Of a stretch of DNA of 64,000 bases, positions 1 to 64,000 are shown in pieces; the first letter of the stretch is position 1; each line of letters begins with the position of its first letter. The notes below the pieces were generated by a model. It searched no databases. It had not been told where the DNA came from and worked only from the letters and a program-made list of their open reading frames with translations. The stretch comes from Tubulanus polymorphus (taxonomy: Eukaryota > Animalia > Nemertea). Position numbers and translations under genes: made by a program. Where the stretch lies: the NCBI RefSeq assembly GCF_964204645.1, contig NC_134028.1, positions 14,887,653-14,951,652 of the forward strand, written 5' to 3'.

Positions 1-177
1 AGTAGAAATAACAATATTTTCACCATTTTTATTAACATTTTTATTACTTATTTTTTCTTTTACAGCTTTTTTATATTCTTGTGATTTAATTCCTAATTGT
101 CGAGACCATTCAATTTGTTTCTGAGTTCTCGGTTTTTTCTTCACAGTTAATTCCTTCACTTCTTTCACCTCGCTCAT
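1..177 (-). CDS. Polinton hypothetical protein, N-terminal part (runs off window); homolog of 29815..30183
   Basis: Manual translation MSEVKEVKELTVKKKPRTQKQIEWSRQLGIKSQE aligns with KKKARSEKQIKWARELGKRSSE. Confidence 0.7.
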   Translation of the reverse strand, partial: MSEVKEVKELTVKKKPRTQKQIEWSRQLGIKSQEYKKAVKEKISNKNVNKNGENIVIST

Positions 178-715
178 TTATTATAGAAATATTTTTACTT
201 TCAATATTTGAAAATGTTATAACTCCAGTTGATAATAATGTCATAAATCCACCTAATTGAAATGATAAATATCCAATCCATTTATTTAATTCAGTCATAA
301 CTAAATAATCATTTTTTAAATCGGAATATAATCTATTTTCATTTTCAATTGGTAGTATATAATTACATAATTTACTATAACCTTTTACTACATTTTCTGA
401 TATCGTGTCATTAATTCTAGCTGTTCTCGCGGCTTCATAAATCTTAAATAATCTAATAATTTCATCTGATTTCATTGTATCTAATTCATTATAAGTTAAA
501 TTTTTACCGACAAAATTTTTACATTTTCCAGATGCTATTAATATTTCTAATTGATGTTTACAGTAAAGATAATATTCATAATTATTATTTGTTGTAACAT
601 TATTTAAAGCACCATCATCTGGAGTTAATTTTGTTTCTGTTATTCCTAAATCATCTAAAGTTTTTTCAATTGAAACATCACCATTTTTAGATTTTATTTT
701 CTTTTCACCTCCCAT
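110..715 (-). CDS. Conserved Polinton hypothetical protein with C-terminal hydrophobic helix
   Basis: 201 aa; clear homolog at 29220..29831 (IEKTLDDLGI, LYSDLKNDYLVMTEL). Confidence 0.8.
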   Translation of the reverse strand: MGGEKKIKSKNGDVSIEKTLDDLGITETKLTPDDGALNNVTTNNNYEYYLYCKHQLEILIASGKCKNFVGKNLTYNELDTMKSDEIIRLFKIYEAARTARINDTISENVVKGYSKLCNYILPIENENRLYSDLKNDYLVMTELNKWIGYLSFQLGGFMTLLSTGVITFSNIESKNISIINERGERSEGINCEEKTENSETN

Positions 716-744
716 TTATATAACAAAAAAATTAATTATGTGAT

Positions 745-998
745 GTTGCAACTAGAATTTAACTAGAATGTAACTAGAATTCAACTAGATTAACAAGCTA
801 GTTGAAATATTGTTGTTTTTATTTATTTCTTGTTAAATCTAGTTGATTTTTGTTTCAACTACTAACAACTAGAATTCAACTAGAATGTAACTAGAATTAA
901 AATAGATTAACAAGCTAGTTAAAATATTGTTAAATCTATTTGATTTTTGTTACAACTACCAATAACTAGAATTCAACTAGATTAACAAACTAATTGAA
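745..998. repeat. Degenerate tandem repeats of ~10-11 bp (AACTAGAATT-like)
   Basis: Many caactagaattc/aactagaatgt units between the ATPase gene and the 201-aa gene. Confidence 0.8.
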
Positions 999-999
999 T

Positions 1000-1572
1000 T
1001 TAAATAAATTCATATTTAAATGGGTGTTGTAATCTAAATAGTAATTTTGATCTTTTAATATTTTTCAACTCATCCATATATTCATTATGTAAATCATGTG
1101 GAATAATATCATTTTCCTCAAGTGCATTTTTCATCGATTTTCTATCTTTATTGTAGAATAAAACTAGAAATCTAATGTTTTCTCTAAAGTCTTTAACAAT
1201 TGAATTATATTTTTGATTTAAAACCCAAGTTGTTATCCCAAAATGTCTGCCAGAGAAAGCTAAATAACATAACTCACTTTCTCTAACTTTTGAATCATGT
1301 AGATTAGCACAATCATCTATGATAAATAATGTATTTGATCCTTTATAAATATCAATTGCTATTTTTATACAATTATCTAAATTTTCTTTTACTGTTTTAG
1401 GATCTAATATAATAAATTTATTATTTCTAGTAATATTTCTATCATAAGTTTGATTAAATTCATATGTTGGACAAAATAATACTATATTATCAAAATAGTT
1501 TTTGTAAACAGTTTCTAATAAATTTAATATAAAATAAGTTTTTCCACAATTTGTTACACCAGAAATTAACAT
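1000..1572 (-). CDS. DNA-packaging ATPase (A32/FtsK-like)
   Basis: Walker A GVTNCGKT, Walker B LFIIDD, and GRHFGI..LNQ motif. Homology to element 2 extends upstream to ~1605, where the ATG appears to be mutated to ATA. Confidence 0.9.
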   Translation of the reverse strand: MLISGVTNCGKTYFILNLLETVYKNYFDNIVLFCPTYEFNQTYDRNITRNNKFIILDPKTVKENLDNCIKIAIDIYKGSNTLFIIDDCANLHDSKVRESELCYLAFSGRHFGITTWVLNQKYNSIVKDFRENIRFLVLFYNKDRKSMKNALEENDIIPHDLHNEYMDELKNIKRSKLLFRLQHPFKYEFI

Positions 1573-1608
1573 ATTATGAGGCTCAAATATAAATAATTCC
1601 TTATTTAT

Positions 1609-2736
1609 TTATATATTTTTAATTTTACTTGATAATATCCATTCATTAAATTTATCTGGCCATCCAACCCATTTTACTAAAGAATATTTTTTTCTTTTAA
1701 CAGTTTTTGTTTTTAGTACTTTTTCAATTTTATATTCTTGTTCTACATTTTCAGTAGTTAAACTTAATTCTTCTTCATAAAAATATCCATAAACTTCTTC
1801 ACCATCTAAATCTTCTAATTTATAGACATATGGTTTTGTTGTTATTACCTTTTTTATTTTATATATTTCTCTAGTAAAATTTCGATCGTATCCTTTGTCA
1901 AATATCTTTTTATACTTAGAAATTCTAACATTTTGACCAACTTTAAATTTAGGTTCACCAAAATCATCTACAAGAAATGCTCCATATAAATTATTCCAAA
2001 CAATTTCAGCATTTTCAGGTTTTCTAGCATCAATAGGTTTCATTCCAATAGAAGAATGATAAGAATTATTATATCCTTCTATCAATTTTGGTAAAACATC
2101 AATCCATTTAAAAGTATTATTTGCTGTAAAATATTTCCACATTCTTGTTCTTAATGTTCTATTAAATCGTTCAACAACTGCTGCTTTTTTATCCGATTTT
2201 GTTGAAAAATATTTAATATTATGAAAATCTAAAAGTCCATGAACTAATGAATTATCAAATTCTTTTCCATCATCAAATTGAATTTTTTCTGGTTTTAGTT
2301 TACCACCTGAAAGAAATTTTCTTAAAACATGTGATGTTTGTGCAGCATCTTTTCTATAAAGTGGGAAGCTCCATACTTAACGACTAAAAATATCAATTAT
2401 ATTCAATATCCACCAATAATCATTATTATCTTTTTTAAGATTTTTCATATCAATTAAATCTCCTTGCCACTGTTGATCTACATAACTTACCATAGTTTTA
2501 CGAGTTTTATATTTTCTAACAATTTTTTTATGTGTTGTATACGTTGGTTGTTCTAACATAAATTCATTTATATCTTTATATTTAACTAAATTTTGTGGGA
2601 TTATCTTATCTAATTTATCTTGTTTTACTTTACGCCATATATTTTTAGTAGAAGAATAAGCAACCGAACTCTCAGGGTTGTAATATAAATTTCTTAAATA
2701 TTGTTCTTTAGTATTAGGAGTTTTTTTACCACCCAT
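1609..2736 (-). pseudogene. Retroviral-type (rve) integrase with C-terminal chromodomain; one in-frame stop
   Basis: WQGDLID / QFDDGKEF / VERFNRT DDE motifs, chromodomain YKIEKVL..LVKWVGW..NEW. TAA at 2377-2379 replaces Tyr (FSR*VWS versus FSRYAWS in element 2). Confidence 0.9.
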
Positions 2737-2766
2737 TTATATATCCTTAATTTTAACTTTATATTT

Positions 2767-4014
2767 CTAATATTGAATACTATCTAATTGTGAATTTATA
2801 ATATTTAATTGCGCGTCAGATATAATATAAATGTGCATTTTAAAATTTTTGATTCCTTTATTCTTTTTCATGAATAATTGTATTCCATCTTTAGTGTTCT
2901 GTAGTTTTTTCCCAGAACCATGTAATGAATTATCTTCAGTTGTTCTAAAATCTAACCATAATGCATATTTATTACCGGTATAATAATCAATTTGATTAAT
3001 ATTACAATTTTCAAATGATTTTACTTTTTCATTCATAAAATGTTTTTTAATTTCTACCCATTGATCAATCATTCTCATTCCTTGACAAAATATTTTATTC
3101 GCTATTCCTTCGATAGTTATTTCTACTTTTGTTATTTCAGGATTATAATAATTATCAACATTTATTGCGCCATTAGTATACGTTCCAATGGTAAAAAATA
3201 TTAATATACCTTTAATAGATCTTCTAGGAAAGTTAATATTCTCATTAATTATTTCATCATTTGCATTAATAGTTACAGTTTTAAATTTATCAATATAATC
3301 ATATAATAATGAAAATCCTTGATTGTATTGAGTTTGAATTGTGCTAGCAATATTTTCATTAGTTACTGTGTTATATTCTAAACATATATTCGATAATTTA
3401 TAACCCATATCTTTAACAACGCTAGATAATACAATTTCATTTACAGGAGCAAATGTTATCTCAAATATAATATCTTCTTGAATTGCGTATTTATATAAAG
3501 GTGCATCATTATTTATCAATTCAAAGTCTAATGGAATTTTATATTTACTTCCATAAATCTTTTTAATCAAATTATCTACGCTATTATTTACTACTGCGTT
3601 ATTGGCTTCAGATCTTAATTTATTATGGTTTTCCGATTGAATACCCTGAAATATCATATTATTTCTATTTTCTTTAGTTAACCATAAATCTTTATAATAC
3701 ATAAATAAATTATAATCATCTAATGAGAAAACTGTTTCTGGACCAATCTTTATTGTTAACTTTTTAATCAAATATCTTCCAACATTATCGACAACATAAT
3801 TATTATCATGACCAGTTACTTTTATATCGGCTGATAAATAAATACTATTTGGAACATAAAAAGTATTTTGTGTTAATCTAGGAATTCTAACATATAAAGT
3901 TTCATCGGGATTAATATTTGAAGGGTTATGAGTAATTATATGATGTGATCTTTCTGCTTTAATTGCATTAGATATTCTATGATTTTTCGAAGGACTTATA
4001 TAACTCCCACTCAT
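2767..4014 (-). CDS. Major capsid protein (double jelly-roll), intact
   Basis: 415 aa, beta-rich, Polinton MCP-like N-terminus (TINPxxxNP..LYVRIP), near-identical to 32900..34147. Confidence 0.8.
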   Translation of the reverse strand: MSGSYISPSKNHRISNAIKAERSHHIITHNPSNINPDETLYVRIPRLTQNTFYVPNSIYLSADIKVTGHDNNYVVDNVGRYLIKKLTIKIGPETVFSLDDYNLFMYYKDLWLTKENRNNMIFQGIQSENHNKLRSEANNAVVNNSVDNLIKKIYGSKYKIPLDFELINNDAPLYKYAIQEDIIFEITFAPVNEIVLSSVVKDMGYKLSNICLEYNTVTNENIASTIQTQYNQGFSLLYDYIDKFKTVTINANDEIINENINFPRRSIKGILIFFTIGTYTNGAINVDNYYNPEITKVEITIEGIANKIFCQGMRMIDQWVEIKKHFMNEKVKSFENCNINQIDYYTGNKYALWLDFRTTEDNSLHGSGKKLQNTKDGIQLFMKKNKGIKNFKMHIYIISDAQLNIINSQLDSIQY

Positions 4015-4059
4015 TTATTTAACAAAAAAAATTAATTATTTATTTTTTGATATCATGGT

Positions 4060-5511
4060 TTACTTGATATTTTTTGATATCATATTCACTAACCCAAAAA
4101 TAATAGCACTTACAACTGTAATTAAAAATAAAATAATATGTTCAGCAGCAAAGTTAATAATGTTTCCTGCAGATTTCAATATAAAACCAACAATTGATGC
4201 AATAACTCCTGGCAATGCTGCAGCAGATTTCTTTGATAGTTCCCATAAATATTTTGCTAATTTCTTTAAACCATCTTTAACTTTATCTTGTATAGAATTA
4301 TTACTTGGAGGTTTATCTGGTTTATTGGGAGTGGGAGTAGGAGTAGATTTTAAAGCATTTGATATTGCTAAACCAATTGTTGTAAATAACATAGTTACAG
4401 CTGTTAGAATTGAAAGAATTGTTATTCCTTCTAATTTAAATAATAATCTTATTCTGTCTTTTAGTGATATTTCAGAATTTGGTTTAATCAACAAATCTTT
4501 AAAAATAACTTTTAATCTATTAATATTATAATCATATGATTTTAACAATGTATCTCTTTCTTCTTTTTGTAATTCTTTGTTATATTTTGAATCATCTATT
4601 TCTTTTTCTAAACGTAATTCTTTTTGTTTATATTCTATTTCATCAATTACTTGATGATCTAAATCAGACTTTAATTGTTCTATTTCTTTATTTTTATCAG
4701 TTAATTCTTTTTCTAAAGTTCTAATTTTAAAATCTCTTATACTTTTATCATGCGCAATTTTATTAGATGCAAGTCTTATACTAATAATTTCTCTAATTGC
4801 TTTATCAGAAAATATATTTAAATCTTCTAATTGTTGATCTGTTGCATCAAGTAATCCATTTGGTAAAAGTTTTTCAGTTTGAACTTCGCTTGAATTAGGT
4901 TTACTAGTTTTGGAATTAATAACTTCTTTAGGAATTTTTTTTTGTCTTAAATTTGCATTAATTATATCAAAAAATTTAGCATTTCTTTGTTTAAATTCTT
5001 TAAAATTAACAGTTCTTTCTTTTTTTGTAACATCAGTTATAACATCATTATTGATTTTCTTAATTCTAGATTGTTCTAATAAATTAGAAGTTGATTGTGT
5101 TATTATTTTATCATTACTGCTACTTTTAAGATTTGAAATCTTAAAATAATAGTCGCCTTTCAATTTCCAATAATAATCACCATTTAAATATTTCAAATCT
5201 TTTGCTAATTTATCCATACCATTATCTGTTATATTGAAACCAGATTTTTTTAATATTGGTTTAAATTCATGAATAATTTCATTATAATTGTATTCTTTTT
5301 CTGTTATTTCTGGTACTTCATTTTCAATACTTATCTTTGAACGTGCTTTGTCAATATATTGAGGTGTAGTTAAATTAGAATTATATGCTGATTCATCATC
5401 ATTATCAATATTAGTTTTATTAAAATCGGTTTGTGGTTCATCATCAATATATCCTTCATTATCATTTCCCATGTCATCCATTCCAATATTTTCTCCACCT
5501 TCTACATCCAT
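4060..5511 (-). CDS. Coiled-coil protein with C-terminal hydrophobic/TM helices
   Basis: 483 aa with acidic N-terminus, heptad-rich middle and about 3 hydrophobic segments; homolog at 34168..35632. Confidence 0.75.
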   Translation of the reverse strand: MDVEGGENIGMDDMGNDNEGYIDDEPQTDFNKTNIDNDDESAYNSNLTTPQYIDKARSKISIENEVPEITEKEYNYNEIIHEFKPILKKSGFNITDNGMDKLAKDLKYLNGDYYWKLKGDYYFKISNLKSSSNDKIITQSTSNLLEQSRIKKINNDVITDVTKKERTVNFKEFKQRNAKFFDIINANLRQKKIPKEVINSKTSKPNSSEVQTEKLLPNGLLDATDQQLEDLNIFSDKAIREIISIRLASNKIAHDKSIRDFKIRTLEKELTDKNKEIEQLKSDLDHQVIDEIEYKQKELRLEKEIDDSKYNKELQKEERDTLLKSYDYNINRLKVIFKDLLIKPNSEISLKDRIRLLFKLEGITILSILTAVTMLFTTIGLAISNALKSTPTPTPNKPDKPPSNNSIQDKVKDGLKKLAKYLWELSKKSAAALPGVIASIVGFILKSAGNIINFAAEHIILFLITVVSAIIFGLVNMISKNIK

Positions 5512-5528
5512 TTACATAATAAAAAAAA

Positions 5529-6912
5529 TTAAAATTTAAAATATAATATTCCTCCGATTACAATTCCTATACAAGTTATAGCTAATTTAGTATTTTCATG
5601 GGATTTATTATCATCATTTAGTTTAATTATATCATGTTGAATATTATCAGTTTTTATATTTTCTGATGTATTGTAATCTTTTATTTTAGAATCATTATCC
5701 AATTTAATATTCTTAGTTTTAGTTTCTGTTGATTGAATATGTTTTTTATTTTTTTCACCTTCCATTAATTTTGGAGCAGTAATAATCTTTTTATTTATAT
5801 CATTTAATCCAAATGAATTGTTTATTGTTGCAGTTTAAATTAGATTATTATAACCAATTATATTTCCCATCTTCAATACTAAATCATTAGAAATAATTAA
5901 TAGATTAGGGCCTATACAATAATTTAATCTAATATGTGATTTATCTAAATAATTTTGATATCTTATAATGTTTTCTGGAATCGATCTATTTTTATCATTA
6001 TGTATGGAATCTTCAAATAATACTTTAAATTGTTTTTGTGTATCGAATGATGTATTCAAATTTCCAATTATCGGTGATCTTGTTTCAACTTGTGATCCTA
6101 GAATACAAATAAATAAGTTCTAATAGATTGATTTATTCTTTCTATACCTGATTTAGTAAAACCTTCACTATTTTCTAAAATGAAATAAACCCAACCATTA
6201 TTGTTTTCTTGTTTTAAATTATCATAAAATTTCGGTAATTTATTGAAATTTAATGTTTCTAAATCCTTTGTTTCTATTTTACCATAACCTAATTTATTAT
6301 TATAGATATTATAAAAACTATTAGATGGTATGGGAAGTGCACAATATTCTGCAATCTTTTTAGGGCATGGAAGTGATCTTATTGTTCCAATTTTTGTTCT
6401 AAAATCAGAATTATTTATATCTATATTGAATTCATTGCAAATCTTATAAAACTTAGATAAATTAATATTATTATCTAATTCTTTAAAATACCTAGATCCT
6501 GGTAAAGCGCACTCTAATTCATTTAATATTATTCTGATTTGAAAGTATGTATGAAATCTAAATAAACTTTGAATTAATTTATATTTAGAATTATTCAAAT
6601 GATCATTCCAACTAATTCCACATCCTGTTGTTGCACAATAAACAGCAAAATTTAATTGGTTCTGCCAATACTTCATATTAGATTTTAATAACCATTGTTT
6701 TTCATCTTTCAATTTTTTAAAATTAATTAAATATACATGAAATATATTTTCCATCTTTGCATTAAAATTATTAGTTTCAGTAACATAAATTTCTAAATTA
6801 GTTAATGAATCTAAAACTTCATTTCTATATGTAATATCTTTATTAAAATCTATTGCAGGAATACTATATTTAATTGATTTATTATATTGGAAAGCTTTTG
6901 GAAAACTACCAT
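5529..6912 (-). pseudogene. Conserved Polinton protein (~460 aa, YWQNQLNFAVYCATTGCG motif, C-terminal TM), frameshifted
   Basis: Fragments 6098..6754, 5835..6059 and 5529..5765 together match 35649..36875. The true start near 6912 follows the TAAATG-type motif, with a 4-nt deletion after the ATG. Confidence 0.8.
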
Positions 6913-6929
6913 TAATATAATTAAAAAAA

Positions 6930-7364
6930 TTAATAATTTATTAATTCTTTTAATAATTTATCTTGTTCTTCAACTGTTATATGACCATTTAAACTTATTA
7001 TATAATCTAGTGTGTTCTTTAATTTATTAATTTCTTTTATATTAGTTTTAATTTTTTCTTTATTACTTTTTATATTTAATTTTGAACTTATACCAGTTAA
7101 AACACTTGAACTTAATCCTAATACACCAATTGATATAGCTAAAGGTGTTAATGGACTGAATATTGCTAGAAATGTTATTACAGAACTAATTGTAACCGAA
7201 CCACTAATAATAAGATAATATATAATTTTACTTTTTAGATATTTTTTCTTTTTTATCTTTAAGTCACTTTCAAATTCTAATATTTGTTTTTCTAAATATG
7301 TTTTTAATTTAGTTTTATTTATATCATGAGGAATAATATCAATACTATCAACTTTATCTTCCAT
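6930..7364 (-). CDS. Small protein with 2 predicted TM helices flanked by coiled coils
   Basis: Hydrophobic stretch IIYYLIISGSVTISSVITFLAIFSPLTPLAISIGVLGLSS; frameshifted copy at 37047..37481. Confidence 0.75.
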   Translation of the reverse strand: MEDKVDSIDIIPHDINKTKLKTYLEKQILEFESDLKIKKKKYLKSKIIYYLIISGSVTISSVITFLAIFSPLTPLAISIGVLGLSSSVLTGISSKLNIKSNKEKIKTNIKEINKLKNTLDYIISLNGHITVEEQDKLLKELINY

Positions 7365-7384
7365 TTATTTAGCAAAAAAAATTA

Positions 7385-7807
7385 CTAATTAGTAAACTTA
7401 TAAGCAACAAATATAACAATAACTGTTCCACCTAAAATCCAAATTATTTCATATTTCTGTTGTTCTTTACTTGGGGTATAATAATCTGATAATTTAGGTT
7501 TGTATAGATGTAATTTTTCTTTATTTGTTACTGCGTTATATAAACTCATTGCATCATCAACTGATTGAAAATCTCTGTGTGAAATCTTCTGATCATATAA
7601 TTCTTTATTGATGTAATCCATATAGTTTTGCCTCTTTTCTCTATATTCTTCTGCAGCTTTATTGTATTTCCCTAACGCTAAGTTATGTCTTCTTTGTTCT
7701 CCTAATGAACTATTTTTATCAATATGTTTAAATAAATAACCACCACCAGTAAATGCTGAAGCGTTAACAATTGCCGATCCTATAATAGTTATAATTGCAG
7801 AAGCCAT
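7385..7807 (-). CDS. Conserved Polinton small membrane-associated protein
   Basis: Hydrophobic N- and C-termini, EQRRHNLAL motif; near-identical copy at 37507..37929. Confidence 0.8.
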   Translation of the reverse strand: MASAIITIIGSAIVNASAFTGGGYLFKHIDKNSSLGEQRRHNLALGKYNKAAEEYREKRQNYMDYINKELYDQKISHRDFQSVDDAMSLYNAVTNKEKLHLYKPKLSDYYTPSKEQQKYEIIWILGGTVIVIFVAYKFTN

Positions 7808-7832
7808 TTATTTAGCAAAAAAAATTATGCAT

Positions 7833-8054
7833 TTATATGGGAGGAATATATTTTTGTTTTTCCAAATAATCAATAGTTAAATTAGATAAAGTAACTGCTA
7901 ATGTTAACTTTAAAATATCATTTATATCAAATCTATCAACATTAACACTTCCCATTTTGAATACTTTTTTTAATACCATTGAATAACCAACCGTTCCAAC
8001 TGATAGTAATGCGCCATTATATAATCCAGTTATTATCCACTTATTATCACTCAT
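7833..8054 (-). CDS. Small hydrophobic Polinton protein (73 aa)
   Basis: Near-identical to 37953..38174; preceded by the conserved upstream motif. Confidence 0.75.
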   Translation of the reverse strand: MSDNKWIITGLYNGALLSVGTVGYSMVLKKVFKMGSVNVDRFDINDILKLTLAVTLSNLTIDYLEKQKYIPPI

Positions 8055-8399
8055 TTATTTATCAAAAAAATTACTATCATCAAAATATTTAGTTAACTTA
8101 TTTATGATTAATTCAACATTTATTTTATTACTAGTTTCATTTGTATATATTTCAATTATTATTTTTTTAATATCATCGATTATAAAATCTTCATCTAATT
8201 CATAAAATCTTAAAGATTCGGTAATCTTTTCTACATTAAAAGTTTCTTTATCAATTGTTGTTTCATACTCAAATGTTGTTTCATTAGAAAATGCAATATT
8301 TTTGATATGTGTAATTACATCATTAATGTTAAATTTCATTTCTTTCTCACGTTTAAAATCAAACCCAAAACATATACTCGGTCCAACAGTTATATTCAT
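8055..8399 (-). CDS. Hypothetical protein (114 aa)
   Basis: Homolog at 38175..38516 with conserved ends and a divergent middle. Confidence 0.7.
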   Translation of the reverse strand: MNITVGPSICFGFDFKREKEMKFNINDVITHIKNIAFSNETTFEYETTIDKETFNVEKITESLRFYELDEDFIIDDIKKIIIEIYTNETSNKINVELIINKLTKYFDDSNFFDK

Positions 8400-8415
8400 T
8401 TATATAGGTGAAAAA

Positions 8416-9171
8416 TTACTCTTTACATCTTATAACTAATTCATAAATTACAGGAAAGTTATTCAAATCAATTAAGTATCCATTATGATTTCTAATTTCT
8501 AATCTAAAATTATTAAAATGAGGAATACAAGGTTTGAAATCACATTCTGTTAAATTATAATTTATTTGCGTTCCAAATTGTTTAACATTCTTCAATGGTA
8601 AAATGTTTAATATACTAGAATTACAAGTTATATCTTTAGTTGCTTCGAATGTTTTTGTAGGATCGATTAAATTGCAATAAATATAAAAATGTGTAAAAGT
8701 CATTAAATTTGTATAAGTTTCGATACTTGAATAATCTCTATCCGGGAGAATTCCAAACAGTTTAGCTAAAGGTTTTCTTACTAGAAATCTATGTTGTTCA
8801 TTAGTTAACTTTATTCTTATTTTATTCGAACTATCATTTTTGATAAATTTAATTTCAAATCTAGCAGCTGCACCCATTTTTAAACGAGCTCTTCTATTAA
8901 TTTCTTGCGCTAATGTTTCTAAATTATATAATCCTGGTTTTAGATAAAGATGAAACCATTTATTCAAATTTCTAACATGAATTTTAAAAGCTAAATGATC
9001 AAGACTTTTATTTGATATATTATGAAAAGAATTACATAAACTTATATTAACTAATTTTAAATCTACACAATTCTTAAATTCTCTATCTAATTGAACTAGT
9101 AAATTATGTGATTTATAATTTGTAAGTTTTCTAGAATCAATAAATATTCTGTATTCTTTTAATTCTACCAT
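8416..9171 (-). CDS. Minor capsid protein (penton, single jelly-roll)
   Basis: IFIDSR N-terminus, FYIYCNLID, and C-terminal FRLEIRNHNGYLIDLNN pattern typical of Polinton pentons. Confidence 0.7.
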   Translation of the reverse strand: MVELKEYRIFIDSRKLTNYKSHNLLVQLDREFKNCVDLKLVNISLCNSFHNISNKSLDHLAFKIHVRNLNKWFHLYLKPGLYNLETLAQEINRRARLKMGAAARFEIKFIKNDSSNKIRIKLTNEQHRFLVRKPLAKLFGILPDRDYSSIETYTNLMTFTHFYIYCNLIDPTKTFEATKDITCNSSILNILPLKNVKQFGTQINYNLTECDFKPCIPHFNNFRLEIRNHNGYLIDLNNFPVIYELVIRCKE

Positions 9172-9238
9172 TATTTATAACATAAAAAATTACCGCTCAT
9201 CACTAAAAATTAATTTTAATAAAATTTTTCCTTAATAA

Positions 9239-10551
9239 ATGGAAGTGAAGATAGCATGCGAAATTTGTGGTGAACTTCTAAGAAAAAGTAATATGGCTCG
9301 ACATATGAAAAAACATGATGAAAATTATAAACCCCCTAAAATAAACTGTCCAAATTGTAATAAAACATTCTCTAGAAATTATTTCAAAAAACATTTAGAG
9401 AAGTGTAAAAATAATAACTTAATAGTTAATGTTGATAGTTACGAAAGTAATAATAATTCTGTTGAAGTTGATCCTGAAATTATTTGGAAAAGACCTTTCT
9501 TATTCTATGATAAGGATAATATAAAAGATTATTTCTGTGAGCCTTGTCGAATAAAATATAACCCTGAAAATATAGAAGATTGGGAGAATCATCAATTTCG
9601 TAAAGTACATATAGATAAAATTTCTAATAAATTTGAAACTGAATTCAATGCAAGAAAAAATAATTTATTAGAAAAAATGAAATATGAGAAAACATTACCA
9701 GATAATGAAGAAACAGTTGAAAAGTTAGAAAAACAATATAATGAATTAACAAGAAAAACATATTATTGTAAATATTGTAAATTGATTATTACAACAAGTA
9801 ATTCAAATCTACATAATAGAACAATAAAAAAAAAGAAAACGTAAGAAAATACCAAGAGCTTAATGAAGATCTATTACCAGTAAATTATAAACAAAAATGC
9901 CCACAATGTATTTATGCGACCTTAAGGCAAGAAGGTACTGTGTTATTTTGTGTTGATTGTGGATGGCAAAAGAATTTATGGGGTGAAGAAAAAACTAGAA
10001 ATTTTCTCATAGATCCAAAATTAAATTATCTAGATGAAATTTTTGAAATATTTTCTATGGAAGATCATACACCAGAATATATGCAATGGCTTGAAAAAAT
10101 GAAAATAATAGAAAATAAAAATGGTGAAATAACTAAAAAAGATATTATAAAAACAATTATTCCACCAACATTTAACACAAAACAAAAGAAAATGTATTTA
10201 TATTTATTATTTAACGATTATTATGAAAAACCTAAATTAACAGAAGAAGATATGGAAAATATAAAAAAAATATTTAAACAAATATTAATGTATCATTTGG
10301 AAAATAGAATAACAGATTCAATAAATTATGAATTCTTTTTAAATAAGATTGTAAATTATTTAAACATCGATATAATAATTCCATTTGATGAATTAACAAA
10401 CAAAAAGAAACAAAGAGAGCGAGATGAAATGTGGAACAAGATAGAACTTTATTTAAATGAGAAAAATGGAATGGAAGAAGAACCTGAACAATTAAATGAA
10501 AATGAAGAAGCCAATAGTGATTTCGAGTTTGATGATATAGATCCATTTTAA
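9239..10551 (+). CDS. Multi-zinc-finger + VLTF3-like (poxvirus late transcription factor-like) protein, split by a frameshift in an A-run at ~9826-9834
   Basis: C2H2-like fingers in 9239..9844. The frame of ORF 9940 is open back to ~9832 (KENVRKYQ..CPQC..EGTVLFCVDCG). C-terminal SINYEFFLNKIVNYL..KKKQRERDEMWNKI resembles VLTF3. Confidence 0.6.
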
Positions 10552-13500
10552 TAACCATAAGGTAATGTTTTTATACCATCATCTGAAATATGCCTTTTAT
10601 CATCAAATGGATTTAAACTAGTTTTTTCAACTTCATTAATGTACATCTCATGATCTTCTGATCTTAAACAATTCATCTTGTGTTTCATTACAATTGATTT
10701 ATATAAACACTTTATATAATCTTGAAATTCTATATGTTTATCAACCACATGTTTTGTTATTCCTTTTAACTTTTTAGCTTCATGATCTTTTGTTCTGTAA
10801 CTATACATTTTACTTCTTATCCCAACAAATTCAATCATTTCATCACCTCCTAATTCATCTTTAAATTTACCAGGAATCTTTTTATTATCATTGCTAAATA
10901 GTTCATGATCTTTGGGATAATTGCTAAAATCAAAATAATGTTTTAATGTTTTTAAGTCTTTTGTTATATCATTTGTCTTGATTTTTAGTATGTAGGCGTC
11001 AGTATTTTTGGCTATTAATGGAAATCCACAGTTAAATGTACCATCTTCAGTTGATAAATCATAAACATAATCTGTTGGGTTATATATTTCAAATAAATCT
11101 TTAACTTCTTCTGTTAATTCTTTTTCTACATGTCTTAAATTAAAACAATTTGGTTTAGATTTAATTAATTCTATATTCATATTAAATCCTAATGAACTAC
11201 ATAATATATTTAATCCTGATATAGCAACCTTTCCTTTTTGAGCTAAAGATATTGTTTTGAAACTTTTTGAACCATCTGCTGCATAGAATCCAATGAAGAA
11301 CCATTTTCTTAAATTATTTTTTGCATTTAATACATAATCTGGAACTATCTTTTCTTTAGTTGAAGTATTACTTTTCACTATTGCATGAATATAGAATTCG
11401 TTATTATATTTTATAGCAAAATCTTTAGGATTATTCACATGTATTCTATAACATTGCGATGATTTCATAACATCTATGATTTTGAATGTTTTATGTGAAA
11501 AAACTTCTTCACAGAATTTCTTAATTCTTTCTAATAATTTTAAGTCTTGATTGCATAAATACCAACAATATTTAGTTCCACTAACATAATTATACACACC
11601 TGCTGAACCATCACCCATGAAAAATCCTTTGATAAAATATTCTTTTTCTTCTAATGTTTCGGGTTCTATATTATAAATATTATCAATTATTTCATCAAAT
11701 GACATATGATTCATTCTTGGGTAAAATCTGTTGTGTAATAATTCATCTCCAATTTTTATATCAGTTGGTTTTATTTCATTACCATTTTGTTTAATCAAAC
11801 TATGGTCTTCAGTAATATCAACAAACCCTAATTTAGTTCTAACTCTATAGATTTTCTTATTTGTTTTATGTCCAATAATATTCTTTAATTTTTTCCATCC
11901 ATTTCTCGTCCAAACATCCATTAATCCATTTATTTGTATTAATTCTTTTTCACCATATGAAATATAACATTCATTTTGTTTTGGAATTATTTCTGAAATT
12001 CTTCTTACCAATATTTTATTATTACATTTTAATAATATTGGGGTGTCAGCCGTTACAGAATCAAAATATAATATTTCAATATGCTTTTCCCCAAAAAGTG
12101 GTTGTAAAACATTATAATAAAAATCATACATTAGTAATTTTGATATTTCCAAAACAGTTGAACCTATAAATATAGGTTTATTAAATTTTAATGATGTTCT
12201 TTTTAATTTTACTGCTGTTAAATAATCTTCAAACCTTTTATTTCCTAAATGTCTAGGACTTGATTGTAAATGTCTTAATCTTTCAGAATTATTTACTAAT
12301 TCAATATCATTTCTATTTCTAATATTTTCACATGTTTTACCATAAAAACTATTATTCATTAATTTAAAGAAATCTTTTTCAAAATCTGTTTTTGATATGG
12401 TTCTCTGTTGAGTATTGAAATCTATATATTTTTCTAACCACTTCGATTGATTAAATTCAATATATCTATGTACTTTCTTTAATTTCATTCCTTGTTTTAG
12501 ATAAAATTTTAACATTCTATAATGAACAATATAATTGTATTTATTATTTTGAGTAAGTATTAATTTTTCTGTAAAAACATGATCTTTCGGTTTTATTTTC
12601 TTCTGGTATTCACTTAAATAACTATCATCTACAGTTAAATGTTCTGGGCAATAAGGTAAGTTTCTTGTTTTAAACTTTATATTTTCAGGATATTCTAAAT
12701 CAACTACAAAGAAATAACCAATTGGTGCTTCATCTTTTAAACTAATAATTGCGCTTTCCCAATCAGTTTTATCACCATTTTCAACTTCTGTTAATATAAA
12801 ATTTTTATATGGTTGAGGTTGCATCATTGCCCAACCATATAAATTATTGGCGTCAATATATAATAATTTATATTCATCATTTGCTTTAAAATACCTATCT
12901 CCCATAACACCACTAATTCCACCTCTAATTGATTTTTCAAATAATAAAACCATATCTGGTTCTTTTAATAAATCTAATTCTACATTTGTATATTTTAAAC
13001 CACATTGCCAGGTTAAACCAGGACTAGAGTAGCAATAACAAGGATCAACATTAAAATGATTCAAATTAACTTCTCTAAATTTTTCAAATATGTCAGCCAA
13101 TATCATAACATCTGATTTTAAATATAAATCAACTAATTCACCATGATTTTTCATATTAAAATGGTTCCAAATATTTAATGTTCTATCAAAAACTTCGTCT
13201 TTCACATACTCCTCTTTTAATTTATCATAAAATTGATCTTTTAATAATTCTGTTACATTAAAATCATCATGTGTTTTATAAAATGAATAAGGAATTGCGC
13301 CTTTATATCTCAATAATTTAAAATCTTGTTCATTTGGATAATAATATCGAGTTATAACAAAATCATTATCAACTAAACTTTTTGATAAATTATCTAATGA
13401 ACTTGCTAGAAATCTATAAGAATCTAAAAATCTAATGCAACCAAATTGAGATGAAATATAATTTTCAGATGTTTTAGCTAGTAGTTTAAAATCATATTTT

Positions 13501-15601
13501 CTTACATTTACACCATTCATAGTATTATATTCTTCTATTTCTTGATTAATTGCACCCAATTTTCCCGATTATTGTTTTATAAATAGATGGGTATCATAAC
13601 CCGATAAATTATGAAATAATATTGGTACGAAATTAACTTTCTTAGCTTGTAAATTGCAATCTTCATGAGCAGCTCCACGATATTTTGAATTTAAATGATC
13701 ATGATCTCTAACTCTTTTATCAAATGAATAAAAACGTTTTTCACAATAACAACAATGAGTTGCATAATTAAAATCAATTTCATCTTTTGTTATAACTATT
13801 CTTTTATTTTTGTTTAATAATTTTGTAAAATCACTTTCTAATTCAATCATTTTATCACAAAAATCATTAACTACATTTTCACCTCTAAAAGAAATATATT
13901 GACTTTCATATAATTCGGGATAATTTGATTTTATGTAAATTCCATAAGCAGCAGCTCTTTGATGAACTTTTTTAATTGTATTTATAATTGGTGGGTCTTG
14001 AATTATATCTTCATTTAATTCACTTCCTTTATCCATTGATTTTAATAATTGCTTTTTGTTATATATTTCTTTTCTATCTTGATCAGTTAATTCTTTATTC
14101 AACGATTCAAAATCCCCATAAATTACAAATGGAACAATATTTTTAAATTTATGATTAGTAAATTTCAATTTATAATCTTTTTCTGTTGGCATTATCAATT
14201 TACAAAAATCTTTATTATCACATAATTCTTTATGTTTTAGTAATGTATTCTCAGTCATAAATTTAGATAAACATTTTCTACATAGATAAATTTTACGATG
14301 ATGATCACTTTCTGTTGTTCTAAAGAATAAATCAATTTGTTTTAACCACATATAATGTTCATTTTCATCTTTTTTGTAATATAACAAATCTATAGCATTT
14401 TCATCATCATAATATTCTGTTAAATATAAAGCTTCCAATGTATAATCTTTAATATTTTCACCTTTTGTCTTTGGTAATTGCATTAATTCGAATACATTTA
14501 TTTTTAAATTATTAACTTTTTCTATTTTAGGAATCATTTTTATAGTTACTGGATATTGATCAATTTTATATAATGTTTCATATTTCCGATAATCTGTTAT
14601 TCTACAAACATTTTCCTGTGTTGGATGTAAGCAACTAATAATTGACCATAGAAAACATTTATTATCTTCATTTTGAATATTTATTACTGCTTTTGTTATA
14701 AATGGTAATTTGATATAACTTGATGCTTTCATATCTTTTTCTGTTATAAAGTTTGAATCATTTTTAAACATTTTATTACTTTTTGATGTTTTATTTCTTT
14801 TTGTATTATAAACATTTAAATCTAAATATATAATTTCATTCAATGTTAAGCCAGAACCCTCAAAATATCTTTCTTCAATATGACGTTTAAATTCATTTAA
14901 TATTTTTTCTAACTTCTCTTTTATTTGTGTTTTTGAAATTATTTCTTCAGAGAGTGTTTGAATATTATAATTCATTTTTCTTCTGACTTTATAAAACTTA
15001 CTTTCCCAGAGATACTAATTTTTGGATATTCAACATCTGTTATCAAATCTAGTATTTTTTCTATTATTTCATTAAATTTACTATAATCTTCTATTGTTGT
15101 ACCTTTAAAGAATCTAAATATAATAGCTGCAGGACCAATTTTACTATGTAATGTTTCTAAGATTTCAATTGTATCTTTTATTTCTAGTGAATCAATATAA
15201 TTTCTAACATTTTCCATGTAAGGTTTATTTGAAATGGATTTTGTTTTTGAAGTTGATTCTTTTACTTGTTGAGGTTTATTATCAAAATAATCTTTTCCTA
15301 AAACATTATTACTCAAATTTTGGTGATGTTTTTGTGATTCGAGATGTCTATTATAATTCCTTTTTACTATAAATTCATTACAAACTTCACATTTTATTTC
15401 ATCCACATTCATATTTTCTAATCGTTCTTTTCTTTCATTGGAATTTTCTGGAGTTTCAAAATCTATTACATTTTTTAAATGATTTGCAGTTTTTTCATGT
15501 CGTGTTTTATGAGATGTATCGATGTATTTTTTACAATATTGACAATAATATTGATTTTTATTGACATTATTGTTTTCTAGTTGTTGTTCATTCTCCCCCA
15601 T
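10548..15601 (-). pseudogene. Protein-primed family B DNA polymerase (pPolB) with intein; one frameshift (~14975) and one nonsense codon (13569)
   Basis: Exo I YGDFES, Exo II FHNLSGYD, motif A YIDANNLYG, motif B KLMNNSFYGK, motif C YFD..TD. Also N-terminal Zn fingers, an OTU-like DNKCFLW..EHY region and an EndoVII-like CxxC..DHDH..RGAAH..CN region. Confidence 0.95.
11004..12059 (-). mobile_element. Intein (352 aa) with LAGLIDADG homing endonuclease in PolB motif C
   Basis: Block A SVTADTP, block B TEDH, LAGLIDADG motifs FIKGFFMGDGS and FFIGFYAADGS, block F VYDLST, block G AKN|T. Removal restores YFD-TD as in the intein-less element 2. Confidence 0.95.
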
Positions 15602-16305
15602 TTATTAGGAAAAAAAATTACTTGTGGTGATGAGTGTTAGGAAAAAAATTACTTGTGGTGATGAGTGGTGTCTCGCCCTCTCGCCCTCTGATCTGAAACC
15701 CCACTTTTCTAATTACTCTAGTTGTATATCTGTACAATTCGTATCGTCGTGCGCTTGACTCTGTTCCAGCAATCTGATAATCCTAATCCAGGTGAAATAG
15801 TGGAAGTTCTAGCGATTTTAAACGATCCTGACACACACACATGGGTGGCTGCGTAGTTAATTGTCATCGTCCCAAACTGGATACCCCTCTATATAGTCAT
15901 CGTCGCAAAAATCAATTGTTTCATTTTAGGGTTCAATTTAGATAAAGGGCAAATTTCACTAACTGTTCATGAATTGCAACTCAATGAATGAATGCAGTTT
16001 AACAACACTAGCTTAATTAATTTATTTATTTTCATAAATAATGGTATATAATGCACTAGGGCTTAAGTGGTCATATGCCTGGTGATCGACAATCCTCAAT
16101 TATCACGGCCGACTCTCAAACTGGATTTAACCAGACTGGCGCCCAACCCGATGTTTTTTCAAGGGCGTCGCCAATACTACGTACGGTACGGTACTTGAGA
16201 TGCCGTTATCATTAACAATTTATCTGACGGTTCCACAGTTCTTGATTAACATTTAACTCAGAGGTAAAAGTAACTCAGAGTTAAATCCGGTTCCACAGTT
16301 GTGTG

Positions 16306-16503
16306 TTAAATTTAACTCAAGAGTCAAATTCCTTATCTCAGGGTGAAATTATTACTCTGGGTCAGACCTGAATTAAAATGCTTAACTCAGAGTTTAAAAT
16401 GGAAAAAAATTACTTAAATTTAACTCAAGAGTCAAATTCCTTATCTCAGGGTGAAATTATTACTCTGGGTCAGACCTGAATTAAAATGCTTAACTCAGAG
16501 TTT
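16306..16503 (+). repeat. ~90-bp direct duplication (period 108) disrupting the transposase start
   Basis: ttaaatttaactcaagagtc..taactcagagttt occurs at 16306 and 16414. Confidence 0.85.
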
Positions 16504-18151
16504 CATTCTACTTATTAGCGGGTAGAGAAGCCAAGAATAAAGAATATCGATGGATTACAAATCAACTCGAAATCACGGATGCTATATCGCTTTACAAGAA
16601 CGGGTGTGCAGAGCTAGAATCGTTGAAATATGTAGACCATTGATGGCAGAAAAAACGTGCAATCGTGGATTGCCTTTGACTGTCGAACTGCAAGTTCTTA
16701 TGGCACTTCGATTTTATGCCAGTGGCTCATTTTTGGAGGTAATCGGAGATAGTTTTGGTGTATCGAAATCAACAGTTTCGAGATCTGTTACTCGTGTAAC
16801 CGACGCACTTTGCTCGAAGAAAGCAGATTTTATCAATATTCCGAGAGGCCCAGCAGAACTGGCAAAAACGAAATCTGATTTTTATGAAGTCGGAAATTTC
16901 CCCGGTGTTATTGGTTGTTTTGATGAAACACATACACGTATTCAAGCTCCAAGAAATGAAATTGAAAGAGACTTTGTGAACCGAAAAAGTTTTCATTCGA
17001 TAAATGCACAGGGTGTGTGTAATGCCGATGGTAAGTTCAAGGCCGGAAATTAACACGATACTGTCCGATTTGGCAATGTTCTGCGCGTAGTGACTTTTTT
17101 TCTTTTCAATGCGGTGTACCATCTAAGTAATTTGTCAGAAACAAATGCAAACCCCTCTCTTAGAGAGATTCTCACTGGTGAGAATCAAAAAATTTAACTT
17201 ACCAGTACGGTGCCGGCCCTTGATCCTTGTTTGTGATGTATCATTATTCCCATAAAAACATAAAAAGTTCCCTGCTTCTATCCATCATTGCATGCAGGAC
17301 CGTTTACAGAGTCGAAATGAAGCAATCTAGCGTAGGCCCTGGGCCAAATGCTCATGGATCAATATTTATAAGTAATTATTATCAATATTTTAGTTACATG
17401 ATTCTTCAACCCCCATGCTGTGTGTATGCGCGTATGCCCTCTCCCTCTTGCTTAGAGAAAATCTTACGTATAGAAACTGACAAGACAAAAAGAACATGGC
17501 TGTATGCTGGTTATTTGGACTTTAATTTAAAATCGAAAATAATTTCAACAAAACTAATTGTTCTGTCAATAGATTCTTTTTATTTCAGGATTGTTCGTTG
17601 ATTTTGTCGCCCGTTGGCCTGGCAGCTGCCATGATAGTTTCATCTTTAGATCGTCAAGTCTCGGAAGGTGAGCAATGCCCCCAGTACATAACAGAATCCT
17701 GCGTCAAAATGTATGTGCACATATATTCATGATTTGATATTAAGGTTCTTAGATGAAAACCCATGCAATGGTGGATACCTGCTGGGAGATAGCGGCTACG
17801 CGTTGAAGCGATATCTGCTAACTGCGTATGGCAATCCTATAGGTCAACCGCAGGAAAATTACAATAGATCGCACAAGAGGACACGATGCGCCATAGAAAG
17901 ATCATTTTGGTTGGCTGAAACGCAGATTTCACTGTCTACATGGAGAATTACGCCTGGATCCATGCAAGGCATGCCGAGTCATAACAGCCTGTGCCATATT
18001 GCACAACTTAGCAATTATCATGAAAGAACCAGTCTTTGATGACAATGATATTGTATACGACGAGGAGGAACCGCTGCAGCCATTAAACGAACCCGAAGAT
18101 CTACATGGAGCACACATGAGACGATACGTAACAAACACCTTTTTTAATTGA
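16504..18151 (+). pseudogene. HARBI1-like Harbinger transposase, 3 exons, frameshifted
   Basis: ALRFYASGSF HTH, FPGVIGCFDETH, WPGSCHDS (exon ~17590-17667), LLGDSGY, IERSF; GT-AG introns. Confidence 0.85.
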
Positions 18152-18229
18152 ATTTCGAAATCTGTACTCAAAAATTGAAACAATCTATAAATAATACAAC
18201 GACATAATACATCTTCTTTACTCTTCCTT

Positions 18230-19360
18230 CTATAGTTATTTAATTTTCAGTTTCAGGAGTCGCATTTCCATTTCAACTTTTTTTGCTTTTACTTTCATGT
18301 AGTTCACCTGCTCATTGAGAAGATCCTGTTGTGTATAGCGCCTCTTCTTGGCTTTCTCTAAAATATAAATGTTTTCATGTGTGATGGATGTTCTATATAT
18401 GACGTATCGAATGATAGATTATTTTTTATTTGGCATTTATTTCGTTACCCAGATTTATACGTACCGGTATTTGGAATTGTTCCAATATTATCGGAAGTGT
18501 TTATATCTTGAACATGCATCTCAGAAACGTTGGTTTCAGTTGCCGGTAATGGCAAAAATGATTCGGTGACTTCGTATACGGTCCCGTCATCCCCCATTAG
18601 AGTAATCGGGTTCGACGGTAACGTCTCAATCTTTGATACTAAAATTTAACAGAAAAAAGTGATTGATTAATCAATACATCATAATTTAAAATGCTCCCGA
18701 CTGTTGTTCAAAATTGGGATTCGAACCTAACGAGTCCACGTCTATGACGGTGCATAAATTAGCCGGCCATGAGCCATTTTTTGGCACATGGTGTCTGCTA
18801 AACTATCGTTTTTAAACGAAATGTGCGGAAAATACTCGCAGCACGAGACCAACTGGATTATCAGAATGATTATATGTGGATTAGTAATTTGCAACGCTGG
18901 GTCTGTGATGTAACTGCCAAGCCGTAAGTTTTATAATCTTATATTTTCTTGGATTCGGTTCCAGGAAGAAATTTAGACGCCATTGCGCATGTGTGTCAAA
19001 GGTCAAAGTGTAGCACGTCATCAAGCTATGATCTGACGATATGCTGTTGGGTGAAAGCAAAGTTAAAAACAAAAATGATTGACCCTGTCAGTGAATAAAG
19101 ATATGTTACCTTCTGGACTTAGTGACATGGGAGGATCTAAGTCAAGGGAGGATCTAAGTCAAGTGTTGCATCTATTCCGACCCAAGCTTCTCTGTTCTCG
19201 TTAGTGCTTATGATTTTCTCCATAGTCTCGTCGACGTTCTTTATCAAATTTTCAGGTGGTGGCCCCCCCCCCCCAGTTTTGTGTGCTAGTTTCCTTCTTT
19301 CCGAATTCATACACTTTGCTTTAGCGCTCATGTTCTTCCATTTGAATTTAAGTTCATCTG
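18230..19360 (-). pseudogene. Myb/SANT-like partner gene of Harbinger A, 5' part cut off
   Basis: LKFKWKNM..KTGGG motif, plus last exon YTQQDLLNEQVNYMKVKAKKVEMEM homologous to 21890..22070. Confidence 0.7.
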
Positions 19361-19536
19361 GACCCGGTTCCATAGTTGTGGGTTAAATTTAAAAACCCCC
19401 CGTCAAATTTTAACCCTAGGGTCAAATCCGTTCCATAGTTGTCGGTTAGATTTGACCTTAGGGTTAAAATTTGAAAAAAGAGTTAAATTTTAACCCAGGG
19501 TCAGACTAGAGTTAAATCCTTAACTCAGAGTTTAAA

Positions 19537-21038
19537 ATGGCTGCTTTCTACTTGATGGCTGGGCGACAAGCTAAGGAAAAGTCATATTCCTCGAGGATAG
19601 ACCGTATTTTAACAGATGATGAATGCTACCACCGATATAGATTTAGTTTAGCAGGCATTGAGCGACTTAACGGTCTGTTATCACACCATCTCGGTGACAG
19701 AGATTCGAAACGTGGTCTACCTTTAGGCCTAACCAAAAAACAAACTTCAGATAGCATTGCGCTTTTACGCAAGTGGATCCTTCTTAGAAGTGATTGCTGA
19801 TAGTTTTGGGGTGAGCAAATCAACGGTGTCAAGATGTATAAGCGAAGTGACCAATGCTCTATGCTCGTTGAAGAATGATTTTATAAAATTTCCCACGTCA
19901 AATATTGAAATCGCAAAAACGAAAGCGGACTTTTATCTTTTATCGCAATTTCCTGGTATAGCCTAATTGGGTGCATCGATGGAACGCACATACGAATACA
20001 GGGACCAAATGAGAATGAAGCCGATTATGTTAATAGAAAGGGATACCATAGTATCAATGTGCAGGCTGTTTGCAATGCCGATGGTAAGTTTAATATCTAT
20101 AGTAAGATATGTAAGCATATACATTTACAGACCGCAAATTTATTGGTACAAAAAATAGATATTTAATTGACTCGCAAATAACAAGATTCGAAATATATAC
20201 TTTAGAAGATTTTGGAAGTGGTCTGAGCTCAGGCTAAGGGAGGGGGAGGGATTTTGGTAAGATATTCATACTTTTTAGCTTATGCTTTAAGAATATTCAT
20301 TTCATTTTCAGGATTATTTACGAATATCGTTGCACAATGGCCAGGAAGTTGTCACGATAGCTTCATCTACAGAGCCTCTTCGCTTGCCAGGTAACGTATT
20401 GAGAAATTAAAGGCCGCGTAGTAAATGTAAAAGCAATATTGGCCTACAAGGAGTTGAATTTAACTAAAGTGCTTAATGTTGCTTCTGCCGTTGTTGGCAT
20501 AGCCCCGATTGGTTATTTAAGCCTAATAAACTTCGCAAAATGCAATAGGTATCTAAATAGAAAATGTCTACTCTAACTTCAATATAAAAAATCCATGTAT
20601 TTTAATTAATCAATTATAATCTTATATTTTAGATACTTGAATGGAACCCCTTACAAAGGTCACTTGCTTGGGGATAGTGGATATGCCTTAAAACAACACC
20701 TCATTACACCATACTTGAATTGTAATGGACTGCAACAACATAACTTTAATAGATCTCATAAACAAACCAGGTCAACTATAGAGAGAACATTTGGATGGCT
20801 AAAGAGAAGATTTCACTGTTTACATGGTGAATTAAGATTAGCTCCTACAAAAGCATGCAAGGTTATAACAGCATGTGCAGTAGGCCTATTGCATAATTTC
20901 GCAATAATGAATAAAGAGGTTTTCATGGATGAAGATGCAGTGAATTATGAACTAGTAGTAGATGAAAACCATGTTGCACTTGCCGCTGACGAACAAGGGC
21001 TACATATGAGAACATATATCACAAACACTTATTTTTAA
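19537..21038 (+). pseudogene. HARBI1-like Harbinger transposase, 3 exons, frameshifted
   Basis: RYRFS, LRFYASGSF, GCIDGTH, WPGSCHDS, LLGDSGY, IERTFGWLKRRF; same intron positions as element A. Confidence 0.85.
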
Positions 21039-21889
21039 ATAAGATTCGGTTCTACTTGTAATTGGTGAAGAGTGTGTGGATGATTGGACAAGATGATTGG
21101 ACAATTTCAATAACCAATGCCATGAGTTTTCTGTCATACAATTAATGCAGACTTGAGTATCAAATCATCAAAAAAATGTGCACGTATTAGAAATTTCAAG
21201 TTTTCGACACTAATTAGGTAAATGTTAGAGGTTATTGATAATATTAAATTTGGTAACTGGTAAGTAGTATCCCCTGGTAAAATTCCTCCAAATTTGAATT
21301 CGGAGCAAAATTCAACAAAATATTTTAATTTCACAAACTTTTCAAATACTCTGTGGTGATATTATCGCAGTTTGGAAATTTCTATGAAGAGATATAGTGT
21401 AAAAGTAATAATACAATATCTATCTACATATTAGTTCCTAAATTTAATCGTAAAAAGTACTATCTTTTTTCATTTGGGGTTTTACATAACCCTGTAAATG
21501 ATCGTGGTATGGAAATTTGGTTAATATTCTAAAAAAATGTATTCGAATTTCGGATTTAGAATCATATCGACGGAAGCATGAACTATTGAGGGAGTTTAGG
21601 ATTAGTACTTATTTATCACTTCAACTATATCAAAAATTTAGAATAAAAAAAGATCTTTTCCATAGACTTGAATACAACATTTTTACCAACAGGGATAATT
21701 TCCACATTTTTCCCTCAGCGACTGACACTCCAACATCCTCAACATAATGCTGCTAACACAAGAGAGAACATGTAACAATTATTTCAAAGAATGGAACTTT
21801 TGAGGCAATTTATTTGATAACAGAATTAACAAATATATGAAATATATAAAACTTTTGAAAAATAAACAAACAAATTCACTATTTTATAC

Positions 21890-22070
21890 ACAATTATTCC
21901 TCTTTTTCTAAGTGTTTTATCTTCAATTCTAACAGGCGAACACGCAATGCTGATTCTTTTTCGAAGACGGACATTTCCATTTCCATTTTCTTTGTTTTGG
22001 CCTTCATGAACATAACTTGTTCATTAAGGAGATCCTGCTGGGTAAATCTTCTTTTCTTCGCTTTGTTTTC
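21890..22070 (-). pseudogene. Last exon of Myb/SANT partner gene of Harbinger B
   Basis: KRFTQQDLLNEQVMFMKAKTKKMEMEM, homologous to the corresponding exon of A. Confidence 0.6.
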
Positions 22071-22519
22071 TGGAACGAGAAATGAATTTATGATCGTGCG
22101 TGGTTTGGATTAAGTTGACTTTTAATGAAACATCCGACAATGTTTAGATTCAATCAACGAGCATACAATCGATTTGTAATACAAAAATAAATCAGATTAC
22201 ATTTAGAATGCGATTATTCGATAACTTTGATCAATACATAATTTGTGACACTTACCGCATGAAATATTTTCGGTCGATTCTTTTAAAGAATTTTGCGTAA
22301 CCGTATCTTGCAGCTCCGTATCTTGCAGCAGGATTTTGTTGGCGAGTACGATGTAATCTGTGTGAAAAAAATATAATATTTGAGTCCAGCGGGATTCGAG
22401 CCCTGCCTGCTCTGCAAAAAAGGCGGCGCTCGTGGCACGATGCCAGCCATTGCTGCATGTATTTTTGGGTCTAGCAGTAGACACTGTAAATTTAGGATTA
22501 TGTATCAATCACAAAGCAA

Positions 22520-22640
22520 AGGTTTCTGATTGCCGATTGCCGATTGCCGATTGCCGACCCGAGAAATGGCCGACTATCAGGTTTCTGATTGCCGATTGCC
22601 GATTGCCGACCCGAGAAATGGTCGACAATCAGGTTTCTGG
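22520..22640. repeat. GATTGCC heptamer array inside 2-3 larger units of ~50-60 bp
   Basis: aggtttctgattgccgattgcc..gacccgagaaatgg repeated. Confidence 0.8.
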
Positions 22641-25394
22641 CGGCAATTTGAAACCGAACCACTCCCCTTATTTAAGAAAACCCTGCACGATGGAACTATT
22701 TTGACCTATTCTGGAGTTGAACCACTTATAGATAACAAAAAACAACTGTGACAGGCAGATATTTTTCGGTGTCTTATTGTGGAAACGAAATATCAAGACC
22801 TACTGGTATTCAACTTTCGAAAATATTGAAATGTTTTCTTACATCTACATTAATTAATGATCTATGCCTGAAACTTTGAGTGTGAAACTGAAACTCTGAT
22901 AAATTTCCTTTTGAATAATTAAGAAATAAGTCTCAGTTTACAAATAAATATTTTCTTCCTTATCAACTTGAATCATTTTCGAGATTTACGTCGGTTCAGA
23001 ATATTTATTCAGAGACATTCTGTCTCTACACTTTATAGACGGACGACGGGCGCCGAAGGCGCCCGGAGGACGTCCCTTTGATAAACGCGTATATGTGGAT
23101 TCAAGAAAGTGTCTTTTTAACCGAATCTGACTTACAGACAAAATGACGTCAGAGTACGCCCGGTTTGCAGTTCATGGGGAAATCGGTAGAAACAATAGAA
23201 TTACGTCACGCTAAAATCCGGCAGCGAAGTAACTAAAATCCGGCAACTTTTGGATCGGGTGATTTCAGAATGTATTTATTTCGTGAAATTTCGACCAAGC
23301 TTGGATCGTTTAATCGTTTAACAATGAACTGCGTTGATCGAACGAGTTCAAAATAGCTGAAATTCCCTTAGCAACCGGAGCGCTTAGCACTTCAATTTTT
23401 TAGACAGTGAGCAGGATCCGAGATCTGTACCTACCGGACCTGGACCCCCAGCCCAGTACAAGATCCCAAACTCGTGTAACTCTTACCCTTTTGGATCGAT
23501 CCTCCCCTCCAGAGACCTCTTAACCATCTGGACCCTAAATAAACCCCCTGGACGTAAGACCTGATAAGACTGAGATGACCACTGCGCCCCCTCATCAGTC
23601 AGTCACCGTGCTTAGTCACACTATGACTGCTAACTACTCTGTAACTGAGGCCTACCTTCTTTCTAATTGGTATCTTTGTAATTTGACGTATGGTAATAAA
23701 AATGCAATGTCATTGTTAATGTTAAAATCTCTTTGAAGTAGCAAACTTGATATCTTTAGATTGGAAAACGTGGTTGAAAAACAAAAAAGGTTGGTGAAGT
23801 GGGAATCGCCTGCTGTTGAAGCAAAGACATCTCCAGTCGTCATATTTGATGGAACCCCTTTTATGTTTATGGCAACCATGGTCTTGAGCTGCCACATGGG
23901 AATTGATCGTGATGTAAAGAAAAAGGAGAGGTCTAAAGAGGAGCAAGATCGAAAAATGGTAATGGAAGTTGACAGAAGATAAGCCAATGTATTTGTTTGC
24001 TCTTTAAGGAATTGATTGTCCCTGGAATTGATGTACCTCTTCTAAAAAAATCTATTTCAGATGGCAGATCATGTTTTTATCAAAAGACGCAACCTACAAA
24101 GAAGCTTGGCTGCAAAGCGACTATACATATCAGTCAAATCATGAAGTTCCCCTACATCAAGGTTTGACCCAGTGTGAATTTATTCAATATTTACGACGAG
24201 TCTTCATAAGAAGTGTGTTTCTAAGCACAGATTAAAGGCCTATCTAATTTTGTTCCAGATTGCTGATGATTCTCCCCTTTCAAGGAGACGTGCATCATCT
24301 CAACTTCAGAAGGACTTATCAGACAACATTGATAATGTTGTGGGTTTAGTTGAATACCATGTACGGTTCCCGGAACCGGAGAACCATACAAACCATCCAA
24401 CATTCGGACAGGTAGCATTTGGTCTTCGCAGTTGAATTATAAGCTTGATTTCAAAACTTTGCATTCAACATCATATACCGGTGAAACGTAATGCTTTTTG
24501 CTATTTCAGGCTGCTTTCCTAAGAGAACCAGTTGATCAAGACGTACGGGAAAAGATAATACAATTAACGCATGATGGAGTGAGGAAAATTTAAATAGTTT
24601 CGTTGAAAAAGAACTTTTTCGTGGAGTTCCACAGCCTGACCGTACACGTAGACGGTACTTTCCAACCCAAATGATATCCGTAATATAATGCTTAATGCTA
24701 AGCAGGTTTTCAAAAATAGTTCGGTAAGATGGTTTTTACTTGGATTTACTGAAGACTTATTTATATTGTAAGGCTGCTAGCTGGTAATTTTCTCTACCTT
24801 ATTCTCAGAATGATCAAGAAAGTGTGGAGCGGCTCGTTGACCAATGGTCAAAAGATGGTGATCGATAATACTTCCGTCCATCAAAAATTGTCGAAAACAA
24901 TCGGGAAGACCTATTGTTTTGTTATCAATCTTCCTGGCAACAGCGACTTATGGCACGGTATGGTAATGACTTATGTCTAATGGATGCGACGTATAGAACA
25001 TTGAAATACGCTTTACCTTTGTTTTTCATTTGCGTGAGGACGAATGTAAATTATACTGTTGTTGGAACTTTCCTTACGGAACACGAAAGTGAAGATAGTA
25101 TCAAAGAAGCTCCTGGTGTATTAAAAGCCTGGAACCCAAAATGGTATCATTTGGACTTTCTCACGGATTTCTCAAGAGCTGAAATTAATGCTGTCGAAGC
25201 ACATTTCCCTGGTACGTAACTGAAAATATTGTTTGATAATGCATATTGCATTCAGTGCAAATATCGTATTATCTAAAAGTTTTGCATTCATGTATTTACA
25301 TTATTGTAGATTCTGAAGTGCGTTTATGCAGCTTCCATAGAAAAAAAGCATGGGATGAGTGGTTATCTAAACGAGATCATAACATTACAGGTAA

Positions 25395-26042
25395 GGCCAC
25401 ACCAAAAAAAATCCTGTTTCTCGGGCGGGGTAATCACCAAAATGGGTAGGTCGGTAGGGATTTTTTTTTCTTTTTATAGAAAAAAAAATTCGGGTATTCT
25501 ACTGACAGTGGGTAGGTCGCCGTAAATAATTTTTACGGGACCAAATTTCCAGTATAAATATGTTTAGCAGCTAGACGACCACAATAATGAAGGGAAGTTG
25601 ATGTTTTTGTTTTATATTTCACACTTGGAAACTGTTTACAAAAAGAAAAACATCAAAATCTTGAATAGGCGTATAATATATTGTATACAGAATTCCTGGA
25701 ATTTTACAATCCAAGGTCGCCATCAATATCTGATTAGCAACGTTGTCTGAGCACACAAGTACCATATCCGGAATAAAATTGTTAAATCCGATGTAATAAG
25801 ATATTTTTATCATGTCGTCTCGGTGCCGACATCACGATTTCACGAAAAAGAAAAAATATTTACGAGAATGGAGAGCTTTGTAGTCGGTCGGCCACATAAA
25901 TATTTTTGAAAATAGTTATTTCATCCACAATTTTGAAATAGGGTCGGTAGGCAATTTTATTTTATTTCGAAAATAATTATTTGAAATGACGAAATATCGG
26001 GTCGGTCGGGCCCGAGAAACAGGGTTTTCTTTTGGTGTGGCC
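25395..26042. mobile_element. Tourist/PIF-type MITE in a MULE intron
   Basis: TIR GGCCACACCAAAA..CCTGTTTCTCGGGC with TAA TSD (25392-25394 and 26043-26045). Confidence 0.85.
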
Positions 26043-26174
26043 TAATACTCCAAAATGAAAGTTTGTCACATTTTATCTCATATGCTTACAGGATCTGCAT
26101 GATATTTCTTTCTTTTTTTATAAGCGAGAGGTTCTTTTGCGTAACTTTCCATTTTCACTTCAGATTATCGCGAT

Positions 26175-26807
26175 AGTAATAGGGGTAATGGGCTTTCATA
26201 CCAAAGGTCGAACGGTCGAGCTCATTAAAAAACAAAACATTAAAAGTAATTTAAAACTATAATATATTTTCATAACCGTGTGCATTTTATATTATAACTA
26301 AATATTTATTCTAAGATATCAATAATTTAAAAAGCATAGGTCAATTGGTCGCTCCACTTCGCTACCGCTCCGCTCCGCGACCAATTGATTTATTTACAAT
26401 ACACAAATTCATATAATCAAATATATTCAAATAATAATAATTATTCTATTATTCAACTGAAATACACACGGTTATGAAAATATATTATAGTTTTAAATTA
26501 CTTTTAATATATGTTTTTAATGAACTCGACCATTCAACCTTTGATATGAAAGCCCATTACCCCTATTACTCTTAAAATATTATTAAAGTGTGATTGAAAT
26601 AATGCATAGCTGTTTATACTAGAACATGATTCTATTTGAACCTATATATCATTGAACTCCTAAAATCAATTTTAAAAAAAAATTTGATATTAAAATGGGA
26701 GCAAATAAGTACTACTGTCCAACATGTAAAATCAATATAGATAAATCTCAAAAAGCAAGACACAATAAAAATAAAACACATTTAGAGAATAAATTGAAAC
26801 TAGAATA
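26175..26807 (+). repeat. Left TIR of Polinton 2; first 396 bp self-complementary
   Basis: Reverse complement of ~43620..44214 except for a variable internal stretch. Confidence 0.9.
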
Positions 26808-26922
26808 TTTACAGTTATATTCAGAACAGTTAACAAAGGCAAAGAAATTTATTGAATTATGGAATAATGATCCAAATAATGAACAATACGTTGAGGAATT
26901 TGATATCAAGGATCCGAAATGA
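26695..26922 (+). CDS. Chimeric 75-aa ORF (pPolB N-terminal Zn finger + HNH C-terminal tail)
   Basis: First 38 aa match 43472..43732; the remainder matches the end of 28660..28974. Confidence 0.5.
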   Translation: MGANKYYCPTCKINIDKSQKARHNKNKTHLENKLKLEYLQLYSEQLTKAKKFIELWNNDPNNEQYVEEFDIKDPK

Positions 26923-27779
26923 CTTATCTGTTAGTAAAGTGTGATTGAAATAATGCATAGCTGTTTATACTAGAACATGATTCTATTTGAACCTATATAC
27001 ATTCCATGTAAAGAGCTATGGAATAAATCTATAAATTCACAGCTGTTACAGCTGTTACTATGACGCCGAGACATTATGACTCATAATATTACAAACGTGC
27101 AGAGAAAATTCTAGAAAGGTGTGCTGGAACTCTGAATAGAGATGACATGTCATAATCAGAAACGTGTGGAATATTCTAGAAAAGGCGCGCCGGAACCAGA
27201 TGACGTGGCATGATCAACGGCGTGTTCATTCTAGAAATCGACCCGGAAATGAACAGACGCTGTAACATTGTGCTCAGGATATTCTATCTATCGAAACGAA
27301 ATTAGGAGTTTATAGTTTACAATTCTAAATTTAAATGTAAGTACTGTTTGTTGTAGTTATTAGGGCTATTAAATATGAAACCTTTAGATATATTTAAGTG
27401 TATTTAGTATATCTTTTAGATGGCTAGAGTTGCCGCTAATATCTTATAGATTAATAAAACGCCATACGCATCAAGAAGTGATAGAGAAACTCAAGATACT
27501 CTTTCTGACTGAGGAATCAACAGCAATGGATATCAAACCAATAGAATCGCCAAAAGATCGACGAAGAAACTATTTAAGAATTTCAAAAACACTAAGACTC
27601 CAATGATTAAGTTTAACATTTGTTGATGTAGTTAAATATTTACCGGCAATTGAAAAAATGCTTGTAATTATAAATTGTATTCATAGAAATCAAATGATGT
27701 ATTGGAAGAAACGATTGAACATATTTGTATAATGTATTGTGTAAATCTGATTGGCGAATTTTTATGTTCGGTCGTTTCT

Positions 27780-28165
27780 ATTATGATTAGCGCATGCGCA
27801 TTGATCCAAACCGGGCCTGAATGCCCGGTCTTGCCTAGTGCACATGTGTTTTGATATTTCATGTCGGTTGTTTCTATTTACATAATGAATATATAATTAT
27901 GATTAGCGCATGCGCATTGATCCAAATCGGGCCTGAATGCCCGGTCTTGCCTAGTGCACATGTGTTTTGATATCTTATGTGTTCAGTTGTTTCTATTATG
28001 ATTAACACATGTGCATTAAGCAAAACCCGGCATCAATGGCCGCATGTGACGCATGTAACGCATGTGTTGTTTCTATTTTACAGAATTTATAGAATGAATA
28101 TATAATTATGATTAACGCATGCGCATTAAGCAAAAACGCTCCTGTATGCCCGCATGTGACGCGGA
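27780..28165. repeat. Four diverged ~100-115 bp tandem units with GCGCATGCGC-type palindromes
   Basis: tatgattagcgcatgcgcatt-like starts at ~27782, 27898, 27997 and 28107. Confidence 0.8.
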
Positions 28166-28309
28166 TATTGTAACTGGTATTATTTAGATAACAAGGAATC
28201 GAAACCGACTTATCAAAAGCAGCGAGGAATGAAAAAGGATGACGTTGGTCGAAGAAATGGAAGAGGATTCTAAAATATTAACCAATTTAGTAAAAAATAC
28301 ATATAATAA

Positions 28310-28974
28310 ATGGAACCAGAACAACCACAAACTATCAATATTACAAATAACACTGGTGTTATAAATATATATTACAAGAAGTGTTCTAAGTGTGAATTAG
28401 ATAAATTAGCTTTAACAGAATTTAGTAAGCGTAAGATTAGCAAAGATGGTTTTCAATATTGCTGTAAAACTTGCACTAAACTATATACCAAACAATATCG
28501 AGAAGGTAATATAGAACATTATAATTATTATATGGCAGAATATATGAGAGAAAGATATCAAACAGATCTTAATTTTAGATTGAAACAATGCTTAAGATCT
28601 AGATTAACACAATTATTCAACAAAGAAACACATTCAGAAACACTATCTAATTTGTTGGGTTGTATGAATTTCTCAAATCATGGATTATATTTCAATTCGA
28701 TGATAAAATGAATATAGATAATTATGGGGATTATTACCATATTGATCACGTGTTACCAATATCTAAATTTAACATGAATGATGAATACAATAAAAAACTT
28801 ATTTGGGGTTGGAAAAATTTAAGGCCTTTAGAAAAGAAAGAAAATCAAATCAAATCTAATAAACTAGATTTACAGTTATATTTAGAACAGTTAACAAAGG
28901 CAAAGAAATTTATTGATCAATGGAACAATGATCCAAATAATGAACAATACGTTGAGTCTTTAATGAGTGGTTAA
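28310..28974 (+). pseudogene. HNH endonuclease of the type common in large DNA viruses, frameshift at ~28662
   Basis: N-terminal KKCSKC..CCKTC, then RLRSRL-like segment, NYGDYYHIDHVLP..WKNLRPL..EN..KSNK. Confidence 0.8.
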
Positions 28975-29219
28975 AGAATAATAGAATTTAAATAAAATAT
29001 AATAAAAATTACATATCTTCAACTAGCTAGTATTAGTTATTGTTTTTTAATACTTTCTTTTCAAAAAAGAATACTTTATATCACAAATAAAAAATACTAT
29101 AAAAACAATAACTAATACTAAAATTCTTTACCTTTAACTAACTAGTATTAACCCAAAGAGATACTAGTATCATTTTATAGTACTTATAATATTTTTTTTG
29201 CTTTTTTTCTCTAATGTAA

Positions 29220-29831
29220 ATGTCAAAGAAATCTAATAAGAATAGTATTGATATTGAAAAGACATTAGATGATTTGGGTATAAGTGATAATAAAGATACA
29301 GTTGTAACTTATTGTGCTCAAGTTAATTGTAATATAGATTATGAATACTATTCATATTGTAAGCATCATCTAGAACTATTGATTGCCGGTGGAAAAACTA
29401 AGGATTTCTTGGGAAAAATAATAACTTTTCAAGAATTAGATGCTATGAAACCAGATAAAGTAATGAATTATTTTAAGATTTATGAAGAAGCAAGATTAGC
29501 CCGAATAAATGATTCTATTTCAGATGGTATTGTCAAATGTTATTCTAAGTTATGTAACCAGTTAATACCAATTGATGATGAAAATAAATTATATAGTGAT
29601 TTGAAAAATGACTACTTAGTTATGACTGAATTACAAAAATTGGTCGGATATGCTTCATTTCAATTAGGATCTGTTATGACATTAATTTCTACTGGCGTCA
29701 TAACATTTTCGAATATCAAACCTATGGAATATAAATCAGGTAAGAACGAAACAGATGTACTACAACCAAACGTCGAAACAGAAAATGAATCAGAACAAAA
29801 ATTAACTAAAATAAATGAGTGGTGGAGTTAA
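29220..29831 (+). CDS. Conserved Polinton hypothetical protein
   Basis: Homolog of 110..715. Confidence 0.8.
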   Translation: MSKKSNKNSIDIEKTLDDLGISDNKDTVVTYCAQVNCNIDYEYYSYCKHHLELLIAGGKTKDFLGKIITFQELDAMKPDKVMNYFKIYEEARLARINDSISDGIVKCYSKLCNQLIPIDDENKLYSDLKNDYLVMTELQKLVGYASFQLGSVMTLISTGVITFSNIKPMEYKSGKNETDVLQPNVETENESEQKLTKINEWWS

Positions 29832-30183
29832 GAAAAAGGCTAGATCCGAGAAACAAATTAAATGGGCAAGAGAATTAGGTAAACGATCTTCAGAATTAAA
29901 AAAAGCTAAGAAAAAGAAATTAACTGATATAAATGAATCACAGACTTTATCTGATATTGATTCAAATAATAATCCATCTGATTCTTCTAATGCTGGAAGA
30001 AATAATAACTTATATATTACAATTGGGTTAATCACAATTATTATATTTTCCGGTGTAATATATAAATCAAAATTCAAATCTGATGATAAAGATGATTCCA
30101 ATGACAATAAACCTATCATACCAGAAAATAAGTCAAATCATAAAGTCATTGAAACTAAATCTAAATTATTATTAATGGATTAA
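29815..30183 (+). CDS. Basic N-terminus, single-TM protein
   Basis: TM segment LYITIGLITIIIFSGVIY; homolog at 1..177. Confidence 0.7.
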   Translation: MSGGVKKKARSEKQIKWARELGKRSSELKKAKKKKLTDINESQTLSDIDSNNNPSDSSNAGRNNNLYITIGLITIIIFSGVIYKSKFKSDDKDDSNDNKPIIPENKSNHKVIETKSKLLLMD

Positions 30184-30189
30184 AATAAG

Positions 30190-31275
30190 ATGAAAAAAGA
30201 ACAATATTTAAGAGAGTTATATTATAACCCAGAAAGTGAAGTATCATATTCTAGTATTTCAGAATTATGGAATAAAATTAAATCTAATAATGGTGGTACA
30301 AAATATAGTGAATTGAAATCATGGTTACAAAATCAACCAGCATATCAAATCCACAAGAAAATGGATAAAACTTATTTAACAAGAAAAGTTATGGTTTCAT
30401 ATATCGATCAACAATGGCAAGCAGATTTCATTGACATGAAGAACTTAGAGGAATACAACAAAGGATATTTCTGGATATTAAATGTTATAGACATATTCAG
30501 TAGATACGCATGGTCAATTCCAATCAAAAATAAAACTGGTATAGAAGTGACAAATGCTTTTAAATCTATATTTAAAGAAGCTATTCCAGATAAGATACAA
30601 TTTGATGAAGGTAAGGAATTTTATAACAAACATTTCAAAAAACTATTATCTGATAACGATGTAGATTATTTTTCAACACATTCAGATAAAAAAGCATCTA
30701 TTGTAGAAAGATTTAATAAAACATTGAAAACTAGAATGTGGAAATATTTTACTGCTAATGAAACATGTAAATATATCGATGTGTTAGATGATTTGGTGAA
30801 AGGGTTTAATAATTCTTAACATAGTTCTATAAATATGAAACCTATACAAGCTAAAAAAGAAGATAATTCAGAAATAGTTTGGAATAATTTATATGGAGCA
30901 TTTGTTACACATGATTTCGGAGAACCTAAATTTAAAATAGGACAACACGTCAGAATATCTAAATATAGAAAAACATTTTATAAAGGTTATACTCCAAATT
31001 TTACTGAAGAAATATTCAAGATTAAAAAGATAATATTAACTAAACCATTTGTTTATAAATTAGAAGATCTAAAAGATGCAGAAATATTAGGTTATTTCTA
31101 TGAACAAGAATTATCACTTGTACCAAATCCAGATGAAATAGAATACAAAATAGAAAAAGTATTGAAAACAAAAACTATTAAGGGAAAAAAGTATTCTTTG
31201 GTGAAATATAAAGGGTATGATGATAAATTTAATGAATGGATTTTATCTAGTAAAATTAAAAGAATAAATGAATAA
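30190..31275 (+). pseudogene. rve integrase + chromodomain; in-frame TAA at 30817
   Basis: WQADFID, QFDEGKEF, VERFNKT; NNS*HSSI versus NNSYHSSI in element 1. Confidence 0.9.
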
Positions 31276-31903
31276 AGATTTATTTATATTTGAACCGCAT
31301 AATATGTTAATAACTGGAGTTACCAATTGTGGTAAAACACATTTCATATTAGATTTGTTAGAAACTATTTATAAGAATCATTTTGATAATATAATATTAT
31401 TCTGTCCTACTTATAAAATGAATAAAACATATAATAGAGATATAGTTAAGATGAAAAAGTTTATTATATTAAATCCTAAAACAGTAAAAGAAAATTTAGA
31501 TAATTGAATTAAAATAGCAATTGATACTTATAAAGGATCAAATACATTATTCATTGTAGATGATTGCGCAAATTTACATGATTCAAAAGTTAGAGAAAGT
31601 GAGTTATGTTATCTAGCTTTCTCTGGGAGACATTTTGGGATAACAACATGGGTTTTAAATCAAAAATATAATTCAATTGTTAAAGACTTTAGGGAGAATA
31701 TAAGATTTCTAGTTTTATTCTACAATAAAGATAGAAAATCTATACAACAATCATTGGAAGAAAATCAAATAATACCTACTGAATTACATGATGAATATAT
31801 GAATAAATTAAAGAATAATAAAGGTTCAAAATTATTACTGAGATAACAATTTCCCTATGAATATAAAATTTATAAAATAACTATTTATATATCTATGTAT
31901 TAG
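31268..31903 (+). pseudogene. Packaging ATPase; in-frame TGA at 31505
   Basis: GVTNCGKT; the reading frame continues after the stop with FIVDD and GRHFG. Confidence 0.9.
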
Positions 31904-31965
31904 ATACCCTAATACCTGATAGCCTATTAGATACCCTAATACCTGATACCCTATTAGATACCTTA
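31897..31965. repeat. Three ~27-bp tandem repeats between convergent gene blocks
   Basis: tattagataccctaatacctgata repeated, third copy partial. Confidence 0.75.
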
Positions 31966-32024
31966 AATACTTAAAATCCCCTTTTTTATTTACTATTATT
32001 TTATACAATTTTCAACCTTTATTA

Positions 32025-32483
32025 TTATTTGAGTGTTCGATAATCAATTTCTGAATCACTTTCACTATCAGACCCTAACAATTTATTCAAATTCTCTACC
32101 GTATCTTCTTCTAATTCTTTATTATTTTTACACTTATTTTTCACCTTTTTTACCGAATCATCAATAGTTGTTTCATTGTTATGCTTATTCATCCAATCAA
32201 ATTTATCTTTATTATCAATGTGCTTTCCTGTATTTTCATTATTATCTTTATTAGTTTTTGCTCCTAATATTTCATTTACAGCGTTTGATCCTAATATTTC
32301 ATTAGTATCAATTAAATCTAATTCATCTTTATTAGGTGTTGCTAATAAAAAATCTTCATATAATTCTTTACCATTTACTTTTTTATTTGAAACAAATTTT
32401 GTAACATATCTAAATGGGTGTTCTATAAATTCTCTTAAACCAACACGTTCTATAACATTAGTAATATGTGAATTTGTATTCAT
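32025..32483 (-). CDS. Hypothetical protein, seen only in element 2 within this window
   Basis: 152-aa ORF with acidic C-terminus; no recognised motif. Confidence 0.5.
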   Translation of the reverse strand: MNTNSHITNVIERVGLREFIEHPFRYVTKFVSNKKVNGKELYEDFLLATPNKDELDLIDTNEILGSNAVNEILGAKTNKDNNENTGKHIDNKDKFDWMNKHNNETTIDDSVKKVKNKCKNNKELEEDTVENLNKLLGSDSESDSEIDYRTLK

Positions 32484-32498
32484 ATGTTTATTCCAATT

Positions 32499-32867
32499 TC
32501 ATGGAGCGTTTGAAAATTCACCTTTACAATAATCACAATAATTTCTATTTTTACTAACATTAAAAATTAATGCATTATTATATGTAGTAGGTATTACATT
32601 ATTTGATGTAGAGGGTATTACATTATTAGATGTAGTAGGTATTACATTATTAGATGTAGTAGGTATTACATGATTATCAATTACATTACTTAAATTATCA
32701 ACAACACCACTTTTATTATTATCGATTTCTATTAGTTTAGTTTTATAAATTTTGAAAATAGGATCAAATATCAAAGCTATATTACAAGGTATTACATAAT
32801 ATAAACCATCATTATTTTCATGTGTATCGATGTATGGAATATGTTTATATACTTTACCTCCTTCCAT
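32499..32867 (-). CDS. Hypothetical protein with NNVIPTTS repeats, seen only in element 2; possibly one gene with 32025..32483
   Basis: Starts at a TAAATG motif; 24-bp coding repeats; CDYC near the end. Confidence 0.5.
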   Translation of the reverse strand: MEGGKVYKHIPYIDTHENNDGLYYVIPCNIALIFDPIFKIYKTKLIEIDNNKSGVVDNLSNVIDNHVIPTTSNNVIPTTSNNVIPSTSNNVIPTTYNNALIFNVSKNRNYCDYCKGEFSNAP

Positions 32868-32899
32868 TTATTATATATATTTTTATTAAAGTTAAAATT

Positions 32900-34147
32900 T
32901 TAATACATAACACTATCTAATTGTGAACTTACAATATTTAATTGCGCGTCAGATATAATAAAAATGTGCATTTTGAAATTTAGGCTTCCTTTTTTCTTTG
33001 TCATGAATAATTGTATTCCATCTTTAGTGTTCTGTAGTTTTTTTCCAGAACCATGTAATGAATTATCCTCTGTTGTTCTAAAATCTAACCATAATGCATA
33101 TTTATTACCGGTATAATAATCAATTTGATTAATATTACAATTTTCAGATGATTTCACTTTTTCATTCATAAAATGTTTTCTTATTTCTGGCCATTGATCA
33201 ATCATTCTCATTCCTTGACAAAATATTTTATTTGCTATTCCTTCGATAGTTATTTCTACTTTTGTTATTTCAGGATTATAATAATTATCAACATTTATTT
33301 CGCCATTAGTATATGTTGCAATAGTAAAAAATATTAATATACCTTTAATAGATCTTCTTGGGAAGTTAATATTCTCATTAATAATTTCATCATTTGCATT
33401 AATAGTTACAGTTTTAAATTTATCAATATAATCATATAATAATGAAAATCCTTGATTGTATTGAGTTTGAATTATACTTGAAATATTTTCATCAGTTACT
33501 GTATCATATTCTAAACATATATTCGATAATTTATAACTCATATCTTTATTAACGCTAGATATTACAATTTCATTTACAGGAGCAAATGTTATCTCGAATA
33601 TAACGTCTTCTTGAATTGCGTATTTATATAAAGGTGCATTATTATTTATCAATTCAAAGTCTAATGGAATTTTATATTTGCTTCCATAAATCTTTTTTAT
33701 CAAATTATCTGCGGTACGAGTTACTATTGCGTCATTAGCTCCTGATCTTAATTTATTTTGGTTTTCTGATTGGATTCCTTGAAATATCATATTATTTCTA
33801 TTTTCTTTAGTTAACCATAAATCTTTATAATGCATAAATAAATTATAATCATCTAATGAGAAAACTGTTTCTGGACCAATCTTTATAGTTAATTTTTTAA
33901 TCAAATATCTTCCAACATTATCAACAACATAATTATTATTATTACCGATTACTTTTATATCGGCTGATAAATAAATACTATTTGGAACATAAAAAGTATT
34001 TTGTGTTAATCTAGGAATTCTAACATATAAAGTTTCATCGGGATTAATATTAGAAGGGTTATGAGTAATTATATGATGAGATCTTTCTGCTTTAATAGCA
34101 TTAGATATTCTATGATTCTTAGAAGGATTGATATAACTCCCACTCAT
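32900..34147 (-). CDS. Major capsid protein, intact
   Basis: 415 aa, near-identical to 2767..4014. Confidence 0.8.
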   Translation of the reverse strand: MSGSYINPSKNHRISNAIKAERSHHIITHNPSNINPDETLYVRIPRLTQNTFYVPNSIYLSADIKVIGNNNNYVVDNVGRYLIKKLTIKIGPETVFSLDDYNLFMHYKDLWLTKENRNNMIFQGIQSENQNKLRSGANDAIVTRTADNLIKKIYGSKYKIPLDFELINNNAPLYKYAIQEDVIFEITFAPVNEIVISSVNKDMSYKLSNICLEYDTVTDENISSIIQTQYNQGFSLLYDYIDKFKTVTINANDEIINENINFPRRSIKGILIFFTIATYTNGEINVDNYYNPEITKVEITIEGIANKIFCQGMRMIDQWPEIRKHFMNEKVKSSENCNINQIDYYTGNKYALWLDFRTTEDNSLHGSGKKLQNTKDGIQLFMTKKKGSLNFKMHIFIISDAQLNIVSSQLDSVMY

Positions 34148-34167
34148 TTATTTAACAAAAAAATTAA

Positions 34168-35632
34168 TTATTTATTTTTGATTATGTTTACTAACCCAAA
34201 AATAATTGCACTTACAACTGTAATTAAAAATAAAATAATATGTTCAGCAGCAAAGTTAAGAATATTCCCAGCAGATTTCAATATAAAACCAACAATTGAT
34301 GCAATAATTCCTGGCAATGCTGCAGCAGATTTTTTAGATAGTTCCCATAAATATTTTGCTAATTTCTTTAAACCATCCTTAACTTTATCTTGTATTGAAT
34401 TATTATCTGGGGGTTTATCCGGTTTATTGGGAGTAGGAGTAGATTTCAAAGAATTTGATATTGCTAAATCAATTGTTGTAAATAACATAGTTACAGCTGT
34501 TAGAATTGAAAGAATTGTTTTTCCTTCAAACTTAAATAATAATTTTATTCTATCTTTCAATGATATGTCAGAATTTGGTTTTAGTATTATCTCTTTAACA
34601 ACAACTTTTAATCTATTAATACAATAATCATATGATTTTAATAATAATTTTATTTTTTCTTTCTGAAATTCTATGTTATATTCTAAATCATCAATTTCTT
34701 TTTCTAAATATGCATTTCTTTTTTTAAATTCAATTTCTTCAATAACTTTAAATTCTCTATCTAATTTTAATTGTTCTAATTCTTTTCTGGTGTCAAATAA
34801 TTTATTTTCTAAAGGTTTAATTTTATTATATCTAATATGTTTTTCGCGCGTTATTTTATCAGTTTCATTTCGTATACTTATTATTTCTCTAATTGTTTTT
34901 TTTAGAAAATACATTTAAATCTTCTAATTGTTGATCTGTTGCATCAAGTAATCCCTTCGGTAAAAGTTTTTCAGTTTGAACTTCAGTGTTTGATTTAGGT
35001 TTACTAGTTTTGGAAGTTATATTCTGTTCAGAAGTTGTTTCTGGTTCTAAATTATTTTTGATTGTTTCAAATAAGTCATCAATTCTTTGACTAAATACTC
35101 TTATATTTTCATCTCTTTCTTCTCGTGTAACATCAGTTATTTCATTACTAATACTTATTCTCTTAATTCTATCTGGACCTAATTTTCTCAAAGTTGATTC
35201 CGCTAATATTTTATTTAGTTTTGTTCTTTGATCAGTGATATCAATATGATAATCACCATCCAAATGATGATAATATTTACCTTTAAAAAGTTTTAATTTT
35301 TTTACTAAAAATCTGGCGACTTTATCATTTATATTATACCCAGATCTTTCAAATGCAGGTTTGAATTTATGAATATATTCATTATCTTCAATATATTCTC
35401 TTTCTAAACCTGGGTCTAAATTTTCAGTAGGTATTCTCTTTCTTGTTCTTTTATCATTTTCTTCTGTTGATGGGGCTTTAGAACCACTATCTGCTAAATT
35501 AGAATTATATGCTGATTCATTACCATCATTAAAACTTGTTTCATCAAAATTGGGTTGTGGTTCATCATCAATATATCCTTCATTATTATTTCCCATGCCT
35601 TCCAATGGAATATCTTCTCCACCTTCTGCCAT
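34168..35632 (-). pseudogene. Coiled-coil/TM protein, frameshift in homopolymer at ~34900
   Basis: The two ORFs together align with 4060..5511. Confidence 0.8.
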
Positions 35633-35648
35633 TTACATAATACAAAAA

Positions 35649-37030
35649 TTAAAATTTAAAATATAATATTCCTCCGATTACAATTCCTATACAAGTTATA
35701 GCTAATTTAGTATTTTCATGGGATTTATTATCATCATTTAGTTTAATTATATCATGTTGAATAATATCAGTTTTAATATTTTCTGATGTATTGTAATCTT
35801 TAATTTTAGAATCATTATTTAATTTAATATTCTTAGTTTTAGTTTCTGTCGATTGAATGTGTTTTTTATTTTTTTCACCTTCCATTAATTTTGGTGCAGT
35901 GATAATCTTTTTATTTATATCATTTAATCCAAATGAATTATTTATTGTTGCAGTTTTAATTTGATTATTATAACCAATTATGTTTCCCATCTTTAATACT
36001 AAATCATTAGAAATGATAAATAGATTAGGGCCTATACAATAATTTAATCTAATATGTGATTTATCTAAATAATTTTGATATCTTACAATGTTTTCTGGAA
36101 TCGATCTATTTTTATCATTATGAATTGAATCTTCAAATAATACTTTGAATTGTTTCTGTGTATCAAATGATGTATTTAAATTTCCAATTATCGGTGATCT
36201 TGTTTCAACTTGCGGACCTAAAATACATATCAAATAAGTTCTAATAGATTGATTTATTCTTTGTATACCTGATTTTGTAAAACCTTCATTATTTTCTAAA
36301 ATGAAATAAACCCAACCATTATTGTTTTCTTGTTTTAAATTATCATAAAATGTCGGTAATTTATTATAATTTAGTGTTTCTAATTCCAAAGTTTCTATTT
36401 TACCATAACCTAATTTATTATTATAGATATTATAAAAACTATTAGATGGTATGGGAAGTGCACAATATTCTGCAATCTTTTTAGGGCAAGGAAGTGATCT
36501 TATTGTTCCAATTTTTGTTCTAAAATCAGAATTATTTATATCTATATTAAATTCATTACAAATTTTATAAAACTTTGATAAATTAATATTATTATCTAAT
36601 TCTTTAAAATACCTAGATCCTGGTAAAGCGCACTCTAATTCATTTAATATTATTCTGATTTGAAAGTATGTATGAAATCTAAATAAACTTTGAATTAATT
36701 TATATTTAGAATTATTCAAATTATCATTCCAACTTATTCCACATCCTGTTGTTGCACAATAAACAGCAAAATTTAATTGGTTCTGCCAATACTTCATATT
36801 AGATTTTAATAACCATTGTTTTTCATCTTTCAATTTTTTAAAATTAATTAAATATACATGAAATATATTTTCCATCTTTGCATTAAAATTATTAGTTTCA
36901 GTAACATAAATTTAGTTAATGAATCTAAAACTTCATTTCTATATGTAATATCTTTATTAAAATCTATTGCAGGAATATTATATTTAATTGATTTATTATA
37001 TTGGAAAGCTTTTGGAAAACTATCTGCCAT
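35649..37030 (-). pseudogene. Conserved ~460-aa protein; 7-nt deletion near 36912 separates the N-terminus
   Basis: MADSFPK.. (37030) joins MENIF.. when the extra 7 nt present in element 1 are restored. Confidence 0.8.
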
Positions 37031-37046
37031 TTATATAATTAAAAAA

Positions 37047-37481
37047 TTAATAATTAACTAATTCTTTTAATAATTTATCTTGTTCTTCAACTGTTATATG
37101 GCCATTTAAACTTATTATATAATCTAGTGTATTCTTTAATTTATTAATTTCTTTTATATTAGTTTTAATTTTTTCTTTATTACTTTTTATATTTAATTTT
37201 GAACTTATACCAGTTAAAACACTTGAACTTAATCCTAATACGCCAATTGATATAGCTAAAGGTGTTAATGGACTGAATATTGCTAAAATGTTATTACAGA
37301 ACTAATTGTAACCGAACCACTTATAATCAAATAATATATAATTTTACTTTTTAAATATTTTTTCTTTTTTTATCTTTAAGTCACTTTCAAATTCTAATAT
37401 TTGTTTTTCTAAATATGTTTTTAATTTAGTTTTATTTATATCATGAGGAATAATATCAATATTATCAACTTTATCATCCAT
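37047..37481 (-). pseudogene. 2-TM small protein, 1-nt deletion at ~37286
   Basis: Nucleotide match to 6930..7364. Confidence 0.8.
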
Positions 37482-37506
37482 TTATTTAACAAAAAATAAT
37501 AAATAA

Positions 37507-37929
37507 TTAATTAGTAAACTTATAAGCAACAAATATATCAATAACTGTTCCCCCTAAAATCCATATTATTTCATATTTCTGTTGTTCTTTACTTGGGGTA
37601 TAATAATCTGATAATTTAGGTTTGTATAGATGTAATTTTTCTTTATTGGTTACTGCGTTATATAAACTCATTGCATCATCAACTGATTGAAAATCTCTAT
37701 GTGAAATCTTCTGATCATATAATTCTTTATTGATGTAATCCATATAGTTTTGCCTCTTTTCTCTATATTCTTCTGCTGCTTTATTATATTTCTCTAATGC
37801 TAAGTTATGTCTTTTTTGTTCTGTTAATGAACCATTTTTATCAATATGCTTAAATAAATATCCACCACCAGTAAATGCTAAAGCGTTAACAAATGCCGAT
37901 CCTATAATAGTTATAATTGCAGAAGCCAT
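37507..37929 (-). CDS. Conserved small membrane-associated protein
   Basis: Homolog of 7385..7807. Confidence 0.8.
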   Translation of the reverse strand: MASAIITIIGSAFVNALAFTGGGYLFKHIDKNGSLTEQKRHNLALEKYNKAAEEYREKRQNYMDYINKELYDQKISHRDFQSVDDAMSLYNAVTNKEKLHLYKPKLSDYYTPSKEQQKYEIIWILGGTVIDIFVAYKFTN

Positions 37930-37952
37930 TTATTTGGCAAAAAATTATGCAT

Positions 37953-38174
37953 TTATATGGGAGGAATATATTTTTGTTTTTCTAAATAATCAATAGTTAA
38001 ATTAGATAAAGTAACTGCTAATGTTAATTTTAAAATATCATTTATATCAAATCTATCAATATTAACACTTCCCATTTTAAATACTTTTTTTAATACCATT
38101 GAATAACCAACAGTTCCAACTGATGGTAATGCTCCATTATATAATCCAGTTATTATCCACTTATTATCACTCAT
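37953..38174 (-). CDS. Small hydrophobic protein
   Basis: Homolog of 7833..8054. Confidence 0.75.
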   Translation of the reverse strand: MSDNKWIITGLYNGALPSVGTVGYSMVLKKVFKMGSVNIDRFDINDILKLTLAVTLSNLTIDYLEKQKYIPPI

Positions 38175-38516
38175 TTATTTATCAAAAAAATTACTATCAT
38201 CAAAATATTTAGTTAACTTATTTATGATTAATTCAACATTTATTTCATTACTACTTTTATGATTATCATATATTTTGGATAATATGTTTTTAATATCATC
38301 AATAATTCCATCTTCATTTAATTCATAATATTCTAAAGGCGTTTTAATTAAATCAACTACTTTTTCTATACTATAATTTTCTTTATTAATCATTGATGCA
38401 TTGTTAAATGATTTACTTTTTATATCAGTAATTACATCATTTAGTTTAATTCTTATTTCTTTACCATGTTTAAAATCAAACCCAAAACATATACTCGGTC
38501 CAACAGTTATATTCAT
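38175..38516 (-). CDS. Hypothetical protein
   Basis: Homolog of 8055..8399. Confidence 0.7.
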   Translation of the reverse strand: MNITVGPSICFGFDFKHGKEIRIKLNDVITDIKSKSFNNASMINKENYSIEKVVDLIKTPLEYYELNEDGIIDDIKNILSKIYDNHKSSNEINVELIINKLTKYFDDSNFFDK

Positions 38517-38533
38517 TTATATAGTGAAAAAAA

Positions 38534-39292
38534 TTACTCTCTACATCTTATAACTAATTCATAAATTACAGGGAAATTATTTAAATCAATTAAGTATGCA
38601 TTATGATTTCTTATTTCTAATTTAAAATTACTAAATTTAGGAATGCATGGTTTGAAATCACACTCGGTTAAATTATAATTTATTTGCGTTCCAAATTCTT
38701 AAACATTCTTCAATGGTAAAATGTTTAGTAAACCAGAATTACAAGTTATATCTTTAGTTGCTTCGAATGTTTTTGTAGGATCAATTAAATTGCAATAGAT
38801 ATAAAATTGTGTAAAAGGCATTATATTTGGTGTAGCATCAGCATTGCGTATCCTTACATCTGGGGTTATTCCTGAAGTTTTAGCTAAAGGTTTTTTAACT
38901 AGAAATTGATGTTGATCTTCATTACCTAATTTTATTCTTATTTTATCGGAGCTATCACTTTTAATCAGTCTTAATCCAAATCCAGCAGATGCACCCATTT
39001 TCAACCGAGCTCTTCTATTAATTTCCTGCGCTAATGTATCTAAATTATATAATCCTGGTTCAAGATAAAGATGAAACCATTTACTTTTATTTCTATCATG
39101 AATTAAAAAGACTCTATGTTCAATAGTTTTATCCGATACATTATAAAAAGAATTACATAAACTTATATTAACTAATTTTAAATCTACACAATTCTTGAAT
39201 TCTCTATCTAATTGTACTAGTAAATTATGTGATTTATAATTAGTAAGTCTTCTAGAATCAACAAATATTCTGTATTCTTTTAATTCCACCAT
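38534..39292 (-). pseudogene. Minor capsid protein (penton), in-frame stop at 38699
   Basis: Homolog of 8416..9171; the frame continues to ~38534. Confidence 0.75.
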
Positions 39293-39309
39293 TTATTTTA
39301 CATATTTTC

Positions 39310-39664
39310 TTATTCGAAATCTATTTCATGGTGCCCTTTTTCATTCTTACCTTTGTATACGAAATAGAAATCACCAGAACATAATTCTTCTAAATCTTCA
39401 CTTGATAATCTATGAAATCTATCTGGTAAATATGTTCTGAATTTATGTGTATTTCCTTTTAATCCTTCATATTCTAAGTGTATAACTAATTTATCTCCAT
39501 AGTTATTTGTAACTGTATCAATATTTGTAATTAGATATTTCTTATGAATTGTTAATTCTGTTAACTTTTTTGAATTTATAATCTACAGATTTTACATTTG
39601 TGATATCTTTAATTCTATCTAGAAATAATTTGTTGTTCTCACTGTGCGCTTGTTTACTCTCCAT
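39310..39664 (-). pseudogene. Small hypothetical protein (~118 aa, frameshifted), possibly OB-fold-like
   Basis: Manual reading MESKQAH../FKKLTELTIHKKYLITNIDTVTNNYGDKLVIHL..FRTYLPDRF..FYFVYKG. It occupies the slot of the VLTF3-like gene of element 1. Confidence 0.5.
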
Positions 39665-39765
39665 TTTAATAACATATTTTTATTAAAATTTGATTAACAC
39701 GTTAGAATTCTTTTCATTATCTCGTTCTCTTTTGTTTCTTCTCTTTTAAATTTTAAGTATTCATC

Positions 39766-42700
39766 TTAATTGCAACCATATGCAACTGTATGAATTCCAT
39801 CATCTAAAATATATCTTTTATCATCAAATGGGTTTAGACTTATCTTTTCAATTTCTTCAATAAACATTTCATGATCTTCAGATCTTAAACATCTCATCTT
39901 ATATTTTCTAACTTCTTCATTGAATATACAATTGATGTAATCTTTGAAATGAATATTCTTTTCTACTACACTTTTGGTTATTCCTTTTAACTTTTTAGCT
40001 TCATGTTCTTTAGTTTTATATGAATACATTTTAGATCTAATACCAATGAATTCAATCATTTCTTCACCACCTAATTCATCTTTGAATTTACCGGGAACTT
40101 TTTTATTATCATTGCTAAACAATCCATGATATTTAGGATAGTTACTAAAATCAAAATGATGTTTAATGTTTTTAAATCATCAGTTATGTTATCAGTTTTT
40201 ATCTTTAATATGTAACTGTCAGTATCAAAATATAAGATTTCTATATGTTTTTCTCCAAAAAGTGGTTGTAATACATTATAATAGAATTCATACATTATTA
40301 ATTTTGATAATTCTAAAACAGAAGCGCCAACATAGATTGGTTTATTAAATTTCATTGATGTTCTTCTCATTTTAACTGCAGCTAAATTTTCATCAAATAT
40401 TCTGTTACCTATAAATTTAGGATATGATTGTAAATGTCTAATTCTTTTACCATTACTAACTAACTCAATATCATTTCTATTTCTAATATTTTCACAAGTC
40501 TTACCATAGAATGCATTATTCATTAACTTGAAGAAATCTTTTTTCGAAATCAGTTTTAGCTTTAGTTCTCTGTTTGGTGTTAAAATCAATATATTTTTCT
40601 AACCACTTAGATTGACTAAATGAAATATATCTATGTACTTTTTTTACAACCATTCCTTGTTTTAGATAAAACTTCAACATTCTATAATGTACTACATAAT
40701 CATATTTATCTTCTTGAGTTACCATTAACTTTTCTGTATGAATATAATTTTCGGTTTTAATTCTTTTTTGGTAATTTGATAATTCTTCATGAGTTACAGT
40801 TTTATGTTCGGGACAATAAGCTAGATTTCTAGATTTAAATTTAATATGTTCAGGATATTCTAAGTCTACAACAAAGAAGTAACCAGTATCTGAATCATCT
40901 GCAATATCTAGAATTCTTTTCTTCCAATCAAATTTATCATTATTTTCATTCTGTAAAACTTCAGTTAATTCAAATACTCCATAAGGTTGTGGTTCCATCA
41001 TTGCCCAACCATACAAATTATTTGCATCTATATATAATAACTTATATCCGTGGTTATCATTTACATTGAAATATCTATCACCTAATACACCTGAAACTCC
41101 TCCTCTCATAGATTTTTCAAATAATAGTAATTGATCTATATTTGTTAACAAATCCATTTTTATATCTGTAAATTTTAATCCACAATCCCATGTTAATCCT
41201 GGTGATGAATAACAATGACAAGGATCAATATTAAAATATTTTAGGTTTACATCTCTAAACCTTTCGAATATATCCGATAATAATAATACATCTGATTTTA
41301 AATATAAATCTACTAATTGTCCATGATTTTCTATTTTGAAATGATTCCAAATATTCAATGTTCTATTATATACTTCATCTTTAACATATTCATTTTTTAA
41401 TTCATCATAGAATTGTTCTTTTAATAATTCAGTTATATTGAAATCATTATGTGATTTATAAAATGAATATGGAATTGCGCCTTTATATCTCATTAATTTA
41501 AAATCATCATTATTTGGGTAATATTCTTTTAATATCTTTAATTCATCATCAACTAATGATTTTGATAAGTTATCTAATGAACAATTTAAAAATCTATATG
41601 AATCTATAAATCTTAAACACCCAAATTGGAATGATATATAATTCTCAGATGTTTTAGCTAACATTTTAAATTTATAAGTTGGTATTTTATCTTTTGATCT
41701 ATATGAATTTACTCTTTTTATTTCATTATTTATTTCTTCTATTTTATGGCATAACTGTTTGATGAATAAATGTGCATCATATCCTGATAGATTATGAAAT
41801 ATAACTGGTACAAAATTAATTTTCTTAGCTTGTAAGTTACAATTCTCATGTGCAGCGCCTCTAAACTATCCATTCAAATGATCATGGTCTCTTACTTTTT
41901 TATCTTTATAATTAAATATCTTTTCACAATAATAACATTTATCTGCAAACACAAGTTCTTCTTTATCTTCTTCTGTCATTATAATTTCTATATTTGTATT
42001 CAATAATTTACTAAATCTTATTTCATATTCAATTAATAAGTCACAAAAATGATTGATAACATTTTCATTTCTATAATGATAATATTCACTTTTAATTAGT
42101 TCTGGATAATCAGATTTAATATATAACCCAAAAGCAGCAGCTGATTGATGAATCTTTTTAATAGTATTTGTTTTTGGTGGTTCTTCTGAAAAATCATTTT
42201 CATTAGAATTTAATTTCTTTCTTTTATAATATATTTCTTTTCTATCTTGATCAGTTAATTCTTTATTTAATGATTCAAAATCTCCATATATAACAAATGG
42301 AACTTTATTTTTGTAATCATATTTTTTGAATTCTAATATTTTATCCTTTTCATTTGGTAAAACTAATTTACAGTAATCATGATTTTCACATAATTGTTTA
42401 TGATTTAATAATGTTCTTTCATTACTGAATCTATGTAAACATTTTCTACATAGATATATTTTATGGTGATCACTTTCTATTCTAAAGAATAAATCCATTT
42501 GTTTAATCCACATATAATGATTCTCATAATATAGTATATCTATAACATCATTTGAATCATAATCTTTTGATAGATATAAAGGTTCTAATGTATAATGTTT
42601 TATGTTGTTACCTTTTGTATTTGGTAATTTGATTAAATCAAATACATTTATTCTTAAATTATTATCTCTTTCTATCTTTGGGATGTTTTTAATTCTAACA

Positions 42701-43732
42701 GGATACTTATCTATCTTATAATTATTTTCAAATGGTTTATAATGAGTTAATCTAAAACTATGTGTAATATCTTCTGTTGGATGTAAACAACTTATAATTG
42801 TCCATAGAAAACATTTATCATCTTCATTTTGTACATTTATTACAGCATTAGTTTTAAATGGTAGTTTAATATAACTTGATGCTTCAATATCTGGTTCTTT
42901 ATAATATGATACATTATTTTCATCAATTGGTTTTGATCTAGTTAACTTATTATATTTTGTGTTATAAACATGTAAAGTCATAAATATTATCTCATCAAAT
43001 ATTAAACCAGATCCTTCAAAATATTTCTCTTCTATTTTAGTTTTTACTTCATTATAACATTTATCTAATTTATCATCTATATGTTGTTTTGAAATAATAT
43101 GTTGTGAATGAGAATTTATATTATATATTGGTTTATCTTCAGATTTTATGAATTTAACTTTTGAAGATAAACTAATTTGAGGATATTCAACATCAGTTAT
43201 TATTTTCATTATTTCTTTCATATTTTCTAAATGTTTTTTATTTTCTTCTAATGTTTTTCCTTTATGAAATTTAAACTCAATAGCTGCTGGACCAATATCA
43301 CTTTTAAATGCTTCGGTTATCTCTATATCTTTTTTATTATCTAATGAATTAATATAATTTCTTACATCTTCCATGTATGGTCTTTTATTGTTTAATTTAT
43401 TTCTTATTCTTTTAATTGTCTTATGTTTCTTATCGTTATCATTATCAAAATAATCTTCACCTAAAATATCATTATTCATATTTTCTAATATGACTTTTAG
43501 ATTTTAAATGTTCTTTATAATATCTTTTATCACTGAATGATTGATTACATGTATCACATTTGTATGTTTCTTTTTCATTCTTTAATTCATCTAATTTAGT
43601 TTCTAATATATCATCTTTATATTCTAGTTTCAATTTATTCTCTAAATGTGTTTTAGTTTTATTGTGTCTTGCTTTTTGGGATTTATCTATATTGATGTTA
43701 CATGTTGGGCAGTAGTACTTATTTGCTTCCAT
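39766..43732 (-). pseudogene. pPolB without intein; several frameshifts and one stop (41866)
   Basis: Same domains as the element 1 PolB; motif C reads LYFDTDSY at ~40212-40235. Confidence 0.95.
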
Positions 43733-44214
43733 TTTAATACTAAATTTTTTATTAAAATTGATTTTAGAAGTTATTCATTTATATTTTATTCATATATATG
43801 AATATTTTAAGAGTAATAGGGAATATGTTGTTTCAGGTTAAAGGTTGAATGGTCGAGTTCATTAATAACAAATATTAAAAGTAATTTAAAACTATAATAT
43901 ATTTTCATAACCGTGTGTATTTCAGTTGAATAATAGAATAATTATTATTATTTGAATATATTTGATTATATGAATGTGTGTGTTGTAAATAAATCAATTG
44001 GTCGCGGAGCGGAGCGGTAGCGAAGTGGAGCGACCAATTGATTTAATACAATATGCTTTTTAAATTATTGATATCTTAGAATAAATATTTAGTTTTAATA
44101 TGAAATGCACACGGTTATGAAAATATATTATAGTTTTAAATTACTTTTAATGTTTTGTATTTAATGAACTCGACCGTTCGACCTTTGATCTGAAACAACA
44201 TATTCCCTATTACT
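43620..44214 (-). repeat. Right TIR of Polinton 2; 43812..44214 self-complementary
   Basis: Inverted match to the left end; includes the first ~38 codons of pPolB. Confidence 0.9.
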
Positions 44215-47200
44215 CGCGATGAACTGAAAAAAAAGTTCAGGGCTGTAGCTTCCTCAATTACAGAAAATCAGTTTAACCATCATTATAATGAACTACAGAA
44301 ATCAAACATCTGGCGGTCTTATCCTCAACTTAGTGAATGGTTCAAAGGCACATGGATTACTGAAAAGAAGGTGATTCTTATATGACTGATTTTCATCGAA
44401 AATTAATATTGAAATGCATATTTCATGGTAGGTATTATTTTCAGAGATGGGTTCCTGCATTTCAAAAGGTCACAACTTCCGTCCGTACCACAAATGGTGT
44501 TGAACGTCAGAACGAGACATTAAAGTACTCCTATTTAGCTGGCTACAAACGGTGCAGTCTCACTGAATTGCTTACAATTGTGATAACTTCATACCTCCCG
44601 CATGCGTATAAAAGGTAAGCGCTTTCCGGTATTTTGTCAAGTGTCATTTCACATTTTTGCTCTTATCACTCATTACTTTGTCTAAAAAGATTTTACTGAA
44701 CATATTTGCTTCCAGCAGCTACCGTAAATATAGTAACCATGTACAATTGTACCTTCATGACCGACCTCGTTGGTTTGTTGAGCACATGACTAGCAGACTT
44801 CAATCATCTATAGAAAAAAAGGACATTCATCAACGTTCTGACAAAATATTTGAAGTGGTGAGTTCTGGATTGAACAATAAAATGTACAAAGTTGTACTTG
44901 GTTCAGAAACCGAATCGCTGTCGTGTTCTTGTAAAGATTGGCAGTACAATCTGATGCCATGTAAGCATATGTGTGCAGTAATTACACATATTTCTGGCTA
45001 TACATGGGATTCTCTAGGAAAGGCTTACACCGCAAACCCTATATTTTCATTAGATGAAGTATGTATCCCAGTTCCGGATAATGTTGATGAATTGAAAAAT
45101 GATAAATCATCTATACTGACTGAAAATGATATTTCTTCTATAAATGAAGAAGCATAGGGGCTATCAGGAATCGATTATTTTAGATTCAAATGCTGATCTG
45201 TCAGAAAAAACTGCTAGTTATGCTGACTTGCCTTCCCTCAAGAGAACACTCAAAAACAAAAATCGTAAAAAATGCCTAAGTCTCTTGAAGAATCTGATTG
45301 ATTATGTACACCTTGTGGATAATTCTGATGTGCTTGGTGACTTAGCCGATGAATTGAACACAACGCGCAGTCACCTTTATATGCAACTGCCGAAACGGCC
45401 TTTTATTAGAAAATAATCAGTCTCCAATAAAAAGGAATCCACTGAAACGGAAGTTATCAAAAAGCAGAGAATATGAATGTGCTCCACTTCGTAAAATCCC
45501 AAAATTATCTTCAGCAACAAAACGGCATGGCCATAAAGCTGATAATTGTAAAAAATTCACCAAAATGTCAATTTGGCAACAATGGAGAAAAGAATTCCAA
45601 CTCCAGTTGTTGCAGAAATGTCTGTCGAATCGTCCGAGGTAAAGACAACTATTAGTGGGCCTATTAGTGTCGCAGGCAGACAGCTTGAGTCCTTTAATGA
45701 GCCTATCATTGTTTCTGATGATGAAGAATGTGCTCTCAGCAGTTCTTCAGATATTTGTATTGGGCCAGTTACATTGACAAAAAAATGATGTCATGATATT
45801 GGACAACAAAGAATGGCTGAATGATTTGCATGTGGCAGCTGCACAGCAACTCATCAAAGATGAATATCCGTTTCTTGATGGGTTGAATGATCCCATTCTT
45901 TTGTCGGCTAATAGTGTCGACTCGCCAGTACATGGTGACGGTATACAGATCCATCATGTTGGCGGCCACTGGCTGGTGTCAACGTCAATCGGTAATGAAA
46001 TTGTAGTCTACGACTCCCTGACACCTGTCATGTCAACCCATCTAAGAAATCAGATTTCTAATATTCACCGAAACTATGCATGCGGTGAAGACGGTTTGAT
46101 AACTGTTAAGATGTATTGTAGTCAGAAGCAAAGAGGCTCCTATGATTGTGGTCTTTTTGCCATAGCAAATGCTGTATGTCTTGCCTCTGGCATTGATCCA
46201 TTTCATTATATGTTTTTCCAGTCGAAGATGAGAATCCATCTTAGTGACTGTTTCATTAATAAAAAGATTGATATATTTCCTCATATGTACTTGAAGCAAT
46301 CAAAGAAAAAAGAGTTTAAGAGTATTCAGATATCAAAATACTGAAGTGTAAACGCTACAGGCCTGGGTCAAAAATGATTTATTGCAATAGCTGTAGCGAA
46401 TGGTTCCATTATAAATGCGTCAATTTAACCTGTAAAGATGTTGCGCAGATAGCAACTGATGAAACATATACTTGCGATCAGTGTAAATTGAAGTAGAGAT
46501 TATGATTTTTCAGCTGCAGCTGGAAATTTTCACCTCTGATGAAAGCCAATCAATATTTCCAATCTATATTTTATTTTGATGTCTCAAATAATTTTAGATA
46601 AGCTGTAATTACACAATATTATGTACAACTTCATATATGTACCGGTATTTATTTCCATTTGTCTTGAAGGTCCCCTATTATGAGTGCATGGACACATAAG
46701 GTATGTAATTCTGCTCAGTAAGGTAGCATGTGTAAAATGTATTCATTTTATACTTTATTACTTAGTGGCTTCCCAGGTGTTGTTCATGTTAACTATAACC
46801 ATTATGCACTGCACTCATTTTCTGCATGGACATTTTTGCACTTTTTTATAGACCCTTTTTTATTCACTCCATGTCTTAATGTACATTTCACAGTATGTAT
46901 TCACCTCCTTTGCTTCATGGTCGCACCAGGCTCTTTGCTTTTATATCTATCTGCGGATCTGTGTATTTCTATACAATATTTTTGTATATTTCCTCATATG
47001 ATCATTGATACAATATCCGATTACAGTACTTGTAAATATTATATGGTTCATATTGGCATATTGCAGCTCGCAAAGTGTTTTGAAATAAATAGAATATTTT
47101 TATATACCATTTTAAATGACATCTCATTGTTATTAACTTTCTTTTTCATATTTGGCATTGTCTAATTTTCCCCCATTTGATCCTGACTCAACAAGGGTAT

Positions 47201-49230
47201 TGTGGGCTATGATTGCCACATTAAATGGTCCAGGTTCTGAGTAAGATAAGCAAGACCGCCGGAGAGGTGTACAACGACCAGTATGTTTGGTGACTCTGAT
47301 TTATTTCTCTACTCGATACAGCATAAGTTCATGTGGGGCTTACAAAGGCGGGTTTACATGAACTGAGGGGAGTCCGTGCGTAACTGGTAATTGACATATA
47401 ACAATTCCCGACAGGTATTTGTAGGATGAGGAATTCTTTTAGATTTTCACTGGAGTCTAAATTATGCGTTCAGAATACTGTCACAAGTAGTGAAAAACCG
47501 TGAAAAATTCTGAAGCAGTAAAATTAAATTCACTTTCAAACTCAAAATATTATGGGCAGGACTAGCCGACCAGGACTGATAATGGCTAGCTAGTTTTACT
47601 TATTTTTCGGAATTACACTACTTGTGCATTATTTTGGAAATAGTTTCTTTGATGGGGTTCGAACCCCATTCTTGTCGTGTGATGTCATAATAGTACCGTG
47701 ATGTCATCGCTAATGCAATATATCGTCAATAGATGTCGCTAGTGTCGGTGCACGACTCGATTATAGGATCTAACATCTACCGCGAATTCATAATGACAAA
47801 CGCGCCCGGTCCGGCATCGCGCACGGGTTCGAATCCCGGAGAATTACGCTCTAGCGCGCACGTACAGCAGTCAACCCTAGCCGCAGTACTGAAATATTTA
47901 GTTATCTTGTCAAATTAAATGACTCTAAAACAGCGATGAAAGTCGCGTTAGACTAAGTCGTACGATTTGCTTAAAATTTCACGACAGCGCGGCGGATCGC
48001 CGATCGGTCTCGCTCGAGCAGCAGCCCCAACATCGCGGTCGGCAACAACATTTAGTCTCCGCCCCTTCTTTCACCAAATAAGGAATTCGGTACCGCTAGC
48101 CACGTGCACTGCTTATTTACTCGAGCCGTAGATTCCCGGTACTCGACACTACCGGAGGATTAGAAACAAATGAATATTTTTTGAAGAGAAATCAATTTTT
48201 GTATTGACATTTGAATTTTCCTGCTTAATTAATTCGATTCTTTCTGGCAGAAAATAATTTTCCGATTGAGTGCGTTTCAACGCGTCTTCCGTTTTCTCCG
48301 TATCGTATCGTATCGGTTACAACCAACGGGAGGTATAGGTTGTCTAATTAATCCGTAATAAAAGAATTCGTAGTAATCTTCTTGTCCTTTTGTTTTCGGA
48401 TGGTGCTAATTTCTAAATTAACAACCAGGTCAAAATTCTTCAATCTTGCAAAAAACCAGTCTCAGTCTGACTCAGTTTCACTTCGAAATGTCGGTTATAT
48501 AGTGGTTTTGCAAAGTGGTTTAACCTTAAAATAATTCTCGATACACTAATCTAAATCGAAATAGTTTTTAGCAGTGATAAACAGAGCCACGGGTAAGCCA
48601 AAGACCAAAAATTAATATTAATGAATAATTCAGTTGGAAAATTGGGTCTAGTCTTTTTCTAGTAGAAAATTAAATTTCATTATCTTAAAAGCCCAAATTC
48701 TCTATAACCAGAAATGAATCAACCCTTAGAGTTGCAGTTTCATCGTCTTTCCCCCTCCGCCAACCCTCTGGCATTTTTTCATTTTTCCAAGTTTTAAGAA
48801 TTGATATGCTTTGGGCCCAAAGAATTGAAATAAAATTGATCAAAGTTACTTTCCAGTTCCATGGGATTGACTACAATTAATTTTATCTGTGTTCCTAGTC
48901 ACTGACAATATTTTGAGTGTATTCGTTATACACTCAAAATACACAATACATACACGATACACAATATCAAAATACACGAGGTTGTTTTCGAATCGAAATG
49001 ATTTGTTAGTATAAAAAATCAAATCAAATCAAGCTGTGACGAAGCGTCCGTCACTTAAGGCGTTTTTATTTATGATATGCGCGTATGCCGACGGCAAATT
49101 TTCCATTTATTTAACCAACGCGCCTAATCTGCGTATACAAATCGTCGCATTTATTTAACATACTTGCATACACGCGTATCATACGCAACCAACTCGTTGT
49201 TTTAGACGCGTCGCTGTCGCGTTAAGCAAG

Positions 49231-50800
49231 ATGGCGGATCCGGTGCGCGTGAGGTACGTTGTTAAAGAAACAAATTATTTTGTAAGTAAGATGATGAAAT
49301 CATGAGATACGTTTCTGAAAGTTGTTCACGTGTGTTGTAGGCCTATTTGTTTACTTATTACGGCAGTAATGCTCTGAAAATCTCACCAGTGACGTATTCT
49401 TGGTGAAAAGCGGTTTTAGTGTGTAATTAGTCAATCCTGTGTGTGTAGTAGTGTGTGTACTGAGTAGGCCTACCACAGGCACCCACACAAGGACTCATCT
49501 CGTTTGACAGTGCCGTGAGGTCGCCAATTCCCAAATTAATACTTAATTGGCGACTTCAATCAACCAATCAATCATGATTTTTTATGATACTTCAGTGAAG
49601 GCATACGTTTCTTACTTTTTTACAGTACATGCAGTGGAACTGCGAGCTGTGTTTCTGACGATGAGAGTTTTACAGTCACATTTTGGATATGGGTGATGCC
49701 CTTGCGACGTTCACGGTGGACAGGGCCACATATGTGGCAGTATTGGAAAATAATGGTAGGTAGGCCTGTTTTCGTCATTACTTGCAATGCTACTTTCATT
49801 CCAGATCTATCTCATTTGAATCTCATTCATGACATGTGAATGATAATAATAGCAATATTTGTTAGGCTTATTCATATTTCATTTATGATGATACATGAAA
49901 ATTTATTTGTATTTTTTGTTTTTTGTAGATGAGGAAGAAATAAAAAAGCTCAAAGATGCTTATCGTAGACAGTCAGGCGGATCAATTGCAATTGTTGAAA
50001 GTAAATCAAATGCCAAAGGTGTGTGGTCTTCAATATACAATATACCTTTATTGTGTTCTCAATAATTTGATGTTTTTTTGGAATCAAATGGATCTTAAAA
50101 AGTCTTGAACCTAAATGTAATACTTTGATGATTTTGGGCTATGTGACCTGCAAGGGGTGGATGAAATCGGTTGTATTTATTTTCAGAGAAAATTTTGAAT
50201 AATAGATAAACTCTGTTTTATGATTTCTATAATTCATTTTTCAGCTGATGCAATGTCACGTGCTGCCGTGTTGTGCCTTATTGATCTTTATAGTAAAAAT
50301 GCAACTAAGATGGCTGATAAGAAAACTGTGAAGAAAAAAGTATGGAATGATATTGCTACAGAAATGAAAAAGCAGGGACATTTTTTTTGAGTGGCTCTAA
50401 CTAAAGAATAAATTTAGTAATAAATCTTCTGCGTTACTATCGGAGCGTAAAAGACCACAACGACAAAACTGGAAGAGAACCCAAAACATGTCCATATTTT
50501 GAGGAGTTGGACAATATTTTTTTTGGTGCGAAACAAAACACCCATCCAGATGTCATTTCGGATTCATTTTCGGATGAACCAAATGATAGAGGGTCTTCTA
50601 CTGACACCGAAAATGATCTGTTTGATAGTTTGCCCGCTTCGTATAAACGTAAAAGTGTCCAAACACCAAAGAAATCAAAAGTATTGAAATCACTCGAAAG
50701 TTTCCATCAACAGAAATTGGAGGAAAATGAGAAATCATCTCATCAAATGGAAACGCAACATCAACAGATCATGGAGATTGAAAAACAAAAAGTGAAATAG
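49231..50800 (+). pseudogene. Myb/SANT (trihelix-like) partner gene, spliced, frameshifted
   Basis: LIDLY..KKKVWNDIATEM..YRSVKDHNDKTG..CPYFEELDNIF at ~50250-50520; upstream GT-AG exons. Confidence 0.7.
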
Positions 50801-51727
50801 TGAAAAAGTGAAATAGGACCAAATATCAGTTTTGTATTTTAATGCAGATGTTAGCATTTTATGAATTTTATTTTCAGTGCAAGCGTAAGCATTTTGTTGA
50901 TTAAATTTTCTGCTCAAGTGATCTCTAGATTTTTAAATTTTTATATATATTTTATCTGTATATTATATGGGACGACCGATTGTCTTTCAAACACAATGCA
51001 GGTTCATCTTGGCTAGAAACAAGAAAAATAAAGTTGATTTGAGTAATTCGATGTACGTAGTAAAATTCAGTCATTTATTAGGTTCTATCCTTAAAATCAT
51101 GGTCCCTTTGTTGACAGCTATTAGCCTCAATCCGTCGATTTGTAGTTTCTTTCGTGGCCGTATATTTACTAAGAGGATCATCATTCCTGGGATCCAGGAA
51201 GCAAGGGTAGATTTGGTGTGTTAAGGGAGAGGAATCTAATTTAGTCTTGAGCTGCTTCATATTCTGTACTACATGCAGCTAATTACATATATGTATCAAT
51301 GAAAAATATAGCCCGAAATCAAATTTAGATCAGGATTTACATGGAGAGCTCATCACTTAACATGGGATTATTTTCCCTGTTTTCAACACGCTGTACTCAG
51401 TAGATTCCCCTCAAACCTAAAATAAACTCAACTTGGCAAGTCATTAATTTTTTTCCTGTCTCCTATGTTTTCTATAGAACCCTCGAACTCAAAATCCATT
51501 TAACCGAATGATTTTGTAATCAGCTTTCGCCATTCAATTTGAGCTGACGGGAGTCTACTGTATTACTGCAAGTCTCCACCACATGGAAAATGGAAAAGAA
51601 AATCTGTGTAATTTGGAAGAGAGCATTGTATTTTCATACATTGTATCATAATCATTATACACAACTGAAAAATTACTTTGGATCTTACAGAGACACGTAC
51701 GCATTGATTTTTTGAAACCTTTTGAAC

Positions 51728-52982
51728 CTACTCGAATACTTCTAGGATTACTGCAATAGCACGACGTTTTGCAATGGCTGATGGAAGAGGTTCATTTCCA
51801 TGAGTAACATTATCATCATCGATTTGTTCTTCATCACCTTCATTTAAATAATCTTCTACTGAGTCACTACTTAACAAACAGATATTGTTCAAGACAAAAC
51901 AACTTATTATAAAATCTACCAGTCTGTTTGGGTCATGCATATCAATATATTTAAGTCGGTGCAAACGACCTTTCAATAAGGCAAAAGCATTTTCGATCCT
52001 CATTCGGGTAGAACTGTGTAGAAAGTTGTAGTTCTTTTCTAATCTTTCTAGTCCACCGGTATCTCGGCATGGTGTTAGTATGACATCACTCAATTCATAG
52101 GCCGAGTCTGCCAATAAATGGCTATTTTCTGGAAAAAGCTTACGTCGCTTGTCAAGATCTTCGCAAGCAAGTCCAAGTTTGGAGTTTTTGAACACTCGGG
52201 AATCATGTGTCGAACCTGGCCATCCAACATAGACATACGTGAAAATCATCCGATGATCACATATGGCAGCAACATTTATCGAATGGTATTTCTTACTGTT
52301 AAGAAACGTCTCTGGGTCCTTTACCGGTGTCTTAATAGGAATGTGTGTACCATCCAGAGCACCAATTACCTTTTAAAATTAAGAAGAGAACGTTATATAA
52401 ACACAATTGGTCAATATGATTATTCTACAAAATCAGAGTGGTATTAGACGATACGACCTACCTTTGGAAATTGTCGCATTTGCTCAAATCCACGAAAACT
52501 TGATATATATTGTCACCAGTCGGCCACTTAATAAATTTCTTCAGCAGCTTGGTGTTCATGACTTGGCTGATGGTGGCTGGAAGAATAGACAATATGTAGC
52601 AAGTCACATTTGTTTTTCGTACGATATACAAGAGTTTCTTTCCCTGTCAGCAGCGAGTATAGGGATGACATGGTCTTTCAGGACATCAAAGGTCGTTCTG
52701 CTAATTCTAAATCGAGCCTTGAAATCGTCCGGTGTATATCTACTGATAATTGCAGACAGAAATTTTTGAATTCGAGGAATTTTTTTTTTCTTTTAGATAT
52801 TTGAGTTCTTCAGTAACCTTAAATTCGTCAATTACGTCGTCCTCGAATAATTTTCTTTTTCGACAATGGTATAGGCCTACGCAAGTGCGCGTATCCGGTA
52901 CACTGAAACATTCATCTATCATAAAAGTACATAAAATGTTACGAGCGATTTCACGCCGCACGTTTACTTCCTGGTCCGCCAT
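51728..52982 (-). pseudogene. Harbinger transposase, spliced, degenerate
   Basis: IGALDGTH, WPGSTHDSRV, LLADSAY, IENAFALLKGR. Confidence 0.85.
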
Positions 52983-54513
52983 TTTGTTGCAGCAACGCGG
53001 CGGCCGTTTATTTAAGCGAATTCGATTATGGATACGCTAACATACGCAGCAGATAACGCGCGTTATGACGAGTTGCTTAAATAAAAACGCCTTTAGATTT
53101 CATCTATTACATATTATTAACGGTTGCATGTTCTTTGTCTTTAAGTACTGTCCTGTATTGATGTTGATATTTCATTGCATATAACTTATCATTTGGAGCA
53201 ATGGGATAAAGTTAAAGTTAAAGTCTATCTAACTCGATATTCGTCCACAAATGTTCTTCCATTCGTCTAACACATGCCAAGACATTCCGCCGTTTCGTCA
53301 AATATAGTCGTGAGTTTGGTTTTTTCGGGACCTGACATGACAGGTCAGACCTGGTTAAATCATGAACACCTAAACGACACCTAAACAATGGTCTGATTAA
53401 ATCATTGTTTAGATAAGTTCAATGCACTTTATAGGTGCTCAACAAATGGAGAAGCTTTCGGAGCTCTCAGAATTATTATAGGTCTTTTAAACAGATTGAT
53501 AAAGCTGTTGTTTAATCACCATTAATACACTGTTAAGTATGAGTCAATTTCTGTGCTGGAGGTTTCTTTTTTATCCAAGCAGCCTTATGCTCTCGTGTAT
53601 TATTATACCTTCACTACGCATTTCCACTTGTATTGTAAGAGTTACACATCGTTGGAAATCATTTATTATTGTTCATAAGCGTGTATGTACATATAAAGGC
53701 TATCTCGTTTCATTTATTTTTACTGCTGAATGAGTTAGATGTTTTAAAACTGTTAAAATCCTGTTTTTTATTTTTTTGTAATTCTAGTTTAGACTATAGG
53801 AAAAAAAAAGTCATTAGTCATGCATAAAAACCTCAGAAGTATTACACATTCCACTATCTCCATTGGGTTCTGGAACATCGATGGTGTTTTTTCAAGAATT
53901 GCCGGCCAGAGAGTAAGTAAATTGTCAGAGCCTGATATACAAAGGAACATATCACGCTATGACTTATTTGGCATTGTTGAGACACACTGCTCCACAGATG
54001 ATATTCTTGAGGTACCGGGCTATATCACTCACTCAATAACACGCCCCAGGAGCAAAAACGCAACTAGAAATTATGGTGGTATTGCTATCCTTGTTAGAAA
54101 CAGCTTGCAATGGCATTAGCTTCCTGTCAAGTACCTCCTGCGAAATTCAATGGGTCAAATTGTGCAAGTCTTTTTTTGGCCTAGAAAGAGATATCTTTGT
54201 CTGTACTGTTTATATTAGCCCGCACACGTCCCCTGTAAACAGACAAGGTGGGATATCTTTGAAATCCTCGAAGATGATATATCCAAATACTCACAATTGG
54301 GTGAGTGTATTGTCTCTGATGACTTCAACGCAAGGACTGCGATAAACCCTGATTATTGTATTGATGATATATCTGAGCACTCTGACGTTTTCGACTCTAT
54401 CACTAATCTGAGTGATATAGCATTAGCGCGTCATAATTTGGACTCGCATGTTGTTGATAAACATGGGAAAAAGTTACTAGAGTTATGTCAGGCCTCTGAG
54501 ATGAGGATTTTAA

Positions 54514-54800
54514 CCCTTTCAGTGCGTCTACACCGCAGTGCGGTGTATAAATCAGTGATGGATTTTGCTAGTACACCGCACTGCGGTGTATTGATGTAAT
54601 TAGTAATTTGTAATTATCTCTATTGAAAAATGGCAGCAAGTGGCAAACATAGTGAAATACTAGTAACTAACGATACACCGCACTGCGGTGTAGACGCACT
54701 ATAGGGGTATTCCCATTGTTCAACACACTAGGGTGGAATTTTTAGAATTTTCAAATTTTCTCTAGCACTATAGGGTATTAATTAGTCAGCACTGAAAGGG
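54514..54800. mobile_element. piggyBac-type MITE inside the LINE endonuclease region
   Basis: TIR CCCTTTCAGTGC with TTAA TSD. Excision restores MRILNGRTVGD. Internal TACACCGCAGTGCGGTGTA palindromes. Confidence 0.9.
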
Positions 54801-55933
54801 TTAAACGGTCGGACTGTTGGTGATATCTCTGGAAACTTAACCTGTTTCAGTCATTCTGGCGCTCCTAGTGCAATTGACTACTCTCTGGCATCTGTAAATA
54901 TGTTCAACAGTATTAAATTCTTTCATGTTGGTGATCCAACTATCTACTCTATATATTGTATATTTTATCTACTGTTATTTCAAATGATTTGTACATGTAC
55001 TGGAAGACCAACGCTCTTTTACTACTAAGCTAAAAAAGTTTGTATGGGAAGAGGGAGATGACTTCAAGCTTATGAATGCATTATCAACCACACCTTGTCA
55101 AAATGATATAGAGTCTTTTCTATCCAAAGTATCAAGTAATGTAAATGAGAAAGCTGACTCATTAGGTAATTTGATTATAAAGGCGGCCAAGATAGCCGGT
55201 GTTAAACAAAGAAATATCTTCAAAAATGGTCAGTCTAAACATTTAAAGTCTAAATCAAAAACATGGTTTGATAATGAATGCTGTAAGCTGAAGAAAGACC
55301 TAGTTCAAATGTGTAGTATTGTTAGGAAAACCCCTTTTGATCTGAACCTGCTGCATATATTTAGATCCAAAAAGAAGCGTTACAAATCTCTATTAAACAA
55401 GAAAAGAAGCAGGTTTAAAAGCCATATCATGACCCAAATGGACTCCCTGCGTACTCAAAACCCAGTGGAATTCTGGTCTCTTTTTAATAAGTTGAAAAAT
55501 TTGGATAGTAGTAAGCCCTCTGGTAGCAGCTCAATAACTGCAAAACAGTGGATTGAGCATTTTACTACGATTTTGAATTCTTCCACTAACAGTATTAGTC
55601 GGGAATCTGAATCATTGTTTACTGATTTCATAGATGATAACGCAGATTCAATATTCAATGAGCTCAACTTTAGAATAACTTTGCCTGAAATATCTAGAGC
55701 TATACTTAGACTAAAAAAGGCAAGGCAGCTGGGTCGGACCTGGTGCTTAATGAAATGATAATGGCCGGTCAAACGCAACTATTGCCGTTGTTTGAAGTCC
55801 TCTTTAATGTCATTCTAGTAAATGGTGTTTTTCCTAATGCATAGTGTTCCAACATTCTCAACCCACTTCACAAGAAGGGTAACAAACATACTCCAAGCAA
55901 CTATCGGGGCATATTGGTAGCAACCTTTGTAAA

Positions 55934-57673
55934 TTGTGCTGTAGTGTAATGCATGAAAGGCTTTATGCTTTTGCACAGGCCAACAATCTTATACCCAAGT
56001 GTCAAATAGGGTATCAAAAAAACACCCGTACTGCTGACCATGTGCTCACTCTTAAATGCCTTATCGATAAGTTCACCAGAAAGTTGGCTAAAGGTCGTCT
56101 GTATTGTTGTTTTGTTGATTTCAAGTCAGCTTTTGACACCATTAACCGGAAGGCACTGATCTTTAAGCTGCTTAAGTTAGGTATTGGAGGTAATTTTTTA
56201 CGCGTTTTAGATAACATGTATTCTAAAGTTTCATACATGGTTAAGTGTAATAACGGCTTAAGTGCACTCATTAATTCCAACGTTGGTGTAAAGCAGGGCT
56301 GTGTCCTGAGTCCTCTTCTATTTAATCTTTTTACCCAGGACTTGCCCTCGATTTTTAAAGAATGTGATCCAGTTAGGCTAAACGATACAGATCTGAGCTG
56401 TCTAATGTATGCAGACGATCTAGTCATTTTATCTAGAACTAACGCTGGTCTCAATTGTGCGCTTAACAAGCTTGCTTCATATTGTGCTAAATGGGGTCTT
56501 ACCGTTAATCTTGAAAAAACAAAAGTAATTATCTTTAACAGAGGAGAGAAGCTTTTTGATTCAGAAAAATATTACTACAATGGTGTGCCAATCGAAGTTG
56601 TCAAGGAATACTGTTATCTTGGTATCCTATTTTACGTCTCTGGTAACTTAAAAAAAGCCTGTGAAAGACTTGTAGATCATGCTAGAAAAGCTCTTTTTAA
56701 ACTAAAAACCATGAATATTCGTGACAATGTTCAATCGGCCTTGAAACAGTTCGAGCATCTAATCCAACCAATCCTAGTGTACTGTTGTGAAGTATGGGGA
56801 GCTTTTCATTTCAACAAAAGAAACCCAATCAACTTTTACGCTCTATGCGAAGTAACCCCAGCTGAAAAAGTCAATCTAAACTTTGTTAAATATCTTTTGG
56901 GGGTTGGTAAACAAACATCAAATGCAGCAGCCAGAGGAGACATTGGTCATTTTCCCATTCTGGTAAAAATTGCCCCTCTAATTATAAAATATTGGTTAAG
57001 AGTTTGCGATTCTGACAGTGCTAGCCTTATTCGCAAGTCATACATAGACTGTCTACAAACCAACACAGATGACAACTGGGGGAATTGTGTTCGATCTCTT
57101 TTGTACCATTTCCACCTAGAAAACACTTGGGAAAACCAAGGGAGTACCGCATCTGCCAATAAAGTGGCCTTATCTCTAAGCAAACGAGCAATGCACTTGT
57201 ACTCATCACAATGGTATGATTTTGTAAATGACTCTGTCTCAAACCCTAAACTGCGCAAATTTAAACTATTCAAATCAAATTTTTGTTTGGAGAACTACGT
57301 GGTTACAAATTGTTATAGTCGTAGAAAAGAATTTTCAAAATTAAGGGTCAGTAATCGCAAGTTACGAATTGAAACGGATCGTCATAAAAGACCAAAAATC
57401 CCGATAGAAAATAGAGTATGCCTCCTCTGCAAAAATGGTTCGATTGAGGATGAGCCGCATTTCCTCCTAGATTGCTCGAAACTTGGGCAAAAAAGGCATT
57501 CCTTTTTTTCCCAAATCTCTGACTTCACTATATTACAGAGTTTATCATATGATGACCAATTTAAATTCATCATGTCATGTAACCAAAATGACACTGAAGT
57601 GGGTAAGTTGGTTTGCAACTTTATTGCCTCCATGGTCGAGGAAAGAACTTTTCTGATGTCTGCTTCACTGTGA
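55934..57673 (+). CDS. Reverse transcriptase portion of LINE ORF2
   Basis: 579-aa open frame with QG..SP and YADD motifs. Confidence 0.85.
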   Translation: MCCSVMHERLYAFAQANNLIPKCQIGYQKNTRTADHVLTLKCLIDKFTRKLAKGRLYCCFVDFKSAFDTINRKALIFKLLKLGIGGNFLRVLDNMYSKVSYMVKCNNGLSALINSNVGVKQGCVLSPLLFNLFTQDLPSIFKECDPVRLNDTDLSCLMYADDLVILSRTNAGLNCALNKLASYCAKWGLTVNLEKTKVIIFNRGEKLFDSEKYYYNGVPIEVVKEYCYLGILFYVSGNLKKACERLVDHARKALFKLKTMNIRDNVQSALKQFEHLIQPILVYCCEVWGAFHFNKRNPINFYALCEVTPAEKVNLNFVKYLLGVGKQTSNAAARGDIGHFPILVKIAPLIIKYWLRVCDSDSASLIRKSYIDCLQTNTDDNWGNCVRSLLYHFHLENTWENQGSTASANKVALSLSKRAMHLYSSQWYDFVNDSVSNPKLRKFKLFKSNFCLENYVVTNCYSRRKEFSKLRVSNRKLRIETDRHKRPKIPIENRVCLLCKNGSIEDEPHFLLDCSKLGQKRHSFFSQISDFTILQSLSYDDQFKFIMSCNQNDTEVGKLVCNFIASMVEERTFLMSASL

Positions 57674-58340
57674 CTTGGGTGTATATCGGGTGGCCTTGCC
57701 CGATCGGTTTTGGCTGCCACTCGATATCCTCCTGAGTCTGGGTTGAAGTAGGCATCGTCGTTTGAAATAACAGTTTGACCTATGCATTGTAGATTGTATT
57801 TTCAAGTTTAAAAAGTGACAGGCGGCGAGTGGGAGTTTTTTTTTTCTCTCCTTTTATGTTATGTTATCATTTGTCAGTGTCTCTTTGTATTAATATTTTA
57901 TTGCCGTGTCTGTCCTATGTAATTTTGTCGTTATACGGATGCAATAAATTTTGAATTGAATTGAATTGTCATGTCAGGTCTAGACTGGTTGCCGGTCTCT
58001 ACCTTCAGTTAGACTATTCTGTTCTATTCTGACTGCGAATGCAGGTGGCGCAGAATTGGACAGGCGACCAGTCTAATGTCAGGTCTCGAGACCTGACATG
58101 ACAGGTTCTGGAAACTCTGCAGACAGACATCAATCCGAATGCTCGAATATAAACATGGCCGCCGACGAAGTTAATTCTAAAAGACAAATTAGAAAGACTG
58201 CTGAATTGGCCCAGATAATCGCTAAAGATGAATGTAAACTCCGCTTTAAAAAGGTATGTTTAAAGATAAGCGGCTGGCTAAACCTCAAGAAGGGTAATGT
58301 CTATTTCAACCTGACGTGAGAGCATTCCTGGTGGTGTAGC

Positions 58341-58957
58341 CACAGGCACTTGAATATGGGCTTTGATAATGGATAAATATTTGATAATTCACCAGCGATA
58401 CGTTAATCCTACTTTGATAGATCCGCCATGTTTTATAATAAATTTACCCATGATGCAACGCGCGGCCGTCGTTTAGCTATACTATACAGAAAGGCTGGAA
58501 ACGATCCTATCTCCGTAATGCTTAAATCTACCCGCAGTTATCGGGACAGATGACGTCACAGCAATCCCGAAGAGGCATCGCGAATTTTCAAAAATCAATT
58601 TTGTTGCCATTTAAAATCTTTAATGGAGCTAAAACAGTGTCAATGTTTCCAAAAAAATCATCTACAATTGAAATTATGGGCGCTCCTTATATATCAGGGT
58701 TAAAATTGACACTAAGGACGTACTTCGGCAATCATCGGCAGTGTTCGGCTGTCCCGATAACTGCGGGTAGATTTAAGCATTACGGAGATAGGATCGTTTC
58801 CAGCCTTTCTGTATAGTATAGCTAAACGACGGCCGCGCGTTGCATCATGGGTAAATTTATTATAAAACATGGCGGATCTATCAAAGTAGGATTAACGTAT
58901 CGCTGGTGAATTATCAAATACTTATCCATTATCAAAGCCCATATTCAAGTGCCTGTG
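58341..58957. mobile_element. Foldback MITE with ~209-bp near-perfect TIRs
   Basis: 58341-58549 is the reverse complement of 58749-58957; CACAGG termini; flanking direct repeat GTGTAGC. Confidence 0.85.
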
Positions 58958-59006
58958 GTGTAGCTCAGTCAGTCAGTTTTTTGGTATTTGGCTGGGGACA
59001 TAGTAC

Positions 59007-61732
59007 TAGGGATTTCAGGTCACGTGATCAAAATGTGTCATAATTAGCGTTTTCCACGCTTCAAATTTTCAATCGCTCATAAAAAACGTATTCTATATCC
59101 GATTGAAGCCAAACTTGCTCAGTATACTCAATTTACCGGTTATTTGTTGTGGTGTAAATTTCATGAGTGTATCTTGCCTCGTTACGGAGCAATAAGTCGT
59201 AGTTCGGCGCGCGTCGGCTCATTTCTAGGAAACAAGATGGCGGCCATGTTTGTTCATGCATTTTTCAAACACGTGAAAAACGCATGCAATTTTTGGCGCT
59301 ATTGCACTTTCGTACCCCCCTCCCAAAAATTTTTATTTCAGCATATTTATTATCAGGAAGGTCTAGGGATTCAAAATCAGTAACTTTTGACCCAAAAAAC
59401 TTACTTTTTATAGGTTAAGATTTTGTTATTTTGGGCCCTAAATCGCGTGTAAATTCGCCTATTTGCGACGTCAACAACGCCATGTTGAATGTCAATCAAA
59501 GTTTCAAACCCTCCACTGAAATGTCATGACATTAAAACTTTGCAAAAACCATGTTTTCAAACATAACCATCTCTTAAAATGACGCTTATGTTTGCATTAT
59601 TTTCATACTTAGCTATTTATTTAAAGATGTTCTGATGAAGAATAGTTATAGGCCAAAAAACGAAATTTTATCAATTCAATACAATTAAATTTATTGAGAT
59701 ATATTTATTCAGATGTTTTTAGGTGGTAATTAGTGCGGAAACATGGCCGACCCGTCAGTTTGAATCGAGGAAATCGGCCCCAAATTATCAGAATTTTGAC
59801 TTGGAAAAAATTATTTTTTTTGTCAAAAGTAATTTATTTTGACTCTACAGACCTCCCTGATAATAAATATGCTGAAATAAAAATTTTTGGGAGGGGGGTA
59901 CGAAAGTGCAATAGCGCCCAATTTTTTGGGTCAAATCCGCGAGCCGGCTGCTGATTGGCTGGATATTTGACCTCAGAATATTTTAAGAACATGTTTCAAG
60001 TAGAGCATGTCGGTGCGTGCAAGTTTTGGTAGGCCCTGTATCACTCGGAAAAAGTCGTAAACATAATTCAAAGTGCTCATACGCTAAAATTAATAATTTT
60101 AACAACTTGCACTCTACTACATGATAAAATAAAAGATACTTTATATATTGTTTTCAATTATTGCTTTTAAGATTGATTTAGTAGTCTTTCGCGGATTTTG
60201 ACCTAAAGTCGGCAAGGCGCTTGAAATTGTTTACATCCGGGTCATTGCCGGCTCACACTGGCTGCCAGCTGATCAATCAAAACACTTACTGGTTTATTTT
60301 TACCACTCTAAATGTCAATTTAGCAAGTAAAACGTCACTTTCACTCAATAGACTCATACTTTATTACGAAATCGGCAATATATAAGACGAATAATGGTTA
60401 GGCCTACCCAATTTAAAAACTTTGAGTATTTTGCACAAGAATCCAAGTTTTGTCTAAATTTTAGCTCATTTTTTGCTAAAAAGAAATTTTATTTTTCCTA
60501 TCTATGTCACCTTTAGGTAATCATCTCATCTTGAATACTAGGATATCCCTCTGAAAAGCAGTTGTTATTCATTTGTTCATGGTTTTTTAATTCCAATTGT
60601 CGACCCTTTCGCTAAATAACTGCCGCTGCTAGGCCTAAAATACCCACCAACCAATGGTTAATCAAATAGATTCTAGAGGATTATATTATCAATTTTCTTT
60701 TTCATTCGAAATGACTTGCCTAGAAGGAGACCTTTAATTAGATACCAAACATGACATACTTTTGTTAAATTGACTTTCCGATGAAATATCGACGCAAAAC
60801 AAGATGGCCGCCATTCCTCGAGCCTCAATTTGAGATATCATGATATAGATATTTCATGGGTAAATCTGTTAGGGCCTAGGGATCTCTAAAGAAAAACAAA
60901 GGCTTTTCCATTCATTTCAATTTGATTTAATTTCGGAAAACCATGTAGTACGTAGATCTCTTCAACGCTTTATCCTATTCTTCTGCAGCAAGTGAGTATC
61001 TGAAATATAATGATATTATTAGTATCTTTTATTTCAGAAGGCTTTAAAACATTGAACTTATCCACTAAGATTAGTTATTTCAAATAATAAAGGTCTACAA
61101 GGCCATATCGAATCTACTAAATACATTAAAGATGTAGTTAATTAGATTCAAGATGGCCGCCTCGATACTTACCTTATGGTTACCGTGGTAATCGGTATCA
61201 CCCTGATGCACGATATCTTCGGTATATTATCTCAAAATTGATATTCCATGTCTTAAGTATCATTTATCTTGAGAAATAAACTATAGTATTGCGTGTTAAT
61301 GGTTATGGAAGTGAGTATTAATTAGATAATTAGTATGCAAATTAGCCTAATTTAGATATTTGTGCAATTACTTACATGAATCTAAACAAACTTTGTATAG
61401 ACAACATACTGACCAAGTTTGGTTTTAAACAGATAAAAATTCTCGGAGTTATATTGGTTTTAATGTTGAATTTAATTCCTTTATCTGGCTCAAAAGCAGC
61501 AAAACCTAGACACTTCCTGTCTGATACTTTCATTGGAAATGAACTAAAGTGTATTGCGCAATCGAATGACAAAAATACCCCAAATTTCCACCCTTAGATT
61601 GCTTATAACTTTTGAACCGCTTGACCAATTTTGATTCTGTAAAGTGCTGTATGCTTATGCTATCCCCTTCTTCATTTTAAGCTATTAGAAAGACACATAG
61701 GACACATAGAAATTTTCAACCTGAAATCCCTA
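59007..61732. mobile_element. Non-autonomous hAT-like element
   Basis: TIR TAGGGATTTCAGGT, flanking direct repeat ATAGTAC, internal inverted repeat ~59295-59357 / 59856-59918; no transposase seen. Confidence 0.7.
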
Positions 61733-61931
61733 ATAGTACATAACATACCTGATAAAAGTCCTAATATGTAATAGATGAAATCTAAGTGACGGACGCCTCG
61801 TCACAGCTTGATTAAATTTTTCATAGTAAGAAATCACAGCAATTCGGGGAAACAACCTCAAGTACGGGGTGTAACGGATTCCGTGGACACGGTAACCAAA
61901 ATAGCTTCTCTGTAATATTTGGATCTCGCGG

Positions 61932-62689
61932 CACAGGGGTTTGGCGATGGGCTTGGATTTTATTTCCGGGTTGTTGATAATCTCGCGAGAATGGCGCTAA
62001 ATATGAACTGCGAATAAATTCAAAATATCACGGAAATACCTTGTGTTTATATTGTTTATTTATCCGCTATAAAGTTTCGATAAACAATTGGTCGTTAAGA
62101 ATCATTATCAGACGGTCGCCACGCTACTATATAAAAGAACAAGGGATGAAACGCAGTTCAAGTCGTGCCAGCCAGAAAGTTGGGACAGTCACGTGACTTA
62201 ACGCTTCTTATTTGACTGAATGCAAACCCGAAGCATCTAAGACGGAAACTATGATACGAAAAATGTTTGAGAATAACTTACATTCAAATGCATTTTTTGA
62301 CTATGAATTATATATTTCATCATAATTTATTCTGTATAAGTTATTTATTTCATATGAATCATAATCTGACAATTGATATCGGTCTGTGAATATGTTAACT
62401 TTTCGTGTTGAAGTTTTAAATGCGATGACGTCATCAGAATGTCACGTGACTGTCCCAACTTTCTGGCTGAAAATTTAAGTACAGCGGAGGCCTGGCGTTT
62501 CATCCCTTGTTCTTTTATATAGTAGTGTGGCGAACGTCTGATAATGATTCTTAACGATAAATAAACAATATAAACACAAGGTATTTCCGTGATATTTTGA
62601 ATTTATGCGCAGTTCATATTTAGCGCCATTCTCGCAAGATTATCAACAACCCGGGAAATAAAATCCAAGCCCATCGCCAAACCCCTGTG
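61932..62689. mobile_element. Foldback MITE with ~250-bp TIRs and 8-bp TSD
   Basis: CACAGGGGTTTGGCG.. termini; TSD TCTCGCGG at 61924-61931 and 62690-62697. Confidence 0.9.
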
Positions 62690-63336
62690 TCTCGCGGGGG
62701 ACAAGCAACTCCTGCAGCTGTGCTTGTCCCGCCGCCACCCAACTTGGGCCTCACATGGCCCGGATCCTCGGGTGTCCCCTATCTCTTCGTGCCTCTTCAC
62801 CGTTGGTGGGTACGTCCGGGTCCGCTCGCCCTCCTCTTGGAGGAGAGTAATAGAGCTGGAACCCTGCTGGCCAAAAAAATGTCGGTAGCGTGGCTCCGGC
62901 CTCTCCTCAGCTGACCGGATTCCTCGTGCCCTTGAAGTTAGACTAGTTTACCCTGACTCTCTTCCTCACTCCAAACGTCCACGACAACTCAAACGGCATT
63001 CTTAATTTAGAAATAGTAAATGTATGTACATTTATTGCAGACGAATTAATTCTGGCATTGCACCTCGCGATAATTTCTAAATATATACATTATTATTAGG
63101 TGATCACGGTCGTTCTTACTATTTACACCGGTGTTGTCATATCGCGGAAAGACGGAATCGCGGAATTTTCCAAAAACGCGGAATTTCTTCATTTTTACTA
63201 CAAATAGTAAACGGGTTTTCCCACGAGGATACCCACTGTCGGACAGGGCACCGGACCCAGGATTTCAACACCGGGAATTAGTATTTGATAATTTATTATA
63301 TCGCCAGTCAACAACTTAACGATACTGTTCCAAATA

Positions 63337-63418
63337 ATGGAGAACCTAGGCAATACGTGCTTTGCGAATTCAGTGATACAGAGTATCGCTGCATTAACTG
63401 AAGGAATACAAATCGATG
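63337..63418 (+). CDS. Exon encoding a USP (peptidase C19) Cys-box
   Basis: MENLGNTCFANSVIQSI followed by a GT donor (gtacgt); downstream exons not identified. Confidence 0.55.
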
Positions 63419-63464
63419 GTACGTAAACGTAGGATTTGTGATGACACCATGGGTTATTCTCAAG

Positions 63465-63570
63465 GACTCACTTCCGAGTTAAGATTTGACTCTGGTCTCT
63501 GGATTTAAAACATTGGAAATGAATTGATTCTAAGTAACTCAGAGTTAACTCACAACTGTGGAACTGGATC
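63465..63570 (-). repeat. Isolated end of a Harbinger A/B-family element
   Basis: TAACTCAGAGTTAACTCACAACTGTGGAACTGGATC is the reverse complement of the GAYCCRGTTCCAYAGTTGTG end motif. Confidence 0.55.
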
Positions 63571-64000
63571 GATGTCAGACGAAAATAAATAGACATTATG
63601 TATATTTCATTCTGGCTTAGGATTGTTGATGCGTGTTGTGTGTCTACATTGTTGTTAAAAGCGAAGAATGTGGTTTATCTTTTAGAATTAAATGATATGA
63701 AAGATTATAAAATGGTTTCGTTTTTTTAAATGTTTACTTTGTGACTGCTATAACATATATGTTCCTATGCTGATTATTTGGATCAAAAGAATCTTATTGG
63801 TACCGGTACTGGACAGCCGTAAAATTATAATAATTTCAAAGGAATTTGAACCGGTACTTGTTTGGTCGTAGGATTTCATGTTTCTTCGATAAATATTTCA
63901 TTCCTTTCTGAAGTTCTCAAAAAGTCGATGAACTTCGATAACCGAAGTTTGCCTAGTAGAAATAGACATTAGGTGCCTGGTCTCTTTCACCTCACTTGAT

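Follow-up and report, generated by a model that had tools for sequence, protein, structure and literature searches.

In the sections of PMC5784728 considered here, the inteins of viral polymerases are listed from giant-virus families and unclassified viruses, and metazoan genomes are described as intein-free. Polymerases of viral type that carry inteins have also been reported on nuclear scaffolds of Klebsormidium, Tetrabaena and a labyrinthulomycete (PMC10710043). The main text of that study, as far as it was covered, mentions neither Polintons, Mavericks or adintoviruses, nor animals, nor protein-primed PolB (pPolB), and the part of its supplement that was searched held no match. In Polintons, insertions of HNH and VSR nucleases have been described in the pPolB2 of nematodes, oomycetes and molluscs (PMC10748475), and one sentence of PMC11071308 takes them as possible intein invasions. 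Inteins are unmentioned in the portions consulted of PMC8502044 and of the coral polintovirus survey, and the portions consulted of PMC12220804, PMC3671162, PMC5718144, PMC8502044 and PMC11131425 contain no Hint-type intein in pPolB. More generally, a protein-primed PolB with a Hint-type intein was not among the cases returned by our literature search, whose coverage was incomplete.

The locus studied here combines elements of these systems. The window, by which we mean the whole stretch of 64,000 nucleotides that was analysed, contains two Polintons, and the pPolB gene of Polinton 1 is interrupted at its catalytic motif C. Taking all the evidence together, we consider it likely that the interruption is a full-length LAGLIDADG intein starting with Ser, probably derived from giant viruses, predicted to splice, likely to spread by homing among Polinton copies, and residing in a probable invertebrate. 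Coordinates are given in Table 1.

The insert translates without stops into 352 residues, corresponding to residues 501-852 of the open reading frame 10548..13559, and its length of 1056 nt is a multiple of three, which keeps the frame. At the given base composition, the chance of encountering 352 open codons is about 3e-17. The insert separates the first Asp of motif C from the Thr (LYFD^TDAY), LYFD preceding Ser1 and TDAY following the terminal Lys-Asn. The intein-free allele in Polinton 2 (LYFD|TDSY, 69-76% protein identity to the Polinton 1 pPolB) fixes the borders and the exact size of the insert: a blastn match between the two genes breaks at 12056 and restarts at 11005. The in-frame insertion is missing both from this allele and from the empty relatives described below. 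The initial annotation, which had reported an in-frame, stop-free insertion splitting motif C, is thus upheld by the translation and by an empty allele within the window. A spliceosomal intron was rejected, as the insert ends in TC..AT and not in GT..AG and its frame is open and conserved. A recent capture by Polinton 1 was rejected as well, since the composition of the intein matches that of the exteins (GC3 of 0.14 versus 0.11-0.17) and relatives carry the same intein.

Each of the landmarks first read from the sequence (Ser1, TxxH, two LAGLIDADG motifs, VYDL, a terminal Lys-Asn and Thr+1) is found in the translation. The predicted splicing residues are Ser1, T83-E-D-H86, the block F Asp334 (in VYD334L), Asn352 in the C-terminal K351-N352 pair, and Thr+1. 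The two LAGLIDADG-type motifs read FIKGFFMGD150GS and FFIGFYAAD262GS, with both endonuclease aspartates (D150 and D262) present. Across 32 aligned rows T83, H86 and D334 vary little or not at all, and the LAGLIDADG motifs are conserved in all seven aligned pPolB inteins. The penultimate His is absent, Lys351 standing in its place, and so is the block F His. Both are also missing in P0006, P0007, P0021 and many giant-virus relatives, and we therefore regard these losses as a trait of the group and not as decay; KN endings are frequent among the giant-virus relatives. In class 1 inteins the penultimate His is usual, not required.

Profile searches support the proposed Hint and LAGLIDADG assignment in part: TIGR01445 intein_Nterm (27.3 bits for a cut-off of 24.5, residues 2-88) and LAGLIDADG_3 (30.6 bits for a cut-off of 22.5) exceed their cut-offs, whereas Pfam Intein_splicing, with an E-value of 1e-6, yet reaches only 29 bits for a cut-off of 35.8. 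Structure prediction speaks for the proposed Hint fold. A model built from a 32-sequence alignment (pLDDT 90.6, pTM 0.91) matches solved intein and LAGLIDADG structures, the closest PDB folds being the TliVMA intein (E 5e-17), PI-PkoII, PhoVMA, PI-PfuI, PI-SceI and I-DmoI; PI-PkoII was also the sole match of the intein in a PDB sequence search. As modelled, the insert is a Hint fold with an inserted LAGLIDADG domain. A Hedgehog-type Hint domain or an insertion made of a nuclease alone was rejected, since both splicing halves flank the LAGLIDADG domain. We are almost certain that this is a real intein and, by analogy with characterized inteins, hold it to be very probable that it splices.

Table 1. 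Features of the two Polintons and of the intein in the window (coordinates in the window; residue numbers are those of the intein)
Feature	Position	Strand	Evidence or remark
A32-like packaging ATPase, Polinton 1	1000..1572	-	PF04665, E 1e-11
RVE integrase with chromodomain, Polinton 1	1609..2736	-	In-frame stop at codon 120 (2377-2379)
Likely double jelly-roll (DJR) major capsid protein, Polinton 1	2767..4014	-	Atlas feature matches
VLTF3-like gene, tail to tail with pPolB	9940..10551	+	PF04947, E 4e-6
C-extein of pPolB, begins TDAY	10548..11003	-	75-78% identity with intein-free Polinton 2 copy
Intein, 352 aa, Ser1 to Asn352, in PolB motif C (pol-c allele site)	11004..12059	-	Translation, profiles, empty allele, model
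C-terminal Hint part, block F VYDLST, block G FPLIAKN	11004..11108	-	Lys at the penultimate position; block F His absent
Two-motif LAGLIDADG homing endonuclease, about residues 121-310	11130..11699	-	PF14528; I-DmoI, PI-SceI and PI-PfuI folds
LAGLIDADG motif 2 (D262)	11268-11300	-	
LAGLIDADG motif 1 (D150)	11604-11636	-	
N-terminal Hint half, about residues 1-110, block A SVTADTP	11730..12059	-	TIGR01445, model strands; borders approximate
Block B, T83-E-D-H86	11802-11813	-	
N-extein: C-terminal part of pPolB exonuclease, palm motifs A and B, ends LYFD	12060..13559	-	PF03175, E 7e-16
5' part of pPolB gene	13569..15601	-	All pieces align with the full-length relatives P0282 and P0283
Right end of Polinton 1, starts AGTAAT on the - strand	15700..15717	-	Reads with loose ends behind 15717
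Target duplication CGCGAT of Polinton 2	26169-26174, 44215-44220		
Polinton 2, complete, with terminal inverted repeats (TIRs)	26175..44214	.	6-bp target duplication CGCGAT
Polinton 2 pPolB, intein-free allele, frameshifted	39766..43774	-	Empty site 40224/40223

The open reading frame 10548..13559 of the initial annotation calls for a correction: the alignment of P0282 and P0283 makes it only the 3' part of a gene that spans from about 15601 to 10548. In the present copy the gene is disrupted by a frameshift near 14972-14975 and by an in-frame stop at 13569-13571; most reads from other copies are free of both. Polinton 1 as it stands here is thus a decaying copy, with both its polymerase and its integrase genes broken. 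In the intein itself, at least six well-supported sites among the rows listed differ from most reads, three of them silent and three changing a residue, which is too few to judge selection. A search of the PDB with the extein sequence gave chance matches only.

Only one end of Polinton 1 lies within the window, the other being beyond its edge. The candidate capsid gene has Atlas matches of 0.97-0.98 to capsid clusters with a low recognition score; it has no Pfam or PHROG match and no relatives in viral contigs, and its single-sequence model (pLDDT 32) is unusable. Among the 38 ORFs scanned, none matched an adenain-type protease in Pfam, Polinton 1 being cut by the window edge. Polinton 2, which sits within an exon of a host MULE transposase, is collinear with Polinton 1 over most genes, and its integrase homologue matches PF00665.

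Raw whole-genome shotgun (WGS) reads from an independent sample, labelled as the same species, inform on the number of copies. We counted 663 reads with loose ends behind 15717, whose agreement of 0.36 indicates many insertion sites, and a depth relative to the flank of about 6 times for the intein and about 11 times for the extein. From the read flanks and the depth we conclude that the Polinton 1 element is integrated at many places and that several copies have the intein. A mixture of copies with and without the intein is consistent with its lower depth, but the extein also attracts reads from diverged families. None of the 15 joints listed, of 143, skips exactly the intein. The element had been called an endogenous Polinton from the outset, in agreement with an end at 15717 that joins many different flanks in these reads.

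Could the locus be an assembly chimera, in which a giant-virus intein or a free virus was joined to host DNA? None of the contigs listed spans the whole stretch, and the reads shown at 15717 do not bridge this particular junction. However, the insertion is precise and in frame, inteins occupy the same site in ten other pPolB clusters, and the independent sample covers the intein, the exteins and the flank, with the element end joined to many flanks; moreover, the sister element Polinton 2 has a clean 6-bp target duplication. We therefore deem a chimera extremely improbable and treat the intein as a resident of the Polinton.

A search with the intein protein retrieved 274 homologues. The 120 listed comprise seven pPolBs with an intein at the same site, six topoisomerase II proteins and one polymerase delta, of Chloropicon primus; all the remaining ones carry PF00136. 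The five best matches are all pPolBs, with 46-63% identity. Searching with the N-extein added three further intein-bearing pPolB clusters (P0298, P0383, P0390), for a total of ten other clusters at 90% identity that have an intein at motif C. Six are whole and four (P0082, P0298, P0383, P0390) end within the intein, which shows that decay or truncation is common among pPolB inteins. Two large intein families, with 136 and 121 members, each contain filled and empty members; those listed sit on contigs of up to 1 Mb and 55 kb. Intein scans of viral and of metagenome contigs gave 37 and 80 loci, with a pPolB extein in none of the 117, and a profile search of cluster representatives yielded 148 new matches, none of them a pPolB. 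As the profile included flanks of RNA-primed PolBs, the pPolB inteins counted here are a minimum. A search of a phage collection produced two weak matches.

We built an intein tree of 32 rows, in which six pPolB inteins form one clade (support 100/99) while P0021, which belongs to another Polinton class, stands apart among PF00136 inteins. Holding all seven pPolB inteins together was narrowly rejected (AU p 0.042), so that the sequence test for two entries is borderline. In a later, quick tree of 46 rows with giant-virus contigs added, the sister of the pPolB clade is a group of GVMAG loci (L001, L002, L010) with L044, P0011 and P0019 (SH-aLRT 97). L001, L002, L010 and L044 end in GFPLIVKN, as does the pPolB clade, and L001 and L010 encode RNA-primed PolBs. 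The sister group shifts between trees, from P0018 (two trees) and P0010 (one tree) to the GFPLIVKN group of the 46-row tree; the earlier sisters had lower support, in trees without the giant-virus loci. The best named viral folds are those of PolBs of a phycodnavirus, Pandoravirus, Marseillevirus and Megavirus.

Both groups of pPolB inteins are nested within the much wider diversity of PF00136 PolB inteins. Although the trees are unrooted, a transfer from giant viruses to Polintons would be the simplest reading of this nesting. The donor may instead have been a cellular polymerase delta or some other carrier, or the GFPLIVKN giant viruses may have received their intein from Polintons; the presence of the same intein family in the Chloropicon primus polymerase delta and in topoisomerase II, along with the lack of a root, would allow for this. 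Against such a donor, the Chloropicon and topoisomerase II inteins fall far from both pPolB groups, in addition to the nesting itself, and we find it improbable. A giant-virus origin of the intein thus appears very likely to us. The transfer looks old and common to a Polinton clade, and there were probably two entries. The initial annotation had proposed a transfer from a co-infecting NCLDV. Its source stands, giant-virus PolBs being the nearest outgroup, but the GC3 values and the 46-63% identity to relatives suggest an event that is old and clade-wide and did not take place in Polinton 1. Of the two separate phylogenies that had been advised, that of the intein groups it with giant-virus PolB inteins, and on that of the extein its presence is patchy.

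That extein tree was built from 136 N-exteins with the last 15 residues left out. The 17 intein-bearing rows among them require 13 changes, at least nine of which are forced by starred branches, and identical N-exteins were found with different intein states. In the P0004 family, filled and empty members differ at 8-9 of 20 residues around the site versus 0.7-5% elsewhere (six of six pairs), and the empty copies also differ from one another there. The pair P0021/P0663 has 3/20 differences at the site versus 0/1236 elsewhere; in the P0021 family the 3/20 stand against 0/1236 and 19/1144. The intein-free P0663 departs from the motif LLFTDTDSL, which is usual in four of the five related loci. The pair P0140/P0143, of the P0007 family, shows no difference at the site (0/20), and the window's own lineage shows 1-3/20 versus 17-28% elsewhere, hence no site excess. 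Measured on protein sequences only, site-local divergence is therefore present in two of the three families with both alleles, as homing followed by escape of the target would predict.

The same region is variable among empty copies. In 101 empty relatives of P0004 type, motif C reads DCDS (35), DTDS (29), DTDA (16), DTDG (14) or otherwise (7), and the motif A Asp and the motif B Lys are invariant. The variants partly track subfamilies, DTDG needing only four changes, and 14 of the 15 empty relatives nearest to the window have DTDS. Homoplasy rises from -10 to +15 around the site, with 8-18 steps per column versus 4-9 elsewhere, although some upstream control columns were also used to build the tree. 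Finally, the endonuclease aspartates and glycines are kept in all seven full pPolB inteins, which are only 35-63% identical to that of the window.

This pattern should be weighed against a simpler history, in which a single ancient entry left a mere passenger with an inactive endonuclease, and its patchiness arose from precise losses and ordinary recombination. The counts of changes on the tree cannot separate gain from loss, four clusters end within the intein, and neither the P0007 family nor the window's lineage has a site-local excess, all of which would suit a passenger. Such a history would, however, have to accommodate the conserved endonuclease residues, differences that coincide with the site in two families unrelated to each other, and the local rise in homoplasy. 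We judge it unlikely; on these sequence comparisons homing is probably active in the family.

We propose the following mechanism. Splicing would follow class 1 chemistry: an N-O shift at Ser1, aided by T83 and H86, a branch on Thr+1, and cyclisation of Asn352, aided by Asp334, which would rebuild the D-T-D active site. In the unspliced precursor the catalytic motif would be interrupted by 352 residues, so that splicing would let the polymerase work. According to the trees, one old entry may have come from the giant-virus lineage with the GFPLIVKN ending, and a second probably led into the other Polinton class (P0021). Copies lacking the intein would then be cut at motif C by the endonuclease and receive the intein during repair, and the empty copies that survive would tend to bear altered sites. 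The Polinton 1 copy is a decaying passenger, activity belonging to the family. In its widest form, the proposal is that the intein was captured at least twice from giant viruses, is actively spreading among Polinton copies in animal nuclear genomes and drives motif C, the most conserved motif of the polymerase, toward cleavage-resistant alleles, which would make it a natural homing drive with its resistance in metazoan chromosomes and a genetic record of animal Polintons sharing cells with giant viruses; we see the chances of this full scenario as evenly balanced.

The nature of the host has to be read from the flanks, in which transposons alone were found: a MULE, a LINE, and Harbinger transposases accompanied by Myb/SANT genes. 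No host gene was found in the window by Pfam in 209 of 210 flank ORFs (the LINE ORF being scanned separately), nor any tRNA (ARAGORN) or Rfam family. The MULE has parts of ALS2CR8/CaRF type, together with ZSWIM RNaseH-like, SWIM, Ulp1-like and PHD parts. ALS2CR8 is mainly an animal domain; a literature search for it in connection with transposases found nothing. The single LINE relative with an organism name (1 of 120 rows) is from the octocoral Paramuricea clavata, at 35%, and the Ulp1-like ORF has its look-alikes most often in arthropods and nematodes, by a tool not meant for taxonomy. From these flanking transposons, the host is very likely an animal, probably an invertebrate.

The same intein and element could also reside in another eukaryote, such as a protist, an alga or a fungus-like organism. 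The window offers no host gene to the contrary, and the nuclear scaffolds of Klebsormidium, Tetrabaena and the labyrinthulomycete already hold intein-bearing viral PolBs (PMC10710043, from the part considered). The composition of the MULE argues against such a host, as do the coral relative of the LINE and, weakly, the arthropod and nematode look-alikes, and we think it unlikely. If true, it would extend the known algal and protist nuclear cases only to protein-primed polymerases. If the host is an animal, as we favour, then a complete intein is present in metazoan nuclear DNA in many copies, although its place there is an endogenous virus, not a host gene.

Protein-primed PolB is a new class of intein host protein, and a homing site is seen to cross between two very distant polymerase families. 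Homing requires the donor and the target DNA to be present together in a cell, so the finding suggests cells shared by Polintons and giant viruses. Families in which both alleles occur open homing and escape of the target site to direct tests at the DNA level and in vitro.

How does this locus compare with known systems? In its gene content, it resembles the Polintons/Mavericks and the Alpha-type adintoviruses as described in the portions consulted of PMC8502044: it has a PF03175 pPolB, an RVE integrase with chromodomain and an A32 ATPase, as well as a likely DJR capsid protein, TIRs starting with AGT and a 6-bp target duplication. With the HNH and VSR insertions (PMC10748475, in part) it has in common a homing-type nuclease in a Polinton polymerase, animals included. 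No Hint domain is reported for those insertions, the words intein, Hint and LAGLIDADG being absent from the text considered, while here a complete Hint and LAGLIDADG intein splits the catalytic motif itself. The cases of PMC10710043, from the part covered, share with ours the entry of an intein into a eukaryotic nuclear genome inside the polymerase of an endogenous virus; their hosts are two algae and a protist. The closest relation is to the pol-c inteins of archaea and of the Mimivirus PolB (PMC549080, in the sections considered). The motif C position had initially been equated with theirs, and the site agrees, with YGD|TDS there and YFD|TDA here. Both have Ser1, a terminal Asn, Thr+1, two LAGLIDADG motifs and about 350 residues, and, in sequence and predicted fold, the window intein shows every character of the pol-c group that was compared except the optional penultimate His. 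The difference lies in the host protein and in the carrier: the host protein is an RNA-primed polymerase (PF00136) there and a protein-primed PolB (PF03175) here, and the carrier here is a Polinton that integrates into the nuclear genome of a eukaryote.

The two Polintons of the window are collinear from the capsid gene to the polymerase, while the block comprising the integrase and ATPase genes is inverted in Polinton 2 relative to Polinton 1. Polinton 2 is a complete element that lies within an exon of a host MULE and has an imperfect palindrome at each end. The two also differ in gene content: we saw no HNH-type endonuclease ORF in the part of Polinton 1 that lies within the window, and the C2H2 zinc-finger and VLTF3-like genes of Polinton 1 have no counterpart in Polinton 2. 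The VLTF3 gene family is also present in giant viruses.

Features of Polintons 1 and 2
Feature	Position	Strand	Remarks
Polinton 2, complete	26175-44214		6-bp target duplication; within exon of host MULE
Terminal repeats, Polinton 2	26175-26570 and 43811-44214		each an imperfect palindrome, ~400 bp
Split HNH-type endonuclease ORF, Polinton 2	28310-28974	+	HNH_4, E 0.008
C2H2 zinc-finger and VLTF3-like genes, Polinton 1	9239-10551	+	

Across positions 9000-19000, summed contig depth was ~200 times higher over the intein than over the flank in run X1 vs ~18 times in run X2, summed depth not being equivalent to copy number. In raw reads of the independent sample X5, the ratio of intein to flank was ~6. 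The high value in X1 could reflect extrachromosomal copies or, alternatively, an artefact of contig summing.

Polinton-type pPolB genes also turned up at four loci (L121-L124) within bacterial MAG records, which most likely represent misbinned eukaryotic DNA.

Is this intein family confined to DNA polymerases? In six topoisomerase II proteins (P0009, P0077, P0094, P0107, P0112 and P0121), an intein of the same family fills a D^TDG site. These topoisomerase II inteins form one clade in the intein trees (support 99-100), and represent a move of the family into an unrelated gene whose insertion site resembles the original one. Among polymerases, the family also occupies motif C of polymerase delta in Chloropicon primus (P0098), and three giant-virus-type PolB proteins (P0399, P0400 and P0405) each carry two inteins of this family within a single protein.
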